Source of the DNA: Candidatus Omnitrophota bacterium
GTDB taxonomy: Bacteria; Omnitrophota; Omnitrophia; Omnitrophales; JACROU01
Assembly: GCA_029261035.1 (NCBI GenBank)
Contig: JAJDCD010000025.1
Span: 130,926-194,925 of the forward strand
Reading direction: 5' to 3'
DNA: 64,000 nucleotides
Shown: positions 1 through 64,000 of the stretch, piece by piece
Position numbering within the stretch: position 1 is the first letter of the stretch
Layout of the letters: the number at the start of each line of letters is the position of its first letter
The notes under the pieces: model-generated
Told to the model about the DNA's origin: nothing
The model's input: only the letters and a program-made list of their open reading frames with translations
Databases searched by the model: none
Position numbers and translations under genes: made by a program

Positions 1-4
1 AAAA

Positions 5-36
5 CCCTGGATCCCCGATCAAGTCGGGGATGACAA
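5..36. repeat. R1 palindromic repeat copy 1 (ccctggATCCCCGA-loop-TCGGGGATgacaa)
   Basis: 8-bp stem atccccga/tcggggat with a 5-nt loop, followed by tgacaa. Near-identical copies at 78-115 and 1945-1979, and a degenerate copy at 1878-1913. Confidence 0.7.
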
Positions 37-77
37 TGGTAATGGGGACAGGCACTCCGTTCAGGATGACAAACAAA

Positions 78-115
78 CCCTGGATCCCCGACAAAAACAT
101 TCGGGGATGACAAAC
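78..115. repeat. R1 palindromic repeat copy 2
   Basis: ccctggatccccgacaaaaacattcggggatgacaaac, almost identical to the 1945-1979 copy. Loop is caaaaacat versus cacaaacat. Confidence 0.75.
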
Positions 116-126
116 TTTTAACCTTC

Positions 127-1779
127 TTACATATTTCCATACCGAGGCCCTCCTGATTCTGGAGTTTTCCACTGTATTATTTGATATGGATCTTTAACAG
201 CACATGTTTTACAGTGAACACAATTAGAAGGGTTTAATTTTATATCTCCATCCCCTTTTTCGTCCTCAATCCACTCAAATACATTAGCAGGACAAAAATG
301 AATGCACGGATTTCCATACTCGTGATGACATTCTGTTCGACATATGTCCCTATTGGTTATAACAATATGCGACGGTTGATCTTCCTCATGATAAACTCCA
401 GACAAATAGAGATCTGATGTTTTGTTAAATGTCAATTTTGAATCAAAGGAAACGATTTCGGGTTGCTGTTTTTTCTTATAATACTGATAATCCTTTTTAT
501 TTTTATAACGATTCAAAAAACCTCTTCCTCCTAAAAGCATTTGTGCAGATAAATGAAGCACCCCTTTGAATAATCCTTTCTGAAAAGCTTGTCTAAAATT
601 TCTAAACTTCCAAAGTTCTTCCTTAGCCCAACTCGACTCGAACTTCTGTTGATAGTGAGACAACATTTTCTCTGATGTGTCTGATTGAAGCAAAGACTCA
701 AAAATTGTTTCAGCTGCCATCATTCCAGATTTAATCGCCAAATGAATCCCTTTAAGTCGTCCTGAGTTTAAGAAACCTCCACTTTCTCCTATCAGCAAAA
801 AACCATCCCCATAAAGGCGTGGCATCGCATAATAACCTCCTTCAAAAATCGATTTTGCTCCATAACTCACCAATGTCGCATTCGACAACAACTCCTTTAT
901 ATATGGATGCGTTTTGTATTTCTGTAAAAGCTGATGCGCATCCAACTGAGGGTTGTCATAATCCAAACCTAAAACAAACCCTATAGAAATAAAATGATCT
1001 TCCATGTGATAAATCCACCCCCCTCCAAATTGGTTTGTTTTTAAGGGATAGCCTAAAGTGTGGACCACTTTACCGGACTGATGTTTCAAAGAAAAAACCT
1101 TCCAAATCTCTTTCACCCCCAAGGCATATTGAGCTTCATTCTTTCCTTTTCTAAGATCCAGTTTATTGATAACCGATTCTGAAAGATTTCCAAAAGCACC
1201 TTCTCCAAATACCGTTACTTTTGATTTAATTTTAAAACCTTCTTGAAAGTTAGATTTCTTCTCTCCAGTTCGTGAGAGGCCTTTTGCTGCCGTTTGTATT
1301 CCAATAACCTTATCCCCTTCAAATAAAACTTCTGCTCCCGGAGTATTCAGGAACAGGTCGACCCCTTGTTGTTGAACTTTATCGCCTAACCACTGAACAA
1401 GCCTTCCTAAAGATAAAATGGAATAGCCTCTATTTTCCAAAAAATATGGCGTCCAAGGAAAGCTCCAAGCCTTCTGTTTTGTAAGGTAGCAAAAATCGTT
1501 TTTTGTTACGGGGACTCCGGTCGGAGCTTGTTGCGTTTGAAAGTCTGGAATCAATTCTTTTAAAGCTTTAGGATCCATAACCGCGCCAGATAGAATGTGT
1601 CCTCCAAGATCTGCAGATTTTTCTAAAATTCCAATAGTTATGTTTTCTAAAGGTTGGGAAGAATTTAATGTATTGTAGTTTTGAATGAGTTTGGATAAAT
1701 GATAGGCGCTGGCAAGAGATGCCGGGCCTGCACCTACATAAAGAATGTCTAGCTCTAATGCTTCCATCGACTCAGACAT
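127..1779 (-). CDS. Electron-transfer flavoprotein-ubiquinone oxidoreductase (ETF-QO)
   Basis: 550 aa. N-terminal FAD fold GAGPASLASAY. C-terminal 4Fe-4S ferredoxin motif CIHFCPANVFEW...CVHCKTCAVKDP, typical of ETF dehydrogenase. Confidence 0.8.
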   Translation of the reverse strand: MSESMEALELDILYVGAGPASLASAYHLSKLIQNYNTLNSSQPLENITIGILEKSADLGGHILSGAVMDPKALKELIPDFQTQQAPTGVPVTKNDFCYLTKQKAWSFPWTPYFLENRGYSILSLGRLVQWLGDKVQQQGVDLFLNTPGAEVLFEGDKVIGIQTAAKGLSRTGEKKSNFQEGFKIKSKVTVFGEGAFGNLSESVINKLDLRKGKNEAQYALGVKEIWKVFSLKHQSGKVVHTLGYPLKTNQFGGGWIYHMEDHFISIGFVLGLDYDNPQLDAHQLLQKYKTHPYIKELLSNATLVSYGAKSIFEGGYYAMPRLYGDGFLLIGESGGFLNSGRLKGIHLAIKSGMMAAETIFESLLQSDTSEKMLSHYQQKFESSWAKEELWKFRNFRQAFQKGLFKGVLHLSAQMLLGGRGFLNRYKNKKDYQYYKKKQQPEIVSFDSKLTFNKTSDLYLSGVYHEEDQPSHIVITNRDICRTECHHEYGNPCIHFCPANVFEWIEDEKGDGDIKLNPSNCVHCKTCAVKDPYQIIQWKTPESGGPRYGNM

Positions 1780-1877
1780 AACATCACCTCAAAAGTCATT
1801 GCGAACGAAGTGAAGCAATCTCATGAGATCTCCATGCTCCTTATAGGAGCTCGCGATGACCATTGTCTTAGGCAAAG

Positions 1878-1913
1878 TGTCATTCCCGAAATCTTTAGTC
1901 GGGAATCCATAAC
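1878..1913. repeat. R1-like degenerate palindromic repeat
   Basis: tcATTCCCGAaatctttagTCGGGAATccataac. Same stem as R1 with one substitution. Confidence 0.5.
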
Positions 1914-1944
1914 ACTTATGTATTACCGCACCTTTTGCCAAAAA

Positions 1945-1979
1945 CCTGGATCCCCGACACAAACATTCGGGGATGACAA
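1945..1979. repeat. R1 palindromic repeat copy 3
   Basis: cctggatccccgacacaaacattcggggatgacaa, in direct orientation with copies 1 and 2 on the other side of the ETF-QO gene. Confidence 0.75.
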
Positions 1980-1997
1980 TAGGTCGGCCCTCCTACT

Positions 1998-2029
1998 CGC
2001 TTCACTCTTCACGACTCACGCTTCACGAG
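1998..2029. repeat. Tandem heptanucleotide repeats (CTTCACG-like x4)
   Basis: cgcttcact cttcacg actcacg cttcacg ag, in the spacer between the aminotransferase stop and the ETF-QO start. Confidence 0.5.
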
Positions 2030-2048
2030 ATATTCAGTCTTGAATATC

Positions 2049-3167
2049 TCACAATAAGTATAACAGTCGATCTATATCTTTCTCATTATTGTAAAAGTGT
2101 GGGGCTACGCGTAAACCACCGCCTCTTGGAATGGAAAATATTTTTTCTTTAAATAAAGTTATAGCAGCTTTTTCTGGGTCAGACACTTTAAGAATCACAA
2201 TACCTGAACGATACTCTGGTTCTATGGGTGACAAAGCAGGGATGTTCTTCTTTTGAGCTTGCTCAATGAGATAGTCGGTGAGAAAAAGAATGCGTTCTTG
2301 AATCTCTTTTTTTCCAATAGAATCAAAATAAGAACAGGCGGCACCTAAACTAAAATAGCTTGGAAATGAAGGGCCTCCATATTCAAATCGCGAACAATTA
2401 GGATTCAAAACCGTATTCTTATTATCATATCGATCCGGATCATCCACGCTACGCCATCCAGCAAAAGATGGTTTTTTGCTTTCCAAAAGTCCTTTTCGAA
2501 TATACAAAACACCCCCTCCATAACCAGCCATCATCCACTTATAACTATTCCCCGTCATGCAATCAACGCCCATTGCTTTAACATCGATTGGGAAAGCCCC
2601 TAAAGCTTGAGAGCAGTTAACCACAAAATGTGCTTCCCGTTCTTTGGCTATTTCTGAAAGAGCTTTTAGGTCTTGTCTAAAACCTGTAGCGTATTGAACA
2701 TAACTGGAAAGAATCGTTTTAATCGAAGAGCTCCACTTCTCTTTAAAAAGTTTAGGAAGCGTTTTATTGTCTTCAGAAGATAAAAAATGCACCTTTTCCG
2801 TTTGATGAAGCCAAGGCACTGTTGAAGCGGGAAATTCCATATCGCTCATCATAACTTCCCCATCACTTTTTAGAAGATCGACAATTAAATTCATCCCCTC
2901 AGAAGTACTATGCACAAAAGCAACTTCCTCAGGGTCTGCATTGATGAATTGAGCTACATTCCTTCGAGCTTCTTCTTTGCGCTCGAGCCACTCATCCCAA
3001 ACAAAATCTCCTTGATTCAAAGACTCCTGCCAATACCCAGAAGCCGCCTCAAAAGCAGGACGAGACACTAACCCTCCAGCAGCATGATCCAAATAAACAT
3101 AATCTTTCACACTAGGAAAATCCTCTTGTCTTAATTTACCCCAATCAATCATAATACCTCCCCTCAA
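2049..3167 (-). CDS. Class V aminotransferase / cysteine desulfurase-like PLP enzyme
   Basis: 372 aa with a PLP-fold region SSYVQYATGF...CSQALGAFPIDVKAMGVDCMTGNSYKWMMAGYGGGVLYIRKG. The track start at 3167 is TTG. An ATG at 3152 (MIDWGKL) preceded by gaggggagg is the more likely start. Confidence 0.7.
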   Translation of the reverse strand: MRGGIMIDWGKLRQEDFPSVKDYVYLDHAAGGLVSRPAFEAASGYWQESLNQGDFVWDEWLERKEEARRNVAQFINADPEEVAFVHSTSEGMNLIVDLLKSDGEVMMSDMEFPASTVPWLHQTEKVHFLSSEDNKTLPKLFKEKWSSSIKTILSSYVQYATGFRQDLKALSEIAKEREAHFVVNCSQALGAFPIDVKAMGVDCMTGNSYKWMMAGYGGGVLYIRKGLLESKKPSFAGWRSVDDPDRYDNKNTVLNPNCSRFEYGGPSFPSYFSLGAACSYFDSIGKKEIQERILFLTDYLIEQAQKKNIPALSPIEPEYRSGIVILKVSDPEKAAITLFKEKIFSIPRGGGLRVAPHFYNNEKDIDRLLYLL

Positions 3168-3192
3168 AAAGCATCGTCACACATGTGACGAT
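3163..3192 (-). terminator. Palindrome atcgtcacacatgtgacgat plus U-run (minus-strand terminator/attenuator-like)
   Basis: On the minus strand the 9-bp stem is followed by gcuuuuu. It lies directly 5' of the aminotransferase RBS and 3' of the SpoU gene. A paralogous palindrome sits at 62683-62704. Confidence 0.4.
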
Positions 3193-3204
3193 ACAATATA
3201 CCTA

Positions 3205-3237
3205 GGCAAAATAAGTGCTCGATGCACTTCTTTTGCC
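3205..3237. repeat. R2 hairpin repeat (ggcaaaatAAGTGCtcgatGCACTTcttttgcc)
   Basis: 14-bp stem with 1 mismatch and a 5-nt loop. The core aaaataagtgctcgatgcactt is also at 9189-9225 and 62823-62860, and degenerate at 27339-27368. Confidence 0.75.
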
Positions 3238-3279
3238 AACCTCTCAACACTCACACTAATTTTATACCTCACAGAAAAA

Positions 3280-3352
3280 GATTGTTTTCCCGCCGCGAGT
3301 TCACAAAAATCGTATTGTATTTTTGTGCTGTCTGAGCGCCGGGAATACAATC
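3280..3352. repeat. R3 structured repeat (outer stem + GCGAGTTcacaaaa-loop-ttttgtgcTGTCTGAGC)
   Basis: gattgttttcccgccGCGAGTTcacaaaa atcgtattgtattt ttttgtgcTGTCTGAGCgccgggaatacaatc. Paralogues at 9258-9336, 27421-27492 and 62899-63000 have different loops and compensatory outer stems. Confidence 0.75.
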
Positions 3353-3375
3353 TTTTCCGACCCACCTACCTAAAA

Positions 3376-3903
3376 TTACCCTCTCCCACCCCACTGTCTC
3401 AACAACTCATAAACAATAATCGAAGTAGCCGTAGAAACATTCAAAGAATTCTTCTCACCCCGCATAGGAATCTCAATCGCCCGATCCGCATACTTCATCA
3501 ATCTCTCATCAACCCCATTCACCTCATTCCCAACAACTAAACAAAGAGGATAAGGGTATTCCACATCCCAATACACTTGAGATTCTTCAATGTGCTCTAA
3601 CACCACTATGTGATATCCCGATCGAGTTAACGATTCTAACGCACGGGAGGCATCTACATGATACTCCCAAGGAACCGTCTTCTCCGCACCCAAAGCCGTT
3701 TTACCTACTTTAGGGTTATCCGGAGTGGAAGTAATTCCCGCTAAAATAATTTTTTCCAATCCAGCACCATCCGCAAGACGAAACAAACTTCCCACGTTGT
3801 AAGAACTTCTAATATTATCTAGAAGTAAACAGACAGGCAAACACTCTAATTCCGAATTATTTTTCCTTAATTCTAATATTTCTTGATGACTCAACTTTTT
3901 CAT
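3376..3903 (-). CDS. SpoU/TrmH-family RNA 2'-O-methyltransferase
   Basis: 175 aa carrying SpoU motifs LCLVVGNEVNGVDERL and IPMRGEKNSLNVSTATSIIVYEL. Confidence 0.7.
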   Translation of the reverse strand: MKKLSHQEILELRKNNSELECLPVCLLLDNIRSSYNVGSLFRLADGAGLEKIILAGITSTPDNPKVGKTALGAEKTVPWEYHVDASRALESLTRSGYHIVVLEHIEESQVYWDVEYPYPLCLVVGNEVNGVDERLMKYADRAIEIPMRGEKNSLNVSTATSIIVYELLRQWGGRG

Positions 3904-3910
3904 CGTTATA

Positions 3911-4360
3911 ATGGCACCTTACTTCATTAGGAGAGCAATTAATATGTTTAAAAACCCAACAATGCATTCTAAACCAGATTTCTGGCTTAACTTACCCGGA
4001 ATTGTAACAAAACTGGCTATTCTGCCCTTATCTATTTTTTTAGGCCTAATTCCCTCTATTATCTCCGGAGTACTTACAGCGTGCATTATATGTCTTTTTA
4101 GGCATATCTCTTACAAAGAATCTTTTTACAAGATTCTCAAAGGAATTTCAGAACCTACATACTTTTTTATGCTATCAGGAATTTTATGTATTTATTTCTA
4201 TATGAATACAAATTGGCAGGGGTTAATACTTATAGTAACAAACTTATTTATAGGAGAGCAGCTTTGGAATAAATTGCCTTTATGGCTTGAAAACTACTAT
4301 TGTGAGAAGGTAAATAAAACATCAAGTGTCGATCACATAAACCAAAAAATCAAAAGTTAA
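3911..4360 (+). CDS. Hypothetical membrane protein
   Basis: 149 aa with 3-4 predicted hydrophobic helices. No recognisable family. Confidence 0.3.
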   Translation: MAPYFIRRAINMFKNPTMHSKPDFWLNLPGIVTKLAILPLSIFLGLIPSIISGVLTACIICLFRHISYKESFYKILKGISEPTYFFMLSGILCIYFYMNTNWQGLILIVTNLFIGEQLWNKLPLWLENYYCEKVNKTSSVDHINQKIKS

Positions 4361-4842
4361 AAATCTTCATCATCCTCAAAACGTCCAGACAGTGTCGCCC
4401 CCCAAGTTCTACGGCCTCCATCAACAAGGTTGGGGTCCTCTTTGGTTGTTCCCCAATTAGAATTATCAACAGTTTCTGTTGTAGAGTAATCTTCCTTCTT
4501 ACGTCTTCCTGGTTTTTTGAAATCTCTTTCTGTCATTTTTTCTTCTAAAAGTTTCTCATCCACCTGCAAAGGTTGATCTACATTTCTCTTACGTCCTCTA
4601 GTTTTCTTTTCTGTAACTTCCTTTACCTTCACTTTATTAACAGATACAGTTTTCTTAACCCCTTTCGAAGAAGTTTTCTTCTTAGACAGAGAGGTCTTCT
4701 TTTCAACCTTTTTCTTAGCAATTTTTTTCTTGGAAGCCTTGGGTTTAACGACAGATCTCTTCTTAGAAGCCTTTTTCTTAACAGCTTTTTTCTTTCTTAC
4801 AGGGGAAGACTTTGCTTTTTTTTTCTTAGCCATAAAGATCAC
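4357..4842 (-). CDS. Lysine-rich basic (histone H1-like) protein with an acidic C-terminal tail
   Basis: 161 aa. The N-terminal ~70 aa are K-rich (KKKASKKRSVVKPKASKKKIAKKK). The C-terminus ends ...GRFEDDEDF. Confidence 0.5.
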   Translation of the reverse strand: MIFMAKKKKAKSSPVRKKKAVKKKASKKRSVVKPKASKKKIAKKKVEKKTSLSKKKTSSKGVKKTVSVNKVKVKEVTEKKTRGRKRNVDQPLQVDEKLLEEKMTERDFKKPGRRKKEDYSTTETVDNSNWGTTKEDPNLVDGGRRTWGATLSGRFEDDEDF

Positions 4843-4878
4843 CTCTTATGCGGATATCTCAATATAAGTATAAATAGA

Positions 4879-4914
4879 AAAGGATATGGAGCCTTTAAAA
4901 ACCCCATATCCTTT
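4879..4914 (-). terminator. Rho-independent terminator of the Hc2-like gene
   Basis: Perfect 11-bp stem aaaggatatgg/ccatatccttt followed on the minus strand by a U-rich tract (ucuauuuauacuua). It lies 3' of the stop at 4963. Confidence 0.5.
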
Positions 4915-4962
4915 ATAAAAAACCCAACAAGCGATTGATTTATTAATAAGCAAATCCGTTTA

Positions 4963-5184
4963 TTATTTTCTTTTCTTTTTTGTAGCTTTTTTCTTTGCTT
5001 TTTTCTTAGCTGGCTTTTTCTTAGCAGCTTTTTTCTTTGCTTTCTTTTTTGCTTTTTTCTTAGCAGCCTTTTTCTTAGCAGCCTTTTTCTTTGCTTTTTT
5101 CTTAGCTGGTTTTCTTGCTACTTTTCTTTTCTTAGTAGCTTTTTTCTTACCAGCTTTTTTCTTTGCTTTTTTCTTTGCAGCCAT
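4963..5184 (-). CDS. Histone H1-like / Hc2-like lysine-alanine repeat DNA-binding protein
   Basis: 73 aa made almost entirely of AKKKA/KKAAK pentapeptide repeats. The DNA is a tandem ~15-nt repeat (gcttttttcttagca). Composition matches chlamydial Hc2 / AlgP-type histone-like proteins. Confidence 0.7.
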   Translation of the reverse strand: MAAKKKAKKKAGKKKATKKRKVARKPAKKKAKKKAAKKKAAKKKAKKKAKKKAAKKKPAKKKAKKKATKKKRK

Positions 5185-5610
5185 TGTTAACTCCTTCCCT
5201 CATCCTGAGGTTAAGTTAATGAACCTACTATTAATGAATCATCGCTTTATTAGGTTTAGTTTTCAAAAAACATTTACTTTCGACTTTACTCTCAAAAATG
5301 CGAGATATTCTACTTCGAAAGTTTGTACTCTTATTAACGGAATAATATATCTATTCCTTTATAAAATATTTTACCACTTCATTCTAGTGAATTACAAGTA
5401 TTAATCGCATTTTTTTAAAAAAAGATTATTTATTTTTTTGCGAGAGAAATTATTTTTGTTTAAATTAAAAATATTTTTTTGAATTTTAGTTTTAAAATTT
5501 GTTTTTTCTCTTTTTTTTTCATAGCATTTTAAACTTTTGGTTTTAATTTTTATCAGCGTATTAAAAAATAAAACATTAGATTAACTCTCTCTACCCTATA
5601 ACAATGTGAG
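5185..5610. promoter_or_regulatory. Very AT-rich 425-bp divergent intergenic region
   Basis: Long A/T tracts lie between the Hc2-like gene on the minus strand and the lipoprotein gene on the plus strand. This is probably promoter DNA. Confidence 0.35.
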
Positions 5611-6135
5611 ATGAACCTTTTGCTGCTATTATCAATAGTGAAAGGCAGGCAAAATATGAAGTATCTTTGTTCTATTTTTACCCTTATTTTCTTATTGTCT
5701 GGATGTATGAGCGCAGAAGAGCGCTTCCCTCCTGGGGCACGTGTTGAAGTAACTCAATGGGAATTACTCCAATCTTCCGATGGGACTCAAACCTTAAGAG
5801 GAATAGTAACAAACCATAGTCATTACTTGATTTACGACCTGGTTTTAGTGACCCAACTTATAAAAGAAGAAGAATTTAAAGCAGAATTAAAAACGGAGTT
5901 AAAACCTTTATTCCCTAATACTCAAACCCCTTTTGAACTTATCTTAAGCCCTGAGATAGAAGGCGTCGTTCCACAGTTTTTTTACCAATTTCAATACACA
6001 CGAGAAGAAGAGTTTTGGGACTATCGATACAATAAAAAATTTGGTGGACGTTCTTCTTATTTTAACCCCTCTTTTCGAGCTGGTTATTACCGACACCCCA
6101 CCAGAGATTACATCGATAGCAAAAATCTAAAATAA
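5611..6135 (+). CDS. Putative lipoprotein
   Basis: Signal peptide with lipobox LLSGC. The internal start MKYLC at ~5656 is more likely. No family recognised. Confidence 0.45.
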   Translation: MNLLLLLSIVKGRQNMKYLCSIFTLIFLLSGCMSAEERFPPGARVEVTQWELLQSSDGTQTLRGIVTNHSHYLIYDLVLVTQLIKEEEFKAELKTELKPLFPNTQTPFELILSPEIEGVVPQFFYQFQYTREEEFWDYRYNKKFGGRSSYFNPSFRAGYYRHPTRDYIDSKNLK

Positions 6136-6136
6136 C

Positions 6137-7435
6137 TCACCTCCCTGACCCAAATAAATTAATAACATCACTCCGAATCTTTTTATCCTTATCAAAGTCC
6201 AATAATGCTAATTTTACTGTAAACTCTCCAAACTGATCATTGATGAGATCCATTGCTTTTCTCAACCTTAACTGCTTTTCTGATTCTTTAAGAAACCAAA
6301 GATCCTCCCCCTTACAGGACAAATCGGAAACACTCACCCCTATCAAACGAATTCCTCTCTTAATAAAAGAATGCTCCTTCGTCTTTTTAGAAAAACCCAT
6401 AAATATCTCTAAAGACTCTTTATATATATCTTGTCCATCGTCCATAGCATAGTGACACTTCTTTTGCTTCCCCAAGCTCTTCTTATCACTAAATCGTATT
6501 TTTAAATGGATGGTTCTTCCTTGTAAATTTTGTTTCCGTAAACGTCTGCCTACTCTTTCTGAGAGCCAAAGCAAATACTTTCTAAACTCTCGATAATCAT
6601 AAGTATCTTCTAATAAAGTATACGAGTGTCCTACAGATTTAACTCTATCCTTTGCATCAGCCAAAGCCACAGGAGAATGATCTACCCCCATCCCCATACG
6701 TTTTAATACTGGTCCAATAATACCAAATCTCTCAAAGAGAATATCTTCCGGAAATTGAGCCAATTGACCGCAGGTACGAACACCTAACAAATGAAGCTTA
6801 TCTGTCATATTGGGACCAATACCACACAAGGCATTAATAGGCCTATCTTTTAAAAACCCTTCAACTTTAGGAGAATCAATACGCAAGAGTCCATTAGGCT
6901 TACAATGATCACTGACAAGCTTAGCTAAAAGTTTATTAGGAGCTATTCCAACAGACATCGTAATACCAAAACGCTTCTGAACCCAAGACCTCAAACTGTT
7001 ACCCAAATCTTCCACACAAGGAAAGAAAAACTTGTACGTATCTGTGACATCCATAAAAGCTTCATCAATCGAAAATATCTCTACCTGAGGGGTAAACTCA
7101 GACAACTTCTGAAAAATAATCTGTGAGGTCTCTACATATTTTTGACTATTCGCCGGAACCACAATAGCATGAGGGCATAGTTTTCTTGCCTGAACCAAGC
7201 TCATTCCAGACCCAACCCCATAAGGGCGCGCTTCATAACTCGCAGCACAAACAACCCCTCGAGTCATCGAATGCCCTCCTACCAAAACAGGTTTTCCTCT
7301 ATAATTTGGGTTGGCACTCTGTTCTACAGAAGCAAAAAAAGCATCCATATCGACATGAAATATGATTCTTTCTCTATTGGATATATTTGTTGTTGGAAGT
7401 TGATTGGTAAGATGAACAGATTTACGAGTAAGCAT
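6137..7435 (-). CDS. dinB: DNA polymerase IV (Y-family, DinB)
   Basis: IIFHVDMDAFFASVEQ...KPVLVGG, then the Y-family palm and little-finger pattern. It sits immediately downstream of lexA. Confidence 0.85.
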   Translation of the reverse strand: MLTRKSVHLTNQLPTTNISNRERIIFHVDMDAFFASVEQSANPNYRGKPVLVGGHSMTRGVVCAASYEARPYGVGSGMSLVQARKLCPHAIVVPANSQKYVETSQIIFQKLSEFTPQVEIFSIDEAFMDVTDTYKFFFPCVEDLGNSLRSWVQKRFGITMSVGIAPNKLLAKLVSDHCKPNGLLRIDSPKVEGFLKDRPINALCGIGPNMTDKLHLLGVRTCGQLAQFPEDILFERFGIIGPVLKRMGMGVDHSPVALADAKDRVKSVGHSYTLLEDTYDYREFRKYLLWLSERVGRRLRKQNLQGRTIHLKIRFSDKKSLGKQKKCHYAMDDGQDIYKESLEIFMGFSKKTKEHSFIKRGIRLIGVSVSDLSCKGEDLWFLKESEKQLRLRKAMDLINDQFGEFTVKLALLDFDKDKKIRSDVINLFGSGR

Positions 7436-7445
7436 TGAAACGTTA

Positions 7446-7530
7446 GAAGTCGGAAGTCAGAAGTCGGAAGTCAGAAAAGTTCTGATGTCCGCCTTCTGTC
7501 GTCTGACCTCTGCTTTCTGACCTCAGAGGA
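7446..7530. repeat. Heptad tandem/inverted repeat array (GAAGTCN x4 then TTCTGAC-like units)
   Basis: agaagtcggaagtcagaagtcggaagtcagaa | aag | ttctgatgtccgccttctgtcgtctgacctctgctttctgacc forms an imperfect long hairpin centred on cagaa-aag-ttctg. It lies in the 5' leader of dinB inside the lexA operon. Confidence 0.6.
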
Positions 7531-7536
7531 CAAGGG

Positions 7537-7806
7537 TTATGCAGAATAAGCCATTTGAAATTCTTCGTCATGAGCTTTCTCCAAAGACCAACCTAATGTC
7601 CTGGAGTTAAGACTGACTTCAAACACTCCAGAATCAGCAACGATCTGAAAGAAATAGTGAAGCGACTCCCCTTTCATTTCATGCCACTGGTAAGTTACGG
7701 ACTTCACATGATACTTACGACTCTTCCATATAAACCACACAGGTTGAGTAAGTCCTCTTCTAAAGATAGCTCCAACTTCTATTTTCTCTGCAATTTCTGT
7801 AATCAT
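7537..7806 (-). CDS. Hypothetical 89-aa protein in the lexA-dinB operon
   Basis: Good RBS (ggagagatt-ATG), co-directional with and between lexA and dinB. No recognisable domain. Confidence 0.45.
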   Translation of the reverse strand: MITEIAEKIEVGAIFRRGLTQPVWFIWKSRKYHVKSVTYQWHEMKGESLHYFFQIVADSGVFEVSLNSRTLGWSLEKAHDEEFQMAYSA

Positions 7807-7865
7807 AATCTCTCCATTTGTTTTCCGTTATTGGCTAAGAACCAAAAACATTATTTGTTAATTTT

Positions 7866-8459
7866 TTAGTATTTTCTAAACAAGCTTACGAGCTTACCTA
7901 AAACCTGAACATCCTTCACCTTGATATCTTCATACTTAAGATTTGCTGGTCTTAAAATAATATGGTTTTTCTTTTTATAAAATTGTTTGAGGGTCACCTC
8001 ATCCTCTATGAGAGCAGCCACAATATCTCCATCTTGAGCTGTTTTCTGTTCATGCATTACCACATAATCCCCATCGTGAATTCCTTTCTCAATCATACTG
8101 TCTCCCTGGACCTTAATAATATAGTTACCCGCTTGAGCAAATTCTTTAGGCAAAGGAATACTCTCTTTAATATCTTCAACAGCCAACATGGGACGCCCAG
8201 CTGCAATTTGTCCAAGCAAAGGAATTTCTATCACTTCCGGCTTTTCAGAAGTAAATCGAATAGAACGAGATTGGCGCGGTTCATGAGTAAAAACACCTCG
8301 GGTTCTTAAATGAGACAGGTGCTCATGAACCGTGCTGGCTGCAAGACCCAAAGCTTTGGCTATATCTCGAACCGAAGGAGAGTATCCTTGTTCGGAGATA
8401 AAGCCTTGAACATATTCAATAATGCGTTGTTGTGTAATTCCAGTATTTGCCTTTGTCAT
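7866..8459 (-). CDS. lexA: LexA repressor (S24 peptidase)
   Basis: N-terminal wHTH and a C-terminal S24 domain with AAG cleavage site, GDSM serine and LKQF lysine. The start is chosen at MTKANTG (8459), because the longer ORF start at 8483 falls inside the LexA box. Confidence 0.85.
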   Translation of the reverse strand: MTKANTGITQQRIIEYVQGFISEQGYSPSVRDIAKALGLAASTVHEHLSHLRTRGVFTHEPRQSRSIRFTSEKPEVIEIPLLGQIAAGRPMLAVEDIKESIPLPKEFAQAGNYIIKVQGDSMIEKGIHDGDYVVMHEQKTAQDGDIVAALIEDEVTLKQFYKKKNHIILRPANLKYEDIKVKDVQVLGKLVSLFRKY

Positions 8460-8476
8460 AACAGTTCGAAGTATAC

Positions 8477-8490
8477 CGAACATATGTTCG
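8477..8490. promoter_or_regulatory. LexA operator (Cheo-box type CGAACATATGTTCG)
   Basis: Perfect palindrome cgaacatatgttcg about 18 nt upstream of the lexA start. It matches the GAAC-N4-GTTC consensus used by Gram-positive-type LexA. Confidence 0.7.
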
Positions 8491-8671
8491 GTTTACAAGT
8501 ATTATTTTATCTTTTTTTTATAGCATCTTAAGTTGTTTCTATTAAATAAGTTACAGTTGTAGTAATTATAAGCAAATAAACAATTGAATTGTCGAAGTGT
8601 AGGAAGAAACAATAAAAGACAAAGATAATCATGACTATCTGTCCGCTGTCTTCTGATATAATGCCTCTCCT

Positions 8672-9175
8672 ATGAAACATTTAATACTCTCTTTTTTAAT
8701 TCTATGTTCGCTCGTCTTAGGAATCCCTTCTCTTCATTCCGAGGTTCCTCTTACCGTCAAATCCAAGAGCCCTGCTCCCCCATCCGAGTTTGTTGTTGAA
8801 GCCATTATTGACGTGAATATTTTAAAAAGCGCTGCAGGCCCTTCCATTCGAATGCTGGGAGTTGAAGCCACTCGCAATATTGAAGCTAAAAGAAAGGGGA
8901 TGGAATATTTAGAAACAAATATAAAGGGGAAAACATTCACATTAGAATATGACAAAAAAACGAAAGACCCTATGGGAAGGTTTTTAGCTTACGTCTATTT
9001 CGAAGATGGAAACATGCTAAACGAAGAAGTTCTCTGGAGAGGTTACGGATACGCTTCCAAAAAGTATCCCTGCAAATACATCTACAAATTCCGCCGCTAC
9101 GAAAACGACGCCAAAAGAAAAAACCACGGCCTCTGGAAAAAACTAACCAAACCAGGTGAGACAAAAGACAAATAA
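8672..9175 (+). CDS. Secreted thermonuclease (SNase-like) family protein
   Basis: Signal peptide, then SNase-fold motifs ...IRMLGVEA...GRFLAYVYFEDGNMLNEEVLWRGYGYA. Confidence 0.65.
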   Translation: MKHLILSFLILCSLVLGIPSLHSEVPLTVKSKSPAPPSEFVVEAIIDVNILKSAAGPSIRMLGVEATRNIEAKRKGMEYLETNIKGKTFTLEYDKKTKDPMGRFLAYVYFEDGNMLNEEVLWRGYGYASKKYPCKYIYKFRRYENDAKRKNHGLWKKLTKPGETKDK

Positions 9176-9188
9176 CACGTCTTTACCC

Positions 9189-9225
9189 ATAATAAAATAA
9201 GTGCTCGATGCACTTCTTTTATTAT
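9189..9225. repeat. R2 hairpin repeat copy
   Basis: ataataaaatAAGTGCtcgatGCACTTcttttattat. Same core as 3205-3237 with a different, compensating outer stem. Confidence 0.7.
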
Positions 9226-9257
9226 CTCCCTTCTCCCCACCCAAGTCTACACAAACA

Positions 9258-9336
9258 AGAAAAAGGGAATGCCTCCACTGCGAGTTGCGGAGGCCTTTGG
9301 CCGAGCATGTCTGAGCAGTGGAGGCATTCCCTTTTT
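9258..9336. terminator. R3 repeat copy acting as a bidirectional intrinsic terminator
   Basis: Perfect 22-bp outer stem gaaaaagggaatgcctccactg/cagtggaggcattccctttttc encloses GCGAGTT...TGTCTGAGC. T-runs flank it on both strands, between convergent genes 8672-9175 (+) and 9375-10559 (-). Confidence 0.65.
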
Positions 9337-9374
9337 CGCCACAACTTATAATCTTTTCTACTCACCTTAACAAA

Positions 9375-10559
9375 CTACTTCTTAACCACCTCAACCGTAC
9401 TCCTAGAAGTAAACTGATACTCAATCCCTCTCCAAGTCATCTTTCGAGCAAAAGCAGGAATAATAAAACTTCCAATCGCAAGCACTTGAGTCGCCAAAGC
9501 CAAAACAGGATACCAAATTGTAATCTCACCTATCGTAGGAACTTCCTCTTTAAGACCATCATCAATCGCTTTCTTCAATAAAAGTGTGTTCACAACAGAC
9601 ATATAAACAGGAGACAAAAATAACCAATGCCTCCAATCTAAAGTACCTTGCTGAGCAGCCATAACAAATACGACAGGACTCACCAACATAAACACAATTC
9701 GAGCAATAAACATCAAAGAAACCCCAGTCCACTTCTCTGGGAAATAAACGCGAGAAAGCAAAGACTGCCGATTGGCCCATTTAATAAAATCAATAAAACG
9801 AGTCCCCTCGTAGATAGGTACGATGTTCTGAGGAACAAAGTAATTCTCAAGCCCTGTTGGTTTTAATGCCATACTCAATGTTAAATCATCCGTAAGCGCT
9901 GTCTTCCATATCTCTCTTACATTAAACTCTTCAAAGTGTTTCTTACAGACAGCCATAGCACCCCCATAACACCCTCTAAAACGCTTTACTGTCACAAAGG
10001 CACCTAACCCTGACATCCAGGTAGACTTCACCAAAGACCAGAAAGTCTTCTTTAAAGGAACGTAAACAGGAATACCCGTCGTTATTCCAACATGATCATA
10101 TTGAAGAGGAGCAATTAGGCTTTTAATCCATAAAGGTTGAGGAGATGTATCCGAATCCATAAAAACTAAAACCTCAGACTTATCTCGAACAACTTCCGTC
10201 GCACGAACCAAATTATTAAGTTTCCCAGTATTTGTTACAGGATGTCCCGCAACCACAATTTGAGTCGGTATATCCAAATGAGCACTTGTTAATTCTTGAA
10301 GACGCTCATACGCAGGATCTTCTACTGTTGCTACAGCAAAAACAATTTCATAATCAGGATAATCCTGATTCAATATCGATTTGATGCTCTTATCAAAATT
10401 AGGATCTATCCCCTTGCAAGGAATAATAACGGAAAGAGGAGGGAAATAATCAGGGTGTTTAATTTTAAGTCTTTTTTCCGTCACCCAAAAAAAGTTGAAA
10501 ATAAAAAAGAATTGAAACAAAGTTAAAGTAACACAAACCACGGTTAGTATTTCAAACAT
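9375..10559 (-). CDS. Membrane glycosyltransferase, GT2/GT21 (ceramide-glucosyltransferase-like) family
   Basis: N-terminal TM, then VIIPCKGIDPNFDKSI...MDSDTSPQP (DxD) and C-terminal TM helices. Confidence 0.55.
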   Translation of the reverse strand: MFEILTVVCVTLTLFQFFFIFNFFWVTEKRLKIKHPDYFPPLSVIIPCKGIDPNFDKSIKSILNQDYPDYEIVFAVATVEDPAYERLQELTSAHLDIPTQIVVAGHPVTNTGKLNNLVRATEVVRDKSEVLVFMDSDTSPQPLWIKSLIAPLQYDHVGITTGIPVYVPLKKTFWSLVKSTWMSGLGAFVTVKRFRGCYGGAMAVCKKHFEEFNVREIWKTALTDDLTLSMALKPTGLENYFVPQNIVPIYEGTRFIDFIKWANRQSLLSRVYFPEKWTGVSLMFIARIVFMLVSPVVFVMAAQQGTLDWRHWLFLSPVYMSVVNTLLLKKAIDDGLKEEVPTIGEITIWYPVLALATQVLAIGSFIIPAFARKMTWRGIEYQFTSRSTVEVVKK

Positions 10560-10567
10560 AAGTAATT

Positions 10568-11101
10568 CTATCCCCTTTTATTTGGTATTTTCTTGCCGTA
10601 AGCGTCTTTACGGCTGAGTGGATGAAATAAATGCCACAAAAAATCCCCCGCCGACTCAACAGCCCCCGGCTCTTTATAAGGAGGCGGTGGTACATTGGGA
10701 GCAGGATATTTTTTAGCATTCTGAGTTACAGCTGTACTTGCACTGGATTGTTGTAACGGAGAGGCTGCATTTGGATCCACCTTTTGTGCCATAACTTGAA
10801 TTCCATTTACAGGAACTTGAAGATCTTCATCCGACACAGGTTCTGTTTCCTGCGAAGTAGTCACATCCTCTTCTGCAGTAACCGGAACAGTTCCTTGACT
10901 CTGAACCACACCTTCTGGAAGTTTTTGAGGAGGAATAGGTTCTTCTGTCTGAGGAACCACCTCATCCACTGTTTCTACTTCAGTAATCACAGCATCATTC
11001 TCTAACTCAACAAAGATATCCTTTCGCTCTTTCTTTCCACAAGCCGAAAAAGACATCATCACAATAAGCATAAAAATAATAAAAAACCCAAATCGTCTCA
11101 T
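10568..11101 (-). CDS. Putative proline-rich lipoprotein
   Basis: Signal peptide with lipobox FSACG, acidic and Pro-rich. No family. Confidence 0.4.
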   Translation of the reverse strand: MRRFGFFIIFMLIVMMSFSACGKKERKDIFVELENDAVITEVETVDEVVPQTEEPIPPQKLPEGVVQSQGTVPVTAEEDVTTSQETEPVSDEDLQVPVNGIQVMAQKVDPNAASPLQQSSASTAVTQNAKKYPAPNVPPPPYKEPGAVESAGDFLWHLFHPLSRKDAYGKKIPNKRG

Positions 11102-11208
11102 ACTCTCACTACCTCTCTATATCAATTCTAACGCCTACTTAAGACGAACCATTATAACAGGATATTCACAACACAAAAGGACGGATTTAAAAGATGCTAG
11201 AAGTGATT

Positions 11209-12627
11209 TTAAAAGAAAACAGCAATGGATTGCTTTGTTAGAGACATAAATAAATGAGGAAAAAACCCTGTTACAACCAGAACCGCAATAGATAAGTAGC
11301 AATAGATCTGATAAGCAGGTTTTAAACGAATCGGCTCCAAACCTCCCGCTTCTATCCCTTCGTCTGAATAAGCATCCTTAACAACCATCAAGTAGTAGTA
11401 AAGAGAAATAATACTGTTAAAAATGGCCACTAAAGCTAAAACGTTATAACCCGAATTAACTGCTGCGGAAAATATAAACCACTTCCCTGTAAAACCTGCA
11501 AGAGGCGGAATTCCTGCTAAAGCAAAAAAACTAATAAGCAAAGTCAAAGCCAGCAAAGGAGATCGTTTAAACAAACCCTTTACAGCTGAAGTCGGTACAT
11601 TATTTCCATTTTTAGACAATTGAGAAATAATAAAAAAAGCCGTTAAATTCATAACCAAGTAAGCAGCCGCATAATAAATAGCTCCGCTAATTCCTTTCTC
11701 GCTAATACACAAAACTCCCACCAATAAATAACCCGCCTGAGCAATACTAGAATAAGCCAAAAGACGTTTTAAATCTTTTTGAATAAGCGCGGATAAATTA
11801 CCAATAGTCATTGTGGCTATGGCAATAGCAACCCAAACATCATCTAATACATGTGCAGTCTCTCCTGCAAGCAACATAAATCGAATCAATACAGAAAGAC
11901 CTGCTATCTTAGATACGGTAGAAATAAATCCAATGACCTGCGTATTTCCAGCCTCATAGACATCGGGTGTCCAAGCATGAAATGGAAAAAAAGATAACTT
12001 AAAGAAAAAACCCGCTAAGGAAAAAAAGAAAGCAACCCAGAAAATGGGCATCTGATACAAAAGAGGTAACTGCGCAGCAATTTCATTTAAATATGTGGTT
12101 TGAGTTAACCCAAAAAGCAAACTGAATCCATACACCATAATCCCAGAAGCAGCAATCCCTATCAATATATACTTAATACTAGCCTCTGCACTCCCTTTTC
12201 CATTAGAACGCATAGGAATGAGCAAATACAACGAATATGAGGCTAATTCTAAGGCCGTATAAAGCGTAATCAAATCTTTAGCACTCACGAGCACAACCAT
12301 CCCTAAAGTAGATGTAGTCAAAAATAAATAAAACTCAGGTTGATGCTTCCCATCTACATCCTTAACTTCTTGAGCTAAAAATAAAGTAATAAAATAACCT
12401 AAAACCAAAATCACCTTCATCAACTGAGAAAAACCATCCATAACATAGACTTCTTGAAAAAACACTCCTCTAAAATCAAACGAAAATAAGGCTGAAAGAA
12501 GAACAAGAAAGCCAGCCCACCCTACAAGCTTATGGAACAAAGTCAAATGGACTTCTTTTCTTAAGCTCCAAGAAAAGAAAAACAATGAAGCCAGAACTAA
12601 AAATGTTTCGACACTATAAAACCACAT
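11209..12627 (-). CDS. nuoN: NADH-quinone oxidoreductase subunit N
   Basis: 472-aa polytopic antiporter-like subunit, last gene of the nuo operon. Confidence 0.8.
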   Translation of the reverse strand: MWFYSVETFLVLASLFFFSWSLRKEVHLTLFHKLVGWAGFLVLLSALFSFDFRGVFFQEVYVMDGFSQLMKVILVLGYFITLFLAQEVKDVDGKHQPEFYLFLTTSTLGMVVLVSAKDLITLYTALELASYSLYLLIPMRSNGKGSAEASIKYILIGIAASGIMVYGFSLLFGLTQTTYLNEIAAQLPLLYQMPIFWVAFFFSLAGFFFKLSFFPFHAWTPDVYEAGNTQVIGFISTVSKIAGLSVLIRFMLLAGETAHVLDDVWVAIAIATMTIGNLSALIQKDLKRLLAYSSIAQAGYLLVGVLCISEKGISGAIYYAAAYLVMNLTAFFIISQLSKNGNNVPTSAVKGLFKRSPLLALTLLISFFALAGIPPLAGFTGKWFIFSAAVNSGYNVLALVAIFNSIISLYYYLMVVKDAYSDEGIEAGGLEPIRLKPAYQIYCYLSIAVLVVTGFFPHLFMSLTKQSIAVFF

Positions 12628-12629
12628 AA

Positions 12630-14096
12630 TTAATATCCTCTAAGCAGCACTATGCTGGTCTGTGAAATAAACTGGATCAAGATCATGGGACAAATTCCCA
12701 AAAGAAGCAAAAATGAAAACAAAATGTATTGAGGGAGTGCTGTTTTCCAATTGTGATCCACCCCAACAGGTGCTGTGGATTTATCTGAAGGAACACCCCA
12801 AAAAGAACTCTTTAAAATGCGTAAGATATAAATCGCGGATAGCACTAACCCAAGCAAAGCTAAAGAACCGAACACATAAGAAACTGAGAACGTTGCATAG
12901 ATCACAAGAAATTCAGCGACAAACCCACTCAACCCTGGCAACCCTAAACAAGTTAACCCTGCCAAAATAAAAAAGGTGGAAGCTTTTGGCATTTCTTTAA
13001 ACAACCCTTTCAGGTCATCCAAGTTTCTCGTTTTCTTAGCTTCATAAATATAACCCACACTTGCAAATAAAAGAGCCGTCATAATTCCGTGGGAAAACAT
13101 CTGAAACATCGCTCCATTCAAACCTGCCTGAGTCAATGTTCCAATACCCAACATCACAATACCCATATGAGATACACAGGAGTAACCAACAATGTACTTC
13201 AAATCTTTTTGTACAATCACACACAATGCTGCATAAAGAATATTAATAACACCAAAAGACAACATCAACCACTGCCAATAATGCGCTCCTTCAGGAAAAA
13301 GAGCAACAGCAACTCTTAAAATACCGTAAGCACCTAATGTCTTAAGAACAGCAGCATGTAACATACTGGCTGCTGTAGGAGCTGACGCATACCCATCGGG
13401 TGACCATGTATGAAAAGGCCAAGTTGCAGACAAAGTCCCGAAGCCAATGAGAAATAAAATAAATAACCCTTTTTGCATTCCAGGGCTAAATGAAGCCAAC
13501 TCAAGCATATCTTTTAAATTAAATGTATTTAATCCAGAAACAAAATAAAGAATAAAAAATCCAAACAGAACTAAACCGGAACCTGCCAAAAGATATAAGG
13601 TCAATTTATTCGCAGCATAGGTCTTGTTCCCTGTTCCCCATATATTAACAAGCAAGAACATAGGAATAACCGCTAATTCATAAAAAAGAAAGAAGAAAAA
13701 GAGATCTAAAACTAAAAGAACCCCATAAGCCCCTGCCACCAAAAGCAATAAAAGAGCAAAAAACTCTTTAACTCTAAACTTCAAGTTCTGAGAAACAAGC
13801 ACTCCTGAAAAAATAATAATCGAAGTCAACAAAACCAAAGGAATACTTAAACCATCCACTCCCAGAATAAACTGGATACCCCACCCCGGAACCTCAAACC
13901 ACTGCTCAACCCACCTAAATTCCGCAGAGTGATAATCATAGGCTAACACCAAATAAATCGACCCTAAAAAGGAAATACCACTCCCTATCAAGGCAATTGA
14001 TTTGATTAAACGCGAATTCTCTTCTTTTACAAACAAAATCAAAGCCATCGCAAGAAGAGGCGCTAATAAGATAATACTTAAAATAGGTAAATTCAT
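12630..14096 (-). CDS. nuoM: NADH-quinone oxidoreductase subunit M
   Basis: 488-aa antiporter-like subunit containing WPFHTWSPDGYASAPTAASMLHAAVLK. Confidence 0.85.
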   Translation of the reverse strand: MNLPILSIILLAPLLAMALILFVKEENSRLIKSIALIGSGISFLGSIYLVLAYDYHSAEFRWVEQWFEVPGWGIQFILGVDGLSIPLVLLTSIIIFSGVLVSQNLKFRVKEFFALLLLLVAGAYGVLLVLDLFFFFLFYELAVIPMFLLVNIWGTGNKTYAANKLTLYLLAGSGLVLFGFFILYFVSGLNTFNLKDMLELASFSPGMQKGLFILFLIGFGTLSATWPFHTWSPDGYASAPTAASMLHAAVLKTLGAYGILRVAVALFPEGAHYWQWLMLSFGVINILYAALCVIVQKDLKYIVGYSCVSHMGIVMLGIGTLTQAGLNGAMFQMFSHGIMTALLFASVGYIYEAKKTRNLDDLKGLFKEMPKASTFFILAGLTCLGLPGLSGFVAEFLVIYATFSVSYVFGSLALLGLVLSAIYILRILKSSFWGVPSDKSTAPVGVDHNWKTALPQYILFSFLLLLGICPMILIQFISQTSIVLLRGY

Positions 14097-14098
14097 TT

Positions 14099-15949
14099 CT
14101 ATTTCCCAAAAATTAAATAAATAACAACAAACAAAGATACAACCACTGCCGTAATAATATATTGTTGAACCTGTCCCATTTGTAATGCCGCTGCTTTTTT
14201 ACCACAACGAATGGCCGTCAAACCCACCTGATCCACAATCACATTAATAATATGAACATCCGTCCAAAAACTCATTCTTGAAAATCTGTAAACCCCCTTG
14301 TCTACAACCCATTTCCAAAAATGATCCACAAAGAACTTGTTCTCAATCAAACCAGAAAGGCCTGGAATAAAGGAGACCCACCCCTTTTCACTTGTAGCTT
14401 GCTTACGCCCAAAGTAAAAATAAGAAACTCCAATAGCAAGAACAACACCTATAGTGGTAATAAAAAAGTTCACCCATTGCTCAGCATGCCACTCAGAATG
14501 TAAATGAAAGAACTCTGTAAGCGCTGGTAAGAAAATCCAAAACCCTATCAGAGTCATCAATCCTAAAAACGAAACCGAAATTTTCATATACAGTGGCAAA
14601 GAGTTTTCTTGAGCATCTACCACTTCCCCATTTCTGGAAACAATAAAAGCCATTCGAGTGGTATAGTAAGCCGTTAAAAAACTAATCAGTAAAGCAACCC
14701 CATAAACACCGTAATGATGGCCTTCCATCAGAGAACCAAAGATCGTCTCTTTACTCAAGAATCCTGACAATGGAAACAACCCACACAACGCTAGAGAGCC
14801 AACCCACAATAAAGCGACCATGAGTTTTGACTTTGTACCGTAGGACACCTTAGCCATAGAAAAAATATCATTCGAGTGGTGGGCCATATGAATAAAATAT
14901 CCTGCCAAAAGAAACAACATTGATTTAAAGAAAGCATGTGTCAGGAGATGAAAGAAGCCTCCCTGCCAAGCTCCAGCCCCTATAGCCATAACCATAAAAC
15001 CCAACTGACTAACAGTGGAGTAAGCCAAGATACGCTTCATATCTTTTTCTGTTAGAGCCATCACAGCAGCAATCAAAGATGTTAATGCTCCAATACATAA
15101 GATATAAGTCATCGCAGATTCTGAAAAAGCAATTAAAGGAAAGAGACGAACCAAAAGGTAAACTCCTGCCGCCACCATGGTCGCAGAGTGAATCAAAGCA
15201 CTTACGGGTGTCGGTCCTTCCATCGCGTCTGGCAACCAAGAATGCAAAGGAAATTGAGCCGACTTACCCATCACACCCAAAAATAATAAAACAACAATCC
15301 AAAACACTTCTTGAGGAGATAACAGAGTTCCAGCAGCAGTGATCAATACTGGAATTGCTACTGTTTTCAATTTTACTAGAAGAAGAATAACAGCCGCCAA
15401 GAGACCCAAATCACCAAATCGAGTCATAATAAATGCTTTTATCGCAGCACGTCGCGGCTCGGGTTTTTCATGCCAAAAACCAATCAGCAAGTAAGAGGCC
15501 AATCCCAAAAGTTCCCAAAAAATATAACTTCCAAAAAGGTCTATCGAAACAACAAAGAAAATCATGGCCCAACTAAAAAAAGTAATGGTTCCATAATATC
15601 TACGAATACCCGCATCGTCTTTCATATACCAAAAAGAATACATCTGAACCATAAAACTAATCACACAGACTGTCGTTAGCATCATCAAAGAAACTTTATC
15701 CAGGTAATACCCAATCAAAAGTTCTCCTGTATTCCATTTCAGCCATGTTACTGAAGCAGTAAGAGCAATATCTAAATGAAAACGCTGAAAGAGTAAAACA
15801 CAAGATACCAATGCACCCAAACCAGACAAAGTAATCGCCACTTTTGCCGCTAAAAAACGCTGTTCCTTCTTTTTAAGGAAAAACGTAATCAACAGAAATG
15901 CAACAAAGTTTGAAAAAACTGAAATATTTAATAAAGCTAAATGACTCAT
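14099..15949 (-). CDS. nuoL: NADH-quinone oxidoreductase subunit L
   Basis: 616 aa containing FPLHSWLPDAMEGPTPVSALIHSATMVAAGVYL and a long C-terminal extension. Confidence 0.85.
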   Translation of the reverse strand: MSHLALLNISVFSNFVAFLLITFFLKKKEQRFLAAKVAITLSGLGALVSCVLLFQRFHLDIALTASVTWLKWNTGELLIGYYLDKVSLMMLTTVCVISFMVQMYSFWYMKDDAGIRRYYGTITFFSWAMIFFVVSIDLFGSYIFWELLGLASYLLIGFWHEKPEPRRAAIKAFIMTRFGDLGLLAAVILLLVKLKTVAIPVLITAAGTLLSPQEVFWIVVLLFLGVMGKSAQFPLHSWLPDAMEGPTPVSALIHSATMVAAGVYLLVRLFPLIAFSESAMTYILCIGALTSLIAAVMALTEKDMKRILAYSTVSQLGFMVMAIGAGAWQGGFFHLLTHAFFKSMLFLLAGYFIHMAHHSNDIFSMAKVSYGTKSKLMVALLWVGSLALCGLFPLSGFLSKETIFGSLMEGHHYGVYGVALLISFLTAYYTTRMAFIVSRNGEVVDAQENSLPLYMKISVSFLGLMTLIGFWIFLPALTEFFHLHSEWHAEQWVNFFITTIGVVLAIGVSYFYFGRKQATSEKGWVSFIPGLSGLIENKFFVDHFWKWVVDKGVYRFSRMSFWTDVHIINVIVDQVGLTAIRCGKKAAALQMGQVQQYIITAVVVSLFVVIYLIFGK

Positions 15950-15977
15950 ATTTTTAACTGTAATCCTAAGAGTTACA

Positions 15978-16289
15978 TCACCCTTTCAGGTGATCCATTT
16001 TTTCCACATTAATCGTATTAAAATTTCGGTACACAACGAGCACGATACTTAAACCCACAGCCACTTCAGCTGCTGCAAGCGCAATCACAAAGAGCGTAAA
16101 AATCTGCCCTACAGCCTTATCCACATCCATAAACCGAGAAAAGGTCAAAAAGTTAATATTAGCTGCATTCAAAATAAGCTCAGTAGCAATCAAAATACCA
16201 ATCAAAGAACGTCTAGCAAGCAAGCCATACAACCCAATACAAAATAAGGCTGCTGACAATATTAAATAAGGAGTGATGTCATTAATCAT
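15978..16289 (-). CDS. nuoK: NADH-quinone oxidoreductase subunit K
   Basis: ~103 aa from the internal Met (MINDITPYL...). The track ORF extends to 16331 and overlaps nuoJ. Confidence 0.75.
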   Translation of the reverse strand: MINDITPYLILSAALFCIGLYGLLARRSLIGILIATELILNAANINFLTFSRFMDVDKAVGQIFTLFVIALAAAEVAVGLSIVLVVYRNFNTINVEKMDHLKG

Positions 16290-16812
16290 TTGGAGAATCC
16301 TGTATTGTTGTTTTTTTATCTTTTTGAGCAATCACCAAAGAGCCTAAAATAGAAACTAAAAGCACAACCGAAATAAGCTCAAAAGCAAAGGCATAGCGTT
16401 GAATAATAACTTCCCCTATATGTTTTACCGAGTTATCCCCTACCATCTCGGGAAGCACCACCCAAGGCGTATGAATAAAAATATACGAAAGCGCCACAAA
16501 TACTAAAAGACTTACAGAAAGAGAAATTAATATTTTAGTTACGCTTCTTTTTGACGGCTTCAACGAAAGTGATGGTGAAAGCATAATTGCAAAAATAATC
16601 GCAATCGAAATTGCTCCAGCATAGATTAAAATTTGTATCAAAGCCACAAATTCACTTCGAAGAAAAATAAAAATCCCAGCGGTTCCAAAAAGGGTCAAAG
16701 CCAAACTCAATGCGTTATGAAAAATATTCTTAAGACCCACAGCCATTACAGCACCGCCTAAGGTCACCACAACAAAAAACAAGAATGTAAGATCAGTTAT
16801 TAGCGACAACAT
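16282..16812 (-). CDS. nuoJ: NADH-quinone oxidoreductase subunit J
   Basis: 176-aa membrane subunit, in operon order between nuoI and nuoK. Confidence 0.7.
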   Translation of the reverse strand: MLSLITDLTFLFFVVVTLGGAVMAVGLKNIFHNALSLALTLFGTAGIFIFLRSEFVALIQILIYAGAISIAIIFAIMLSPSLSLKPSKRSVTKILISLSVSLLVFVALSYIFIHTPWVVLPEMVGDNSVKHIGEVIIQRYAFAFELISVVLLVSILGSLVIAQKDKKTTIQDSPND

Positions 16813-17263
16813 CCACTGGAACCTTTCTTTGTTCTACATCTTTTAGAAAATCGTAAATAAAGGTGTCTTTCTTATCATCCGCTAAATTAAATTCCGGAGA
16901 ATGCTCCAAAGTCTTTGTAGGACATACTTCAATACACAAACTACAAAGAGAACACGTGGAAAAATTATAAACAAACTCTGTCGGTCTCTTACGACCCCCT
17001 TCTGGAGGCTTTTCGCCTGCTAACTCCAGAAAACATTTTGAAGGGCAAATATTTTTACATTTCAAACAGGCAATACAATCATGATTTTGTGTTTCAGGAA
17101 AAACTACAAATCGAATTCTTCCCTTATGTACATTTGAAGGTTGAGACGGCTGTAATGGATATTGTAATGTAACAGGGCGTTTAAACATAAACTTCAAGGT
17201 CACACCCATACCCTCAACCAAACTCCACGCACCCAACCCAATTTCTTTAACTGTGTTTAACAT
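16793..17263 (-). CDS. nuoI: NADH-quinone oxidoreductase subunit I (2x[4Fe-4S])
   Basis: Two ferredoxin motifs, CIACLKCKNICPSKC and CSLCSLCIEVCP. Confidence 0.85.
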   Translation of the reverse strand: MLNTVKEIGLGAWSLVEGMGVTLKFMFKRPVTLQYPLQPSQPSNVHKGRIRFVVFPETQNHDCIACLKCKNICPSKCFLELAGEKPPEGGRKRPTEFVYNFSTCSLCSLCIEVCPTKTLEHSPEFNLADDKKDTFIYDFLKDVEQRKVPVDVVANN

Positions 17264-17406
17264 CTTCTTTTATCCCTTGCCCTATCGGGCTATCAGCAAT
17301 CAGCCTTCAGCGAAAATCAACTCATTGTCATTCTGATCCGCCTTTGGCGGAGAAGAATCTAAAACCATCTCTCTCAAGAGATCCTTCGTATGCACTCAGG
17401 ATGACA

Positions 17407-18366
17407 TTACAACTTCAGCACTACCGCAGTGATTAATAAATTAAGAATAGCTATAGGCGTTAGTATCTTCCAACAAAAATTCATTAATTGATCCGGTCTC
17501 AATCGAGGAAAAGTCCATCGAATCCAAATAATCACAAAAACAAGAAAATAAACTTTAAGCAAAAACCAATGAATCCCATCCACGAAAGGCCCTTGCCACC
17601 CACCTAAAAACAAGGCTGTTGTCACGCAAGAAAGCAAAAACACATTAGTGTACTCTGCTAAGAAAAATAAGGCATAACGCATACCCGAATACTCTGTGAG
17701 AAAACCCGCGACCAACTCGGACTCTGCTTCAGGCAAATCAAAAGGGGCTCGATTCGTCTCTGCAAGACCCGAAATCATAAAAATAATAAATGCTATTGGC
17801 TGCATCAACACAACCCAAAATTGATCTTGATACGCAACCAACTCCGTCATCTTTAATGAACCTACCATAAACACCACACTCAAAGCTGATAATAAAAGAG
17901 GGACTTCATAAGCGATAACCTGCGCTACAGATCTCATGGCACCCAGCAAAGAGTATTTATTATTCGAAGCCCACCCCGCCATAAAGATAGCAATCACTTC
18001 GATACTGGCAAATGAAAACAAATATAAAAGACCCACGTTCAAGTCTTTAATAATTAAATTTTCCCCAAAAGGCATAACAATAAATAAAAGCAGCGCAGGA
18101 AAAAAGGCTAATAAAGGAGCTTGAATAAAAAGAAATTTATTCACGTTCTTAGGAATAATCTGCTCTTTCCCTAATAACTTAATTGCATCGGCTATGGTCT
18201 GAAAAATACCATGGGGTCCTACATGCATCGGCCCTAATCGTCTTTGAATATGAGCACTTACCTTTCTCTCTGCATAAACCAACACCAAGGCATTGATGCT
18301 CACAAACCCAAACACAACAACAGCTGTAACCGCAATATTCATTCCTTCAAATAATAATTCGTTCAT
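17407..18366 (-). CDS. nuoH: NADH-quinone oxidoreductase subunit H
   Basis: 319-aa NuoH/ND1-like membrane subunit. Confidence 0.85.
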   Translation of the reverse strand: MNELLFEGMNIAVTAVVVFGFVSINALVLVYAERKVSAHIQRRLGPMHVGPHGIFQTIADAIKLLGKEQIIPKNVNKFLFIQAPLLAFFPALLLFIVMPFGENLIIKDLNVGLLYLFSFASIEVIAIFMAGWASNNKYSLLGAMRSVAQVIAYEVPLLLSALSVVFMVGSLKMTELVAYQDQFWVVLMQPIAFIIFMISGLAETNRAPFDLPEAESELVAGFLTEYSGMRYALFFLAEYTNVFLLSCVTTALFLGGWQGPFVDGIHWFLLKVYFLVFVIIWIRWTFPRLRPDQLMNFCWKILTPIAILNLLITAVVLKL

Positions 18367-18390
18367 TAATTATCCTTTTTCAGCTCAACC

Positions 18391-18494
18391 AGCGGATAGC
18401 GCATAGCGTTTAGCGTATAGAAAAACAAAAAAACGCTTCATCTGTCTTTTTGACAAATGTCCCTATACGCTCCACGCTAAACGCTCTACGCTAT
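18391..18494. repeat. Inverted heptad array (AGCGNNT x4 / NNACGCT x4) forming a long hairpin in the nuoCD-nuoH spacer
   Basis: agcggatagcgcatagcgtttagcgtatag ...40-nt loop... ctatacgctccacgctaaacgctctacgctatcg. A related direct copy tagcgtttagcgtagagcgtatag is at 62637-62662. Confidence 0.6.
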
Positions 18495-20104
18495 CGATCT
18501 ATATCCGGTACAACGATATCTAAACTTCCTAAAACACAAACGGCATCCGCCAACAAGTTTCCTCGGACAACCTCTTTCATAACATTCATATTTGAATAAC
18601 AAGGAGTTCTCATCTTAATTCGATATGGATTTTCAGTACCATCGCTAATCAGATAGATTCCCATCTGACCTCTTGGAGACTCTACAGAAAAATAATACTC
18701 TCCTGCCTCCGGTTTAAATCGTTTTGGAGCATCCGGGTTGTTATAAGGGCCTTCCGGAATCTTAGCTAAGGCCTGTTCCAAGATACTTAAGCTTTGCCAC
18801 ATCTCTTCAACACGAACTTCATAACGACTATAAGCATCGCCGGCTGTGGCTGTAGGGATATCAAATTTAAATTGATTATAAATCCCGTACGGTTCGTTTT
18901 TACGAACATCGTATTCCACACCACAAGCTCTAAGAGGAGCTCCTGTAACTCCATAAGAAATTGCCTGTTCTTTGGTAATCACACCCACACCCTGAGTTCG
19001 TTTCTGAAATATAATATTTTTAGTTATCAGTGTTTCATAATCCTTAAGATTAGCCCTTAACATAGGAATAAATTTGCGAGCACGCTCTATGAATTCTGGA
19101 GACAAATCTCTTTCTTGTCCCCCAAACCGAAAGTAGTTGTAGGTTAAACGACTTCCGTCACACATCTCAAACATCGTTAAAATTTCTTCTCGGTCCTGAA
19201 AACAATAAAGAAATGGAGTAAAACTACCCAAGTCCATTAAAAAAGCTCCGTACCATAGCAGGTGACTTGCAAGACGTTGTAATTCAGAAACAATAATACG
19301 AATGTATTCCGCTCTTTCCGTAATCGTAATACCTAAAGCCCGTTCAACCGTTCCCACATAACCCCAGTTATAAATCATACCCGCCAAATAATCGACACGA
19401 CTTGGATATGGGGTCCATTGCAAATAATTTCCATTTTCAGCCATCTTCTCATCTGCTCGATGAGCATAACCTACAACTGGCTCCAAATCTAAAATAGTCT
19501 CCCCATCCATCTTAAGCAACAACCTCAGCACCCCATGCGTACTTGGATGTTGAGGCCCCAAATTAACAAAATATTCTTGTTCGTCCGAAACCAAGCTCTT
19601 ATCACTTACTTGTTGGTTTGCGTTAGATTCTAATTCCCAAGCCCTATTTACATCTTCAATAGAATCACCCTCAAATTTAAAACCTTTCCTAAGAGGATGA
19701 AAGTCCGAATATTCAGGAAGCAATAAACGTTTTAAGTTAGGATGATTCTTAAACTTAATTCCATACATATCATAAGCTTCTCTTTCATACCAATTCGCAC
19801 CCCGATAAACTTGTGAAATACTAGGAACCTCTTCGGTCCATTCTTGCTTTAATCGAACAACCACACGAAGAAGACCTTCGAAACGGTTAAACTGATACGC
19901 TAACAAAAAGTTTTCGCCAAAATCTGCAGCTGTAATGTTTTCTAGAAAAAAGTCTGCTTTCAGCATCACTTGAGCAACAGCAATCAATTTGTCTTGAGTG
20001 GTTTCAACTTCAAAATGAAATCCTGTTTTACTATAATCACTCACAACAGAAGTTTCTGGATTTACTAAACTAGTGAGTTGTGATTTGATTTCCTCGACTG
20101 TCAT
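18491..20104 (-). CDS. nuoCD: NADH-quinone oxidoreductase fused subunit C/D
   Basis: 537 aa. The N-terminal 30-kDa NuoC part is fused to the 49-kDa NuoD part (…HPSTHGVLRL…). It is followed directly by nuoH, with no nuoE/F/G between. Confidence 0.85.
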   Translation of the reverse strand: MTVEEIKSQLTSLVNPETSVVSDYSKTGFHFEVETTQDKLIAVAQVMLKADFFLENITAADFGENFLLAYQFNRFEGLLRVVVRLKQEWTEEVPSISQVYRGANWYEREAYDMYGIKFKNHPNLKRLLLPEYSDFHPLRKGFKFEGDSIEDVNRAWELESNANQQVSDKSLVSDEQEYFVNLGPQHPSTHGVLRLLLKMDGETILDLEPVVGYAHRADEKMAENGNYLQWTPYPSRVDYLAGMIYNWGYVGTVERALGITITERAEYIRIIVSELQRLASHLLWYGAFLMDLGSFTPFLYCFQDREEILTMFEMCDGSRLTYNYFRFGGQERDLSPEFIERARKFIPMLRANLKDYETLITKNIIFQKRTQGVGVITKEQAISYGVTGAPLRACGVEYDVRKNEPYGIYNQFKFDIPTATAGDAYSRYEVRVEEMWQSLSILEQALAKIPEGPYNNPDAPKRFKPEAGEYYFSVESPRGQMGIYLISDGTENPYRIKMRTPCYSNMNVMKEVVRGNLLADAVCVLGSLDIVVPDIDR

Positions 20105-20763
20105 TATTTATCTTCTTCCTTCTTTTCTTCCGTTTTTTCATCAAGCGTATCCAACGAAGAGTCCTTAACTGTTTCTATTTTTTGATCCGGACGAGGCCCA
20201 GCAGGCTTTTCTTCTCCTGGAGGCGTTGGCGACGGAGTTCCCGTTTCCGGTACCGCCAACACAACATCTTCTTGCCCTGCAACACCCGCAATAATTTTTC
20301 TTTGTAAAAGAAGTAAACCTTCGATAAGACCCTCAGGTCTTGGAGGACAGCCTGGGACATGCACATCCACAGGAATAATACGATCCACACCTTCAACAAT
20401 TGCGTATTGTCCTTCATACTGAAAAGGGCCTCCCCACATGGCACAGCCCCCCATAGCAATTACATACTTAGGAGAAGGCATTTGATCATAAAGCATTTTG
20501 ATTTTAGGAGCCATTTTTCTAGAAACAGTTCCTGCAACAATCATCAAATCCGACTGTCTTGGAGAAGCACGAAAAACACCAGCGCCAAAACGATCCAAGT
20601 CATATTTAGATGCACTTGCTGCCATCATTTCAATCGCACAACAATGAAGACCAAATGTGAGTGGCCACAATGAGTTTGCACGTGCAATATTTAATAACTT
20701 ATCGAGTTTAAAAAAACTAAACCCAGGGGAACCTGATTTTTGAGATGCTTCTACTGACGCCAT
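20104..20763 (-). CDS. nuoB: NADH-quinone oxidoreductase subunit B
   Basis: [16 protein letters not shown]...GGCA, plus a ~50-aa Pro/Glu/Lys-rich C-terminal extension. Confidence 0.85.
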
Positions 20764-21113
20764 TGAAAAACTCCCTTACGCATCGCATAAATTAAAGCCA
20801 ATGTTAAAATAGCAACAAAAACAATCACTTCTAATAAAACTCCCATTCCCTCAATACTTCTAAAGGCCAAAGCAACAGGAAACAAAAAAACGACTTCCAC
20901 ATCAAAAACTAAAAAAATAAGCGCATATAAATAATAAAGGACATTAAAACGAATCCATGCAGAACCAATGGTGGGAACACCACTTTCATAAGTTGTTGTT
21001 TTGTCTTTCCCGATTCCCTTAGGGGCAATCAGATAAGGAACAACCGTGGCCATGAAAGCAAAGAATAAGCCAATTAGAATAAAAGAAAATACCCAGAAAT
21101 AGTCTTGTAACAT
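20751..21113 (-). CDS. nuoA: NADH-quinone oxidoreductase subunit A
   Basis: 120-aa 3-TM protein at the head of the operon. Confidence 0.8.
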
Positions 21114-21246
21114 CTTAAGACCTTCTACTTTATTTAAACAGTTAAAGAAAGCAATGCGAAGTAGCTCCTTAAAAGGAGCGACATAAAGACGAGAATTATA
21201 GCAAAAATACTCCGGGTATTAAAGGGGGGAAAAATAAAAAATGGGA

Positions 21247-22746
21247 CTATTCTGAAGGTGGGTGTTTCTTCCTGGAGAATTGGTCTTTGAGAATATCAAT
21301 TAAATGGCTCCAAAGCCCTGTTTCTTTGTTTAAATGGACTAAAAATGGCAAAAAAAGCACACAAAACAAGCCAAACTGTGAAGCGTTCTTCAAAAGAGGA
21401 GTCCCCTCTCCTTTTGGAAAGAAATGTTCAATAGCCAGCATGGAGGCCACAAAAAAAACAAAAACACCAAAAACACGCATAAACAATCTAAAAGCTTCTT
21501 TTGAATCCATCACCAAACGCACCCCTAAAAGAAAGTGGACTGCATAATACAGAAAGTAAGTCGCCGTCATCATCATAGCTACCCCTGGAAGACCATAACC
21601 CGCTTTTATAACTGCGATCGAAAGAGTTGCTCCTAGTATAATCAAAGCTATCATTGCAGGAATTAAAGATAAATGTTTTTTCGCTGTAATTAATAGAGTT
21701 GCAAATTGTTGATTAAGCGAAAGAAAAAACAAACCCGGTAGAAGAATTTTTAATGGAAACAGCCCTGGCTTAAATTGAGGAAGAATCAAAAACACTAAAG
21801 ACTCCGAAAAGAACCAAACAGCAGCGAGTAATATCGGAAGAATGTAAGCTAAAGCTAATGTACTTTGATAAACAAAATTTTTCAAATCCTTAACATTGTC
21901 TCTCTCACTAAATCTATCTTGATAATGTGGAAACAAAACCACACGTAACATATTTGGGAAACTCGTTAAGTATCCCATTGCCATTAAAGACAACGAATAG
22001 TAACCCATATACTCAAAACCTAAATACCTTGGAATAATAATCCGGTCTAAACACCGAAACACTACGTCCATCGCTCCAATAATCATAATTGGAAATCCAA
22101 AAGTAATTAATGGTTTTAATCGTTCCCAAGAAAAATAAAAAGGGAATTTTTGTCCTGAACGAATAAACACGTAAAGGATGTTAACAAGAAAAATAAACGT
22201 AGTCGCAATATAAAACCCATAGATCTGATAATGCCATGTCATCCACAACAAAGGTAATGCACCAAAGGCACTTGAGAAAACAAGAGCCTGACTGGCCATC
22301 GTAAATTTTTTATATGCCCTAAGAACAACCATCTGATAATAATAAATACGCTGCAATACGAGCAAAACAGAAATCGTAATCAACCCCCAAAAGACAGGCT
22401 CCGAAATTCCTGGCCTCATCCCAAGAGCAACTAAAGCAATTCCACCTCCAAGCAAACACGAGTTCATAAAAATAAACCAAAACACCGTATTTTTTATCTC
22501 TTCCGCTTTTTCAGGCTCTTTCTTACCTAAGCTATAGGGAATTTCTCGAGTAACAGCCTCAAAAGACCCCAAATTAGCAAATTTAGCATACATCAGGATA
22601 ACTTGAAGACTAGCCCAAACCCCACTAAAAACAGGCCCTAAAAAACGTTTCATCAGGATAGAAATGATAAAATCAATTCCATGCGTCAAATAGACCCCAG
22701 AAGCGTAGAGACTAATATCTTTAATGATTTCTTTTTTCTTAGTCAT
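21247..22746 (-). CDS. Polysaccharide biosynthesis / oligosaccharide flippase (MOP-superfamily, Wzx/MurJ-like)
   Basis: ~500-aa polytopic membrane protein. The start is taken at MTKKKEII. The track ORF extends to 22809. Confidence 0.5.
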   Translation of the reverse strand: MTKKKEIIKDISLYASGVYLTHGIDFIISILMKRFLGPVFSGVWASLQVILMYAKFANLGSFEAVTREIPYSLGKKEPEKAEEIKNTVFWFIFMNSCLLGGGIALVALGMRPGISEPVFWGLITISVLLVLQRIYYYQMVVLRAYKKFTMASQALVFSSAFGALPLLWMTWHYQIYGFYIATTFIFLVNILYVFIRSGQKFPFYFSWERLKPLITFGFPIMIIGAMDVVFRCLDRIIIPRYLGFEYMGYYSLSLMAMGYLTSFPNMLRVVLFPHYQDRFSERDNVKDLKNFVYQSTLALAYILPILLAAVWFFSESLVFLILPQFKPGLFPLKILLPGLFFLSLNQQFATLLITAKKHLSLIPAMIALIILGATLSIAVIKAGYGLPGVAMMMTATYFLYYAVHFLLGVRLVMDSKEAFRLFMRVFGVFVFFVASMLAIEHFFPKGEGTPLLKNASQFGLFCVLFLPFLVHLNKETGLWSHLIDILKDQFSRKKHPPSE

Positions 22747-22774
22747 AAGTAAATTTCGATTTATATAAAGTAGG

Positions 22775-23977
22775 TTAGTAGAACAGAGCAATACTTGCTG
22801 TAAATCCATGTAAAAAATTCTTATCCCCTATCGGGCCTATTTCTCCGGCACAAAAAAAACCTGAAATTGGAAAATCTCCAAGCTGCTCATGAAGTAATGT
22901 TACATCATGGTTCTTCTCGTCAAACATATGTTTTCCCCGGCCATTACAATTAAAAATAAGTCCTGCTTTAGGAGGCGTGAATTTACTAGAGTTCACTTCT
23001 TCTTTTTTTTGGTCCAGACATAAAGTTTCCAGGTCTTCATGAGCCGATTGGGAGTCTCGCACATGAAACTGTACTGTATTTCCAATATTTACATAGTCAG
23101 AAACAGATAACGCTCCTGAATTACGATCTAACCCAACAACATTACGAATCACAAAGTCCCCTGTTTCTGGGTTTTGCTTTAACTCATCAACAAGAGAACC
23201 AATAAAAAGCGCTTGTCTTGCTAAAACCTGATCTCTCGCAGAAGCTTTTCTATAATTCTCCTCCAAAAATTGAAGAGCTGTCTTCCCTGCCAAATTATGA
23301 ATAACATTTTCCTGGCACTCCGTAATAACAGCAGGCTCACCAAAAGGTCTACACCCTTGAGACACCAATGGTTTCACTTTAACATTACCAGACAAAACAA
23401 CGCCAACAGCACCTTCACTGCAGATGCCTTCAGACCAAAACAACACATTCTCACCCGGTTCTGTCGCAGCACTTGCCATCCCACCCACCATAGGGGCTCC
23501 CGGAAAGGCATGTTCAATGGATTCAATGAATAAGTTCATATTAAAACTAAATGGGTCAGGCAAAATGAAAAAAGTAGGATTCTCCTCAGAAGAAACCCCA
23601 AAAAATGCTTGGCACTTTTCTTTATCTTTCATTTGCTCTAGGTCAGAAGGTTTAATCCAAAAAGGAATTTTTTTAACATCTGGAAGTTTTGCTAAAAATA
23701 ACGAAATTGCAGAATCAGAGTCTAGCTCTTCATTAGTACCGATGACGTTCAAAGCACTACAGCCCATCAGAACATCAATATCAATTTCTTTTCGAAGTAA
23801 ATCCACTACTTCAAAATACTGGTCTTTAAATGCGGAAGTTACAAAAAGACAGGCTAAGTCTACCTTGTTGTCTGAAAAGCTCCTTAAAGCTTCTTGAGTA
23901 ACCTGTTTAATAAGTTCTGGAAGCTGCTCCCCTTTAGCTACAGCGGAACCAAATTGAGACTGATTATGCTGTTCCAT
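22775..23977 (-). CDS. FIST-domain sensory protein
   Basis: 400 aa. The C-terminus GFFCAGEIGPIG is the FIST_C signature. The N-terminal half fits FIST_N. Confidence 0.55.
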   Translation of the reverse strand: MEQHNQSQFGSAVAKGEQLPELIKQVTQEALRSFSDNKVDLACLFVTSAFKDQYFEVVDLLRKEIDIDVLMGCSALNVIGTNEELDSDSAISLFLAKLPDVKKIPFWIKPSDLEQMKDKEKCQAFFGVSSEENPTFFILPDPFSFNMNLFIESIEHAFPGAPMVGGMASAATEPGENVLFWSEGICSEGAVGVVLSGNVKVKPLVSQGCRPFGEPAVITECQENVIHNLAGKTALQFLEENYRKASARDQVLARQALFIGSLVDELKQNPETGDFVIRNVVGLDRNSGALSVSDYVNIGNTVQFHVRDSQSAHEDLETLCLDQKKEEVNSSKFTPPKAGLIFNCNGRGKHMFDEKNHDVTLLHEQLGDFPISGFFCAGEIGPIGDKNFLHGFTASIALFY

Positions 23978-23998
23978 ATTAAAGACACCTTTACTCGA

Positions 23999-24562
23999 TT
24001 ATTCGTTAACCTGAACCACTTCTTTAATTTCAGGAATCAATTCTTTCAACCGACGTTCTACCCCCATTTTCAATGTCATAATAGAACTTGGACAAGAGCT
24101 ACAAGCCCCTCTAAGGTGAAGCGTCACAACACCCTCTTCATATCCGCAAAAAACAATATCTCCTCCATCCATAGCAACAGCAGGTCGGATTTCTCTGTCT
24201 AAAATTTCAACAATTTGTTGCTCCACACTCCCCTGAACCGACTGGGTATTAACTTGAATTTTTGTAGAAATAATTTCTTTTTCAGAAGTTAAAATTTCTT
24301 TAAGCTTGTCTGCAACAACAGACAGCAAATCTCCCCACTCTGCCTCTTCAAGCTTTGTAACCGTAATAAAATTAGTCCCTATCATTACGCCAGACACATT
24401 CTTAATCTCAAACAAAGTTTCTGGAAGTAAAGACCCTTGAGCAACTTCTTTCGTAGGAAAATCAGCAACCCCATTTTCAAGCACAGGTTGATTGACATTG
24501 AATTTAATGGTATTTGGATTCGGTGTAATTTCAGCAGTCAACACGACTTCTTTAGAACTCAT
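23999..24562 (-). CDS. NFU-type Fe-S cluster assembly protein (Nfu_N + NifU C-domain)
   Basis: C-terminal NifU motif LRGACSSCPSSIMTLKMGVE with CxxC. Confidence 0.7.
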   Translation of the reverse strand: MSSKEVVLTAEITPNPNTIKFNVNQPVLENGVADFPTKEVAQGSLLPETLFEIKNVSGVMIGTNFITVTKLEEAEWGDLLSVVADKLKEILTSEKEIISTKIQVNTQSVQGSVEQQIVEILDREIRPAVAMDGGDIVFCGYEEGVVTLHLRGACSSCPSSIMTLKMGVERRLKELIPEIKEVVQVNE

Positions 24563-24641
24563 ATTCTTCTCCTTTTTAAACTAAGCCTATATAACAAGAC
24601 TACCACAGGTAGGGTATTTTTAAGAGGTTCACAAAAGCTAT

Positions 24642-25952
24642 TTAAATCAAAAGATTTCGGAATAAAACAGCAAAACCAAGGAAAGCGAAAAATCCCATAA
24701 CATCCGTAATGGTCGTTAGTATGATATTAGAACATTGCGCAGGGTCTAGGCCAAGCCCTTTCATACTTAACGGAATTGCAGCTCCGGCTAAACCTGCTAC
24801 CACCAAATTAACAATCATAGCCAGACCAATCACCATTCCAAAGAAAGGATTTCCTACCCAAACCCAGGCGACACCCGCAGTCACCAAACCAATAATCAAA
24901 CCATTAACAGCCCCTATCCAAGCTTCTTTAAGAATCAAAGCTAAAGCACGGTTCGATGGAATCTCTCGCATTACAAGTCCTCGCATTACCACAGCTAAAG
25001 ACTGAGCCCCTGCATTCCCACCTTGCCCCGCAACAACAGGAAGAAATACAGCTAAAACAGTAATTTGCGCAATAATACCTTCGAACAAAGCTACGACGGA
25101 TGCAGCAAGAAACGCGGACAACAAATTTAAATGAAGCCAAGGCAATCTTTTCTTCAGCGAAAACCCCACAGTAGAAAAAGCACGTTCGTCACCACCCGCA
25201 CCAAACATCTTTTGAATATCTTCCGTTGCCTCTTCTTGTACATCTCCAATTAATTGTTCAGCCTTAACAACCCCAAGTAAATGATTTTCATTATCAATAA
25301 CGGGAGCCGCAAAGAAACGGCGTTTAGATAACTCTTCAGCCACTTGCTCTCTATCCATAAATGAGTTAACAGAAAAAATATCTTTACGCGTAATCTCAAC
25401 TAGCTTCGCTTCTCCAGAAGCCAACATCAAATCTCTCATATTCATCACACCAACAAGATGGTTCTCTTCGTCAACCACATAAGCATAAGATGCAGGAGCT
25501 TTTCTACGCGCCAAAACTCTAATTTTTCTAATCACATCCTTAACCCGAGTTTCAGAATAGAAAGCCAAAAAGTCCGTAGTCATAATTCGACCCGCACTGT
25601 CCTCTGGATAAGTTAAATATTCTCTAATTCTATTTTTTAATCTCTCAGGCAAAATAGCTAAAAAACTCTCTCTTTTTTCATTAGGTAAATCAAGAAAGAT
25701 AGCAGCACCTTTTTGAGGGTCTAAATGATCTAAAATATGGGCAAACAACTCCGGAGAAACATCTTCTAATAAACTGGCAACCAAGTTAACCTGCATATGC
25801 GCCAAAGCTTGGGAAGTTAAGTGAGGAGGTAAACCTTTAATAACAGTGACAGCATCATCTTCGGGCAACGTTTCCAAAACATGGACAGCCGACATCAAAT
25901 CTTCTTCAAAATATTTTTCAACTAAGGGCATTAAGGATGCTGGTGTCGACAT
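24642..25952 (-). CDS. mgtE: Magnesium transporter MgtE
   Basis: MgtE_N, then a CBS pair, then the C-terminal 5-TM MgtE domain. Confidence 0.85.
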   Translation of the reverse strand: MSTPASLMPLVEKYFEEDLMSAVHVLETLPEDDAVTVIKGLPPHLTSQALAHMQVNLVASLLEDVSPELFAHILDHLDPQKGAAIFLDLPNEKRESFLAILPERLKNRIREYLTYPEDSAGRIMTTDFLAFYSETRVKDVIRKIRVLARRKAPASYAYVVDEENHLVGVMNMRDLMLASGEAKLVEITRKDIFSVNSFMDREQVAEELSKRRFFAAPVIDNENHLLGVVKAEQLIGDVQEEATEDIQKMFGAGGDERAFSTVGFSLKKRLPWLHLNLLSAFLAASVVALFEGIIAQITVLAVFLPVVAGQGGNAGAQSLAVVMRGLVMREIPSNRALALILKEAWIGAVNGLIIGLVTAGVAWVWVGNPFFGMVIGLAMIVNLVVAGLAGAAIPLSMKGLGLDPAQCSNIILTTITDVMGFFAFLGFAVLFRNLLI

Positions 25953-25972
25953 AACTACTCATTCCTATAAAT

Positions 25973-27154
25973 TTATTCTTCTTTGATATCTATTTCAACA
26001 TTAATTCTTCTAGGCTCCACGTTTTCCAAAACAACTTTTTTGTTCGAAAAAGTAACGTCTGAATTTGAAATAAACACACTTTGTTTTTCTTTTCTTACGT
26101 CTAATGTTCTTAGAATTAGGTGGATCGTATTCGCATTAGCAAAATAAAACGACCTTCTAGGTCCGGAAAAGCTAACCTCTACGACTTCAGGGTCTGTTTT
26201 TACCTCAGTAACACTTTTAGGTAATTTAGCGTATTCTACAGGAATTTCGTAGGTTTTATAAACTAATTTAGACCCATCTACTAAAACAAACCATAAAGCT
26301 AAGGACATAACTAATGCAATGACCTTTTCTCTATAGTTTTTCTTAAAGAAATGCTGCCATGGCTTCTTTTCTTCTTCTGGAGCAATCACCTTGTAGAATT
26401 TCTCTAGAAGACGGCTTAAAGCATTCGCATCTTCTATTTCCTTAATCTCCGCTTTATTAGCATAGGATATACTCCCTCTCTCTTCCGAAACGATCAAACA
26501 CAAAGCATCTGAGAGCTCTGACAAACCTAAAGCAGCAGCATGTCGTGTTCCTGACTGGCCCAATTTCTTCATATTCTTAGACAAAGGCAAATGAGACCCA
26601 ATTTGAGAAATTCGATTCTTTTCAACAATCACAGCACCATCATGTCCTGCAGAATGCGGATCGAAAATACTCTTTAAAATAGGCTCACTCAACTTCCCAT
26701 CAAGCTCAACACCACCTTCTAAATGTCTCAAGATTAAATCTTTGCCTCGGATAACAATTAAAGCCCCAATACTCTCACGAGACAAATCCATAATTGTCCT
26801 CACAAGAACTTCTGTTTCAGGTCTTGTAATTCGCTCCCGCCCTCTTATCTTGAGCCTTCGCTTCAATCCAAAAAGTGCAATCTGTTCAAAGAAATGCCTT
26901 AACTCTTCCTGAAAAATAACCACAAGTGCTATTAAAAAAACAGCAAAAAAACCTTCAAAAATAGTAGATGTGAGATACAGATTAAACTGTCTGGACAATA
27001 AATAAATGAGAGCAACAATAAATATCCCCGTCAACACAAACGCTGCTTTAGTCTTCTTAAACCACACAAGAATACTATAAACAACCAGCGTCATAAAAAG
27101 AATATCAATCAACCCCGACACACCCATTTCCTTCAAAAAACTCAACACACCCAT
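25973..27154 (-). CDS. cdaA: Diadenylate cyclase CdaA with a C-terminal TM + YbbR-like extension
   Basis: 3 N-terminal TM helices. DAC motifs GALIVI, DGAVIV and GTRHAAALGLSELSDALCLIVSEERGSISYA. An extra ~125 aa follows (TM VIALVMSLALWFVLV plus a beta-rich YbbR-like region). Confidence 0.8.
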   Translation of the reverse strand: MGVLSFLKEMGVSGLIDILFMTLVVYSILVWFKKTKAAFVLTGIFIVALIYLLSRQFNLYLTSTIFEGFFAVFLIALVVIFQEELRHFFEQIALFGLKRRLKIRGRERITRPETEVLVRTIMDLSRESIGALIVIRGKDLILRHLEGGVELDGKLSEPILKSIFDPHSAGHDGAVIVEKNRISQIGSHLPLSKNMKKLGQSGTRHAAALGLSELSDALCLIVSEERGSISYANKAEIKEIEDANALSRLLEKFYKVIAPEEEKKPWQHFFKKNYREKVIALVMSLALWFVLVDGSKLVYKTYEIPVEYAKLPKSVTEVKTDPEVVEVSFSGPRRSFYFANANTIHLILRTLDVRKEKQSVFISNSDVTFSNKKVVLENVEPRRINVEIDIKEE

Positions 27155-27304
27155 AACACACCCTCAATCTATAGCCATTAGCCATTAACTTCAACCGCCA
27201 GAAGCGGTCCGCTATCTTTACAGCGGATTCTAAATCCTAAACAAACACATCACCATAAACAACGCCTTCATCCCCAACCTAATCAAACCGCTAACAACAA
27301 AACG

Positions 27305-27333
27305 CGTTTCGTTATGAATACCATAACGAAACA
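27305..27333. repeat. R5 hairpin repeat (gtttcgttatN-loop-NataacgaaaC)
   Basis: Perfect 11-bp stem gtttcgttatg/cataacgaaac. A paralogue with the same stem and a different loop is at 62787-62814. Confidence 0.65.
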
Positions 27334-27338
27334 CCTTA

Positions 27339-27368
27339 AACCCCAGAAACAATATGGGCTCGATGCCA
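27339..27368. repeat. Degenerate R2 copy
   Basis: aaatatgggctcgatgccatcttgttt versus R2 core aaataagtgctcgatgcacttctttt. Confidence 0.45.
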
Positions 27369-27420
27369 TCTTGTTTCAACCCCTAACACACTATCAAGCG
27401 TTCAGAACTTAAAGGAAAAT

Positions 27421-27492
27421 AAAATGTTCCCGCCGCGAGTTCACAAAAATCGTTCCTCAATTTTTGTGCTGTCTGAGCGCCGGGAACATTTT
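27421..27492. repeat. R3 structured repeat copy
   Basis: aaaatgttcccgccGCGAGTTcacaaaa atcgttcctcaattt ttgtgcTGTCTGAGCgccgggaacatttt. Perfect 12-bp outer stem with compensatory changes relative to copy 3280-3352. Confidence 0.75.
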
Positions 27493-27524
27493 ATTTTCCT
27501 CTCACCCACATCCACGCTCCAAAC

Positions 27525-28589
27525 CTAACCCCTAAACGGATAAACCCACTTTACCTTCAAAGGAATCCTAACCCTCCTCATAAACCTCTGCACCAACTCT
27601 TTCTCCACCTTAATCCAAAATGCCTCATCCCTATTCTTCCCAATCTTAAAACTCCCCCCTCCAATACTCCCATGCCCCCCCGCATCTCCTCGATCATCAA
27701 AAATATCTCTCAACACTTCACCTGCTTGAGCATTAGGAGTTGAAGTTCTCAACGAAACATGAAGTTTCCCATTATATCTTCCCGTAGTTAAAGACCAACG
27801 GATTCCTTTGTACGTAAGCAGAAAATCAGCAATTTGAGAAACAAGATCTGGATTCTTAACGTCACCCAAATGAGAAAAAATAAGGCTTCGACATTTTACA
27901 GCTGTCTGAATTCCTTTTCCCAAACTAACAAAAAAACTGCGTGAAAGAGCCGATGGATTTTGAATACGTGCCAAAGCCCTCAAATCGCAATAAGGAAGTA
28001 TGTCTAAATAAACACGAATTACTTTCGGATGTTTTGCTCGATATAAATTTAATGTATCCGAAATAATCCCATATGCAAGAGCCGTTGCAATCCGCACTGG
28101 AATTTCTTTACCTAAGATTAATAACGCTTGCGCCAATATAACCGATGTCGCTCCACAGTCAGGATCCACAATGCTCAAATCAGCATTTGGCTTCTCTTCC
28201 GAAGGGTGTTGATCTAGAACTATTCTAGAACGTCTGCTTTTGGGAAATGGATTGTTTTTAAAATTAGGCTGGGTATCTACGAGGGCCACATTAGAATATT
28301 TCTTAAAATCATTTTTCCTTAACTTGTGTACTGGAATTTTAAGCGTATGGACTAATTCTTTATTTTCAACTCTCCCTATAATGCCTCCATAAACCATTTT
28401 AGACGGAACCCCATAATTACTCTCTACAATATGTTGCAAAGCAAAAGCACTCGCAATGGCATCTGGATCTGGAAAATCGTGCATCAAAATTAAAAGCGGA
28501 TTGATATCCTCTTTTTTTTCTTTTAAAAAAGACAATAGCTTCTCTGCATTTAGCTGAATATGATCTGGTTTTATTTTCATCTTCTTCAT
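27525..28589 (-). CDS. DHH-family phosphoesterase (NrnA-like; possible pApA/c-di-AMP phosphodiesterase)
   Basis: N-terminal DHH region LILMHDFPDPDAIASAFAL and a DHHA1-like GGHGSIGGGS. It lies immediately upstream of cdaA. Confidence 0.6.
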   Translation of the reverse strand: MKKMKIKPDHIQLNAEKLLSFLKEKKEDINPLLILMHDFPDPDAIASAFALQHIVESNYGVPSKMVYGGIIGRVENKELVHTLKIPVHKLRKNDFKKYSNVALVDTQPNFKNNPFPKSRRSRIVLDQHPSEEKPNADLSIVDPDCGATSVILAQALLILGKEIPVRIATALAYGIISDTLNLYRAKHPKVIRVYLDILPYCDLRALARIQNPSALSRSFFVSLGKGIQTAVKCRSLIFSHLGDVKNPDLVSQIADFLLTYKGIRWSLTTGRYNGKLHVSLRTSTPNAQAGEVLRDIFDDRGDAGGHGSIGGGSFKIGKNRDEAFWIKVEKELVQRFMRRVRIPLKVKWVYPFRG

Positions 28590-28725
28590 ACACCCCCCAA
28601 TAAACAGACAATACTTTTATATATCGATCTTTTCAGGAACTTTCTGAACGAAAATAACCCTCAGGAAGAAGGTTTCAAGTCGTGAATAAAGGCAAGAGGT
28701 CTTCCAGGACTGTCTTAGGCTAGTT

Positions 28726-30060
28726 TCAACGTAAATTCTCTTCAACTAGCAACTTTTCTAAATACTCTCTAAGCTTCGCGCTATCATGTCGAACAAGATC
28801 CGTTTCATGGCCAATATCAGAAACAATTACTTTAGCTTTTGTAACTTTTTGAATTTTTTCCTTATCTTTACCATTAATAAGATTTTGGCCTTTTTTGGCA
28901 TATTCCTGAATCGCTTTTCCAGAGACCTTGCTATTAGACAAAATTACATAATCCAAACAGTCAGCCTGAAGATATTTAATTATTTCTGCAATATGATCCG
29001 AGGCATCAAAGTTGGTTGTTTCACCAGGCTTTGTCATTAAATTACAAACATAAATTTTCTTTGCCTTAGATTGTTGAATCGCTTCCTTAACACCCCCAAC
29101 CGTTAAATTAGAAATAACGCTCGTAAACAAATCTCCAGGGCCCACAACGAGCAAGTCCGCATTGATAATTGATGAATAAACATCCATGGTACAATTTACT
29201 TTTGGCTCATGCCACGTATCTGCGATCTTTAAATTAGGATCCCTTCCATTCAGAATATCAATGTTCGTCTCCCCTTTAATGACAGAACCATCCTCAAAAC
29301 GAGCTGTTAAATCCGTTAATTGATCCGTAACAGGAAGTACGATCCCTTGAATATTCAGGATATCTCCCAACATCTTCACCGCACTTACCATCGATCCCGT
29401 AATATCGTTAAGTGCCGCTAAAAACAAATTACCAAAGCTATGTTCTGCTAAATCTCCACCTTTATTAAATCGATACTGAATAATTTGATTCATCACTTCT
29501 GGGGCATTTGATAAAGCAACTAAACTTCGTCGAATATCTCCCGGAGGTAAAATCCCCATAGACTCTCTTAATCTGCCAGAAGACCCCCCACTATCACTCA
29601 TAGTAACAATAGAAGTTAAAAGAACATTTGGAATTTTTTTAATCCCAATCAGCAGATTAAACAATCCTGTACCACCTCCAATACATGTGATTCGAGTCTT
29701 GCGGTTTATGACCGAACTTACATAAGCAATAAATTCTCTATGGTTAAAAGGTCGTTGGATAATATGACTACATCCTAACTCTTTAACTGTTAATATGTTT
29801 TCTACAGAAATACCAGAAGCCACAAATAAATATTGGCTCTTTGAACCAGCAATCTGTTTAATTAGCTCTGTTTTCTCTGTTAAATTCTCAATATTTTCCG
29901 CATCCCCATCAATGACAATGCAGTCCATACTTTGCTGTCTGATAAGCAATTCTATTTCATTAATCGTATTAGCCCAAAATATATTCACGTCCAATGGACT
30001 TAAAATATCATGAACTTCTTTTACAAATAAATTCTCTCCAAAAATGAGTATCTTTTTCAT
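28726..30060 (-). CDS. Receiver-domain fused to a YvcK/UPF0052 (CofD-like, GlmR-type) protein
   Basis: The first ~115 aa are a CheY-like receiver fold. The remainder has YvcK signatures CIGGGTGLFNLL and VTMSDSGGSSGRLR. Confidence 0.7.
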   Translation of the reverse strand: MKKILIFGENLFVKEVHDILSPLDVNIFWANTINEIELLIRQQSMDCIVIDGDAENIENLTEKTELIKQIAGSKSQYLFVASGISVENILTVKELGCSHIIQRPFNHREFIAYVSSVINRKTRITCIGGGTGLFNLLIGIKKIPNVLLTSIVTMSDSGGSSGRLRESMGILPPGDIRRSLVALSNAPEVMNQIIQYRFNKGGDLAEHSFGNLFLAALNDITGSMVSAVKMLGDILNIQGIVLPVTDQLTDLTARFEDGSVIKGETNIDILNGRDPNLKIADTWHEPKVNCTMDVYSSIINADLLVVGPGDLFTSVISNLTVGGVKEAIQQSKAKKIYVCNLMTKPGETTNFDASDHIAEIIKYLQADCLDYVILSNSKVSGKAIQEYAKKGQNLINGKDKEKIQKVTKAKVIVSDIGHETDLVRHDSAKLREYLEKLLVEENLR

Positions 30061-30105
30061 TTTATTAAATTCCTCAAACGAGTCACTTCTGATAATAAAT
30101 TCATC

Positions 30106-31224
30106 TTAAACAATTTGCTTACTTAAAAACTGAATAATTCTCTTTGAAGCTTTTCCATCCCCATACGGGTTAGGTTTTCCCTGAAGTTTTTTTGTTAACT
30201 CTGGATTATCCAAACATCTCTTAGTCTCTTTAAAAATACGTTCAGGCTCTTGCCCCACAATACGACTAAATCCTGCTTTCACACCCTCAGGTCGTTCTGT
30301 TACATTTCTAAGAACAAGAATGGGTTTATAAAATGACGGAGCTTCCTCTTGAATCCCACCAGAATCCGTTAAAATCAAATCGGAGTGTTGCATCATATAA
30401 ACCAAAGAATCATAAGCTACAGGCTCAATTAAATGGATATTAGGGGTATTCTTTAACATAACTTTAACTACTTTTTGAACGTTAGGGTTTAAATGGACTG
30501 GGTAATAAATGTCTATGTCTGGATAGAAACGTGCCACTTTTTGAATTCCTTGACACAGCTTCTTGAAAGGAGCACCAAAACTTTCTCTTCGATGCGCTGT
30601 CAGCAATATGTTTCTCTTATTTAAATCTAAATGAATGGGTGGTTTTTTTCTCTTCTTGAGAATTCTTTTCATTTCTATTAAAGCGTCAATTCCCGTATTT
30701 CCTGTCTTAACAATATTCTTTTTAGGCACACCCTCTTTAACAAGCCTCGAAAAAGCCAAAGAAGTAGGTGCAAAATGAAAATCAGCAACTTGGGTTATTA
30801 ACCGACGATTAATTTCTTCTGGAAAAGGCTCATATTTATCATCACTACGCAACCCGGCCTCGACATGTCCCACAGGAATTTTTAAATAAAAAGCAGATAA
30901 AGCGACCAAAAAAGCCGTTGAAGTGTCCCCTTGAACCAAAACACAATCTGGTTTTATTTTCTTTAACATGCGTTCCATGTTTTTTAAAATACGCTCACTT
31001 AAAGAAGATAGGGATTGGTTATGTGTCATTAATTTCAAGTTGTAATCCGCTTTTAAATTAAAAAGCTTCATCACTTGATTTGCCATGTGAATATGCTGCC
31101 CGGTCAAAAGAACAATAGGTTGAAGCTGCTTACTCTTTTTCATTTCGATTGCTAAGGGTGCCATTTTCAAAGACTCGGGTCTAGTTCCCCAACATAAAAG
31201 TATTTTCTTTTTAGATTTAGCCAC
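30106..31224 (-). CDS. wecB: UDP-N-acetylglucosamine 2-epimerase (non-hydrolysing)
   Basis: ILLCWGTRPE...QPIVLLTGQH...VQGDTSTAF...GHVEAGLRS. Confidence 0.85.
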   Translation of the reverse strand: MAKSKKKILLCWGTRPESLKMAPLAIEMKKSKQLQPIVLLTGQHIHMANQVMKLFNLKADYNLKLMTHNQSLSSLSERILKNMERMLKKIKPDCVLVQGDTSTAFLVALSAFYLKIPVGHVEAGLRSDDKYEPFPEEINRRLITQVADFHFAPTSLAFSRLVKEGVPKKNIVKTGNTGIDALIEMKRILKKRKKPPIHLDLNKRNILLTAHRRESFGAPFKKLCQGIQKVARFYPDIDIYYPVHLNPNVQKVVKVMLKNTPNIHLIEPVAYDSLVYMMQHSDLILTDSGGIQEEAPSFYKPILVLRNVTERPEGVKAGFSRIVGQEPERIFKETKRCLDNPELTKKLQGKPNPYGDGKASKRIIQFLSKQIV

Positions 31225-31327
31225 GAGACTCCTTGTCTTCTAAAGTTGAAATTGAAACTAAAAAGTAAAACACCCTATGTGCAAACTCTCAAAATTGCTC
31301 GTTTGTTTTCTTGAAAATTCTTAATTT

Positions 31328-33061
31328 CTAAAACCGATAACTAATGTAACTAGAAGCACTCGTTGCTTCAATGCTTGAATTATCTCGACTCCAAGATGTT
31401 CCAGCAACCAAATTCATTCGATCCATCAAACGATAACTCAAACTTCCATAGAGAGAAAGTGTATTACGACCTTCATCCGTCACATCATAAGAAGTCCCCG
31501 TCGTCATCGTTAGCTTCTTTGTTAAAGTCCAATATTTTTCCATGTTAAGCGTATTCGTAATCAAAGTTAAATTCCCATCTGTGTTTTCAATAGAAACAAA
31601 GAAGTCGCTCACATCGTTTATGATGTCATAAGTAAACCGGTAGGACATCAACAGGTTGTGTTGTTTTAAAAAAGCTCTAGAAATTCCAAACCCCAAAGTG
31701 TTAGAACGATTTCTACTCGGGTCCCAATAAGTTTGATGGTGATGTAGCAAACTTACTTCCCAACGATCTTTAGGGATCCATGTAATTGAATTTCTTAAAC
31801 CCCAACGCGGGTTATTTCTCAAATTTTTAGTTTCCCATTTCAAATCAATACGATGAACCACTTTTTCAAATAGCTTGGACTGCAAACCTACTCCATAGGT
31901 GAATGAAGTTGTTTTGTGTGTATCATCATGCCGAGAAGATGCAGAAACAAAAGCTTTAAATGCTGCTGTAATAGGATGTGCATACTCTAAAGTATTGTAA
32001 ACAGATTCAGAACGAATTCGATTGGGAACACCTCTATCAGCCCCTTGTCGATTTCTTTCTTGATAAAAAAGAAAAGAATGCGCTAATGTGGGAGCTAAAG
32101 CTAAATTAATCTGTGAGAAACGAGAACTAATACGGCGAGAAGCATCCGGATTTGAATCCGACAATTGAGAATAGACTTTCTCTGCAGCCCCATATTTCTG
32201 ATTATAAAAATAGGTGTTTCCTAATTCTTCCAGAACCTCCGTATCATTAGGAGAACTTGCTAATAGCTTTTCGTAAGCTTCAGAAGCTTTGGTCCAAGAT
32301 TGTAATTCAGAATAAATTTGCGCTAATTCTTTAAGAGCCCTTGAATTCGTTGGGTCTTTAATAACCACTTGTTCATAAACAACTATGGCGTCCTTAGTTT
32401 TCCCAGCCCAATTTAACACCTGAGCTTTCTTCAGTAGGGCATCAACATCATCTGGATCTTCAGCTAAAACCTGATCATAAACAGCCACGGAAGCATCCCA
32501 CTGTTGTTGCCAATTCAAAAAATCCCCCATCTCTTTTTTAGCGGCTAAAAATTCAGGATCTTCTTCAATTATTTTATTCAATTCTTTAACTGCCTTCTCC
32601 CGATAACCATAGTTCTCTAGAGCTCGAGGCCAAGCAAGGCGCATATTGTTATCGTAAGGTCTTAAAAAAGCTGCTTTTGCAAAATATTTCTCAGCTCGAT
32701 ACAAGTCTCCAACAGCAACATAAACTTCGGCTGCCTCATTCAAAATAAATGGGTTATCCGGGTGACGGCGCATCAAAACATCATATTTTTCTTTCGCAGA
32801 TCCTTTAGCACGAAGGTAAGAATAAGAACGTGCTTCACGAAGAAGCTTTTTTGAATCTTTTCCAAGAGTGGATGTATCCCAATCCTCCTTTCCATCTGAG
32901 GTTTGAGCATTTGCTTGAGGTGAAAAAAATCCTTTTAAGAATTTTTTTACTGAAAACTGAGTTTTATCCTCAGGTTGCCCAGCGTAACAAGTTCCAATAG
33001 AAAAAGTAATTAAAAGAAAAACTACAAAAAATTGCCGTGCTGAAAAAATTTTTCTACTCAT
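31328..33061 (-). CDS. TPR-repeat protein with a C-terminal beta-barrel-like domain (BcsC/PgaA-like exopolysaccharide exporter candidate)
   Basis: Signal peptide, then several TPR-like repeats in the N-terminal half. A beta-rich C-terminal half ends in the aromatic residues ...ISYRF. Confidence 0.45.
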   Translation of the reverse strand: MSRKIFSARQFFVVFLLITFSIGTCYAGQPEDKTQFSVKKFLKGFFSPQANAQTSDGKEDWDTSTLGKDSKKLLREARSYSYLRAKGSAKEKYDVLMRRHPDNPFILNEAAEVYVAVGDLYRAEKYFAKAAFLRPYDNNMRLAWPRALENYGYREKAVKELNKIIEEDPEFLAAKKEMGDFLNWQQQWDASVAVYDQVLAEDPDDVDALLKKAQVLNWAGKTKDAIVVYEQVVIKDPTNSRALKELAQIYSELQSWTKASEAYEKLLASSPNDTEVLEELGNTYFYNQKYGAAEKVYSQLSDSNPDASRRISSRFSQINLALAPTLAHSFLFYQERNRQGADRGVPNRIRSESVYNTLEYAHPITAAFKAFVSASSRHDDTHKTTSFTYGVGLQSKLFEKVVHRIDLKWETKNLRNNPRWGLRNSITWIPKDRWEVSLLHHHQTYWDPSRNRSNTLGFGISRAFLKQHNLLMSYRFTYDIINDVSDFFVSIENTDGNLTLITNTLNMEKYWTLTKKLTMTTGTSYDVTDEGRNTLSLYGSLSYRLMDRMNLVAGTSWSRDNSSIEATSASSYISYRF

Positions 33062-35226
33062 TAAGAATCCTTAAAAGGGTCTCTAAACCCATATTTTCTT
33101 CTTCTGTAAATAAATGCGCCTAAAACACTTGAAATTAATAATAGAACGCCCAACCACATAAAAAATGATTTATCTGTTTTTGATTTCTTTTTACCTTTAC
33201 GTTTACTTTCACCTGGCCCATAGGAATACCATTGATCTTTTTCATTAATCAACACGACATCCCCATCCCACTGAGAGGAGATTTCTCGGTTCAAAAGATT
33301 CATGGTAGCCAACTCTACAAGCTCATCGGTCTTAGCCGAAACGACCATAATATTCCGATTCTTATTCCAAGGAGAAGTTAAAAGCTCTAACAAAGCTACA
33401 TTTTGCAGGAATTGAGGCAAAATTTCAATCCTTGTTCTTTTTGGCTGGTCCGTCTGAACATCGATTGGAAGTGGCAGCTTTTTATTAACCTCTTCTATCA
33501 ACGGATGTCTAGACAAACTCCCAATCAGAATAAAATCAAACTCTTTCTTCATCTCATCTGTAACTTCCGATGTTCTCAAAATATTAAATTTAGGTGTTTC
33601 GTTATAAGGCATCAAGGACGCTAGCATATATACCGAATTATAAGCAGCCTCAAACTCTTTAGTTGTAGCATCCTCTGGAATAACTATTTGAATAGGGTTC
33701 AATCCACGTTCCCCGTAAAAAGACGCTGGGAAATTTTGAAACCCTCTCTCTTCTGTAAGGAAATGAGGTACATGAAAATAAGAATTATCATGAATAATAA
33801 GCCATGCTCTATCATAATAACGACTTTCACAGTCATTTTGACCCACATCCAAATAAACACGGATGCGCACCAACAAATCTTCATCCTCTAAAACCTCTTC
33901 TGGAAGATTGAATTTCCAACGAGTACGGCCACCTCCCCCTGCAAGTTTAAATGTTTCTAAGGGTTTATCATTAACCAAAACCGTAAGAATAGACTTATCT
34001 GGATCTAATAGTGGAGAATAACTCGCATCTAGAAAAAGCGATGTGCCTGGTAAGAGTTCCCAATGAGGGGGAACATCATAATAAAACTCCACAGAACTCT
34101 CAAATGTTCCTGCAATTTTAGAAGTCACATAACCCAAATCTCTAAACGTAGGACTAGCCACATCGGCAATAATTTTTTTCTCTGGTAAATCCTCGGAAGT
34201 TTCGATAACAGCAAAGTTTCCTATCATTTTCTCCACTAAATCAGGAAAAGTTAACGCCTCCGCTGTTTTTTCAAGGGTGCTCTGATTCGCCCCTGAAATG
34301 ATAGTAATCACTCTTTTCTGCTCAACAGGAGATCGAAGCATCACAACAACACCTTTATTCTCGTTTAATTGACCTAGAGCACCTGGGGGGATTGTCCGGT
34401 TAAATTCTTGTTGAAAGACATTCCTATCCAACGTTCCAATGGAAATAAGACTCGATCTTTCTAAATCATTTTTAGGGGGTTTTTTTCCTATAAAAACTTT
34501 TACTCTTGGATACAAAAAGGGCTCCGAAAATCCAAAATATTGAATTAAAACCGCTGCTGATCTCCTCTCCTCAATAGTAGGATCCTCTGGAAGAACAATT
34601 AAAAGAGGCGTTCTCCCTTTTTCAAATTTTTCTACTTTTAAGTAAGGGTCTGGGAACAATTCAATATTATCTACAGACTTTGTTTGATAAGTCATCTGCA
34701 GTTCACTTTGCTTATGCACCACTACCCAGTTTGCAGGATTCTCTAAATCATGACAAGGTCTTGTAATGTTTTGAATCGTATAAAAACGAAACTGAATTGA
34801 GTTATACCCCGACTTTAAAAGAGATTGAGGAATCGATAGTTCGTGAGGTTGAATTTCAGAATTTTCAGGCAATAAATTCATACTATGGATAGGCTGTTCA
34901 TTTACAAGTACGGTTACCGTAGAGGTCGGTGCTAATATATTTGAGTGACTCATTAAATAGATAAGCCGAAGGTTTTGAGTTATTTCCACATTTCTAGGAA
35001 CAAGAAACCAGGCTGTAAATTGATTGAACAGTCCCGTCCCAACATAATCCTTACCTTCTAGGATCTTAAGATTAATGTCTCTGGGAATATCTGCTGTCTG
35101 CAGCAAAACTTTACTTCCCTCAACAACTCCCTTAACAGGCCCTTCATTTTTCTTTGCCTGAACTTCCATAGGCAAAAGGATTGTGCTTACAAAAAAAATT
35201 AAAACAAAAGTTGATAATTTTCTCAC
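33061..35226 (-). CDS. BcsB-like periplasmic synthase co-subunit (signal peptide, large periplasmic region, C-terminal TM anchor)
   Basis: 721 aa whose architecture and position immediately downstream of the GT2 synthase mimic BcsB. Sequence similarity is not verified. Confidence 0.35.
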   Translation of the reverse strand: MRKLSTFVLIFFVSTILLPMEVQAKKNEGPVKGVVEGSKVLLQTADIPRDINLKILEGKDYVGTGLFNQFTAWFLVPRNVEITQNLRLIYLMSHSNILAPTSTVTVLVNEQPIHSMNLLPENSEIQPHELSIPQSLLKSGYNSIQFRFYTIQNITRPCHDLENPANWVVVHKQSELQMTYQTKSVDNIELFPDPYLKVEKFEKGRTPLLIVLPEDPTIEERRSAAVLIQYFGFSEPFLYPRVKVFIGKKPPKNDLERSSLISIGTLDRNVFQQEFNRTIPPGALGQLNENKGVVVMLRSPVEQKRVITIISGANQSTLEKTAEALTFPDLVEKMIGNFAVIETSEDLPEKKIIADVASPTFRDLGYVTSKIAGTFESSVEFYYDVPPHWELLPGTSLFLDASYSPLLDPDKSILTVLVNDKPLETFKLAGGGGRTRWKFNLPEEVLEDEDLLVRIRVYLDVGQNDCESRYYDRAWLIIHDNSYFHVPHFLTEERGFQNFPASFYGERGLNPIQIVIPEDATTKEFEAAYNSVYMLASLMPYNETPKFNILRTSEVTDEMKKEFDFILIGSLSRHPLIEEVNKKLPLPIDVQTDQPKRTRIEILPQFLQNVALLELLTSPWNKNRNIMVVSAKTDELVELATMNLLNREISSQWDGDVVLINEKDQWYSYGPGESKRKGKKKSKTDKSFFMWLGVLLLISSVLGAFIYRRRKYGFRDPFKDS

Positions 35227-36539
35227 AACATCCTCAATTTAACTCTAGGTGTTTTATCCCAAAAAGGTTGCTTCCCTTTTTGCTCTGTTTTCTCAAAAAA
35301 ACTTTTAATATTTAAAAAAATCCAAGCTTGCGAATAAGTGAAATACATGAGAATCGCAAGCCCTATATTTTTAAGGGTATTTTCTGAAGTCTCTTCAAAA
35401 CTCATTGTCACAGCAATAGATACAACAAATAAAGTCAGAGCCATAAACCACGTTAAAAACAAGGGGCCCGACACAGATACATGAGCAATATTAATCACAC
35501 CCAAAACGAATACGATATCAGAAACCACAATGGTAAACAAGAGAATTCCATAGACTGAAGCCATGTAAAAAATTTGTTTAATATTTTTAAAACTAAAATG
35601 CTCTCTGCTCAAATATTTCTTAACAATATATTGATTCCCCTTCAACCACCGCATTCGTTGTTTTTGCCAAACCTTCCATGATTCCGGCTCCTGTTCCCAA
35701 GTAATAGCAAATGGATTGAAAGCAACATAATAACCCATATCTAAAATACGTAACGTTAGTTCCGTGTCTTCTGTTAAGGCTGATTCATCCCACCCTCCCA
35801 ATTTCTCCAGTATTTCTCGCTTAAAAACAAAATTCGTGCCGGGAATCATGGCTACCTTATCTTTATACCACCTTCCCGCCTGAACCATCCATTGATGAGA
35901 AATGAATTCCAAATTAATAAATTTGGTTAACAGGTTCTTTTTTCTATTTTGAGTTCTTACCTTTCCACACACAACCGCATTTTTAGGATCGGAAAGCATT
36001 TCAGCCATAAGGTACTTTAGCGTCGTTGGCTCTGGATTATTATCTGCGTCATAAATGCAAATATAATCTCCTTTAGCTACTGCCATCGCTTGATTCAACG
36101 CAAAAGATTTTCCTTTCCTCCCCTTTCCTTTAGGTACATGAATCGGCTTAATTATTTTGAAACTTTTAGCATAACTATCTAAAAGTTGTTTGGTATTATC
36201 CGTAGATTCATCATTGATAATCAAAACTTCATACCGGTCTGAAGGGTAATCAAGCTCAATCATCGAATCCATGGTTGATTCAATCACATTTTCTTCATTA
36301 CTTGCTGGAATCATAATACTAACGAACGGAGGGTCCTTAAAATTGGATAAATTCTCTTCTAACCTTTGGCGTCCTGACATAAAAAATCGATAAGCCATAA
36401 TTACAAGAGAAGAATGATAAAGCAGAACGATCCAAGTAATTATTAGGCAAACAAGAAAAACAATATCAATAAAAGCATTTTGAAACATAGAGGCCTGCCT
36501 ACTCTTTATCTTTATGTTTTTTTCTAAAGTGACTTTCAT
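35223..36539 (-). CDS. Processive family-2 glycosyltransferase (PgaC/cellulose-synthase-like exopolysaccharide synthase)
   Basis: N- and C-terminal TM helices. Motifs D, DAD, TED and QRMRW (QxxRW). Confidence 0.75.
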   Translation of the reverse strand: MKVTLEKNIKIKSRQASMFQNAFIDIVFLVCLIITWIVLLYHSSLVIMAYRFFMSGRQRLEENLSNFKDPPFVSIMIPASNEENVIESTMDSMIELDYPSDRYEVLIINDESTDNTKQLLDSYAKSFKIIKPIHVPKGKGRKGKSFALNQAMAVAKGDYICIYDADNNPEPTTLKYLMAEMLSDPKNAVVCGKVRTQNRKKNLLTKFINLEFISHQWMVQAGRWYKDKVAMIPGTNFVFKREILEKLGGWDESALTEDTELTLRILDMGYYVAFNPFAITWEQEPESWKVWQKQRMRWLKGNQYIVKKYLSREHFSFKNIKQIFYMASVYGILLFTIVVSDIVFVLGVINIAHVSVSGPLFLTWFMALTLFVVSIAVTMSFEETSENTLKNIGLAILMYFTYSQAWIFLNIKSFFEKTEQKGKQPFWDKTPRVKLRML

Positions 36540-38394
36540 GATAAGAAGTTCTAGAAATAAAAATCTTTAAAATAATTCCAACAAAAACAATAGTTAAGCC
36601 AAAAAAGAACCACACAACCCAACGTTGAACTGTTTCTACTTGATTAGAGGTGTCTCCAATAATAAATCCATGCACTTTCCCCATAAAACGTCTAATCGGA
36701 GAGGGTCTCTTCTTTGAGGTTTCAACCACAAACATACTATTCTCTCTATCAGGCACCAAAACCAAAGCTTGTCCATCTGGAGCTAATTTCCACCTTTCAT
36801 CCAAAGGTTCATAGTTCTCATTTAATAAAAAGGATCTTAACCATTCATTTTTCATTTTAACCTTCAACATTCGAGCGTTCCCATCCAGGGTCACCATTTT
36901 CTCGGTAGGTTTAAAAATTTCATACTGATCTAGCCCTGTAAATACTGTATGTTCATCTCCCAACACAACTCCGGGAACTTGCCTCAAATCAAAGGGGGAA
37001 TACCCTAAATCCTTAAGCCCTTTAATCACCTGCATCAGGTATTTAGGTTTAAAATAAGGATGATAAAAAAACCCAACCAAACTATCTCTAACGATACTAT
37101 AAGGTTTAGCATTTTGTATTTTCTTATCAGGATCTTCACCTTGCTCTAAACTCACGTAACCCAAATTTTCTGTGAGCAACGTAAAACCATAAATGTCTTT
37201 TGTCAGATAAGGAACCGATTGCGTTATTGTATAGGACTCATTCGAAACTTGTCGCTGCTCTACTGCTATGGAAAAATACTGGGATATAATTGAAAGAGAT
37301 CGCTCGCCTGCTGCATAGTGAGGCGTTTCCCAAGCAACAGGATACAACCCAAGACTGGCTAATTCCCTAATTCCTTTTCTCATTTTTTCATGAATTATTT
37401 GTTCGGTGTATTCTTCTATAGGTCGATCATTGGGGACATCCCAAAACTCATAACCTTCCCCCGACTCATTTTTCCATTGATGTGTATATCCATGTAAAAG
37501 AATAGCCCCTCCCATCGAAGCACAATCTTTAAGTACTTTCACTAAGTGAGGCCGTTCTTTCATATAAACAATTTTTTTTCCAGGTTGCTTGTAAACCGGA
37601 GTTACTGCCATCATAAATGGAACAGACTCCTCATAAAGTTCTTCACAAATATTTCTAAGCCTTGAGGGCTCTCGCATGGGATGAATATCCTCTAGACGAA
37701 CAAAGAAATGAGAGGAAATTTTATGGGGTTGCTGAAAAATTTCATGAAGAATATCAGCAAAGACAAGATTGGAAACACCGTAATAAATAGAATCTGACAC
37801 AAACCACAAGTTTCTAGCATGAATTGCAAAAGGAGCAAAACCAGAATCACTCAAAAATATTCCGTAAGTCTTTATATTTTTTCGATCCAATATTTCGGCC
37901 ACAAGAACCTGCTCATTATCTACTCTAGAGTACACTTGCTTATTATACGTAATGCTATTAAAACCTCCCGATTGGGAAAGAATTCGGAATTTAAAAGCTT
38001 CAGGATGCCTTTCTAGTAATTGTTGAATATTCCATCTCAGCCAAACAACACTCGTGGTAGGATATTTAGGAATATCATCAAGAAAAGCCTCTGGAATTTT
38101 ATTTTCCTTAAGGTTTCCAATATAGAAGACAACATCATAACGTTTAAGGAGTCCTGGAACATATTTATCTATAGGCACTCGCGCAATTTTGGGGTTAAAG
38201 TGACCAATCAAATTGGTGAGCATGATCGGCTCGACTGGAATTTTTAGTACGTTTTGATCAAACTGTTTAATGGGAGTGTCATGATACAGAATCAAAACAC
38301 GTGGAGCAGGCTCTTCTGTATGACCCACCATTGGAAAAAGAAAAGCACTAAGAAGAACAGAACCCGCTATAGCCCAAATACTAATCCGCATCAT
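36499..38394 (-). CDS. Periplasmic polysaccharide-deacetylase-like (DUF2334-type) protein with C-terminal TM
   Basis: Signal peptide. Region HFFVRLEDIHP...LLHGYTHQ resembles the deacetylase/DUF2334 fold. C-terminal membrane anchor. Confidence 0.35.
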   Translation of the reverse strand: MMRISIWAIAGSVLLSAFLFPMVGHTEEPAPRVLILYHDTPIKQFDQNVLKIPVEPIMLTNLIGHFNPKIARVPIDKYVPGLLKRYDVVFYIGNLKENKIPEAFLDDIPKYPTTSVVWLRWNIQQLLERHPEAFKFRILSQSGGFNSITYNKQVYSRVDNEQVLVAEILDRKNIKTYGIFLSDSGFAPFAIHARNLWFVSDSIYYGVSNLVFADILHEIFQQPHKISSHFFVRLEDIHPMREPSRLRNICEELYEESVPFMMAVTPVYKQPGKKIVYMKERPHLVKVLKDCASMGGAILLHGYTHQWKNESGEGYEFWDVPNDRPIEEYTEQIIHEKMRKGIRELASLGLYPVAWETPHYAAGERSLSIISQYFSIAVEQRQVSNESYTITQSVPYLTKDIYGFTLLTENLGYVSLEQGEDPDKKIQNAKPYSIVRDSLVGFFYHPYFKPKYLMQVIKGLKDLGYSPFDLRQVPGVVLGDEHTVFTGLDQYEIFKPTEKMVTLDGNARMLKVKMKNEWLRSFLLNENYEPLDERWKLAPDGQALVLVPDRENSMFVVETSKKRPSPIRRFMGKVHGFIIGDTSNQVETVQRWVVWFFFGLTIVFVGIILKIFISRTSYHESHFRKKHKDKE

Positions 38395-38412
38395 TATCCA
38401 AAGCTCCTTCTT

Positions 38413-39369
38413 CTAAGCATCAAGCTTATTTACGCCCAATTGTCCTCCTGATTTTAGGAGTCCTATGGTCTTCTTAATCTCTTTTTCACTTTCTTTAACT
38501 ATTTTTTGATGTCCCTTACCCAAGCTTTCTAAATCCTTAATAACGGCCTCCATCAACTTTTCAGGCAATCTACCTGTTTCAGGGTAATTAGCGACCCCTG
38601 CAATCAAATCAATATCCGCTCTTAATTTACGACCTCGATAATCGATTTGAACTTTTAATAGATTTTTTCTAATCCTCTCTAAGACAACGTCTGTTTCTGC
38701 GCGAGAAGTATCCGGCAAAATAAGCCCATAAAGTGAAACGCCTAATTTTGCTTTCTTATCTATATCCCGAGTACTTCGGCAAATAGATTCCGATAATTTT
38801 TTAGAAGCTTCAATGGATGCATCAATCCCCATGAGCCGCTGAAGATTATCTAAATTTCCAATTTGTAATAAGAGCAAAGTAAAATTTGCTAAAGAACGTT
38901 TAGACCGAGAACACTCCTCTTTTAAATCTTCCTGAAAAGTAACCTCATTCCCAACCATTCCCAATTGTCCAGATCGAAGCAATGATTCTAGTTGCCTAGA
39001 ATATTTTTTGAATAATTTCTCAACAAAAATAACACCATCACCCAGATACCCTCCTACGATAGCGCCTATTGGTATTAAAAAAAGCCAAACCATATCTTTT
39101 GTGGTTAAACCAAAACGAAGCTCAAGAACATAAGCCTGGAAGAAGTAATTACCTCCGTAAACGATCACACCCACTAATGAAGCAATGAGACCAAGGGTAA
39201 TTCCAAAGAAAACGGAAGCGATGATAACCGCGTATAGAATAAATACACACAAATAATCATCTGATGTCACTCTATTAGATAAAAGAACAAACTGCGTAAC
39301 CAACATAGAAAACAGCATCAACCCTGACACTACATATTTAATTTTTCTCGCATTAGATTGAATCATAAA
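38413..39369 (-). CDS. Membrane protein with degenerate GGDEF domain retaining the I-site (PelD-like c-di-GMP receptor candidate)
   Basis: 4 N-terminal TM helices, then a C-terminal GGDEF fold with RDID-KKAKL-GVSLY in place of RxxD-x5-GGDEF. The start is taken at MIQSNARK. The track ORF extends to 39459 and overlaps the upstream gene. Confidence 0.55.
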   Translation of the reverse strand, partial: FMIQSNARKIKYVVSGLMLFSMLVTQFVLLSNRVTSDDYLCVFILYAVIIASVFFGITLGLIASLVGVIVYGGNYFFQAYVLELRFGLTTKDMVWLFLIPIGAIVGGYLGDGVIFVEKLFKKYSRQLESLLRSGQLGMVGNEVTFQEDLKEECSRSKRSLANFTLLLLQIGNLDNLQRLMGIDASIEASKKLSESICRSTRDIDKKAKLGVSLYGLILPDTSRAETDVVLERIRKNLLKVQIDYRGRKLRADIDLIAGVANYPETGRLPEKLMEAVIKDLESLGKGHQKIVKESEKEIKKTIGLLKSGGQLGVNKLDA

Positions 39370-40487
39370 TTCTTCAATTTCCTCTCTAAAACATAGGTTA
39401 AAAGTACCTGCAAATGATCGAAAGAATGTCCACCCAACCCCACATAAGAACCTTCCCACAAAGATCCATTTTGAGTTTGAGATAGTATATTTACTCTATC
39501 TATAACAATATCATACAATTCTGACTCTTGCACCAGCACACATAAACGTCCTATAAGCGCGTAAACGACAATGCTTTCATAAGAGACCAACGCCTCTCCT
39601 GTAGAAGGCTCATACATCCCAAAGATCTTACCATCCTGAGCCCATTTTGACTTAATCACCTGTATAAAATTATTTACCGAAAAACCTTTTTCAGCCAAAT
39701 GAATAGCACAAATAACCTGATTAATAAAGTTCTTCTCAAAATCAAAATAAGTTTCTGTTTTCGTATTATAGCGATCATAAAAAAACCCAGATTTATGGGT
39801 TCCTTTAAGAAGAACTTCTAAAGATTTTTCGTAAATAGCTTTCCAATCGGAATCAATTTTAGACAATAAAAACATGCTTTCTAAATCCAAATAAGACAAA
39901 TCAATAACTAGCTCTCCGCTCTCATCTCCATCGTACATGGGTTGATGGAGCAAATATCCTTTATATTGAGCCTCATTTTTCATCGAATCAGCAAGTCTCA
40001 TTGCAGTTTCTCTATATTGTTTTTTACTCCACTTATCTTCCGCTTCTAGCAACGCTCGTACTGTTCTTAAATCATCAATGGTTGCTCCATAAGGATGAGG
40101 GATGGCTTCACCCTTCTCATCGATCTCAATCCTCCATGACAAGGAGTCATTTTTTAATAAAAAGTACTGCTGAATAATTTCTAATTGCTCATCAAATTCT
40201 TTTTCTAAATTTAATAATTCTAAAATCCAAAGCCACATACTTACTGTTTCGGACAAAGACTCACGAACATAATCTTCACGATAAGGAATTTTATCTGCTT
40301 TTATGGGATAAGTTTCTATCAGTCCAATCTCATTCGTGAGTTGAGTTCGAACATAATCCAAAGCTTCTTGAACCCCTCTATCCTCCGGATAACTTTTTAT
40401 AGATCCCTTAAATACGAAATAAGAAACTGCTATAACGAATAATGAAATACATAAAACCTTTATAGAAATAACGGCTTTTTTAGCCAT
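39363..40487 (-). CDS. Membrane-anchored glycoside hydrolase family 8-like (BcsZ-like endoglucanase candidate)
   Basis: N-terminal TM. LSETVSMWLWIL and ATIDDLRTVRALLEA resemble the GH8 catalytic Glu and Asp regions. Confidence 0.45.
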   Translation of the reverse strand: MAKKAVISIKVLCISLFVIAVSYFVFKGSIKSYPEDRGVQEALDYVRTQLTNEIGLIETYPIKADKIPYREDYVRESLSETVSMWLWILELLNLEKEFDEQLEIIQQYFLLKNDSLSWRIEIDEKGEAIPHPYGATIDDLRTVRALLEAEDKWSKKQYRETAMRLADSMKNEAQYKGYLLHQPMYDGDESGELVIDLSYLDLESMFLLSKIDSDWKAIYEKSLEVLLKGTHKSGFFYDRYNTKTETYFDFEKNFINQVICAIHLAEKGFSVNNFIQVIKSKWAQDGKIFGMYEPSTGEALVSYESIVVYALIGRLCVLVQESELYDIVIDRVNILSQTQNGSLWEGSYVGLGGHSFDHLQVLLTYVLERKLKNL

Positions 40488-40644
40488 AAACCAACCCTTT
40501 TATACAAAATTAGACATACTCTTAATTATTACGTATCGACATAAAGAAGGGTTATCTAAAGCCTAAGAAAAAGAACAGAAAAGCACCTTCTGTCTTCATT
40601 CAAATTAAGGTACAATTAGTACATAGACTACAAGGAGATCTATT

Positions 40645-42198
40645 ATGGCAGAACCCTTTGATCCAGACAAAATGCAAAAAGAGCTTATGGAGCAACTTAA
40701 GAAAATGATGGAGCAACAAGATCCTCCCCTTAAACCAGAAGAAGAAAAAGAACGTGAAAAAACAGACGAAGATGGAAAGGACTCCAAAAGACAAAAAGTT
40801 TTGGAATTTAACTTAAAACCCAAAGATGTAAAAAAACACCTCGATCGTTTTGTCATTAAACAAGACGAAGCAAAAAAAGTATTAGCAACTGCTGTCTGCG
40901 ATCACTATAACCACGTCAAACTCCTGGCTCAAGGAGAAACAGACAGAAACTACATGAAACAAAATATTATTATATTAGGCCCTACCGGCGTTGGAAAAAC
41001 TTATCTTATTAAACATTTAGCAGATCTTATTGGTGTCCCCTTTATTAAAGCAGATGCAACGAAATTCAGCGAAACGGGTTATGTCGGCGGCGATGTCGAA
41101 GACCTTGTCAGAGACCTAGTACAAAAAGCAGAAGGTGACATGGAACTTGCTCAGTACGGCATGATCTATTTAGATGAAGTAGACAAAATAGCTACACCAA
41201 CTAGCACAACAGGCCGAGATGTTAGTGGCAGCGGCGTCCAAAGAGGTCTTTTAAAAATCATGGAAGACACCGATGTTCCTCTAAGAAGTTCTATGGACAT
41301 CCAATCTCAAATTCAAGGAATGATGGAGTTTCAAAAAAAAGGAAAAGTAACTAAACCTACTATCAATACTAAGAATATCTTATTTATCGTGAGTGGTGCT
41401 TTTAGTGAGTTAACTCCTATTATTCAGAAACGATTAAAACAGTCTCAAATCGGATTCAAAATAGATACTGATCACTCAGATATAAAAGAAAAAGAAATCT
41501 TCAACCAAGCTGAAACCAAAGATTTTATCGACTTTGGATTTGAACCTGAATTTATTGGAAGACTCCCTGTCAGAGTTATCTGTGACTCCCTCACAGAAGA
41601 AGACTTATACACAATTCTTAACTCTTCTGAAGAATCTATACTCAAACAATATATAAGTGCCTTTAAAGCATATAACATTAAAATGAAAGTTAAAGACGAA
41701 GCTCTATGGGAAATCGCAAAAGTTGCTGCAAAAGAAAAAACAGGTGCCCGAGGTCTTTTTACTGTATTTGAAAAGACGTTTCGTCATTTAAAATACGAAC
41801 TTCCGTCAACACATATTAAGGAGTTTCAATTTACTCCTCAAATGGTACTAACTCCTAGCGAAGAGACAAAAGAATTACTAAAAGAAGAAAGAAAACAAAA
41901 ATTAAAAGAAATAGAAAAAGAAGTTTGCCAATTTGAAGAAGCTTTTGAAGAAAAAAATTCTATTCAAATCCAATTTGATTCTAAAGCATTGAAATGCTTA
42001 CAAGAAAAAATTATAGAGCAAGACGAAGATACTCTTTCTTACTTAGAAAAACTTCTTTCCAACTACGCTTACGGATTAAGTCTCATCCAACAAAAAAAAG
42101 GCACTAAAAAATTCACAATCACTAAAGATATAATCAACAAGCCCAATGTTGTTTTAGATCAATGGATCAAAGAAACATTCAAATCAGATAAAAAGTAA
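40645..42198 (+). CDS. ClpX-like AAA+ unfoldase lacking the N-terminal zinc-binding domain
   Basis: Walker A GPTGVGKT, GYVG pore loop, IGF loop and RDVSGSGVQRGLLKIMEDT align closely to ClpX. An acidic ~55-aa N-terminus replaces the C4 zinc finger. ~120-aa C-terminal extension. Confidence 0.75.
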   Translation: MAEPFDPDKMQKELMEQLKKMMEQQDPPLKPEEEKEREKTDEDGKDSKRQKVLEFNLKPKDVKKHLDRFVIKQDEAKKVLATAVCDHYNHVKLLAQGETDRNYMKQNIIILGPTGVGKTYLIKHLADLIGVPFIKADATKFSETGYVGGDVEDLVRDLVQKAEGDMELAQYGMIYLDEVDKIATPTSTTGRDVSGSGVQRGLLKIMEDTDVPLRSSMDIQSQIQGMMEFQKKGKVTKPTINTKNILFIVSGAFSELTPIIQKRLKQSQIGFKIDTDHSDIKEKEIFNQAETKDFIDFGFEPEFIGRLPVRVICDSLTEEDLYTILNSSEESILKQYISAFKAYNIKMKVKDEALWEIAKVAAKEKTGARGLFTVFEKTFRHLKYELPSTHIKEFQFTPQMVLTPSEETKELLKEERKQKLKEIEKEVCQFEEAFEEKNSIQIQFDSKALKCLQEKIIEQDEDTLSYLEKLLSNYAYGLSLIQQKKGTKKFTITKDIINKPNVVLDQWIKETFKSDKK

Positions 42199-42303
42199 CT
42201 GCCCATATTCTCGTTCAATAAGCACTGATTTTGACCCATCTTTAGAAGAATAGTACAAAATACATGTTTGTTTCATAAGGCTTTCTCTTGCATAAATCTT
42301 AAA

Positions 42304-42720
42304 TTACTGGCCAATGATTTTTACTAGCACTCTTTTTTTTCTTTGCCCATCAAACTCCGCATAAAAAATCTGTTCCCAAGGACCAAAGTCTAGCTCCCCT
42401 TTGGTAATAGCCACAACTACTTCTCTTCCAAATAACTGCCTTTTTATATGCGCATCTCCATTATCTTCACCTGTCTGATGATGTTGATATTTATCAATAT
42501 CATAAGGAGCTATATTTTCTAAAAATTCATCAAAGTCTTTAATTAATCCAGACTCATCGTCATTAATATACACACTCGCTGTAATATGCATTGCATTAAC
42601 AAGACACAATCCTTCTTGAACACCACTTTCATGAACCAAAGATTCAACTTCATGAGTTATATTAATATAATCTCTTTTTTTCTTAATATTGAACCATAAA
42701 TGCTTCGTTAATACCTTCAT
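42304..42720 (-). CDS. YjbQ/UPF0047 family protein
   Basis: 138 aa containing ...[22 protein letters not shown]...[16 protein letters not shown]. Confidence 0.65.
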
Positions 42721-42813
42721 TAAATACTCCTATAATTAAGGGTGAGGAATAAAAAAAGAGGACATTCTAATGAAATAGAACATCCTCTTTTGATTAAATA
42801 ACAAAGAACGAAA

Positions 42814-43935
42814 TTAGGATACAGCTTCTGCTGTTTTTTGCGTTTCTTGACTTATAAAGTCGAGAGTCATTTGATAGGCTTGATCATCTGTAAATTGCTT
42901 GGGAGGGTGTTTCTTAAAATAAGCAGATGGGCCGTAAAGAATCCCTCCTTCACCTCTATCTAAAGCTAATTTACAGCATCGAATAGAATCAATAGCAACT
43001 CCAGCAGAGTTAGGAGAATCTTCTACAGAAAGGCGTAATTCAATATTCATAGGCACGTTACCAAATAGCTTACCTTCCATTCTTAAAAAACAAACCTTAT
43101 TGTCTTTTTGCCAAGGAACATAATCGCTAGGGCCAATATGAATATTTTTGCTTTCTAAACGCTCAGCACTCACAGATTGAACAGCTTCGGTTTTAGAGAT
43201 TTTTTTAGAATGGAGGCGCTTACGATTAAGCATATTCAAGAAATCGGTATTTCCACCTGTATTAATTTGATAGGTACGTTCTAATTTAACTCCTCTTTTC
43301 TTAAAGAAGTCTGTTAACAAACGATGTGTTAACGTCGCCCCAAATTGAGCTTTGATATCGTCGCCAATAATAGGAAGGTTTTTCAATCTAAATTTTTCAG
43401 CCCACTCAGGATTACTTGCAATAAAAACGGGTATGCAGTTAATCAAAGCTACTCCTGCTTCCAAAGCACATTCCGCATAAAACTCCGTTGCTTGCTGAGA
43501 TCCTACAGGAAGGTAATTAATTAAAACTTCTGCCCCTGTTTCCTTTAAGATTTTAACAACATCTTCTTTTTCTAACTCAAGCTCTTCTGAAAGAAGAAAT
43601 GTCTCATCTTCTTCATAATCTTTCATGTGTTTCGAAAAACCATCCAGAACCTTACCCATGGCCACTGTAACACCGCTCTCAGGAAGATCGTCACAAAAGA
43701 CGGTTGTACAATTAGGCTTTTCAAAAATTGCTTGATTTAACTCTTTCCCCACTTTTCTTTGGTCTATATCAAATGCAGCTACAACTTCTATATCAAAAGG
43801 TTTATAACCATTGATATCCCAATGCAAAAGACCAATTGCTTCTTCCTCGGTTTTGCTTTGATAATAATAAATTCCTTGAATTAGAGAACTAGCACAATTA
43901 CCAACACCTACTATAGCGATTTTTATTTTTCCCAT
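42814..43935 (-). CDS. Inositol-3-phosphate synthase (myo-inositol-1-phosphate synthase)
   Basis: NAD-binding N-terminus KIAIVGVGNCASSLIQG. Catalytic region NTGGNTDFLNM...HSKKISKTEAVQS matches the MIPS signature (NHLGNNDG...SKEISKS). Confidence 0.75.
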   Translation of the reverse strand: MGKIKIAIVGVGNCASSLIQGIYYYQSKTEEEAIGLLHWDINGYKPFDIEVVAAFDIDQRKVGKELNQAIFEKPNCTTVFCDDLPESGVTVAMGKVLDGFSKHMKDYEEDETFLLSEELELEKEDVVKILKETGAEVLINYLPVGSQQATEFYAECALEAGVALINCIPVFIASNPEWAEKFRLKNLPIIGDDIKAQFGATLTHRLLTDFFKKRGVKLERTYQINTGGNTDFLNMLNRKRLHSKKISKTEAVQSVSAERLESKNIHIGPSDYVPWQKDNKVCFLRMEGKLFGNVPMNIELRLSVEDSPNSAGVAIDSIRCCKLALDRGEGGILYGPSAYFKKHPPKQFTDDQAYQMTLDFISQETQKTAEAVS

Positions 43936-44215
43936 TTAAATAAAGCTCCTTAATCCATGAAAAATTTTGTGCCCCCAAACCTAAAAAAAATGAGATAAGA
44001 AAGCGAAGAATTGCTCCCCTACTGTAAAAGGTGCCCTAGTTTACATCATGTCTGTGGATAAATAAACAAGAAAATCCTGTTGTTTTTCAAAGCATAATTT
44101 TTGAGATATAAATTATTAAAAAAATGTAACTATATTAAAATAAACAAGTTACGATAGTAGTAATAATTAAAAAATCACTTAAATTAATCCAACCACACAG
44201 TTCCACAACATCGAT

Positions 44216-44722
44216 CTAAAGCTTGTTTCCAAAAAGAATCTCTAGATAAGATCTGTCCTCAATATCAGTCTCTTTTAACGACAGTTTTTTAAACCACTGA
44301 CGTATCGCGCTTTTACTTCCTTCTATCTCCAAAAACCAGCCTATTTTTTTAAGATAATCTAAAGTAATAAAGGCACCTTTTACTTTGTACTCTTCTCTAT
44401 GTTTAGAGTAGGAAAATCTCTTTGAATACCCTAATGTCCGCATCAACTCTTTAGCAAATCCATAGTCTATCTCCGTCTCAACTTCAAAACGTTTAACGGG
44501 TCTTTTAGTTAACCGACGTCCCTTAAGAGTTAACCAAGACTTATCCCCACATCGTCTTAAACGTAAAGCTATTTTTTTGTTTTTTAATTTATTCGAAAAA
44601 TCATAAAATTCATTATGCTCTTCTCCCGATCGAATTTTTTTTGCTTTAAACTCCTTCATTTTTTTCCTTATTAAAGTGGGGGAGCTAACTTTACACTTAA
44701 TCTCAATTTCATATTGCTTCAT
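44216..44722 (-). CDS. CYTH-domain protein (CyaB/thiamine-triphosphatase family)
   Basis: EIEIKCKV start, LRLRRCG, LTLKG, FEVETEI and WFLEIE motifs of the CYTH fold. Confidence 0.6.
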   Translation of the reverse strand: MKQYEIEIKCKVSSPTLIRKKMKEFKAKKIRSGEEHNEFYDFSNKLKNKKIALRLRRCGDKSWLTLKGRRLTKRPVKRFEVETEIDYGFAKELMRTLGYSKRFSYSKHREEYKVKGAFITLDYLKKIGWFLEIEGSKSAIRQWFKKLSLKETDIEDRSYLEILFGNKL

Positions 44723-45423
44723 ATCTCACCTCTTAAATATTTCATTCTCTTCTTTTCCGAAAAGCGTTCGATAGCATAACGCAACATCGTTCTAGGCATC
44801 TGCCTATAGTGTTTTTTTAAAAATATTTCTTCTTTATTTTGATCCTTCTTTCCAACCTCTCTCAACATCCAACCTACAGCTTTGTGAATTAAATCATGTT
44901 CATCTTTCAATAAAATTTTTGCAATACGTAATGTTTCTTGATAACGATTCTTTTGAATAAAATAGTAAGAAGCAACGATAGCCACCCTCTTTTTCCACAA
45001 ATCATCTGAAAGAGCCAACTTTGTCAAAATAGCTGTATCTTGATTAAAAAGATAAGCTCCAACAATTTTATGAGCTGTTAAATCCACCAAATCCCAATTG
45101 TTAATCCATCGCATTGATTTTAAATAGAATTCATATATTTTTTTCTTCTCTCCACAAGAACCTTCTTGGAATTGATTTACAAGGATTAGCAATGCCATCA
45201 ATCTTTCTTCATGAATTTTTGATTGCATCAATGAACTCAATTCTTTAAGACTTAAATAAGCAAAGCTCTTAGAGAGCTCCCTCACGTCTGGAACAGTCAC
45301 TCCAATAAACACGTCCCCTTCAGCGTATTCCCCAGGTCCCATTTTAAAAAAACGCATACTTTGCTTAGATCTTTTTAATGTTGCTCTTTTTCGAAGTTGT
45401 TTTTTAGCTAAACTTATAGACAT
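44719..45423 (-). CDS. DNA alkylation repair protein (AlkD/AlkC HEAT-like glycosylase family)
   Basis: FFKMGPGEYAEGDVFIGVTVPDVRELSK and a HEAT-like repeat architecture. Confidence 0.55.
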   Translation of the reverse strand: MSISLAKKQLRKRATLKRSKQSMRFFKMGPGEYAEGDVFIGVTVPDVRELSKSFAYLSLKELSSLMQSKIHEERLMALLILVNQFQEGSCGEKKKIYEFYLKSMRWINNWDLVDLTAHKIVGAYLFNQDTAILTKLALSDDLWKKRVAIVASYYFIQKNRYQETLRIAKILLKDEHDLIHKAVGWMLREVGKKDQNKEEIFLKKHYRQMPRTMLRYAIERFSEKKRMKYLRGEI

Positions 45424-45526
45424 TTATCTCTCCTTAAAAAGGATATATTAGCAATATTTTAGTTAAGATTTAATAAAAAATAATCGACAATAGATAATAG
45501 TATCTATTTAACAATGGAGGAACAGT

Positions 45527-45979
45527 ATGTTTAAAGCCATTATGAAAACAAATGATAATGATTTTACGAGTTTAATTTTACGTCTCTCCCTTGGGGTCGT
45601 TATGTTCCCACACGGGGCTCAAAAAGCTGTTGGTTGGTATGGTGGAAACGGTTTCGAAGCAACGATGAATTTTTTCACAACACAACTCAGCATCCCTCCT
45701 TATTTAGCAGTTCTTGTTATAGCAGCTGAGTTTCTCGGAGCACTAGGATTAATTGTAGGCTTCTTATCTCGAATTGCCGCCTTAGGTATAGGAATAACGA
45801 TGACTGTAGCAGCTCTCATGTTTCATGCTCAACATGGCTTTTTTATGAATTGGTTTGGAAATCAAAAAGGCGAAGGAATTGAATATCATATCTTAGCCGC
45901 TGCTATATCTTTAGCCATCGTTATTCGTGGGTCTGGTTTTGGATCTTTAGACTCTATATTTTCTAAAAACAATCGTTAA
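45527..45979 (+). CDS. DoxX-family membrane protein
   Basis: 150 aa with 4 TM helices. The MFPHGAQKAVGWYG pattern fits DoxX. Confidence 0.55.
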   Translation: MFKAIMKTNDNDFTSLILRLSLGVVMFPHGAQKAVGWYGGNGFEATMNFFTTQLSIPPYLAVLVIAAEFLGALGLIVGFLSRIAALGIGITMTVAALMFHAQHGFFMNWFGNQKGEGIEYHILAAAISLAIVIRGSGFGSLDSIFSKNNR

Positions 45980-45999
45980 TTGCTTCCAGGGAGTTGATA

Positions 46000-47256
46000 T
46001 TACTCAACTCCCTTACTTTTTAATCGATTCCGAACTCCTTGAGCGACTAAATAACCACTAGACCAAGCCCACTGAAAGTTAAAACCTCCAATCCTTCCAT
46101 CAACATCTAAAATTTCCCCTGAAAAAAAGAGCCCTTCTTGCCGAAAGGATTCTAATAACTTAGCGTTTACCTCATCTAAACAAACTCCCCCAGCCGTAAC
46201 TTCGGCCTTAGAGTAACCAACAACACCCTCAGGCCGAAACTCATACGCAAAGAGTCCTTGAATTAAATTATTCTTGTTCTGCTTCGATAATTGATTGAGT
46301 ATCTTATTTTTTTCCAAACTGATTTTTTTCAATAAAACATCCACGAATCGTTCCGGAAATATCTCAGACAGAAATCGTCTCACATTCTTTTTTGGAAATT
46401 TTAAAATTGCTTTTTCCAACCTCTGTTTCCATTCTTCAGAATTGTGATCTGGCAAAAAATTAGCCAATATCTTCACCTTTCCAATCTTCCTCAACCTTTC
46501 CCAATCTCTACTTATATTTAACACGGTCGGACCACTCAACCCTGTGTGGGTAAATAAAAACCCATCCTTAAAGCTCTTCTTTTTTTTACCATCAACCCAC
46601 AAAGTTAATTCACAAGTAAAAGATATACCCGACAAAGAATTCCAATCAGAGTCCTTTAAGTTCAATGGAGTCAATGCCGGTGAAGTCTCCACTAAATTGT
46701 GCCCAAAAGACTGTGCCAACTGATACCCGCTCCCATCACTTCCCGTAGTAGGATGAGAAAGTCCTCCCGTTGAGAGAACTACCGTTTTTGCATAGAGAGA
46801 AAAACCCTCCCCCTTTACCAAAAAAAGATTATTTAAAAAACACAAACTATTCACTTTATGGTTATTTTTAATAGGAATTTTCTTTTTAGAACATTCTTGA
46901 ACGAGTGCATTTAAAACGGTTCTTGCAGAATGAGTCGAAGGAAAGAGTTTTCCTGTATCCTCCACAACCAGATTAACTCCAATATCCTGAAAGAAATCTT
47001 TGGTTTTCTCTTGAGAATAGTTCTTTAGAACATTACGAACAAAACGAGGATGGGATGTTCCGTAATCCTTTTCTGTAACAACAACATGTGTCACATTACA
47101 ACGGTTCCCTCCAGACATTAAAATTTTTGCTCCAATTTTATTTTTACTGTCCAAAAGAACTACGTTTACAGAATGGTTAGCACATTGAATTGCTGTCATC
47201 AGACCTGCTGCACCGGCACCAACAACAATACAATCATAGATAGGTTCTTGTTTCAT
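46000..47256 (-). CDS. HI0933/BaiN-like NAD(FAD)-utilising flavoprotein
   Basis: YDCIVVGAGAAGLMTAI...GGNRCNVTH, then the HI0933 fold. Confidence 0.7.
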   Translation of the reverse strand: MKQEPIYDCIVVGAGAAGLMTAIQCANHSVNVVLLDSKNKIGAKILMSGGNRCNVTHVVVTEKDYGTSHPRFVRNVLKNYSQEKTKDFFQDIGVNLVVEDTGKLFPSTHSARTVLNALVQECSKKKIPIKNNHKVNSLCFLNNLFLVKGEGFSLYAKTVVLSTGGLSHPTTGSDGSGYQLAQSFGHNLVETSPALTPLNLKDSDWNSLSGISFTCELTLWVDGKKKKSFKDGFLFTHTGLSGPTVLNISRDWERLRKIGKVKILANFLPDHNSEEWKQRLEKAILKFPKKNVRRFLSEIFPERFVDVLLKKISLEKNKILNQLSKQNKNNLIQGLFAYEFRPEGVVGYSKAEVTAGGVCLDEVNAKLLESFRQEGLFFSGEILDVDGRIGGFNFQWAWSSGYLVAQGVRNRLKSKGVE

Positions 47257-47285
47257 AAAGGATCATTAGAAGCTAAGATTAGCTA

Positions 47286-47642
47286 CTACGCCCCTATTTC
47301 CTGGAAAGTTTTATGAAGTTGTTCTAAATCTAGAGGTTTAATCAAGTATTGTTCCACACCCAAACTCATTGCTTGCTGCAACATATCTTCATTGTCTACA
47401 GCTGACAACATAATTACTTTAACATCTCGCCATTTTTGTTTAACTTCTCTTAAAAGTTCAATTCCATTCATTCCGGGCATTTTAATATCAAAAACACATA
47501 AGTCAGGTTGCTTCTTGTCTAAAAAGACCAGCGCCTCTTCAGCCGAGAGAACAAAATCAACTTGATAATTTCTTTCTTCCAAAAACCCTTTAAGAAAATC
47601 ACAAATTTCTTCTTCGTCATCAACTAGCAATACATGTTTCAT
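47286..47642 (-). CDS. Stand-alone CheY-like response-regulator receiver
   Basis: 118 aa with LLVDDEEE, D in DIKMPGMNG and IKP. No output domain. Confidence 0.8.
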   Translation of the reverse strand: MKHVLLVDDEEEICDFLKGFLEERNYQVDFVLSAEEALVFLDKKQPDLCVFDIKMPGMNGIELLREVKQKWRDVKVIMLSAVDNEDMLQQAMSLGVEQYLIKPLDLEQLHKTFQEIGA

Positions 47643-48061
47643 AAATCTCCTTCAAATGTTTTTTTTCGATTAAGAACCAAAATCGTATCATAATCTCTAA
47701 GCAAATAAAGCGTTAAACAAGCTGCCAACATCGGAAATGCAGTAAAAAACAAAAGATGAATCTCAACATAAGGGGTTAAATATTGTTTAAATGTGGAAAT
47801 TGTAGATATGAAGTGCAACAACAAGACTAATCCATAAGAGTATTTCTTAGCTATTCCAAAAAGAAAAAGAAAGCAAAGCATCAATTCCAAAGCCCCCACG
47901 ACATACACCAAATTCAAGGCTAAATTAGGAAGTGAATAAAATGTCTTAAATACGGCTGCAGCATGATCAGGACGGAAAAACTTATCTAAACTCCACAATA
48001 AAAAAACAATAAAAACAGTCATCCGAATACTAAATAAAGCTACAGATAGTTTTTTATTCAA
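47639..48061 (-). CDS. Small membrane protein (4 TM)
   Basis: 140 aa, hydrophobic. Overlaps the receiver gene by 4 nt. Confidence 0.35.
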   Translation of the reverse strand: MNKKLSVALFSIRMTVFIVFLLWSLDKFFRPDHAAAVFKTFYSLPNLALNLVYVVGALELMLCFLFLFGIAKKYSYGLVLLLHFISTISTFKQYLTPYVEIHLLFFTAFPMLAACLTLYLLRDYDTILVLNRKKTFEGDL

Positions 48062-48076
48062 AAAAAATTCCTTCCT

Positions 48077-50317
48077 CTATTCTAAACCTTTGTTTTTTCT
48101 AATAAACCAATCTAATGTTAATAAAAATAAAATCAATCCTAAAATCCACCATTGATTCCAAAAAGGTTTTGAAGCTTCTCTTAAATGAACTAATCTTAAT
48201 TGGCTTAGAGCTTGTTCAAATCGACTCATCTCTGAAAAATCAAGGTATTGTCCCTCTGTAGTTTTAGCCAAAGACTTCAGTAAAACCTCATCTTTTTCCA
48301 TATGTAAAATTTCTAAGCGCGAAGCCTGCACAGAAAAGTGTTTTTCAATAATCTGCGGAACTGAATTTGGTTTTAAATAATGAACTCGAAACAAATAATC
48401 CCCTTCAGACAACCCATCAAATTGTTGCTTAATTTCCTGATCTACTTCTAGCACGCTATATTCTTTAATGCTTAAACGTTCTTCTCCTTTAAATAGTTCT
48501 AAATGTAAACGTGTATTATCCGACCTACCTTCATTTTCGGGCAAAATCAGGGAAACATTTAAATCTCTCGACTCCTCAACAAAAGCAGGGAATAATTGTA
48601 TTTGGATAGGATTTATTTTTTTCTTAAGTCTATTTTCCGTCAACCATTTAGTCGTATTAATCCAGAACTCAGAGAACAACCATTCTTCTTGATTACCTTG
48701 CCAATCTTGAAACCACTGCCCCCAGTTGTAAGTAACATCTGAAGTAAATGCTAATACTTTTCCATTTCCATAGTTTTGTGAAGCTAAAATAACTCTAGGC
48801 CCAAAGGTACTTAAGTCCTCTGGATGTTTTAAAATAGAGGTTGCAGCTGGTTTTAGGCGTCCCACATAGTTATAACCACCTAAATCAGGAACGCTCCCCC
48901 ACAAAGCTTCATTCTCACTCTCATTATCTACTAATTGAAGAATCGGATGATCATAAGCACCTTCAGAAATGACCGGTTTAAATTTATTCTCCACTGTACC
49001 TTGAGCTCTCAAAAAGATATCTTTTTTATATTCTTCACTAATTTCAACAGGTAGCATTTTTTCAATTTCTGTACCCAAATAACCACCATCTCCAAATGAG
49101 TCAACGCCTCCGATCATCACCAAAGCCCCTCCCTCATTTTTAACCAAAGCCTCAATCCATTGAATTTGCTCATCTGTTAACAAACTACGTTTAACATCAC
49201 TTAAAATCACAACATCATATTGAAATAATTCCTGTTTTGATTTTGGAAAACCATATAAAGGATCTTTGATAAATGGAACAGCTTCTTGCTTAGCAAAACC
49301 CTGCAAACTAGAAGCAAAAGTCACTTGAATATTAGGATCCTTCTCTAGGGCTATTTTAAATTTATTTTCATCTTTATAAAAAGATTCTATGTAGAAAACA
49401 TTTATCAACCTTTTACGCGCCTCTAACCAAACCCTCATATTATTATCTTCGTCGGTCGCCTCACCCTCTAAAGAAATTAGTTTTAAATCAATGTAATGGA
49501 CTCCAGGGTCTAAGATCGACAAATCAAGCTCCTTTGATTCAGAACTTAAATCAACTTCTTGCTCCAACTTCAAACTGCCATCAACATATAATTCTAAACG
49601 AGTTGCATTAGCGGATGGAGACACCGAAGACCAAAGTGTTTTTACTGGAAATATTTCGTCAATAAAAACAAAGTCAGGAACCACAACCTCTTGTATCGAA
49701 GTATTAGAAACAGCCTCTTTATCCCCCATGCCAATAGCAACCCAAGGAAAAGATAATTCAGAAAAAATAGTTTCTTTGTCTTTAAATAAATCTGTTGCAT
49801 TCCCATCACTAAACAAAACCCATCCTAATAATTCAGAGTCATCTGAGTACAAACGATCTATTTGTTTTAAAGCAGAAATAAGATTAGACTCACTGCCCTG
49901 AACACCCAACAAAGTCAAGTTATCCTGTTTTTTAGTTTTAATATCAAAAGAGTAAAGAGCAGTCTCTTCTTTATTAAGCATTTTCCGCCAATAATCATCT
50001 TCTTGAAAATAGTTCCTAAGCAAACCAACTCGAGACGTCCCCTCTCCCTTATCTACCACACCCATACTAGAGGAAGTATCCACCAATACTCCAACCCACT
50101 CTTTATCTCTTTCCTGATTCCAGTAAGGATCTAAAATCAGAAACACAATGAGAGCCAAAACAGATACTCTCAAAAAACCTAGAAAAATACGTGTACTTAG
50201 ACTCACAGGGACTGAAAAGCGTAAATACGCAAAAAACAACACCACACATAAGCCCAAAATAAGCAAAGTTAAAGTTACGGGTGGTAACATATTTATATAT
50301 TTAAAATCTTCTATCAT
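48077..50317 (-). CDS. Membrane vWA-domain protein with GATase1-like (DUF1355-type) domain, BatA/B-like
   Basis: 2 N-terminal TM helices, MIDAS motif VLVDTSSSMG, later GGALVMIGGVDSFGDGGY and a C-terminal TM. Confidence 0.5.
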   Translation of the reverse strand: MIEDFKYINMLPPVTLTLLILGLCVVLFFAYLRFSVPVSLSTRIFLGFLRVSVLALIVFLILDPYWNQERDKEWVGVLVDTSSSMGVVDKGEGTSRVGLLRNYFQEDDYWRKMLNKEETALYSFDIKTKKQDNLTLLGVQGSESNLISALKQIDRLYSDDSELLGWVLFSDGNATDLFKDKETIFSELSFPWVAIGMGDKEAVSNTSIQEVVVPDFVFIDEIFPVKTLWSSVSPSANATRLELYVDGSLKLEQEVDLSSESKELDLSILDPGVHYIDLKLISLEGEATDEDNNMRVWLEARKRLINVFYIESFYKDENKFKIALEKDPNIQVTFASSLQGFAKQEAVPFIKDPLYGFPKSKQELFQYDVVILSDVKRSLLTDEQIQWIEALVKNEGGALVMIGGVDSFGDGGYLGTEIEKMLPVEISEEYKKDIFLRAQGTVENKFKPVISEGAYDHPILQLVDNESENEALWGSVPDLGGYNYVGRLKPAATSILKHPEDLSTFGPRVILASQNYGNGKVLAFTSDVTYNWGQWFQDWQGNQEEWLFSEFWINTTKWLTENRLKKKINPIQIQLFPAFVEESRDLNVSLILPENEGRSDNTRLHLELFKGEERLSIKEYSVLEVDQEIKQQFDGLSEGDYLFRVHYLKPNSVPQIIEKHFSVQASRLEILHMEKDEVLLKSLAKTTEGQYLDFSEMSRFEQALSQLRLVHLREASKPFWNQWWILGLILFLLTLDWFIRKNKGLE

Positions 50318-50326
50318 AATTCTATT

Positions 50327-52318
50327 TTAACTTTCTGATAATAGTTGAAAATACTTAGAAACAGCAGAACGATAAACCGTTGGAATGTTCTGATCTTCGC
50401 CCGCTCGATAAATTGAAACTTGTTTTTCTATTAAATCAATTTGAGGCTCCACGCTTTCAAGCTCATTTAAAAGTTCTTCGTACGTCACAGAAGCAGACTC
50501 GTAATCTGTGTACTCTCCTAAATTCAAGACGTCTAAAAGTCGGGTTGCTAATTCGGATAACTTTCTCAACTCCATCACAAACTGATCTTGAGTATTCAAA
50601 ACACCTATCTGTCTTTTGATTTCTTCAAGCTGAAATATAAACTGTTTTTGTTTTAAAATAAAATACTCTACTGTTGGATTTGGGTTTTCGAATTGACGTA
50701 AAGGTTTGAATTTTTTAACCTCATTAATAAACATCTTTTCTTGTAACATCCATTCTCTCAAATCACTTAAACTCTCTTCCAATTCTAATTCCATCTTCAC
50801 ATCTCTTTGATTATCTTCATTTGGAAGAGTTTGTTCTTCAAGCTGTTGAGAACTCCCCTGCACGCCCCCTTCTAGTTCTTTGACTACTCCCATAACTTGA
50901 CTAGAACCAGCAGAGCCTCCCAAAGAACCTTCCAAATCTGATGCAGACGCCTTTCCCTGTGAGTCAGAAGATCCCTCACTTCCTTGCCCTAAAGACTCGG
51001 ACACAGAGTCTCCAGATCCAGAATCGTCTCCTCGCCCATCTCCTAAATCAGCCCCCAGCTCCTTAGCTTTTTGTTCTGATTTTTCTGCCAACTCGGATAA
51101 ATCTTTACTATCTCCCCCCTCACCACCAGGAGACACTCCTCCTTGAACTAAAATATTGTCATCATCCCCAGAATCTGCCGCATCACTTCCTTGTTGTCCC
51201 ATTTCTGAAATACTATTTTCTTCAGAACCTTCCTCACCTTCCCCTCCAGATTTCGATTGAGCCTCACCTTTCCCCTGAATCCCTTCCGCCCCGCTACCTT
51301 CACCCATTCCTCCATCGCCATCGAGACCTTCATCCTGTCCTTCAGGCGCTTGAGCTTCTTCTGAAACAGCTAACTCAACACCCTCACCTTCACCTTGAGC
51401 CAGATCCTTTTCTTTCCCATCAGATGAACCAGCTTCTCCTCCGGTAGCTCCTGAGGCTGCATCTTCTGCATCCACAGCTTCTTCAACATCCGCTCCACCT
51501 TCACCTTGAACCGATTCTGAAGCTACTTCGTCCGAAGATCCCTCTCTGTTTTTTGAATCCAACTGCTCTAAAGACTGCCCCTCTTCTTCTTGATCTGTTG
51601 CTTTTTTATCTTCACCTTCTGCTTCAAGCTCAATTTCAGCATCTTCTGCTTTAGAAGCCTTTTCTTCAAGATCTTCCTGCTCCTCTAAATCAGATGAACC
51701 TTCATTCAAATCCATAGGCAAATCTTCTTCTGCTGACTTGGCAGGATCTCCTTCGGTCATAGGAAAATCCGCCCCCAACTCATCTTGAGTTTTAGATTCA
51801 AAAAGAGCAACCTCATCTCCCACAGCCTTTTCTTCTTTAGGAAATTTTCCTGGCGCTGTTTTCTTATCAAAATAAGAGCCAATCAAAGCACTTTCTCTTG
51901 GAACTGCTTTTTCATCCCAAAAATGTATTTCGCCGGTCAATGTTAAAGACATTCCTGAAAAGAAAGCCGCCTGTTCTTGGAAAGATTTAGACAAATCTTT
52001 CTCTTCCAAAAATTGCAAAGAAAAAGAAAGCTTTTCTCTATATGACTGAATCTGCTCAAAAGCCTCTGGCTCGTCCTCTATCAAATCTTGCCTTTCTTCC
52101 TGGATGTATTCAATTATCTTATCCACCTTTTCCAAAACCCTTTTTTGTTCTAATTTCAACTTATTCACCTGCCCCGCAGACTCCAACACCTCAAAGGAAT
52201 CTTCTAAAAACGTTGGGAGCACTGCTTCTTCAGCAAATAACGTTCCAAGAAAACCCGTAGCTGTAACGACTGCAGTAAGTATGAATAATTGTTTAAAATA
52301 CTTCATTGCTATAAACAC
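50327..52318 (-). CDS. Secreted coiled-coil protein with ~300-aa highly acidic, Gly/Ser/Glu/Asp-rich disordered region
   Basis: 663 aa. Signal peptide, N- and C-terminal coiled-coil segments and a central low-complexity acidic tract (EGEGEEGSEENS...). No family. Confidence 0.4.
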   Translation of the reverse strand: MFIAMKYFKQLFILTAVVTATGFLGTLFAEEAVLPTFLEDSFEVLESAGQVNKLKLEQKRVLEKVDKIIEYIQEERQDLIEDEPEAFEQIQSYREKLSFSLQFLEEKDLSKSFQEQAAFFSGMSLTLTGEIHFWDEKAVPRESALIGSYFDKKTAPGKFPKEEKAVGDEVALFESKTQDELGADFPMTEGDPAKSAEEDLPMDLNEGSSDLEEQEDLEEKASKAEDAEIELEAEGEDKKATDQEEEGQSLEQLDSKNREGSSDEVASESVQGEGGADVEEAVDAEDAASGATGGEAGSSDGKEKDLAQGEGEGVELAVSEEAQAPEGQDEGLDGDGGMGEGSGAEGIQGKGEAQSKSGGEGEEGSEENSISEMGQQGSDAADSGDDDNILVQGGVSPGGEGGDSKDLSELAEKSEQKAKELGADLGDGRGDDSGSGDSVSESLGQGSEGSSDSQGKASASDLEGSLGGSAGSSQVMGVVKELEGGVQGSSQQLEEQTLPNEDNQRDVKMELELEESLSDLREWMLQEKMFINEVKKFKPLRQFENPNPTVEYFILKQKQFIFQLEEIKRQIGVLNTQDQFVMELRKLSELATRLLDVLNLGEYTDYESASVTYEELLNELESVEPQIDLIEKQVSIYRAGEDQNIPTVYRSAVSKYFQLLSES

Positions 52319-52320
52319 CC

Positions 52321-54084
52321 TTAAGCCTTACTTGATTCAAATTGTTGTTTATTCCAAGCTTTTAATGTTTCAACCGGAACACTAGAAATATAATCCCAAG
52401 TGTCCTCTAGTAATTTCTCTTGATCCAACATTACATCTTCAAATAAAATTCTGTAAGTTGATTGCTTTAACTCTTTATCCGCTTCTCTATACTCTTCCTC
52501 AGTATTTCGTATTAAAAAACTAAAATAAGGAGATCTAACAATATTAGAAACTTGGTCAAAATACCGATCACGAACTTCAATATATACAAAAACCAAATCA
52601 CTTCCTGACAAACCCAAAGGTTCTATTTCTAATATTGGGTTAAGCGTAATCTCGGTAACCGTATCTCCTTTAGGAACAAGCCCTACACGTTGCTCTTTTC
52701 CTTTATACAAAATAACCATTTCCACAGAATCCACCCCGTAATCGTCACTAATAAAAATCTCAAAAGGAACGGAGTCGTCTGTGTTTACATAATTTTTTAA
52801 TTGAGGTTCCTTCACATCTAAAAATGGGGGTAAATCCGGTAAGGTTTGTATCCAAACCGATGAAACATCTAACAAAGGATTTCCATTCACATCTTGAATA
52901 TCCAAACTAATAAAAGCATCTCGCGTTGCAATGAATGAAGTTTCCAGAAACTGACTTATTTCGTTCAGCATCAAAGGAATCTGTCTTCCCGACTCAGACT
53001 TGACAAAAGCACTGCCTACTGGCTGGTTGAAATTAACAGAAAGAGTTATTTTAGTTCCTTTTGGAACTGTTAACTTATCCTTCCAACCTTCTTTAATTTG
53101 ATCAGATAAATTCGTATTTTTAGGATATTCCAGTTTCCAAAATACACGATTCATCGTTAAAGATTCATATAGCTCAATATTAAACTTTGCAGATGTTTGA
53201 TGATCCGCCTTTATGTAGTAGGTACTTTCGCGAGACACTCTAGACAATAAATAGACATACTGACCCTCCCCAACAGAACTCATTGGAACAACTCGCCATG
53301 CAGGATCATCCTTTTCACGGAAACAAAGCAGAACCTGCTCGGGCTTGTAATCTAATATGCGAGCCTTAATAAAAAGATTACTTTTTCTTGGAATCTCACA
53401 ATCACCTGGGTTTACTTGAATTTCAAAAGAGGGTAAGTTTTCTGCTGCCAACATGGCTTCATCAGAAACATTGGTTTTAATCACAAAAGACTCGCCTGTC
53501 AACCTTTCCCAACTCGTCTTAAAAAATGAAGGATCTACTTTCCAATGAACAAAACCTCCTACCCCTATAAAAAAAATAAATAAAAGCGGTAAAACAACTC
53601 GTCTGGGTGCAACTGCTTTAGAAAAATCAAAGCGGTCTAAGATACCAACCATCTTCCCCTGAAGACCTACAGCTAAGGCCTGACTAAAAGCATCTTTATT
53701 TAATTTTTTACGCTTCTTAGAAAACTCGAGTGCCGAGGTGAGCCGCCCTGCTAAACTCGGATAATTTTTTTCCAACGTCACCGCTAGACGCCCCGGATTC
53801 CTTCGATTAGTAACATAGCTTACAAAAGCAAAGAAAAGAGGAACCCCTATCAAAGAAGCAAGCAAAGCTTCTTTAGGAATGTAAACAGGTATTACATCTG
53901 GATAAAAATAGGTTGTAACCAATAACAAATACATACAAACAACCAAAAAAACCAGAGTGTAAAGACACACACAAAAGGCCTCAAAAAAAACGACCCCCCA
54001 AGTTCTTCTTTTTAAAATATTTTCAAACGAAGCTGAACTCATTTCATTAAACCCATGTTGTTTTATAAAGACGATTTGCCACAA
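52321..54084 (-). CDS. Hypothetical polytopic membrane protein of the Bat-like cluster
   Basis: 587 aa with N-terminal TM helices and a large soluble domain. No family recognised. Confidence 0.35.
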   Translation of the reverse strand: MWQIVFIKQHGFNEMSSASFENILKRRTWGVVFFEAFCVCLYTLVFLVVCMYLLLVTTYFYPDVIPVYIPKEALLASLIGVPLFFAFVSYVTNRRNPGRLAVTLEKNYPSLAGRLTSALEFSKKRKKLNKDAFSQALAVGLQGKMVGILDRFDFSKAVAPRRVVLPLLFIFFIGVGGFVHWKVDPSFFKTSWERLTGESFVIKTNVSDEAMLAAENLPSFEIQVNPGDCEIPRKSNLFIKARILDYKPEQVLLCFREKDDPAWRVVPMSSVGEGQYVYLLSRVSRESTYYIKADHQTSAKFNIELYESLTMNRVFWKLEYPKNTNLSDQIKEGWKDKLTVPKGTKITLSVNFNQPVGSAFVKSESGRQIPLMLNEISQFLETSFIATRDAFISLDIQDVNGNPLLDVSSVWIQTLPDLPPFLDVKEPQLKNYVNTDDSVPFEIFISDDYGVDSVEMVILYKGKEQRVGLVPKGDTVTEITLNPILEIEPLGLSGSDLVFVYIEVRDRYFDQVSNIVRSPYFSFLIRNTEEEYREADKELKQSTYRILFEDVMLDQEKLLEDTWDYISSVPVETLKAWNKQQFESSKA

Positions 54085-56170
54085 ATGCTTCTAGTAAGAA
54101 CAAAACTAAAAGAGTGTACAGCAAAGGTAAATAAACAAATTTACGGTGTTCTTTTAAATCCAAACTTTTTGTTCCTGTAGCTAAAACTTCCCGCTCTTCG
54201 TTAGAAGCTGCTAGCTGAATGTATCGAACTTGAGATTCTTTTGCATCGCTATTAATAGCAACCCTTCTTCTAACTTTGGTATTATCAGGTAAAATACCTG
54301 CCCACTCGTAGATACCTAATCCATTAGTTGAAAATGACGACGAACCTATCTGCCTATCATTATATAAAGTAATTTGCTCTCCATCAGGAGAACGAATTAA
54401 AATTCGATCAAAAACTTGATCTTTGGACTCTCCTTCAAAATGTATCAGATCTCCTACTTTCAAATTTGAGCCAACCCCTTTAATCGGTTGATTTACATAT
54501 TTAAATAACTCAAATAAAAAAGGAACGTATAAAGGATTTTTTGGAAAATCATTCCATTTCTGATTTAAGGTCGAACACCAAATAAAGACACGCCCTTTTT
54601 CCAATGTTCTTTCAACAAGCAATGGCCATTGATCATCTAACCACAATAAGATTTGATTGTTCTGATCGGGCAACTGTAAAAAAGGAGCTAATTTCCAAAA
54701 AGAGACCTGATTTAACTTCCCCTGCTCCCCTAATTGAAAAACACGGAACAAAGGGTGTTCATAATCTATACTTTGAATAGAAAACGCCTTTTCTTTTCCT
54801 TTTTCCTTTTCTTTCAACGAAGAAAAATACCCGCCTAAAAGCTCTGTTAAGTATGGATTTTTTGAAGTGTTTTCTAGGCGAACACGATCTCCTAAAGAGT
54901 AGATAACATTCCCCCCAGAACGAACATAATATTTGAGCTGCGTTACCTGCTTTGGAGTTAATTCAGCTGTATCGGCGATCATAACAACACCATAATCGCT
55001 CAATTGAAACTTATCCATATTTTCTAATTGAATGGAGTTCATATCTACCCAAGAAGCTTTATTGTCTTCTTTAAAACTCTGAAAGACTTTCGTTACATAA
55101 AAGTAAGGATTATCAAAAGGATAAACATAATTCTCATCCTGGACTAAAAGAATATTTAAACGTGGCTGAACCTTAGCTATTGCAAACCTCTTATTATCGA
55201 TACTTAAGTTATCCCCACTCACCTTTACATGGATCGGAAATTCTCCCTGTGCAGGAAATGAATGATTAAACACGACTGCATTTCTTCCAAAACGAGTCAG
55301 CTCTATTTCCTTAGAAGCAACCATCGTTTCATCTACCCAAAAACTAAAATCTAAACGCGTTCCCAAAGGTAACCCAGAATTACGATACACAACTTTAATA
55401 TCTTCTTTAATGTTTGGCAAGAAAGGTTTGACCGGAAAAATCACATCTTCAATAAACACATTTTGATACTCCGAAGGTCTGACTTGCATCAAATTAATTT
55501 TCAACCCATCGGATTTCATCTCGTCCTCAAAATTAAGATGAAGCTCTTCATCTAGAATAGAAAAATCGGACACTATATTAATCTCTGTCTTAGCCCATTC
55601 CTGTTGAGGAACCAAACTACTTACTTCTTGAGTCAACCGTTCAAAATTAGATGAAAAATCGGACAAAGAAATGTTTTCTAAAGCATAAAATAATTGATCT
55701 TTTTCATCTGTCTTTAAAATCTCAGAATATATATTTTGATTAAAAACATACAAAGAATACAAAGGACTTTTGACTTTATCTTGATTAATCTGCTTTACAA
55801 TCCTCTCCTTCGCCTTTTCAAAGAGAGACTGGCCATCTTCTGAATAGCCCATACTATAAGAGTCATCCAGTATAAAAATAGAGTGCTTATCAGATTTCGC
55901 CTGAAGCAAATCAGATCTTTGTATAATAAAAGGTAACGTGAAAACCAAAACCAGCAATGCCAAAATAAGCAAACGAAGAATCAGTAGAAATAATTTCTTC
56001 CACTCAATCGTATTATAAGAACGCTTAGATATTTCAGCAAGAAACTCCACAGAACTAAAACTTGTTGTCTTCAAAGTTTTTGCTTTCGTCAACAAAAGTA
56101 AAAATGGAATAATAAGGGCCAGTAAACCCCAAAAAAATATAGGTGTTACAAAATTTAAAAATTCCATCAA
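54047..56170 (-). CDS. BatA-N-terminal-domain / vWA membrane protein
   Basis: N-terminus MMEFLNFVTPIFFWGLLALIIPFLLL...TSFSSVEFL is typical of the aerotolerance-regulator N-domain. MIDAS FILDDSYSMG. C-terminal TM. Confidence 0.55.
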   Translation of the reverse strand: MMEFLNFVTPIFFWGLLALIIPFLLLLTKAKTLKTTSFSSVEFLAEISKRSYNTIEWKKLFLLILRLLILALLVLVFTLPFIIQRSDLLQAKSDKHSIFILDDSYSMGYSEDGQSLFEKAKERIVKQINQDKVKSPLYSLYVFNQNIYSEILKTDEKDQLFYALENISLSDFSSNFERLTQEVSSLVPQQEWAKTEINIVSDFSILDEELHLNFEDEMKSDGLKINLMQVRPSEYQNVFIEDVIFPVKPFLPNIKEDIKVVYRNSGLPLGTRLDFSFWVDETMVASKEIELTRFGRNAVVFNHSFPAQGEFPIHVKVSGDNLSIDNKRFAIAKVQPRLNILLVQDENYVYPFDNPYFYVTKVFQSFKEDNKASWVDMNSIQLENMDKFQLSDYGVVMIADTAELTPKQVTQLKYYVRSGGNVIYSLGDRVRLENTSKNPYLTELLGGYFSSLKEKEKGKEKAFSIQSIDYEHPLFRVFQLGEQGKLNQVSFWKLAPFLQLPDQNNQILLWLDDQWPLLVERTLEKGRVFIWCSTLNQKWNDFPKNPLYVPFLFELFKYVNQPIKGVGSNLKVGDLIHFEGESKDQVFDRILIRSPDGEQITLYNDRQIGSSSFSTNGLGIYEWAGILPDNTKVRRRVAINSDAKESQVRYIQLAASNEEREVLATGTKSLDLKEHRKFVYLPLLYTLLVLFLLEAFVANRLYKTTWV

Positions 56171-57075
56171 TTCATCTTCTCTCTCGTTTGAAGAAATACC
56201 CTTAACGCCTGATCAAAGGACGTTGTTGTTTCCAACATTTTATAAGTCACTTTCAATTTATGACATATTTGCTGAATCTGATCTAAGTATTTTTTCATCT
56301 GCTCAACATATTCTTCTTTGAAATAATTAGGTTGCATCAAAATGCGATCTTTTGTTTCTAAATCTTCAAAAAACCCAAACTTTTCAAATGGAAATTTAAG
56401 CTCTTCTTCACTCAACACTTGAAACACAATTAGCTCGTTCTTCTTATGCATGAAATGTTTTAACGTTTGCTCTATATGTTCAGGGTTCGCTAATAAGTCT
56501 GAAAAAAGAATAATAAGACTTCTTTTCTTGATTCGATTAGCTACTAATTTTGCAGAATCATTAAAGTGAGACTTACCACCTTCTTTTAAATGTTTAAACT
56601 CCTTTAGCAAACGACCCAATTGTTGATGAGAGGAGCTGGGATTAATTATTTTTCGAATCTTTCCGTCAAAAAGAATAACTCCAACCATATCTCTTTGCTT
56701 TAACAACATGTAAGATAATGCCGCTGCAATATAAGAAGCATACTCTCTTTTACTCATGGCTATCTTATCGCCGGAATAGCTCATAGACTTACTGATATCA
56801 ATAACAATCCAAGCTTGAAGGTTTGTTTCTTCTTCAAACTGTTTTACAAAATAACGATCTGTCTTTCCAAACAATTTCCAATCAACTAACTTTAAAGGAT
56901 CTCCAGGGTAATAATCACGGTGCTTACTGTAGTCTAGTGAAACGGTATGACGCGGCCCTTTATGAAATCCCATAAAAAACCCGTCTATAATCAACCGAGC
57001 CAATAATTTATAATCAGAAATTGCAGAAATTACTTTAGGATCAAGAAATTTCTTACTTTCTTTAAAAGAAACCAC
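56167..57075 (-). CDS. DUF58-family protein (MoxR partner)
   Basis: 302 aa containing ...DWKLFGKTDRYFVKQFEEETNLQAWIVIDIS.S... It lies immediately downstream of moxR. Confidence 0.7.
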   Translation of the reverse strand: MVSFKESKKFLDPKVISAISDYKLLARLIIDGFFMGFHKGPRHTVSLDYSKHRDYYPGDPLKLVDWKLFGKTDRYFVKQFEEETNLQAWIVIDISKSMSYSGDKIAMSKREYASYIAAALSYMLLKQRDMVGVILFDGKIRKIINPSSSHQQLGRLLKEFKHLKEGGKSHFNDSAKLVANRIKKRSLIILFSDLLANPEHIEQTLKHFMHKKNELIVFQVLSEEELKFPFEKFGFFEDLETKDRILMQPNYFKEEYVEQMKKYLDQIQQICHKLKVTYKMLETTTSFDQALRVFLQTREKMN

Positions 57076-57092
57076 TCTAGAAGCTCCAATAA

Positions 57093-58151
57093 TTACTTTT
57101 TATGCTCAGGAACAGCATCCAATATCTTCCGAACAATTTCCATGGATGTTATTCCTTCTGCATCAGCAGAAAAGTTAACCTTGATTCGGTGTCTAAGAAC
57201 AGAAGATGCAACAGCTCGTACATCTTCCGTTGAAACACAAAAATTTCCTTTAATTAATGCCCGTGCTTTTGCCGCTAACACCAAATTTAAAGAAGCTCTA
57301 GGACCCGCCCCCCACTCAACCCAATCATTAACAAAATCATACTTGTTTTCCTTAGAAGGACGTGTAGCAACAATAATATCAACAGCATAACGAAGCACAG
57401 AGTCAGAAATGAGCATTGCTCTTACCAGTTGCTGCAAATCAAGAATATCTTCTTTTGTAATAGTCTCTCTCACCTTACTCGTACTCGATTGAGTATACTT
57501 TTGAGTAATTTTCACTTCTTCATCATATTTTGGATAGTCAATAAACACATTAAACATAAAACGATCTAACTGAGCTTCAGGTAAAGAATAGACCCCTTCT
57601 TGATCAATTGGATTTTGTGTTGCCACTACAAAAAAAGGTTCTTCCAAAGAATAAGTTGTGTTTCCAACAGAAACTTCTTTATCTTGCATGGCTTGAAGAA
57701 GAGCTGATTGTGTCTTGGGAGAAGTTCTGTTAATTTCATCAGCCAAAAGAAAGTGACAAAAAATAGGCCCTTTTAAAAACTTCAAAATTCGTTGATTTGT
57801 CTCAGGATCTTCTTGAATAATTTCTGTTCCGATAATATCAGAGGGCATCAGGTCTGGGGTAAATTGAACCTGCTTAAAATTTAAGTTCATAATTCTAGAT
57901 AAGGTTCTGAAAATAAGGGTTTTTCCTAAACCTGGAACCCCCTCTAGAAGAACATTTCCTTTACATAAAATACAAATAATAATTAAATCGATAATTTCTT
58001 GTTGACCCACAATAACTCTGCCCATTTCCTGGCGAAGCTCATTATAAAATACTTTAATTTTATCGATGACTTCCTGGCCAGCTTCAGCAGAATCAGCTCC
58101 TTTAGAAAGTATAAATAATCTTTTTTTCTCTTCTTTGGAATCAGACATCAA
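57093..58151 (-). CDS. MoxR-family AAA+ ATPase
   Basis: Walker A GVPGLGKT, then FTPDLMPSDIIG, and ATQNP...QLDRF. Confidence 0.85.
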   Translation of the reverse strand: MMSDSKEEKKRLFILSKGADSAEAGQEVIDKIKVFYNELRQEMGRVIVGQQEIIDLIIICILCKGNVLLEGVPGLGKTLIFRTLSRIMNLNFKQVQFTPDLMPSDIIGTEIIQEDPETNQRILKFLKGPIFCHFLLADEINRTSPKTQSALLQAMQDKEVSVGNTTYSLEEPFFVVATQNPIDQEGVYSLPEAQLDRFMFNVFIDYPKYDEEVKITQKYTQSSTSKVRETITKEDILDLQQLVRAMLISDSVLRYAVDIIVATRPSKENKYDFVNDWVEWGAGPRASLNLVLAAKARALIKGNFCVSTEDVRAVASSVLRHRIKVNFSADAEGITSMEIVRKILDAVPEHKK

Positions 58152-58424
58152 AACACCCTCTTAAAATCGGTAACTTCAGTTATAAAAAATAGTTACACAG
58201 CATACTCAAACAGACGCATTTTACAGGTAAAAGCACCCTAACGCAACCAACAGTATATCTCAAAGAATAGCTTACTTCCTATAGAGGGGTATTTACTTGG
58301 CGCTCTTCGGTCACGTATCTAGTGTGCCGGGTCAAAAACCTGAGACACCATAGTCATAAATATAATATTTATTTATATTTTTATTAAATATTATTTAAAT
58401 ATTGGGGTGATTTAAAGTTTTTAC

Positions 58425-59171
58425 TCATTCACTTGAGGGGTCTTGAGGAACCAAAGGAACAAATCGTACAGGAAGGATTACTTTCTTTTTGACCTGATCT
58501 AGAGTCTTGGTCACTAAAATTAACTGCTGTCTCACATCCCCTACAGGAATAACCATCTTCCCACCCTTATCACTTAATTGCTCAATTAACGCCTCCGGAA
58601 TTTCTTCGGGTGCTGCCGTCACAATAATGGCATCAAATGGCTGCTCTTCAGGCCAGCCCTTATAACCATCACCTACTAAAATAGAAATATTTTTATATCC
58701 CATGGAGCTTAATAATGCTTCAGCATTTTTTGCTAATTCGGGAATAATCTCCATAGAATAAACGCGCTCAACAATCTCTGCAAGTACAGCCGCTTGATAA
58801 CCAGACCCCGTTCCAATTTCCAAAACTCTATCCGTGGGTTTCAGATCCAAAACTTGAGTCATCAGAGCAACAATATACGGCTGAGAAATCGTTTGTTCAT
58901 AACCTATCGAAAGAGGACCATCTATATAAGCCATTGATCTAAAAGATTCAGGAACAAACAAATGTCTCTGAACTACCTTCATCGCTTCCAAAACCCTTTC
59001 ATCACTTATGCCTCTTTCTTTTAAATGTTTCTTTAGCATGACTTTTCTCTCTTTATTTAACTGTTTACCCAAGTCAGGGTCGGCAGCAATAAAATCTTGC
59101 GTTTTAAAAGCAGCAAGGCCTGCAACAAAAATAAATACAACAATGACACCTAAAACTATTTTTTTCATCAC
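58425..59171 (-). CDS. pcm: Protein-L-isoaspartate O-methyltransferase with N-terminal signal/TM
   Basis: SIGYEQTISQPYIVALM...VLEIGTGSGYQAAVLA. The hydrophobic N-terminus is MMKKIVLGVIVVFIFVAGLAAF. Confidence 0.8.
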   Translation of the reverse strand: MMKKIVLGVIVVFIFVAGLAAFKTQDFIAADPDLGKQLNKERKVMLKKHLKERGISDERVLEAMKVVQRHLFVPESFRSMAYIDGPLSIGYEQTISQPYIVALMTQVLDLKPTDRVLEIGTGSGYQAAVLAEIVERVYSMEIIPELAKNAEALLSSMGYKNISILVGDGYKGWPEEQPFDAIIVTAAPEEIPEALIEQLSDKGGKMVIPVGDVRQQLILVTKTLDQVKKKVILPVRFVPLVPQDPSSE

Positions 59172-59189
59172 GATCCCTATCTCAAATCT

Positions 59190-60488
59190 TTAATGTTGCT
59201 TCACAAAGTAATAAACAGGAAGCCCTGTCAGCAACAAACATAACCCAATAAGCGACTCATATGGAAAAAAGAGCCACGTATTCAAAAACAAAGAGACACA
59301 CACCAACAAAAAAGCCAATGGAACCCAAGGGTACATTGGAACTCGGTATGGACGATCCATATCTGGGTATTTCTTCCTCAAACGAAAAAGCCCCCAAGTA
59401 ACTAAAATAAAACTTAGCCAAACAATCATCCCTGAAAAAAACAACAGCTTTTCAAAAGTTCCCAACACCACAAAAGTAATAGCCAGAACCATAATCATTC
59501 CAATAGACAAAGTTAATCTTTTTTTAGGGTACAAATTCTTTTGATGAATCCCGAAAACAGGATGATCCTCAACCAAAGCATAGGTGATTCTACCCCCTGT
59601 AATAATAGTACCATTCATCGTAGCTAAAGAGGCAATCAAAATAAACAGTTTTACAATAATTCCTCCTAGTTGTTTAAACACAATATTAACAACATCTTCG
59701 ATCACCAGAGGACTAGTAGCCATTTTATCAATCGGAATCAAATATAAATAAACCACATTCATGGCTAAGTACAAAAACGTTATAACACCTAAAGAAATCA
59801 TTAGAGCTTTAGGAATCAAAACAGAAGGGTTTCGGGTCTCTCCAGACAAAAAAGTATTTTCATGCCAACCACCAAAAGCCCACAGAATAGGAACGAGCGC
59901 CAGAAAAAAAGCTTGAAAAAAAGAAGTCTCTAAAACGTATGCTGTCGGGAGTAATCGAACCCAATCCCCTTTAGAAGAAAAACTACCCGCACCTATCAAA
60001 TAGAGCAATAATAAAACGGCACAAGTCACAACAACCCACTGAATCTTTTTGCCCATCGACAAACCAGATAGATTGAAAATACAAAGAAATGCAATAGAAC
60101 TGACTGCAATCCACTTCACAAAATAAGTATCTATGGAAAAAAGAGAACACGTTGCTTGTGCGGAAATAAAAGAAACGGCTGCAATGGATCCAGGTCGAAT
60201 AATCACCCACTCAACCCAACCATAAAGAAAGCTGACTAAAGGCCCAAAACTTTCCCTTAAATAAATATAATTTCCTCCAGACTTTGGAAAGGACGTAGCA
60301 AGCTCCGCATAACACAGGGCACCCAGAAAACAAATCCCCCCTCCCACGAGCCAAGCCAACAAAACCCAATGAGGTTGAGGTAAATAGTACGCCACCTGAG
60401 AAGGAACCTTAAAGATACCCACACCCACAACGATACCCACAACAATAATAACCGAATCCCAAAGCCCTAGAACTTTTTTATTTAGCAT
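59190..60488 (-). CDS. Amino acid permease (APC superfamily)
   Basis: 432 aa with 12 TM helices and an APC-type N-terminal pattern GGGICFLGALCYAELATSFPKSGG. Confidence 0.7.
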   Translation of the reverse strand: MLNKKVLGLWDSVIIVVGIVVGVGIFKVPSQVAYYLPQPHWVLLAWLVGGGICFLGALCYAELATSFPKSGGNYIYLRESFGPLVSFLYGWVEWVIIRPGSIAAVSFISAQATCSLFSIDTYFVKWIAVSSIAFLCIFNLSGLSMGKKIQWVVVTCAVLLLLYLIGAGSFSSKGDWVRLLPTAYVLETSFFQAFFLALVPILWAFGGWHENTFLSGETRNPSVLIPKALMISLGVITFLYLAMNVVYLYLIPIDKMATSPLVIEDVVNIVFKQLGGIIVKLFILIASLATMNGTIITGGRITYALVEDHPVFGIHQKNLYPKKRLTLSIGMIMVLAITFVVLGTFEKLLFFSGMIVWLSFILVTWGLFRLRKKYPDMDRPYRVPMYPWVPLAFLLVCVSLFLNTWLFFPYESLIGLCLLLTGLPVYYFVKQH

Positions 60489-60719
60489 TTACTTCAAACC
60501 TCCAAGAAAAAGCATTCTAACATTTTTTACTTTCAATAGGGAAAACTCCATGAAAGAAAAGTTCAAGCAGCTTAAAAAAAGATCTTAATAGATGAGACTC
60601 TCTAGTTTTTAAAATATGGGAAAATTTAATCGAATAAGAAGAAAAGATTTTATCTAACAGAAACTAACACTTCCATGTCATTAGCTTCTGCCAGACAAAA
60701 CCTAAAGGAAAGATAGAGC

Positions 60720-60995
60720 TTACTTATTAACTGCTTTTTTAAGATCAGATCCTGCAGAAAATGCTGGAACTTTTTTAGCAGCGATTTTGATACTTTGTCC
60801 TGTCTTAGGATTACGACCGGTGCGTGCTTTTCTTTTACGAACCAAAAAACTACCAAAACCAACTAATTGAACTCTGTTACCTTTTTTCAAAGATCCTTTA
60901 ATCGCATCAAAAGTAACATTCAGCGTTTCTAGAGCTTTAGCTTTAGAAATACCTGTTTTCTTAGCGATTTCTTGTGCAAGTTCTTGTTTATTCAT
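60720..60995 (-). CDS. hup: DNA-binding protein HU
   Basis: 91 aa: MNKQELAQEIAKKTGISKAKA...VQLVGFGSF...RNPKTGQSIKI. Confidence 0.85.
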   Translation of the reverse strand: MNKQELAQEIAKKTGISKAKALETLNVTFDAIKGSLKKGNRVQLVGFGSFLVRKRKARTGRNPKTGQSIKIAAKKVPAFSAGSDLKKAVNK

Positions 60996-61053
60996 TATAT
61001 TTCTCCTCCTTAGTTGTTGATATATTAACTAGGGCAAACGCCCTCAGTTAAAA

Positions 61054-62064
61054 TTAGCGATGAGCTTGAGTAACAATAAACTCCGGTCGTACTTTTCGAC
61101 TCATCAATGACTCTACGGCCTCTTCAGCCGACTTACCTTGAAACAGAACTTGGTAAATTTCTTGAGTAATTGGCATATCTACTTGATACTTCTTAGATAA
61201 CTCAATAGCAGCCTCCGTTGTTGGAACACCCTCGGCCACCATGTGCATCGACTCTAAAATCTCATCTAATGACTTTCCTTCCCCAATCAATGTACCTACT
61301 TTTAGATTTCTACCATAAGGAGAAAAACAAGTCGTAACTAAATCACCCATACCAGATAGCCCAAAAAAAGTATTCGCTTGAGCTCCCATACAAATCCCTA
61401 ACCGAGCAATCTCAATCATACCCCGAGTCATAACGGCTGCTTTAGCATTCTCACCCAGCTTCAAACCATTGATAATCCCAACAGCCAGCGCAATGACATT
61501 CTTAAAAGCACCTCCAAGCTCTACACCAATAACATCTTCAGACGTGTATATGCGGAAATGTTCATCAATAAAATTAGATTGTATAAATTGAGCGTACATC
61601 GGATTCGTACTTGCAGCAACTACGCATGTAGGTATTTTATGAGCCACTTCTTCTGCATGTGAAGGCCCTGAAAGAACAACAAGTTTTGCTTTTGGAAAAT
61701 GGGAAAGAATAATTTCGGAAGGACGAAAATTTGTTTTCTTCTCAATCCCTTTAGAAACACTGACAAGAGTTTTTTCATAAAACCACTCTTCATCACATTG
61801 ATATAGAACATTTCTTAAAAACTGAGTAGGAATTGCTGAAATAACAACATCCCCAAACTCAACAGCTTCTTTTAAATTAGATGAAATTTGAAGAGACTCT
61901 GGAAATGGAATGTTAGGGAGAAACTTTACGTTCTCTCTTTTCTTCTTTAATTCTTCTGCATACTCAGGAAAAGCACTCCAAATAAGCACTTCTTTTTTTT
62001 GACTTTCGAATAACAATGCGAGCGCTGTTCCCCAACCACCATCACCAAGAATTGTAACCTTCAA
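61054..62064 (-). CDS. gpsA: NAD(P)H-dependent glycerol-3-phosphate dehydrogenase
   Basis: MKVTILGDGGWGTALA... in a GpsA-length protein. Confidence 0.85.
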   Translation of the reverse strand: MKVTILGDGGWGTALALLFESQKKEVLIWSAFPEYAEELKKKRENVKFLPNIPFPESLQISSNLKEAVEFGDVVISAIPTQFLRNVLYQCDEEWFYEKTLVSVSKGIEKKTNFRPSEIILSHFPKAKLVVLSGPSHAEEVAHKIPTCVVAASTNPMYAQFIQSNFIDEHFRIYTSEDVIGVELGGAFKNVIALAVGIINGLKLGENAKAAVMTRGMIEIARLGICMGAQANTFFGLSGMGDLVTTCFSPYGRNLKVGTLIGEGKSLDEILESMHMVAEGVPTTEAAIELSKKYQVDMPITQEIYQVLFQGKSAEEAVESLMSRKVRPEFIVTQAHR

Positions 62065-62212
62065 TAGAAAACCCCAGTTTTATTAATCAGTTAACAACCA
62101 ATCGTTTGATAAGCCTTGTCCCACAAGGAATTACAAGAGGTCGTAGTATAACAAGCGCTCCAAGAAGGGTCAAAGGGTTTTTTGAGAAAAAACAAAAATA
62201 TTTTTAGAGCAT

Positions 62213-62620
62213 TTAATGACTCAAAATTTGACAAACTTCCTCAGGAATTCTCTTAGGTTTCATTTCTGAATTCACAAATACATGGCTCGAAGAACCTTCA
62301 GCGACTTTCCTCATCCCCTCCTTAAGAAACACCTCATAAGTGAATTTTAGAGAAGTTTTACCTATAAAATCAATAACAGTACGTATCACAATCAAATCAT
62401 CATAGCGTGTCGGAGCCAAATAGGTACAATCTACATTTACAACGGTCAAAAAATACCCCTGCTCTTCTAGTTCCGTATAAATAACTCCCTTGTCCCTAAA
62501 ATGCTCTGTCCTGGCAACTTCAAACCAAGTAAAATAATTCCCATAATAAGAAACCCCCATCTGATCCGTCTCAGCATACCGAACCCTAATCTCACAATCA
62601 AAAAATTCCTCCGCCATCAT
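62213..62620 (-). CDS. Acyl-CoA thioesterase, YbgC/4HBT family
   Basis: 135 aa hotdog fold: IRVRYAETDQMGVSYYGNYFTWFEVAR. Confidence 0.7.
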   Translation of the reverse strand: MMAEEFFDCEIRVRYAETDQMGVSYYGNYFTWFEVARTEHFRDKGVIYTELEEQGYFLTVVNVDCTYLAPTRYDDLIVIRTVIDFIGKTSLKFTYEVFLKEGMRKVAEGSSSHVFVNSEMKPKRIPEEVCQILSH

Positions 62621-62636
62621 TTTCTCCTTTCCTTAC

Positions 62637-62662
62637 TAGCGTTTAGCGTAGAGCGTATAGAC
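62637..62662. repeat. Heptad repeat tagcgttt-agcgtag-agcgtat (R4), paralogue of the nuoCD-nuoH spacer arms
   Basis: ctagcgtttagcgtagagcgtatag versus 18398-18420 gcatagcgtttagcgtatag. Confidence 0.55.
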
Positions 62663-62682
62663 TTCCTTTGTCTTATTAACCC

Positions 62683-62704
62683 GATCGTCACACACGTGAC
62701 GATA
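62683..62704. repeat. Palindrome atcgtcacacacgtgacgat (paralogue of 3173-3192)
   Basis: Same palindrome as 3173-3192 with one substitution. Confidence 0.55.
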
Positions 62705-62786
62705 CCACCTGAATCCTAAACCAACTTATCTGCACAATTAGGCATTTATCCCTGCAATTCTATAATCTTCCTGTAAACAATTAAAT

Positions 62787-62814
62787 GTTTCGTTATTTAG
62801 ACCAATAACGAAAC
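62787..62814. repeat. R5 hairpin repeat copy
   Basis: gtttcgttatt-tagacc-aataacgaaac, same stem as 27305-27333. Confidence 0.65.
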
Positions 62815-62822
62815 TCATTACA

Positions 62823-62860
62823 CCCAGGCAAAATAAGTGCTCGATGCACTTATTTTGGCA
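62823..62860. repeat. R2 hairpin repeat copy
   Basis: cccaggcaaaatAAGTGCtcgatGCACTTattttggcaaccc. Confidence 0.7.
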
Positions 62861-62898
62861 ACCCTCCACACCCCCCACTTGTATTAAAACACTTCAGG

Positions 62899-63000
62899 AG
62901 GAGGAAGGAATATTCCCCGCCGCGAGTTCACAAAAGGGACAGTCCCCAATGGGGACAATCCCTTTTGTGCTGTCTGAGCGCTGGGGAATATTCCTTCCGA
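62899..63000. repeat. R3 structured repeat copy with an inserted inner hairpin
   Basis: Perfect 16-bp outer stem ggaaggaatattcccc/ggggaatattccttcc encloses GCGAGTTcacaaaa, an inner hairpin gggacagtcccc-aat-ggggacaatccc, and ttttgtgcTGTCTGAGC. Confidence 0.75.
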
Positions 63001-63022
63001 CGACGAGCCCTTCACAACAACT

Positions 63023-63376
63023 CTAAACCTCTTTAAAGACCCGATATAACAACACTCCTGCAATAATCCCCAGACAATCAAACACCCCATCCCAAAAACT
63101 CATCATTCTTGTTGGGACAAAGTACTGATGAACCTCATCAGATACAGCATAAAGCACTGCCAAAACAATCCCTATAAAAATAAAGTCTGAAATCCAAGTT
63201 CTAAGAAAACGAAAAAATAAAATAGGCACAGGGATGTACAACAAAAAATGAAACAACTTGTCTATAAATGGAATAGGATTTTCAACAGGGGTAATAGGAA
63301 CACTAGAAAGGTAAAACAAAAAGGACAAATAGCCCAACAGAGGAATTACTGAGAAAAAGAGATAAGAAAGATTCAA
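63023..63376 (-). CDS. VanZ-like small membrane protein
   Basis: 117 aa with 4 TM helices. SDEVHQYFVPTR...D...G resembles the VanZ motif. Confidence 0.4.
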   Translation of the reverse strand: MNLSYLFFSVIPLLGYLSFLFYLSSVPITPVENPIPFIDKLFHFLLYIPVPILFFRFLRTWISDFIFIGIVLAVLYAVSDEVHQYFVPTRMMSFWDGVFDCLGIIAGVLLYRVFKEV

Positions 63377-63378
63377 GA

Positions 63379-63663
63379 TTAACTTTCTTGTTTTTTGGAA
63401 CTAGTCCCACACGCAGAAGCTGAAGGCTCTACTTTCTTGCTTTTCAAACCTTGATCTTCTTTAGCTTTCTTTTGATAATCTGAAGTTCTGTAATCTGTTT
63501 GGTAAAAACCTTTTCCTTTAAACAGAACTCCCCCACCCAAACTAATCAAACGCTTAACAGCGCCTTTACATTCCGAACATTCTGTAAGAGGTTCCGCAGT
63601 CATACTCTGGAATTGATCGAAACGAAAACCGCATTCTTGACACTCATATTCATATGTTGGCAA
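63379..63663 (-). CDS. FmdB-family zinc-ribbon protein
   Basis: MPTYEYECQECGFRF...CSECKG gives a CxxC...CxxC ribbon. Confidence 0.6.
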   Translation of the reverse strand: MPTYEYECQECGFRFDQFQSMTAEPLTECSECKGAVKRLISLGGGVLFKGKGFYQTDYRTSDYQKKAKEDQGLKSKKVEPSASACGTSSKKQES

Positions 63664-63683
63664 TTAAGTTCTCCTCAAATTCT

Positions 63684-64000
63684 TTACTTAAATGTATCTT
63701 TTAATTTATCCAAAAAGCCCTTAGAAACCTCTACATTTTCTTTTCTTTTTTGTGCTAATAAACAAATAATCTTTTTTTCTTCATCCGATAATTTTTTTGG
63801 AATTTCTATTTGGACACGAACCAACTCATCCCCACGACCTCCTCCATGCAAACGAGGTAAGCCCTTTTCTTTTAGACGAAAAATTTTAGCACTTTGTGTT
63901 CCTGAAGGAATCTTAAGTTTAACTTTCCCTTCCAAAGAAGGTACTTCAACAGAGCCTCCAACACAGGCTACCGTAAACGGAATTTCCACATCACACAAAA
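63684..64000 (-). CDS. DnaJ/CbpA-type co-chaperone, C-terminal domain (partial; N-terminus beyond window end)
   Basis: A reading frame is open to the window edge. The DnaJ C-domain pattern ...VPSLEGKVKLKIPSGTQSAKIFRLKEKGLPRLHGGGRGDELVRVQIEIP. Confidence 0.5.
   Translation of the reverse strand, partial: LCDVEIPFTVACVGGSVEVPSLEGKVKLKIPSGTQSAKIFRLKEKGLPRLHGGGRGDELVRVQIEIPKKLSDEEKKIICLLAQKRKENVEVSKGFLDKLKDTFK

Follow-up and report, generated by a model that had tools for sequence, protein, structure and literature searches.

Reports on CdaR, the YbbR-domain regulator of the diadenylate cyclase CdaA, assign it opposite effects in different species. In Bacillus subtilis, mgtE lies away from cdaA, and an M-box riboswitch controls it. 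CdaR is extracellular and works through the transmembrane (TM) domain of CdaA (PMC8316131). B. subtilis MgtE is reported to bind c-di-AMP through its CBS pair (Gundlach et al. 2019; cited by PMC8844918 and PMC8316131), c-di-AMP and Mg2+ levels vary together (PMC8844918), and a Borrelia cdaA deletion mutant carried an mgtE missense mutation that its authors read as a likely suppressor (PMC8316131). The control of CdaA by CdaR and the cue perceived by YbbR domains are questions in c-di-AMP signalling on which the locus described here bears.

We analysed a 64-kb stretch of Candidatus Omnitrophota DNA (64,000 nucleotides; hereafter the window) in which a cdaA-like gene encoding a fused YbbR domain lies between a DHH/DHHA1 phosphoesterase gene and mgtE. 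The fused gene and its neighbours prove genuine, and form a moderately interesting variation on a system already described. A full-text literature search, whose coverage stopped short of the Galperin 2023 survey of DAC architectures, returned no description of a CdaA/YbbR fusion. The features discussed below are as follows, in window coordinates; the open reading frame boundaries given for the DHH gene and cdaA in a preliminary description of this DNA proved exact.

24642..25952, minus strand: mgtE, Mg2+ channel, 436 aa, with MgtE_N, two CBS domains and the MgtE TM domain (Pfam); TIGR00400 291.2 bits (cut-off 232.75)
25973..27154, minus strand: cdaA-like gene, 393 aa, a 3TM-DAC-TM-YbbR fusion (ORF list and Pfam)
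25985..26266, minus strand: single YbbR domain, residues ~297-390, predicted periplasmic (family profile, PF07949, AF2 and Foldseek)
26270..26326, minus strand: TM4, residues 277-295 (hydropathy 1.82; a helix in both AlphaFold models)
26447..26797, minus strand: DAC catalytic domain, residues 120-236 (PF02457, 116.5 bits), with DGA at 172-174 and RHA at 204-206
26900..27130, minus strand: N-terminal membrane module, residues 9-85 (PF19293 CdaA_N, 39.1 bits; cut-off 23.8)
27300..27516, minus strand: copy of a dispersed structured repeat, ~210 nt, ending in a terminator-like hairpin (RNA fold z = -7.8)
27525..28589, minus strand: DHH/DHHA1 phosphoesterase of a divergent 'DQH' subfamily, 354 aa (PF01368 and PF02272 scores)

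Architecture and distribution of the CdaA-like protein

The N-terminus of the cdaA product displays three hydropathy peaks that correspond to TM helices at residues 12-30, 35-53 and 63-81. Hydropathy taken together with the distribution of Lys and Arg residues fits an N-out, DAC-in topology: each of the four TM segments has positive charges on the side predicted to be cytoplasmic, and a basic cytoplasmic linker (6 K/R in residues 255-275) precedes TM4. Since the DAC domain is cytoplasmic and TM4 crosses the membrane, the tail that follows is predicted to be periplasmic. This tail is conserved over many phyla, with a mean column identity of 48%, and both W288, which lies in TM4, and P322 are invariant throughout the aligned family.

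The preliminary description had likened the tail to the YbbR repeat of CdaR. Compared with Pfam by itself, the window's own tail failed to produce a YbbR match, even at E<=10, whereas 20 of 30 tails from the family matched PF07949 (best E 2.3e-7). A family profile searched against PDB sequences likewise recovered 5hqh, the Listeria CdaR (E 2.7e-4), together with 2l3u (E 0.018) and 2kq1 (E 0.14), both of which are YbbR-family chains. Both AlphaFold models place a seven-strand beta domain at ~297-390, and one of the two, an AF2 model confined to the tail domain, reached a pLDDT of 92.4. With the full-length model, the top 50 Foldseek matches were all DAC structures, and the YbbR comparison was thus made with the domain-only model. 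The leading matches of the latter were 2kxy (which we take to be a YbbR domain), 5hqh, 4qdy, 3lyw and 2kpu, the top four all being YbbR, with target TM-scores of 0.67 for 5hqh, 0.75 for 3lyw and 0.71 for 2kpu and modest E-values of 1e-3 to 1e-1; the related L25/TL5 fold ranked after the YbbR matches. Because the window's tail falls below Pfam thresholds, the YbbR call for this particular protein depends on the family profile and the predicted structure, and these profile and fold matches identify the tail as a TM helix followed by a true YbbR domain homologous to CdaR. Taken together, these findings make it very likely that the gene encodes a membrane CdaA-type diadenylate cyclase architecture with a fused YbbR domain.

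A profile of the tail also retrieved fused relatives with two YbbR domains, which score 30-36 bits against a Pfam cut-off of 22.3, as well as standalone proteins in which a TM helix is followed by 2-5 YbbR stretches. The existence of these two forms suggests that a cdaA-cdaR pair has either fused or split. The 64-kb window contains no second YbbR-like open reading frame.

The fusion is no local oddity. We confirmed at least 531 loci in species-representative genomes from many Gram-negative phyla, and the fusion occurs in more than 1,000 protein clusters (1,151 clusters at 50% identity, E<=1e-10). Among the best 80 fusion loci, 78 align through residue 381 or beyond. Homologues of cdaA number more than 6,000, and the best 120 of these are nearly all full-length, at 49-63% identity. 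The fusion is the standard form of a large and widespread CdaA subfamily that is common in uncultured Gram-negative lineages.

Linkage of mgtE to cdaA

In the window, mgtE begins 20 nt downstream of cdaA. The association of the two genes is non-random in that the pairing recurs with different flanking genes, but it is a minority pattern: of the 65 species-level genomes with enough downstream sequence, only 4 have mgtE next after the fused cdaA. Across the loci examined, this arrangement was found at L001-L006, L025, L026, L032, L043 and L078. L001 is the closest relative of the window, and its whole ~13-kb block is syntenic with it, so the linkage at L001 is explained by shared ancestry.

The low frequency and the shared L001 block both favour the view that mgtE lies beside cdaA through local synteny only and encodes an ordinary Mg2+ channel free of c-di-AMP control in this organism, and we consider this a serious possibility, albeit short of even odds. 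It also accords with Rfam searches, in which nothing reached the gathering threshold over the whole window, nothing reached E<=1 in the 370-nt gap upstream of cdaA, and no c-di-AMP riboswitch or M-box was detected. Against local synteny stands the recurrence of the cdaA-mgtE pairing with unrelated flanks in five groups (Zixibacteria, Thermodesulfobacteriota, Bacteroidota, Nitrospiraceae and Elusimicrobia). So do six metagenome loci at which mgtE directly follows a DQH-type DHH gene with cdaA absent from that position. The published c-di-AMP-MgtE binding (PMC8844918) and the mgtE missense mutation of the cdaA deletion mutant (PMC8316131) also argue against it. On balance, the prospect that MgtE is a direct target of c-di-AMP is in our judgement nearly even.

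The full order DHH-cdaA-mgtE recurs with unrelated flanks at L003, L004, L005 (Zixibacteria), L025, L026 (Bacteroidota) and L032 (Nitrospiraceae). Given this recurrence in several phyla, chance does not explain why the DHH gene and mgtE lie next to cdaA.

The DHH/DHHA1 protein and the interval preceding cdaA

The DHH protein scores 35.2 bits against PF01368 (cut-off 28.1) and 25.3 bits against PF02272 (DHHA1), just under the cut-off of 25.9. Its invariant residues are H37, D41, D43, D105, D126-Q127-H128, D178 and A303-G304-G305; H306 follows the last of these in most members of the family, giving an AGGH...GGS motif in the C-terminal half. Motif III reads DQH instead of DHH in all 35 aligned members, and in an alignment with NrnA, Q127 stands opposite the first His of DHH, a metal-ligand position. 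Further motifs invariant among the DQH-type proteins are GRxEN, R281 and R294-D295. On sequence, the protein is not assignable to NrnA, to c-di-AMP phosphodiesterases or to pyrophosphatases; it is no nearer to NrnA or cyclic-dinucleotide phosphodiesterases than to family II pyrophosphatases, and it belongs to a divergent subfamily. Since it is not assignable in this way, the candidate turnover role that the preliminary description gave it derives from its gene context.

That context is distinctive. In 26 of 72 genomes a DHH gene immediately precedes the fused cdaA on the same strand, three further cases being weaker, and in the reverse comparison cdaA was the most common gene downstream of a DQH-type DHH gene (25 of 67 metagenome loci). 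All 19 of the complete cdaA copies found next to a DQH-type DHH gene carry the YbbR tail.

We considered whether the DHH protein might instead be a housekeeping enzyme, either a nanoRNase/pAp phosphatase or a pyrophosphatase, with its adjacency to cdaA reflecting loose synteny or at most the removal of PPi that the cyclase releases. Family II pyrophosphatases were indeed the best PDB profile matches (E 8e-8), ahead of NrnA (8iu7, 3e-6) and a cyclic-dinucleotide phosphodiesterase (5xsi, 5e-5), but the pyrophosphatase match is confined to residues 30-182, the shared N-terminal DHH domain, and the C-terminal half, with its AGGH motif, matches DHHA1 and not the DHHA2 of pyrophosphatases. The NCBIfam scores likewise fall far short of their cut-offs for both enzymes (22.6 versus 350 for NrnA; 37.2 versus 283 for the pyrophosphatase model NF003877). 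With respect to gene context, 42 of the 67 loci with this DHH type (~63%) lack cdaA downstream, and other neighbours, such as LemA-like genes and a small TPR-like gene, also recur; cdaA is nonetheless by far the most frequent neighbour from both sides, in many phyla, and start and stop codons of the DHH gene and cdaA overlap at some loci, by 4 nt in L003 and L004. The housekeeping reading draws further support from the 370 nt and the terminator-like hairpin that separate the two genes in the window. We regard it as unlikely overall, and give an even chance to the alternative that the DQH-type protein hydrolyses c-di-AMP and/or pApA.

The preliminary description had placed the DHH gene immediately upstream of cdaA; the gene order is as it stated, but the intervening gap contains a terminator-like stem at 27304..27334. 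This stem belongs to the dispersed repeat, which is present in four copies in the window, the others being at 3165..3375, 9145..9351 and 62781..63015. Because a repeat with a terminator-like hairpin intervenes, the DHH gene and cdaA of the window probably belong to separate transcripts. The repeat itself is not part of the signalling module, although it separates the DHH gene from cdaA. It may be a MITE, but its hairpin arms covary strongly among the copies rather than being conserved. An integron attC site is unlikely, as the flanking genes are core genes and are syntenic in L001 without the element. We also rejected the gap as a c-di-AMP (ydaO) or M-box leader, given that it has no Rfam match and holds the dispersed repeat.

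Farther upstream, genes for YvcK/GlmR and a UDP-GlcNAc 2-epimerase are syntenic in the closest relative (L001) only. Since their synteny is limited in this way, they were left out of the module.

Cyclase motifs, proposed mechanism and comparison with described systems

The DAC model superposes on solved CdaA/DacA structures with a Foldseek E-value of ~1e-16, a target TM-score of 0.88 and an rmsd of 1.4 A. The DGA motif (D172-G173-A174) is invariant in 40 family sequences, and the other DAC-domain residues that are invariant in the family are also kept in the window's protein. The position of the RHR motif is occupied by R204-H205-A206 (GTRHAAALG), again invariant in the family, compared to GTRHRAA in solved CdaA structures. 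Against TIGR00159, the NCBIfam CdaA equivalog, the protein scores 180.2 bits, slightly below the cut-off of 188.8; because of this score, we file the fused cdaA as a distinct CdaA-like subfamily and not as the equivalog.

Quite improbable, in our view, is a passive role, in which the fused YbbR domain would anchor or localise the protein in the periplasm instead of sensing a signal, or in which a DAC domain of the RHA type would be catalytically weak and the protein mainly a scaffold. In favour of such a role, YbbR domains, those of canonical CdaR included, have no known ligand, the fold resembles the non-enzymatic L25/TL5 beta-barrel, and the third RHR residue is Ala in every family member, while conversion of RHR to AAA, the triple mutant that was tested, abolishes the activity of a DisA-type DacA (PMC3328451). 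Against it, the DGA motif, R204, H205 and the remaining family-invariant DAC residues are kept, the DAC model closely matches active CdaA structures, tail conservation across many phyla argues for a specific interaction, and the amount of c-di-AMP changes on CdaR deletion in Listeria, B. subtilis and P. gingivalis (PMC9259658).

The best explanation overall, and one that we consider somewhat probable, is that the locus encodes a one-piece regulated cyclase with the DHH protein as its cognate hydrolase and MgtE as its effector. TM4 would return the chain across the membrane after the DAC domain and display one YbbR domain in the periplasm, where it may sense an envelope cue. The packing of TM4 on TM1-3 would then tune how DAC domains meet for catalysis, an effect that CdaR reportedly exerts by binding the TM region of CdaA. 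The upstream DQH-type DHH/DHHA1 protein would hydrolyse c-di-AMP and/or its product pApA, and the MgtE that is putatively co-transcribed in this lineage would respond to c-di-AMP via its CBS pair, tying the signal to Mg2+ uptake.

A bolder view, which we hold to be doubtful, is that DHH(DQH)-cdaA(YbbR)-mgtE constitutes a self-sufficient cassette for c-di-AMP/Mg2+ homeostasis in Gram-negatives, movable by horizontal transfer, with the DQH subfamily as its dedicated hydrolase and MgtE as its direct output. If so, the fused YbbR domain would let a one-component cyclase read a periplasmic cue without an intermediary, and the DQH subfamily might use Mg2+ rather than Mn2+.

Several consequences follow from the one-piece regulated cyclase. 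Because nature has joined the cyclase 1:1 to one YbbR domain, both stoichiometry and topology are fixed, and the protein would be simpler for structural and mutational work than two-protein systems. We know of no characterised c-di-AMP-degrading enzyme in the phyla with the DQH-type DHH-cdaA pairing, and the recurrence of this pairing nominates an enzyme subfamily as the candidate degrading arm. That both genes are linked to mgtE time and again provides independent comparative-genomic support for the idea, still thinly documented, that c-di-AMP governs Mg2+ uptake besides that of K+.

Compared with CdaA and the separate CdaR of Bacillus, Listeria and Staphylococcus, which are encoded in cdaA-cdaR-glmM operons, the protein shares the three-TM module and the cytoplasmic DAC domain. 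As in the Firmicute pair, a single-pass TM helix is followed by an extracytoplasmic YbbR region with the same predicted topology and orientation, and the TM-to-TM regulatory contact is presumably shared as well (PMC8316131). In contrast to the Firmicute system, in which CdaR acts in trans, cyclase and regulator form one polypeptide here. There is one YbbR domain instead of several, glmM is not adjacent, the motif reads RHA instead of RHR, and the TIGR00159 score is slightly under the cut-off.

The DHH protein resembles Borrelia DhhP, Streptococcus pneumoniae Pde2, mycobacterial CnpB/Rv2837c and MsPDE, Thermotoga maritima TmPDE and NrnA in being a soluble, standalone protein of ~350 aa with a DHH domain and a probable DHHA1 domain. 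It retains motifs I, II and IV and the GGH-type DHHA1 motif of this group, and its profile similarity to the group (the 8iu7 and 5xsi matches given above) is weak but significant. It departs from these enzymes in the DQH form of motif III, in its extra invariant motifs and in an NrnA score far below the cut-off, and its hydrolase function is a putative one. The window's MgtE belongs to the same family as B. subtilis MgtE and has the same domains (MgtE_N, CBS pair and MgtE TM), but its link to c-di-AMP is genomic, through its position next to cdaA, whereas that of the B. subtilis channel is biochemical, and no M-box was detected here.

Porphyromonas gingivalis offers a further parallel, being likewise Gram-negative, with a CdaA-type cyclase under the control of a YbbR/CdaR protein and a gene for a phosphodiesterase close to that for the cyclase (PMC9259658). 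There, however, cdaR is separate, at a distant locus, and the phosphodiesterase encoded near the cyclase belongs to the HD (PgpH) type and not to DHH (PMC9259658). Taken together, these comparisons leave current understanding in place and extend its Firmicute-centred model to uncultured Gram-negative lineages.

Gene layout and the C-terminal tail of the cyclase

In the module part of the window every gene is carried by the minus strand. The preliminary description had its coordinates and gene calls exactly right, and Pfam and NCBIfam agree with them:

27525..28589, minus strand: DHH/DHHA1 gene, 354 aa
25973..27154, minus strand: cdaA-like gene, 393 aa
24642..25952, minus strand: mgtE, 436 aa

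The DHH gene is separated from cdaA by 370 nt, and cdaA from mgtE by 20 nt. Pfam placed CdaA_N at residues 9-85 and DAC at residues 120-236 (116.5 bits) of the cyclase, the cdaA-like product, which scored 180.2 bits against TIGR00159 (CdaA; NCBIfam), slightly below the cut-off of 188.8. The DHH protein matched the Pfam DHH domain at 35.2 bits and DHHA1 at 25.3 bits, marginally below the 25.9 cut-off. MgtE matched TIGR00400 (mgtE; NCBIfam) at 291 bits and is composed of MgtE_N, 2 CBS stretches and the channel domain.

Residues ~250-393 of the cyclase lie beyond the extent of any classical CdaA. Since this tail alone returned zero Pfam matches, even at E<=10, the claim of a YbbR-like C-terminal extension required stronger tests. 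A homology search with the cyclase recovered >6,000 relatives; the best 120 were nearly all 385-466 aa long (query coverage 96-100%, identity 49-63%), and 7 homologues from the search bore a precomputed PF07949 (YbbR) match. Conservation of the tail is good in the family alignment, with a GPRRxFYF motif and a hydrophobic segment in which one Trp is invariant. Scanned singly, 20 of 30 orthologous tails contained PF07949 (best E 2.3e-7). When searched against all PDB sequences, the tail-family profile matched three chains of the YbbR family: 5hqh, which is Lmo2119, the CdaR of Listeria (E 2.7e-4); 2l3u, a YbbR domain from Desulfitobacterium (E 0.018); and 2kq1, which is BH0266 (E 0.14). The AlphaFold model built from the tail alignment (pLDDT 92.4) comprises a single long helix and a beta domain of seven strands. 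Its top Foldseek matches in the PDB were the YbbR domains 5hqh, 4qdy, 3lyw and 2kxy, the last of which we take to be such a domain; 2kpu and 2l3u ranked lower. Target TM-scores among the YbbR matches reached 0.75, and the next matches were ribosomal L25/TL5, whose fold is related to YbbR. Despite modest Foldseek E-values (1e-3 to 1e-1), the assignment of the tail as a YbbR domain is secure, because sequence profile, structure and family context agree.

Catalytic domain and spread of the fusion

The DAC model superposed on solved CdaA/DacA structures with E~1e-16 and an rmsd of 1.4 A (Foldseek), and the domain retains an intact DGA motif. A difference appears in the other signature motif, RHR, which in B. 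subtilis CdaA is R203-H-R (PMC8573169):

26537..26545, minus strand: RHA motif (GTRHAAALG), residues 204-206; RHR in solved CdaA

Whereas every solved CdaA structure has GTRHRAA, the window's cyclase has GTRHAAALG, and RHA stands in place of RHR in 40 of 40 aligned family members. Changing all three residues of RHR to AAA abolished activity of a DisA-type enzyme (PMC3328451). That RHA is invariant in so large and widespread a family points to a variant that functions, not to decay.

The CdaA-YbbR fusion is very common. Scanning one genome per species yielded 599 or more pattern matches and confirmed at least 531 of them as relatives, indicating that the preliminary description had overestimated how unusual the fusion is. 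The alignment reached residue 381 or further in 78 of the best 80 loci. By MAG label, the fusion occurs in Thermodesulfobacteriota, other 'Deltaproteobacteria', Verrucomicrobiota, Planctomycetota, Bacteroidota, Ignavibacteriota, Nitrospiraceae, Spirochaetia, Elusimicrobiota, Omnitrophota, Dadabacteria, KSB1 and Binatia. Against 1.84 billion cluster representatives, the tail profile matched 6,203 proteins at E<=1e-3, of which 1,151 reached E<=1e-10. The best matches include ~395-aa fusions resembling the window's cyclase, ~480-506-aa fusions with two YbbR domains above the Pfam YbbR threshold, and freestanding TM+YbbR proteins, each with between two and five YbbR stretches. Taken together, these forms indicate that the fusion is one point on a continuum of fusion and fission that also includes bona fide CdaR. 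Public domain annotation recognises the fusion in part. Our literature search found no paper on it; the scope of that search did not extend to the Galperin 2023 survey, the main one of DAC architectures (22 families, according to PMC12901056).

The DHH protein and the gene neighbourhood

The DHH protein belongs to a well populated subfamily, and most of its members that carry a name are Candidatus Omnitrophota MAGs. Motif I (H37, D41, D43), motif II (D105) and motif IV (D178) were invariant across 35 aligned members, the DHHA1 motif AGGH...GGS was present, and motif III reads DQH, not DHH, in 35/35:

28206..28214, minus strand: motif III, D126-Q127-H128

By alignment with NrnA, the Gln takes the place of a His that ligates the second metal in the active sites of family II pyrophosphatases and NrnA; these DQH-type proteins may represent a subfamily with altered metal chemistry. 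The subfamily profile matched family II pyrophosphatases at E 8e-8, over their N-terminal domain alone, NrnA at E 3e-6 and a mycobacterial cyclic-dinucleotide phosphodiesterase, 5xsi, at E 5e-5; it is about equally distant from these three characterised groups. The DHH protein scored far below the NrnA and PPase NCBIfam cut-offs, and its substrate cannot be assigned by sequence alone.

We examined the neighbourhood from both sides. Among 80 species-level cdaA loci, 72 had enough upstream sequence; in 26 of these the DQH-type gene was the next one upstream, in the same orientation, with 3 weaker cases besides. The gap is typically 28-70 nt, and is replaced by a 4-nt overlap in L003 and L004 (L-numbers denote loci of relatives). 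Among 80 metagenome DHH loci, 67 were scored for the immediate downstream gene; cdaA was by far the commonest (25/67), and all 19 complete cdaA copies downstream of DHH had the YbbR tail. The trio DHH-cdaA-mgtE recurs with quite different flanks in L003, L004, L005 (Zixibacteria), L025, L026 (Bacteroidota) and L032 (Nitrospiraceae). A cdaA-mgtE pair stands without the DHH gene in L006 (Thermodesulfobacteriota), L043 and L078. In 6 metagenome loci mgtE is the next gene downstream of DHH, cdaA being absent from between them; 2 of these loci have identical coordinates and may represent one organism. As pairings occur in all three combinations, the genes attract each other pairwise, which is hard to explain by inheritance of one ancestral arrangement.

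Where mgtE is not the downstream gene, the neighbours that recur downstream of cdaA in L006, L005, L003, L004 and several of L008-L087 include an MscS-type mechanosensitive channel and glycogen/trehalose enzymes (GlgE, alpha-amylase family, GH77, GH57, phosphorylase); these neighbours fit an osmotic-homeostasis theme. In the metagenome loci (L088-L167), a LemA-like gene and a second gene with a Gly-rich tail repeatedly come after the DHH gene, and a small (~150-aa) TPR-like gene repeatedly comes before it, the LemA-like and TPR-like labels coming from reading the sequence rather than from a database search. In the window, mgtE is followed by a NifU/Nfu-type Fe-S scaffold gene (23999..24562, minus strand) and a FIST sensor-domain gene (22775..23977, minus strand), syntenic only in L001 and L002. 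Directly upstream of the DHH gene is a YvcK/GlmR-type UDP-GlcNAc-binding protein (28726..30060, minus strand; TIGR01826, 320.9 bits), whose extra N-terminal ~120 aa weakly resemble a receiver domain (Response_reg 16.5 bits, E 0.009) and whose gene adjoins a UDP-GlcNAc 2-epimerase (30106..31224). Since the cell-wall precursor enzyme GlmM regulates CdaA in Firmicutes, this proximity is suggestive; its synteny is limited to the closest relative, L001.

The 370-nt gap, which far exceeds its counterparts in other loci, has a very stable fold (z = -7.8) and matched no known riboswitch or leader in Rfam. It holds one of four copies of a ~210-nt structured repeat in 64 kb:

3165..3375, minus strand: repeat copy
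9145..9351, minus strand: repeat copy, found by a covariance model from the other three (94 bits, E 9e-20)
27300..27516, minus strand: repeat copy in the DHH-cdaA gap
62781..63015, minus strand: repeat copy

All four lie on the gene strand and start 8-25 nt past the stop codon of a minus-strand gene. Each contains a long hairpin, whose outer arms vary between copies yet stay complementary around a conserved inner core (GGCGCUCAGACAGCACAAAA...UUUUGUGAACUCGCGGC), and a conserved second hairpin (AAGAAGUGCAUCGAGCACUUAUU); a terminator-like hairpin closes 3 of the 4. Covariation is strong: both sides changed in 25 of 49 pairs, and pairing held in 94% of cells, vs ~50% with partners slid. The repeat was not found in related loci and matched no Rfam family. 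It is unrelated to c-di-AMP signalling; its candidate identities are a 3'-end sRNA/terminator module and a REP/MITE-like element. In the window's organism it probably ends the DHH transcript, in which case cdaA-mgtE would be a separate unit.

Standing of the module and comparison with known systems

The preliminary description read synthesis, regulation, turnover and a plausible target as compacted into one c-di-AMP module. Its observation was correct and its interpretation right in outline; the tightness of the module was overestimated, given the 370-nt gap and the rarity of mgtE directly after cdaA, which was seen in only 4 of 65 genomes. The evidence is good for synthesis and for a sensor that regulates in cis. 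Gene context makes it reasonable to infer that the DHH protein carries out turnover and that MgtE is the c-di-AMP target, though with real caveats in both cases. A mechanism for the MgtE link is provided by the literature: B. subtilis MgtE is bound by c-di-AMP, and after osmotic shock the levels of c-di-AMP and Mg2+ drop together and recover together (PMC8844918); a Borrelia cdaA deletion mutant carried an mgtE missense mutation that its authors read as a likely suppressor (PMC8316131).

Hydropathy predicts four TM segments in the cyclase (12-30, 35-53, 63-81 and 277-295), with Lys/Arg clusters (KKTK after TM1, 9 K/R after TM3, 6 K/R directly before TM4) on the predicted cytoplasmic sides. Given a cytoplasmic DAC domain, TM4 must place the YbbR domain, as predicted, in the periplasm, matching the extracytoplasmic side on which the YbbR repeats of Firmicute CdaR reside (PMC8316131). 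Domain order and predicted topology together identify the cyclase as a CdaA to which a CdaR part with just one YbbR domain is joined in cis. As a version of a known system it is new, or has at least not been studied before; it should be useful to specialists, though it is not startling.

Follow-up and report, generated by a model that had tools for sequence, protein, structure and literature searches.

Hairpin-forming repeat modules shared by intergenic spacers of a Candidatus Omnitrophota bacterium

Repeats of the REP/BIME type are described as lying mainly downstream of open reading frames (ORFs), between unidirectional and convergent genes (PMC3733652). The BIMEs (REP/PU) of enterobacteria are intergenic mosaics of short palindromic units and other motifs in a fixed order, and such repeats are thought to act as terminators, mRNA stabilisers or protein-binding sites (PMC2817692 and PMC3733652). 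The elements that we describe here, from a 64-kb stretch of DNA (the window), are likewise intergenic mosaics of modules in a fixed order, namely a short tract (M1), three hairpins (H1, H2 and H3), a 20-bp palindrome and arrays of heptads, and they differ from BIMEs in having no sequence similarity to them and no alternation of orientation. Measured against the REP size of 20–40 bp, H1 (27–28 nt), H2 (29–37 nt) and the palindrome (20 nt) fall within the range, and H3, at about 80–96 nt and with an invariant asymmetric loop, falls outside it. The unpaired GTAG/CGTC tag of REPs was found at the foot of none of H1, H2 and H3 on either strand, and the CGTC of the palindrome lies inside its stem. 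REPs are further marked by more than 100 copies per genome and by an associated RAYT gene; our elements number four in the 64 kb. The BOX elements of Streptococcus pneumoniae (boxA-boxB(n)-boxC) and the NIME and Correia elements of Neisseria are also modular and intergenic, contain long stem-loops and can affect the expression of neighbouring genes; terminal inverted repeats and a TA duplication are features of Correia elements, and the A and C ends of BOX are conserved in sequence. Our elements are composites too and resemble these in combining constant modules at the ends with optional ones inside, but differ in their outermost stems, which are copy-specific, so that the tips alone are conserved.

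The two longest examples are the spacers that we call locus A, flanked by the genes for a DHH/DHHA1 phosphoesterase and for diadenylate cyclase (cdaA), and locus B, which separates a VanZ-like gene from one for a 4HBT thioesterase (Table 1). At both loci the bordering genes are co-directional and on the minus strand. A global alignment revealed colinear homology between positions 27228-27500 and 62709-62998, that is, over approximately 273 of the 370 nt of A and 290 of the 402 nt of B, with the modules in the shared order M1 (14 nt), a weakly conserved linker, H1, H2 and H3. When the alignment was cut into segments and each was scored against 500 shuffles, five segments stood above shuffled sequence: M1 (71% identity, z 3.3), the M1-H1 linker (57%, z 3.2, a score reached by 0 of 500 shuffles), H1 (86%, z 7.4), H2 (66%, z 4.6) and H3 (69%, z 8.9). 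Three did not: the 5' block of 73–88 nt next to the downstream gene (27155-27227 versus 62621-62708; 47%, z -1.0), the spacer between H2 and H3 (51%, z -0.3) and the 24-nt tail that precedes the stop codon of the upstream gene (38%, z -1.1). The first-pass annotation had proposed that the spacers at 27.2 kb and 62.6 kb are paralogous over their full length; colinear homology of about 275–290 nt bears this out in part, whereas the three segments at shuffle level do not. The per-module identities also show that the likeness is not confined to the hairpins, since it extends into M1 and the linker. The other particulars of that annotation were recovered as described: the tract common to both spacers, the 11-bp stem of H1 with a different loop at each locus, H2 and H3 in the same order at the end of both spacers, the palindrome of the 62.6-kb copy with a second occurrence near 3.2 kb, and the heptad unit of that copy with a recurrence between nuoCD and nuoH.

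Table 1. Positions in the window of the four loci, their modules and the adjoining stop codons.
Feature	Locus	Position	Strand	Remarks
Whole locus	A	27155-27524		M1, H1, H2, H3
Whole locus	B	62621-63022		heptads, palindrome, M1, H1, H2, H3
Whole locus	C	3168-3360		palindrome, H2, H3
Whole locus	D	9189-9337		H2, H3 (variant)
Palindrome ATCGTCACACACGTGACGAT	B	62684-62703	+	second copy at 3173-3192
Palindrome ATCGTCACACATGTGACGAT	C	3173-3192	+	TTTTT run follows on the minus strand
M1 tract AATCCTAAACAAAC	A	27233-27246	+	exact or near-exact copy at 62712-62725
M1 tract AATCCTAAACCAAC	B	62712-62725	+	
M1-H1 linker	A	27247-27305	+	weakly conserved; aligned with 62728-62786
H1 hairpin	A	27306-27332	+	11-bp stem GTTTCGTTATG/CATAACGAAAC, 5-nt loop; terminator-like on the minus strand
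H1 hairpin	B	62787-62814	+	11-bp stem, 6-nt loop
H2 hairpin	A	27346-27377	+	conserved loop on a variant stem, unlike B, C and D, still paired
H2 hairpin	B	62829-62857	+	CAAAATAAGTGC-TCGAT-GCACTTATTTTG
H2 hairpin	C	3205-3237	+	94% identical to the copy in B
H2 hairpin	D	9189-9225	+	starts 14 nt beyond the SNase stop (plus-strand gene)
H2-H3 spacer	A	27378-27412	+	C-rich, G-poor; holds a degenerate copy of the cdaA ribosome-binding site and start (27379-27397)
H3 long hairpin	A	27413-27500	+	core GCGAGTT...TGTCTGAGC at 27435-27478; R1 88.4 bits
H3 long hairpin	B	62903-62998	+	core 62922-62979; R1 80.7 bits
H3 long hairpin	C	3276-3356	+	core 3295-3337; R1 81.5 bits
H3 variant	D	9259-9337	+	core 9280-9316; 23-bp perfect arms; R1 62.7 bits
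Stop codon, DHH gene	A	27525-27527	-	adjoins H3
Stop codon, VanZ-like gene	B	63023-63025	-	adjoins H3
Stop codon, SpoU methylase gene	C	3376-3378	-	adjoins H3
Stop codon, glycosyltransferase gene	D	9375-9377	-	adjoins H3

Searches with the two core halves of H3, the loop of H2 and the pattern GCGAGTT-N-TGTCTGAGC picked out four loci, each of them on the plus strand of the window, where shuffled sequence predicts none. The core halves, CCGCGAGTTCACAAAA and TTTTGTGCTGTCTGAGCGC, have three sites each against 0–0.4 expected, and the H2 loop, GCTCGATGC, has four sites in the window against 0.16 expected. R1, a covariance model derived from the copies of H3, was run unfiltered across the window and matched exactly loci A to D (62–88 bits), the best unrelated site scoring 9 bits. 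All four loci contain a constant unit, consisting of H2, a C-rich spacer of 33–45 nt and H3. The optional modules lie between this unit and the start of the next gene: H1 and M1 (pattern AATCCTAAAC(A/C)AAC) are confined to A and B, the palindrome ATCGTCACACAYGTGACGAT, with two sites in the window, is confined to B and C, and TAGCGYW heptads occur at 62637-62657 and in the nuoCD-nuoH spacer (18391-18492). Module by module, the closest partner changes. The H2 of C is nearest-identical to that of B, as listed in Table 1, and the H3 of C is 76% identical to that of A and 65% identical to that of B. As the identities are reticulate, the copies are better described as mosaics than as simple truncations of one master, and the proposal of a longer composite with truncated shorter loci holds for its modularity and for the shorter versions at 3.3 kb and 9.2 kb, but not for the derivation of these by truncation.

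The hairpins follow contrasting designs. In H1, with arms GTTTCGTTAT...ATAACGAAAC, conservation lies in the stem, and the loop varies freely; 10 bp are identical between A and B and the eleventh pair covaries, being G-C in one and T-A in the other. H2 is built in the opposite way, and its loop together with the closing pair, GCUCGAUGC, is invariant. H3 has an outer stem, P1, of 17–23 bp (29 bp in the copy from contig L006 described below) whose sequence differs between copies. Above P1 come a C.C mismatch (a C-G pair in D) and a helix CGC/GCG (UGC/GCG in L006 and UGC/GCA in D), followed by an invariant 5x8 internal loop in which GAGUU stands opposite (C/A)UGUCUGA, i.e. GAGUU x CUGUCUGA, and by an inner stem, P2, that opens with CAC/GUG (GC/GC in D) and closes in a variable tip. 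The variant at D thus presents the internal loop of the other copies on a different P1 and P2 and without the C.C mismatch. Across five copies the 22 specified pairs are 99% paired and 12 of them are changed on both sides, values that 0 of 500 shuffles reach; slid registers are 39–56% paired, and RNAalifold independently returns the same helices. From the covariation and these shuffle and register tests it follows that the pairing, and likewise the unpaired core, is selected or maintained by some mechanism. Both strands fold about equally well. At the two single-sided substitutions in H3 (in the P1 of B and in the UGC/GCG of L006) the plus strand has G-U or U-G where the gene strand has A-C; one C.A in the P2 of B would be a wobble pair on the gene strand. 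The substitution pattern therefore leans slightly to the plus strand as the functional one, and the wobble pairs peculiar to that strand argue weakly against an mRNA-level role of H3, the C.A in B pointing the other way.

The position of H3 is as constant as its core. Its end lies 24 nt (A), 24 nt (B), 19 nt (C) and 37 nt (D) from the stop codon of the adjacent minus-strand gene, and in L006 it sits 15 nt after the stop of ileS; at all four window loci and in L006 the core is on the strand opposite the adjacent gene. All five copies are downstream of ORFs, between unidirectional or convergent genes, the convergent case being D, with its plus-strand SNase gene and minus-strand glycosyltransferase gene. 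The 5' outer arm of H3 is rich in purines and A and the 3' outer arm in T, e.g., GAAAAAGGGAATGCCTCC...GGAGGCATTCCCTTTTTC at 9259-9337, and the arms resemble an ordinary bidirectional terminator of this genome at 42754-42791; A/T-rich tracts border the stem in A, C and D and are absent in B and L006. A simple terminator scan of the loci scored H1, H2 and the palindrome as terminator-like and did not call H3 itself. Like bidirectional intrinsic terminators, H3 stands just after stop codons, including at the convergent locus, and combines an A-rich tract, a stem that contains G+C and a T-rich tract in a symmetric arrangement; ordinary terminators, however, are short-stemmed with a small and unconserved loop, whereas H3 has a conserved apical structure of 45–60 nt and a fixed orientation. 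Shape and position suggest a 3'-end or terminator role for H3. A purely structural terminator is disfavoured, as it would need neither the invariant asymmetric internal loop nor the fixed orientation.

The DHH-cdaA junction offers a view of how such a spacer came about. The protein collection searched has no close relative of the organism: look-ups of three window proteins returned no exact match, a fragment of cdaA was all that occurred in one Logan run (the organism is present in Logan run SRR15505516), and the best non-identical CdaA, 63% identical, is encoded on contig L003, which is syntenic with the window from CofD through the nuo operon. The spacer that in the window is the 370-nt mosaic of H modules measures 127 nt in L003, where it consists of an inverted pair of a different repeat, TGTCATCCC-hairpin-GGGATC, with seven occurrences of that repeat type in the window. 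It is 27 nt in L140–L142 and 17 nt in L143, repeat-free in all four, and 140 nt in L144, without H3; H3 was found in none of L003 and L140–L144. Because the related contigs have only 17–140 nt at this place, the junction was short ancestrally and an insertion produced the 370-nt spacer; this one junction has been colonised by different hairpin repeats in different lineages. At locus A, an imperfect direct repeat of 19 nt (27149-27167 and 27379-27397, 16 of 19 identical, matched by 4 of 1000 shuffles) brackets the block from H2 to the heptads and duplicates the ribosome-binding site and start codon of cdaA. Flanking direct repeats at B, C and D did not rise above shuffles. No terminal inverted repeats were found at the four loci, the search for inverted repeats returning only internal hairpins, and no transposase, integrase or reverse transcriptase (RT) domain was found in those ORFs of the 64 kb to which a Pfam scan was applied; the other ORFs received their assignments from the synteny with L003. 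Separately, locus A contains a Shine-Dalgarno-like site and an ATG at 27415-27428, with a frame and start that are not kept in B, C and D.

Further searches of sequence collections recovered few copies outside the window. Rfam 15 gave no match in the window at the gathering threshold, and at E<=10 the three regions searched returned only chance hairpins, such as miRNA precursors and HIV POL-1. Among 185,579 GTDB species representatives a 19-mer of the H3 core had two chance matches, neither of which fits R1. In IMG/VR the core had no exact match, and looser patterns matched only sequence without an H3 hairpin. A BLAST search of plasmids yielded a Pantoea match, an A-rich chance match, and a full-text literature search for the core strings recovered only primers. 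A gapped pattern search with 24 bases did identify one JGI metagenome contig, L006, with an identical H3 core. There the core is carried on an unrelated, G+C-rich stem of 29 bp, next to the gene for an isoleucyl-tRNA-synthetase-like protein, on a contig of at least 60% GC as compared with 37% G+C in the window; no H2, H1 or C-rich region was found near it, and a protein search for relatives with the tail of the L006 IleRS gave no matches. With an H2 20-mer, one contig of the IMG/VR viral collection, L130, was found, in which identity extends over 25 nt, the tip keeps a T.C mismatch, the outer stem differs, and a T-rich tail follows H2 on the strand that reads the loop as CUCGAUG. The known copies are thus five of H3 and five of H2, a thin family, which counts against the repeat-family reading set out below. 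Together, L006 and L130 indicate that the design of a conserved tip on a free stem is not peculiar to one genome and holds for two modules. Matches to H1 in the viral contigs L128 and L129 occurred at the number expected by chance, one of them resembling a phage repressor operator, and were treated as unrelated.

We interpret the two spacers as paralogous mosaics of a small set of hairpin-forming intergenic repeat modules, a reading that, taken as a whole, we hold with moderate confidence, and several other explanations were weighed against it. The least probable by far, and already refuted, is that two AT-rich, C-skewed spacers resemble each other by chance or composition. This would fit the three segments that score no better than shuffles, but the recurrence of the core halves of 16–19 nt, of the H2 loop and of the palindrome far exceeds what shuffles predict, the order is conserved, and the R1 scores of the four copies stand far above the 9 bits or less of unrelated sites; the reverse strands of A to D score 21–27 bits. 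An unlikely alternative, although one with more in its favour, is that the loci are sibling small RNA (sRNA) genes on the plus strand, convergent with the upstream gene, in which H1 and/or H2 would form the 5' hairpin, a C-rich seed would target G-rich sites of the Shine-Dalgarno type, and H3 would be a shared 3' terminator. Sibling sRNA families with C-rich seeds, e.g., LhrC1-5 and RoxS/RsaE, are known, and our loci resemble that type in being several and paralogous and in consisting of a hairpin at the 5' end, an unpaired stretch rich in C and a further hairpin at the 3' end. The two single-sided substitutions in H3 yield wobble pairs on no strand but the plus. On this strand the H2-H3 spacer is also rich in C and poor in G, with strings of the CCUCC/CUCCC type, and the internal loop offers tandem G.A/A.G beside a G-C helix. 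At B a promoter-like TAGGCA-16-TATAAT (10 of 12) precedes H1, and at D the unit directly follows a plus-strand gene, as a 3'-UTR-derived sRNA would. Against this, the promoter-like site is not kept in A, is placed inconsistently relative to the modules in C and D and occurs at counts near shuffle expectation, and no conserved promoter was found on either strand across A to D; beyond the stem itself no U-run follows H3 on the plus strand; the C-richness partly reflects a strand-wide skew (G 14.7% and C 22.4% on the plus strand of the window, where nearly all genes are on the minus strand); no Rfam family matches; and there is no sequence relation to the LhrC/RoxS type, from which the solitary H3 of L006, without H2 or the C-rich region, also departs. 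The earlier suggestion of a larger non-coding RNA gene keeps the strong base-pair covariation on its side, which fits either strand, and has the lack of an Rfam family and of a conserved promoter against it.

Two explanations that invoke mobility appear improbable to a similar degree. In one, the loci would be MITE-like, non-autonomous elements of approximately 150–290 bp with truncated copies and a transposase encoded elsewhere in the genome. The copies are indeed dispersed, with a common H3-side end and a varying reach on the other side, there is a clear insertion into an ancestrally short operon junction, and at locus A the 19-nt repeat brackets the block from H2 to the heptads. Yet terminal inverted repeats are absent from the composite, as are flanking direct repeats from B, C and D; H2 and H3 have outer stems peculiar to each locus, where a transposed unit would be expected to keep its ends constant; the relationships among modules are reticulate; and the ORFs scanned in the 64 kb revealed no transposase, integrase or RT. 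The idea of a non-autonomous mobile element, put forward in the first-pass annotation, is not upheld in that form, with no target-site duplication found at three of the four loci and an imperfect direct repeat at the fourth. In the other, the hairpins would be single-stranded DNA recognition sites for a strand-specific enzyme (Y1/HUH, of the REP-RAYT or IS200/IS605 type) or for a loop-targeting element, with small palindromic cassettes grafted into the loops of pre-existing terminators. Insertion sequences that target REP loops are known, including IS1397 and some IS110-family elements. Grafting would account for the locus-specific outer stems and the uniform orientation; H3 and H2 both show a conserved tip on a variable, perfectly paired outer stem in unrelated contexts; with respect to co-directional genes, and hence probably to replication, the orientation does not vary; and G-T pairs are tolerated in DNA hairpins. 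On the other hand, the hairpin feet lack an unpaired tag of the GTAG/CGTC type (as defined in PMC3733652), no Y1 transposase gene was found among the ORFs scanned in the window, and H3 is far longer than REPs.

Several more specific identities were considered and rejected. Kink-turns are recognised by a three-nt bulge, tandem G.A/A.G pairs and a Watson-Crick -1b/-1n pair that closes the C stem. The plus-strand H3 core, 5'-GC-GA-GUU / UGUCU-GA-GC-3', recalls these in its tandem G.A/A.G by a G-C helix and in its bulged bases on one strand, a likeness of value as a lead only, for the -1 position would be G.G rather than a Watson-Crick pair and the 'non-bulged' strand has 3 extra nt. Integron attC sites are excluded by hairpin bases that are copy-specific, by the absence of an R-box consensus (RYYYAAC / GTTRRRY), and by neighbours that are syntenic housekeeping genes, among which no integrase was found. 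Small ribozymes (hammerhead, twister, twister-sister, pistol, hatchet and hairpin) were compared by eye and with Rfam; H3 has two helices only and no matching core. For a conserved small ORF or type I toxin, candidate ORFs on both strands read the cores in different frames or lack starts, and the indels are not multiples of 3. A signal for stop-codon read-through or linked to UAG was likewise discarded: three of the four upstream stops are TAG as compared with 25% of stops in the window (p about 0.05), the phase of the core to the stop is alike in four of five copies (p about 0.14), and locus C has an immediate in-frame stop. The sequences are new and have no membership in REP, MITE, attC, K-turn or any Rfam family, each failing on at least one testable defining feature.

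Returning to the mosaic reading, the best supported of all, we consider it about as likely as not that these are BIME-, NIME- or BOX-like mosaics of terminator-like hairpin repeats at gene ends, which would insulate neighbouring genes, protect 3' ends and spread by recombination or with the help of a trans-acting enzyme. It starts from what the sequence shows, namely the modules and their order, the compensated copy-specific stems, the fixed position and orientation, and the insertion into the DHH-cdaA junction. In such a scheme H3, and probably H2, H1 and the palindrome, would act in cis to terminate transcripts or protect their 3' ends, insulating the adjoining genes. In H3 the outer stem, locus-specific and set between A-rich and T-rich runs, would behave like that of an ordinary bidirectional terminator, and its tip of 45–60 nt (C.C, CGC/GCG, the 5x8 loop and the base of P2) would be a cassette kept by conservation and recognised, most likely, by a protein or enzyme. 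Copies would have been spread and reshuffled by recombination or the trans-acting enzyme, rather than as self-contained transposons with defined ends. We suggest more speculatively, as a possibility that we rate as unlikely, that the apical cassette (C.C, CGC/GCG, GAGUU x CUGUCUGA and CAC/GUG) is an undescribed strand-specific recognition module of RNA or single-stranded DNA, bound or processed by a dedicated protein and grafted onto gene-terminal hairpins in unrelated bacteria, with H2 obeying the same rule of a conserved tip and a free stem.

If this is merely another REP/BIME-like family, it would explain inflated spacers, breaks in operons such as that between the DHH gene and cdaA, and gaps in assemblies of an uncultured lineage, for which its copies could serve as markers. 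The invariant tips of H3 and H2 on free but paired stems, with an identical core in a distant, high-GC organism, suggest more, namely a partner protein or a loop-targeting insertion, neither of which has been described for terminator-like hairpins. Were the recognition-module reading true, the elements would form a new class, either of elements embedded in terminators or of mobile DNA that targets hairpin loops, a question that the R1 covariance model makes testable on complete genomes and metatranscriptomes.

The junction between the DHH gene and cdaA carries an imperfect 19-nt direct repeat (27149–27167 and 27379–27397; 16 of 19 positions identical), whose two copies enclose 211 nt, from the heptads through the hairpin module H2. 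One copy covers the ribosome-binding site and first two codons of cdaA; the other, in the C-rich stretch between H2 and the hairpin module H3, is a degenerate version of it in which AUG has become AGG. As the direct repeat brackets the whole stretch from heptads to H2, the sequence suggests that this block was inserted as one unit.

The heptads themselves occur as short tandem arrays at several sites in the window, and the unit differs from site to site (AGAAGTC/GGAAGTC, TAGCGYW, CCATTAG, CTTCACG, and others). The arrays are usually found a short way upstream of a gene start on the minus strand, and some form inverted pairs that would fold as long hairpins. They resemble the STRR repeats of cyanobacteria. 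A second repeat family, TGTCATCCC followed by a covarying hairpin and GGGATCC, is common to the window genome and to a syntenic relative, L003, whose CdaA is 63% identical. In the window, the ETF-QO gene has copies on both sides and the nuoI-nuoH spacer is filled with them; in L003 they lie in the DHH-cdaA and nuoCD-nuoH spacers as inverted pairs, an arrangement that is REPIN-like.

Coordinates of repeats and associated genes
Feature	Contig	Position	Strand	Remarks
Second repeat family	window	35, 71, 112, 1878, 1978, 17326, 17406		
Second repeat family	L003	7127/7155, 9876/9968, 19522/19623		
Heptamer arrays	window	7445-7530; 18391-18420 with 18463-18492; 62637-62657; 27169-27189; ~2000-2030; ~17285-17310		
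lexA-like ORF	window	7866-8483	minus	Peptidase_S24 and LexA_DNA_bind domains
DinB/IMS-family polymerase gene	window	6137-7435		downstream of lexA-like ORF
H3 and tRNA-Pro(TGG) sites	L006	832-909 and 395-503		

Several further features of the window were noted. The aminotransferase ORF (site 3150–3167) is listed as starting at a TTG at 3167, but the ATG at 3152–3150 on the minus strand, with GAGGGGAGG ahead of it, is the more likely start; this would place the palindrome at 3173–3192 and a run of five T residues (TTTTT) immediately upstream of the ribosome-binding site. The lexA-like ORF has a Cheo/LexA-type SOS box, CGAACATATGTTCG (8476–8489, within site 8471–8496), across its start, and with the polymerase gene downstream this looks like an autoregulated SOS operon. 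Positions 4695–5193 hold a dense repeat of CTTTTTTCTTAGCAGC with a period of 12/15 nt; read on the minus strand, its product would be a low-complexity protein, rich in Lys and Ala and similar to histone H1. No Pfam match was obtained for the single ORF scanned in this area (4357–4842, minus).

Two other contigs share single modules with the window. In the high-GC contig L006, a lone H3 hairpin has the 3′ end of an IleRS-like gene on one side and, at a distance of about 330 nt, a tRNA-Pro(TGG) gene on the other. The last 125 residues of this IleRS had no relatives among 5.8 billion proteins at E<=1e-10. The viral-collection contig IMGVR_UViG_3300032011_004599 (site 1–2088) carries the H2 tip and has a 2-kb non-coding leader dense in direct repeats (iteron-like TTGACAAC units; GCGCGCTACTGCACG and others). 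Downstream of this leader lies a 361-aa ORF whose product, judged by eye, resembles replication proteins of the RecA/RepA type. The contig may belong to a related host, as a replicon of plasmid or phage type.

Follow-up and report, generated by a model that had tools for sequence, protein, structure and literature searches.

The ydaJKLMN operon of Bacillus subtilis and the Pss system of Listeria monocytogenes are the closest described relatives of the locus considered here. YdaK has four transmembrane helices, an RxxR motif at residues 157-160, and an RxxD motif at 202-205, followed after five residues by a degenerate motif; the R202A and D205A mutants abolish exopolysaccharide (EPS) production. 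Lectin data suggest alpha-Gal/GalNAc in the YdaJ-N polymer. In Listeria, PssE is an I-site receptor that binds c-di-GMP with a Kd of 0.79 uM, PssD has been called an orthologue of BcsB, and PssZ cleaves a ManNAc-Gal polymer. The Pss product consists of beta-1,4-linked ManNAc with alpha-1,6-Gal branches, and published accounts describe it as N-acetylated with no mention of deacetylation. From the adjacency of wecB, published work has inferred a UDP-ManNAc substrate for NfrB of E. coli and has likewise predicted a ManNAc-rich, partially deacetylated polymer for a relative in C. difficile (Scott et al. 2020, PMC7710045).

The window analysed is a 64,000-nucleotide stretch of a 388-kb contig from a Candidatus Omnitrophota bacterium. 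Seven co-directional open reading frames (ORFs), all on the minus strand, occupy positions 30106-40487, as a preliminary description of this DNA had indicated (Table 1). Pfam and NCBIfam searches were run on all seven, underlie each domain call below, and support every domain assignment made earlier; the genes, their domains, and the GVSLY and RDID motifs are real. Five genes form the core, in the order GH126 hydrolase, four-TM degenerate-GGDEF receptor, DUF2334 protein, PilZ-less GT2, and BcsB-like protein. They had been read as a hybrid of Bcs, Pga, and Pel parts. That reading is not supported: the five genes share the ydaJKLMN order and the PssC, PssD, PssE, and PssZ components of Listeria; they are one coherent system that has already been described. 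The tie to these named operons comes from PssZ, from five-gene loci in other Firmicutes, from the label "YdaL" that JGI gives to homologues, and from published accounts of the operons. What the locus adds to the Yda/Pss core is a wecB epimerase gene and a TPR protein whose beta-rich C-terminal domain ends in Phe.

The locus is therefore probably a synthase-dependent exopolysaccharide system of the YdaJKLMN/Pss type fitted to a two-membrane envelope. In the mechanism proposed, WecB would convert UDP-GlcNAc to UDP-ManNAc, and the PilZ-less GT2 with its BcsB-like subunit would polymerise the sugar and carry the chain across the inner membrane. The synthase would be on only when c-di-GMP sits at the RxxD/RxxR I-site of the four-TM degenerate-GGDEF protein, as with PssE and YdaK. 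In the periplasm, the DUF2334 protein, with its PelA-like fold and CE4-like metal site, would modify the chain, probably by partial de-N-acetylation, and the membrane-anchored GH126 enzyme would trim or release it. The TPR protein would then take the chain, and its C-terminal domain, presumably an outer-membrane beta-barrel, would conduct the chain outward.

Table 1. Features of the locus and an adjoining gene (window positions)
Feature	Coordinates	Strand	Basis
Possible accessory: receiver-like domain fused to YvcK/GlmR-type UDP-GlcNAc-binding protein	28726..30060	-	TIGR01826, weak Response_reg
Non-hydrolysing UDP-GlcNAc 2-epimerase WecB, 372 aa	30106..31224	-	TIGR00236, PF02350
Putative outer-membrane export porin: signal peptide, TPR superhelix, beta-rich C-terminal domain ending YRF	31328..33061	-	Pfam TPR, AF2
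BcsB-like periplasmic subunit with C-terminal membrane anchor, PssD/YdaN-like	33061..35226	-	PF03170
Processive GT2 synthase, YdaM/PssC-like, PilZ-less	35223..36539	-	Pfam GT2 families, motifs
DUF2334 (YdaL-type) extracytoplasmic protein, N- and C-terminal TM segments	36499..38394	-	PF10096, AF2 model
Four-TM degenerate-GGDEF I-site receptor, YdaK/PssE-like, 317 aa	38413..39366	-	Pfam GGDEF, I-site alignment
GH126 glycoside hydrolase, membrane-anchored, YdaJ/PssZ-like	39363..40487	-	PDB sequence search, aligned catalytic residues, TM helix

The hydrolase, a 374-aa protein with an N-terminal TM helix at 6-24, had been called GH8-like and BcsZ-like. The membrane anchor and the GH8 match stand (Pfam Glyco_hydro_8, 24.9 bits against a cut-off of 24). 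The likeness to BcsZ does not, as the BcsZ model NF008305 reaches just 22 bits where its cut-off is 299 and the protein belongs instead with GH126, near PssZ and YdaJ. A PDB sequence search matches it far more strongly to the GH126 structures 3REN (CPF_2247; E 1.5e-27) and 6R2M (Listeria PssZ; E 1.8e-11), and counterparts of the GH126 catalytic set are kept at E80 (LSET), D138 and R141 (TIDDLR), and Y199 (LSYLDL). The enzyme probably trims or releases the polymer.

The synthase ORF of 438 aa matches Pfam GT2 families (E 1e-32) and has TM helices at 22-40, 331-349, and 360-378. Its relatives measure 419-420 aa, so the true start is probably Met18 (about 36488), giving 421 aa. The catalytic motifs reported earlier are present as DAD164, TED256, and QRMRW294, and Pfam finds neither PilZ nor any other C-terminal domain. 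Identity is 40-45% to Firmicute synthases of the same block, 26% to PgaC (132 bits), and 25% to BcsA of E. coli; BLAST gave no match to E. coli NfrB. The 721-aa protein encoded next to it was rightly described as a BcsB-like periplasmic anchor protein: it matches BcsB (PF03170) over residues 83-629 at E 1.9e-49 and E. coli BcsB structures at E 6e-4, with TM-like segments at 4-22 (N-terminal, signal-like) and 688-706 (C-terminal anchor).

The strength of this BcsB match, a hydrolase of the GH8 clan, and a TPR protein in the position of BcsC might suggest an atypical operon for the synthesis of cellulose (beta-1,4-glucan). This is very improbable. PilZ is absent, the CelA/BcsA models reach 70-78 bits against cut-offs of 699-992, and the BcsZ model scores as poorly as noted above. 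Glucan synthesis needs neither a deacetylase-like protein nor a UDP-GlcNAc epimerase, and BcsB-like subunits are also found in the non-cellulose Pss system.

For the receptor, the mechanical ORF is 348 aa and reaches 39459, but the start is most likely Met31 at 39366, from which the protein is identical to a 317-aa database protein (P0001). Upstream of the GGDEF domain (Pfam E 2.3e-12), the chain has four hydrophobic segments, three flagged by a hydropathy scan (9-27, 39-57, and 91-109) and the fourth (about 58-80) read by eye from the sequence. RxxR lies at 154-157, RxxD at 200-203, and GVSLY at 209-213. The preliminary description had placed GVSLY where GG(D/E)EF is expected and RDID exactly five residues upstream. 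A HMMER alignment to WspR shows both, with RDID opposite the I-site RSSD, GVSLY opposite GGEEF, and KKAKL as the five-residue spacer. R200, D203, and R157 are kept in all 38 non-identical homologues, which come from several phyla, while none of the 38 has an intact GG[DE]EF and the former active site varies freely. An invariant I-site beside a drifting GGDEF site is the pattern that selection for binding of an I-site ligand would produce, and it supports the earlier proposal that a receptor protein distinct from the synthase mediates control by c-di-GMP, the predicted ligand. The label "PelD-like" holds for the degenerate GGDEF with its I-site and not for kinship. The protein has no GAF domain, and PelD structures are absent from its PDB sequence search results, so it is better called YdaK/PssE-like, with PelD merely a functional analogue.

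The degenerate GGDEF protein could instead be a structural or scaffold subunit that is deaf to c-di-GMP, or could bind another nucleotide, with control exerted by transcription or by genes nearby, namely the receiver-YvcK gene and those for c-di-AMP. Just downstream of the locus lie genes for a diadenylate cyclase (CdaA) and for a DHH/DHHA1 phosphoesterase, the receiver-YvcK gene travels with the block, and a hybrid histidine kinase gene is inserted in one related block (L010). In addition, a search for intact GGDEF diguanylate cyclases came up empty both in the window, which is just 64 kb of the 388-kb contig, and in the loci of relatives, each of roughly 20 kb. The invariance of R200, D203, and R157 across phyla, next to a former active site free to vary, argues against a deaf subunit, as do the need for the same residues in YdaK and the binding of c-di-GMP by the PssE domain. 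This alternative is quite unlikely, and the I-site receptor remains the preferred reading.

The 631-aa protein had been described as a periplasmic deacetylase-like protein, which its match to DUF2334 (PF10096; E 2.3e-48) and its structural model bear out; JGI labels its homologues "YdaL". Foldseek with the AF2 model (pLDDT 90.8) gives PelA (9CGY; E 5e-12) as the best match, CE4 enzymes at TMt 0.6-0.7, and GATase1-like matches. R233, E235, D236, H301, H305, H359, and H445 are invariant among 40 sequences and include a D/H/H set. The model thus suggests a PelA-like module whose CE4-like core is a putative deacetylase. Given the published accounts of N-acetylated Listeria Pss, the protein may do something other than deacetylate.

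WecB is identified at equivalog level (TIGR00236, 440.7 bits against a cut-off of 210; PF02350 E 1.4e-112) and likely supplies a UDP-ManNAc building block. Its gene is last in all full seven-gene loci and also occurs near C. difficile and other Firmicute loci. The epimerase had been taken to suggest ManNAc- or GlcNAc-containing material, which the match supports, while the polymer itself had been judged unpredictable; the ManNAc chain of Listeria Pss and the ManNAc-rich prediction for C. difficile make it partly predictable. It is most likely ManNAc-based and possibly partly deacetylated. The locus lacks a further glycosyltransferase that could add a Gal branch.

A PNAG-like poly-GlcNAc, partly deacetylated by the DUF2334 protein, is an unlikely alternative product, with the adjacent WecB then serving another pathway such as cell-envelope glycans. 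PgaC_IcaA is the best curated synthase family for the GT2, PgaC is the closest of the E. coli synthases, the DUF2334 protein resembles PgaB and IcaB in its CE4-like core, and the TPR region shows weak PgaA matches. The PgaC_IcaA score, however, is 164.5 bits, far under the cut-off of 422, whereas the synthase is much closer to those of Yda/Pss-type blocks. Pga systems have no BcsB-like or GH126 components, PgaD is missing here, and one member of the hydrolase family, PssZ, cuts a ManNAc-Gal polymer. The position of wecB is fixed in every seven-gene locus, and the gene recurs near Firmicute loci, which favors a ManNAc-based product.

The preliminary description of the 577-aa protein as a TPR plus beta-barrel exporter is half secured. 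Behind a signal-like N-terminus, the TPR region (about residues 60-310) is matched by Pfam and confidently modelled by AF2, while a barrel is a prediction for the beta-rich domain at about 316-577, where AF2 gives about 14 strands at pLDDT <50. This candidate is of a very rare type: its C-terminal domain has just 17 matches among 1.84e9 representative proteins and is unmatched, by sequence or profile, to PgaA, NfrA, BcsC, the PDB, or Pfam. The protein could instead be a TPR scaffold, located in the periplasm or associated with the outer membrane, while an unlinked protein handles outer-membrane export. This is doubtful but deserves some weight, given the lack of detectable similarity to known barrels, the low AF2 confidence, and a crude beta-amphipathicity test that did not separate the domain from controls. 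Against it, the domain is predicted to consist of consecutive strands and always stands behind a signal peptide and TPR, as in PgaA, BcsC, and NfrA. Phe is the last residue in each of the 12 aligned family members, in an aromatic-x-Phe pattern (E. coli PgaA ends FRF), and three of five give weak OMP_b-brl matches. The family is also restricted to seven-gene loci and missing from all monoderm Firmicute loci. An autotransporter gene adjoins one of the seven-gene loci (L010), which shows an outer membrane to be present in these organisms; the protein would serve there as the export porin.

The nearest relatives at the locus are Candidatus Omnitrophota MAGs. The full seven-gene block is found in three Omnitrophota lineages (L002/3, L004/5/8, and L010) and in one MAG labelled Actinomycetes (L011). 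The same genes stand in the same order in relatives whose receptors are 64%, 47%, 42%, and 25% identical, so the arrangement is not due to chance. The five-gene order recurs in Tepidibacter, Brevibacillus, Paenibacillus, Cohnella, Sporomusa, and other Firmicutes, at identities of 40-45% for GT2, 28-38% for DUF2334, 20-28% for the receptor, 28-30% for GH126, and 20-24% for BcsB. Three C. difficile loci (L021, L042, and L054) carry the receptor, DUF2334, GT2, and BcsB-like genes with wecB, and GH126 found no match in them. The receiver-YvcK gene (TIGR01826, 320.9 bits against a cut-off of 196; Response_reg match weak) adjoins the block in L002 as well. In L004, L005, and L008, it lies upstream of the block together with a GlmS-type gene (GATase and SIS domains). 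In the window, a terminator-like hairpin follows the receiver-YvcK gene at 28674-28656.

Among described systems, Pel also places control in a distinct inner-membrane protein, PelD, whose degenerate GGDEF domain has an I-site, and PelA and the DUF2334 model both draw CE4 and GATase1-like matches. Pel differs in the GAF-containing PelD already discussed, in having PelF (GT4), PelG, PelE, and PelC where the window has a GT2 synthase, and in the hydrolase domain of PelA, which the DUF2334 protein lacks. The E. coli NfrB-NfrA-YbcH system with WecB, which makes the N4 glycan receptor polymer, is likewise diderm, c-di-GMP-activated, and synthase-dependent. It is believed to polymerise WecB-made UDP-ManNAc and uses TPR-plus-barrel outer-membrane export. 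Homology is absent, however, for the GT2 against NfrB by BLAST and for the C-terminal domain against NfrA by profile. NfrB senses c-di-GMP by a fused MshEN domain rather than a separate GGDEF protein, and BcsB, DUF2334, and GH126 are absent there.

The BcsA/BcsB-like locus of C. difficile (PMC7710045), equated with the three loci above by gene content rather than coordinates, shares WecB, a CE4-like protein, and a ManNAc-rich EPS predicted on the same logic. It is Gram-positive, with a reported GH113 hydrolase and no outer-membrane gene. Listeria Pss (pssA-E and pssZ) shares the PilZ-less GT2 (PssC), BcsB orthologue (PssD), I-site GGDEF receptor (PssE), and GH126 enzyme (PssZ, directly homologous to the 374-aa protein), and its ManNAc-based product fits the wecB of the window. 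There, the receptor gene is last, pssZ lies in a separate operon with cyclases, and the outer-membrane component is absent; the window locus, for its part, has no Gal-transferase candidate. The likeness to B. subtilis YdaJKLMN is drawn from published descriptions, as the identities of 20-45% refer to Firmicute homologues other than B. subtilis. The same five components appear in the same order (hydrolase, four-TM degenerate-GGDEF receptor, YdaL/DUF2334, GT2, and large extracytoplasmic subunit), and YdaK and the window receptor are nearly superimposable, with RxxR at 157-160 versus 154-157 and RxxD at 202-205 versus 200-203. The window locus differs in its host, a diderm candidate phylum, and in its extra TPR/beta-rich outer-membrane candidate and dedicated wecB.

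Judged from sequence, the core of the locus is a Yda/Pss-type c-di-GMP–dependent exopolysaccharide (EPS) synthase system, and gene order is the decisive evidence. The first five genes encode, in order, a hydrolase, a four-transmembrane (4-TM) receptor with a degenerate GGDEF domain, a DUF2334 protein, a GT2 synthase and a BcsB-like protein, and both this composition and this order are those published for ydaJKLMN of Bacillus subtilis. A scan with a DUF2334 profile over one genome per species yielded 80 loci, the ORFs of which were searched with eight window proteins. The five-gene order recurs in at least 10 of these loci from Firmicutes, among them Tepidibacter, Brevibacillus, Paenibacillus, Cohnella, Sporomusa and Acidaminobacter. 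The synthase is 40-45% identical to the synthases of these Firmicute blocks, compared with 26% for PgaC and 25% for BcsA of E. coli; BLAST gives no match to E. coli NfrB, and the scores against the curated PgaC, BcsA and NodC models all fall well under their cut-offs. The other products have diverged further from their homologues in the Firmicute loci, with identities of 28-38% for the DUF2334 protein, 28-30% for the hydrolase, 20-28% for the receptor and 20-24% for the BcsB-like protein. The B. subtilis and Listeria genomes lie outside the 80 loci, and likeness to Yda and Pss is therefore by published description, with PssZ alone compared by sequence. The JGI annotation uses the name YdaL for DUF2334 homologues at 46% identity. 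The gene order, the synthase identities, the PssZ match and the shared logic of the Listeria Pss system together place the core with the Yda/Pss type. The preliminary description had read the locus as a hybrid of Bcs, Pga and Pel systems; its parts list stands, and the hybrid gives way to a core that is a known and coherent system.

The seven ORFs are packed tightly on the minus strand. Several of them overlap by 1-4 nt or lie 10-20 nt apart, and just two intervals are wider, one of 103 nt ahead of the epimerase gene and one of 45 nt behind it. The set of seven co-directional genes described earlier is real, with each named domain confirmed by Pfam and NCBIfam, and the BcsB-like assignment of the 721-aa protein likewise holds. 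That protein ends in a C-terminal transmembrane anchor, and its gene adjoins the synthase gene. The synthase carries DAD164, TED256 and QRMRW294, matches only GT2 Pfam families and has no fused PilZ or MshEN domain, as had been noted for PilZ from the sequence. Two ORFs are most likely too long as called. The receptor probably starts at Met31, which gives a 317-aa protein identical to the database protein P0001, and the synthase probably starts at Met18, going by relatives of 419-420 aa. A scan for promoters and terminators did no better than shuffled sequence. Nothing obvious marks the region as an island, and a mobile origin was rejected, given the even GC content across the window and flanking genes that belong to chromosomal housekeeping (Nuo, MoxR/BatA, CdaA and MgtE).

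Features of the locus and its surroundings in the window
Feature	Window position	Strand	Size	Match
Seven-gene locus	30106-40487	-		
GH8-clan hydrolase		-	374 aa	Pfam/NCBIfam
GGDEF-domain receptor		-		Pfam/NCBIfam
DUF2334 protein		-	631 aa	PF10096 E 2.3e-48
GT2 synthase		-	438-aa ORF	GT2 Pfam families
BcsB-domain protein		-	721 aa	PF03170 E 1.9e-49
TPR protein		-	577 aa	TPR Pfam
Non-hydrolysing UDP-GlcNAc 2-epimerase (WecB)		-		TIGR00236 440 bits, cut-off 210
Receiver-YvcK/GlmR fusion, UDP-GlcNAc-binding type	28726-30060	-		TIGR01826 321 bits
DHH/DHHA1 phosphoesterase	27525-28589	-		
Terminator-like hairpin	27334-27304		14-bp stem	
CdaA-type diadenylate cyclase	25973-27154	-		
MgtE	24642-25952			
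FIST-domain sensor	22775-23977	-		
Polysacc_synt_3 flippase-like protein	21247-22809	-		
Nuo (complex I) cluster	11209-20763			
Second GT2	9375-10559	-		
ClpX-like AAA+ protein	40645-42198	+	517 aa	NF003745 348.6 bits, just below cut-off 359
MoxR AAA / DUF58-VWA / BatA-type "aerotolerance" operon	50327-58151	-		

Several neighbors of the locus merit a brief description. Two c-di-AMP genes, for a cyclase and a phosphoesterase, lie just downstream, and mgtE comes next after them. The gene for the ClpX-like protein is divergent from the locus and is also present in the closest relative, a JGI metagenome contig with a Logan twin (L002/L003). Two large products of the "aerotolerance" operon, of 663 and 587 aa, match nothing in Pfam. 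The second GT2, the flippase-like gene and the FIST gene, which flank the Nuo cluster, are unrelated to the locus.

The receptor has four N-terminal hydrophobic segments followed by RxxR at 154-157, RxxD at 200-203 and GVSLY at 209-213. An alignment with WspR matches RDID to the I-site RSSD and GVSLY to GGEEF, with a five-residue spacer, in agreement with the degenerate GGDEF motif and upstream I-site picked out at first inspection. YdaK has the same layout, with four transmembrane helices, RxxR at 157-160, RxxD at 202-205 and a degenerate motif, SDERI, that begins five residues past RxxD. Among 38 non-identical homologues from Omnitrophota, Clostridia, Bacilli and Negativicutes, R157, R200 and D203 are found in all 38 and position 154 is Arg or Lys in 36, while the five former GGDEF positions are highly variable and none of the 38 has GG[DE]EF. 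An I-site that is kept beside a drifting GGDEF site is the signature of selection for ligand binding at the I-site and not for catalysis. YdaK binds c-di-GMP with a Kd of about 1 uM and loses EPS when mutated to R202A or D205A, and the Listeria I-site GGDEF receptor PssE binds it with a Kd of 0.79 uM and is essential for synthesis. By analogy with these experiments, and given the conserved I-site, the receptor would bind c-di-GMP and be needed for synthesis. Motif scans found no intact GG[DE]EF in the 64-kb window or in the short loci of the relatives, which amount to little sequence.

Variations on the receptor were also found. In Phascolarctobacterium (L006 10001-13025; L071), two receptor paralogues flank the synthase gene in the order GGDEF-GT2-GGDEF-DUF2334-BcsB, and both retain the RxxD and RxxR residues. 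In an Omnitrophota MAG (L010 6984-8543), a hybrid histidine kinase (REC-HisKA-HATPase, with two REC stretches) is encoded between the GH126 and receptor genes.

The hydrolase at the head of the block belongs with GH126. A PDB sequence search matched it to the solved GH126 protein CPF_2247 of C. perfringens (3REN) at E 1.5e-27 and to Listeria PssZ (6R2M), which degrades the Pss polymer, at E 1.8e-11. The GH126 signature residues, i.e., the catalytic Glu, Asp, Arg and Tyr, all align in the window protein.

The DUF2334 family is essentially unstudied, with almost no literature under that name; B. subtilis cannot produce EPS without its DUF2334/YdaL protein, to which no activity is assigned. No PDB relative of the window protein was found by sequence. 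An AlphaFold model built on a 40-sequence alignment (mean pLDDT 90.8, pTM 0.87) had as its best Foldseek match PelA, the enzyme that modifies Pel (9CGY; E 5e-12 over 602 columns). After it came NDST1, a heparan sulfate N-deacetylase, and numerous deacetylases and esterases of family CE4 at target TM-scores of 0.6-0.7. Folds like those of class-I glutamine amidotransferases, HisH and PhzE among them, were also matched. A preprint on PelA describes a CE4/CE18-like deacetylase domain, a beta-rich region and a mixed alpha/beta domain with PhzE and ThuA-like structural neighbors, and the amidotransferase-like matches were thus assigned to the N-terminal domain of the DUF2334 protein. Our reading is that the protein may be a PelA-like three-domain module without the hydrolase domain, where the domains were mapped by fold match and not by residue alignment. 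Seven residues (R233, E235, D236, H301, H305, H359 and H445) are invariant in all 40 sequences, and D236, H301 and H305, the two histidines spaced as HxxxH, look like the metal triad of CE4 enzymes. From the model and these residues deacetylase activity may reasonably be inferred; the Listeria Pss polymer has been described as N-acetylated. Single polypeptides of 880-970 aa that join DUF2334 to GT2 (P0151, named as a Gaiellales MAG protein, P0153, P0164, P0170 and P0175) support a direct functional partnership with the synthase.

The family also occurs in other settings. A Bacillaceae variant (L028, L029, L033, L044, L067, L073, L077 and L084) has two tandem DUF2334 genes, a GT2 gene and then GH126, and no receptor or BcsB-like gene was detected in these loci at the thresholds used. 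At loci from Endomicrobiales, Burkholderia and Ectothiorhodospiraceae (L012, L013, L063, L065, L082 and L087), DUF2334 is the sole gene matching window proteins, indicating that the family is also found outside this EPS block.

The sixth and seventh genes, for the TPR protein and WecB, are missing from the five-gene blocks of Firmicutes. The full seven-gene order was found only in the JGI contig and its twin (L002/L003), a groundwater Candidatus Omnitrophota MAG (L004/L005/L008), a second Omnitrophota MAG (L010) and a MAG labelled Actinomycetes (L011), together with L009, a truncated contig under the label Actinomycetota on which the first four genes are visible. The presence of the TPR/beta-rich gene in L011 is unexpected for a monoderm. 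It seems likely that this locus, L009 and a third block-bearing locus labelled Bathyarchaeia (L052) come from mis-binned or mislabelled MAGs. An autotransporter gene upstream in L010, at 2738-5701, demonstrates an outer membrane in these organisms.

The 577-aa TPR protein begins with a signal-like segment, AF2 confidently models a TPR superhelix at residues about 60-310, and the C-terminal 260 residues contain about 14 predicted strands at pLDDT below 50, in a model built on a 3-sequence alignment. Generic TPR proteins swamp searches with the whole protein, leaving 3 full-length relatives, and Foldseek returned only generic TPR superhelices. An exhaustive search with the C-terminal domain across 1.84 billion representative proteins gave only 17 matches at E 0.001 or better. 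All nine family members scanned with Pfam have TPR repeats upstream of this domain, and in each of the 12 aligned members the last residue is Phe, mostly within an aromatic-x-Phe motif; the C-terminus of E. coli PgaA reads FRF. Profiles of the domain (5 and 12 sequences) gave nothing significant against PDB and Pfam, with OMP_b-brl at E 0.0034 at best, and hhalign against the PgaA, NfrA and BcsC barrels of E. coli gave a probability of at most 9%. A home-made score of beta-amphipathicity failed to tell known barrels from soluble control proteins and was dropped. The architecture of the protein, its position and its phyletic pattern suggest that it is a putative outer-membrane porin, and the locus as a whole is a Yda/Pss-type system of a diderm, whose export protein is rare and unclassified.

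A different protein occupies the position after the BcsB-like gene in the diderm Firmicutes Phascolarctobacterium (581 aa; L006 16725-18470) and Sporomusa (664 aa; L047 14988-16982). These two proteins, 38% identical, have a signal peptide, an Ala/Glu/Lys-rich coiled-coil-like region and a beta-rich C-terminus, ending in SFYHTF in L006. Neither has a Pfam match or similarity to the window TPR protein, and they may be an independently recruited outer-membrane component.

The product of WecB is UDP-ManNAc, and in the window as in its relatives wecB has a fixed place as the last gene of the block. The Pss polymer of Listeria consists of beta-1,4-linked ManNAc that bears alpha-1,6-Gal as branches, and for E. 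coli NfrB a ManNAc polymer was inferred from the linkage, in the genome, between wecB and a processive GT2. For a BcsA/BcsB-like locus of C. difficile that also encodes WecB and a CE4-like protein, Scott et al. (PMC7710045) predicted a ManNAc-rich polymer that is partially deacetylated; the C. difficile loci L021, L042 and L054 fit this description, matched by content and not by coordinates. The main alternative is that the polymer is built from GlcNAc, and with wecB in a fixed position and three published ManNAc cases, a ManNAc-based chain is the best prediction. The locus holds no further transferase that could add a branch sugar. Directly after wecB is the gene for the receiver-YvcK fusion, in which the N-terminal receiver-like domain lacks the usual acidic pair (ILIFGEN). 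The fusion adjoins the block in L002 as well, and in the groundwater MAG its place is upstream, next to a gene of GlmS type (GATase and SIS domains). This neighborhood suggests that amino-sugar supply may be coupled to the EPS locus.

From the domains, motifs, synteny, conservation and fold similarities of the locus, we infer a mechanism that specifies the ligand, the substrate, the enzyme activities and a barrel. WecB would epimerise UDP-GlcNAc, and the GT2 with its BcsB-like subunit would polymerise the sugar and translocate the chain. The 4-TM receptor, with c-di-GMP at its RxxD/RxxR site, would turn the synthase on. In the periplasm the PelA-like DUF2334 protein and the GH126 hydrolase would modify and trim the chain, which the TPR protein would then lead out across the outer membrane.

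A mosaic-looking locus is hereby placed in an experimentally studied family, and membership leads one to predict that, in an uncultured candidate phylum, c-di-GMP acts as a switch through R200/D203, UDP-ManNAc is the substrate and dispersal is PssZ-like. The placement also widens the Pss/Yda family from monoderm Firmicutes to diderms, making visible the parts added for crossing the outer membrane. The export protein represents a tiny family without recognisable relatives that could be a new class of polysaccharide porin, and the confident PelA-like model offers a first functional hypothesis for DUF2334/YdaL. A wider reading is tentative, with the balance leaning slightly against it. It holds that some diderm Omnitrophota-like bacteria made a Gram-positive-style Pss/Yda machine trans-envelope through an undescribed and extremely rare outer-membrane export domain, unlike the tested PgaA, BcsC, NfrA, AlgE and PelB-type barrels, with DUF2334/YdaL as a PelA-like periplasmic deacetylase module and the receiver-fused GlmR/YvcK tied to precursor supply. 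The current picture of synthase-dependent secretion is not overturned.

Each of the better-known systems was weighed and rejected as a home for the locus. For Bcs cellulose synthase, the missing PilZ domain goes with weak scores (TIGR03030 78 bits vs 699; NF008558 70 vs 992) and the low BcsA identity; the export protein resembles the BcsC channel only at the level of its TPRs (NF008520 29.7 bits vs 858), with an hhalign probability of 0.5-1.1% for the BcsC barrel. For Pga/Ica PNAG, TIGR03937 reaches 164.5 bits vs 422, PgaA models score much below their cut-offs (5-9% for the PgaA barrel in hhalign), DUF2334 has no BLAST match to PgaB and a PgaD-like gene is absent from the locus. The Nfr system is no closer, with no BLAST match to NfrB, NfrA or YbcH and an hhalign probability of 0.1% to the NfrA C-terminus. 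For Pel, the genes for GT4 (PelF), PelG and PelE are absent from the locus, the receptor lacks a GAF domain and no PelD structure appears among its PDB sequence matches; the structural likeness to PelA is confined to the DUF2334 model, and PelD is no more than a functional analogue of the window receptor. The system that follows the same logic as the locus is Listeria Pss, in which PssC is a PilZ-less GT2, PssD a BcsB orthologue and PssE an I-site GGDEF receptor.
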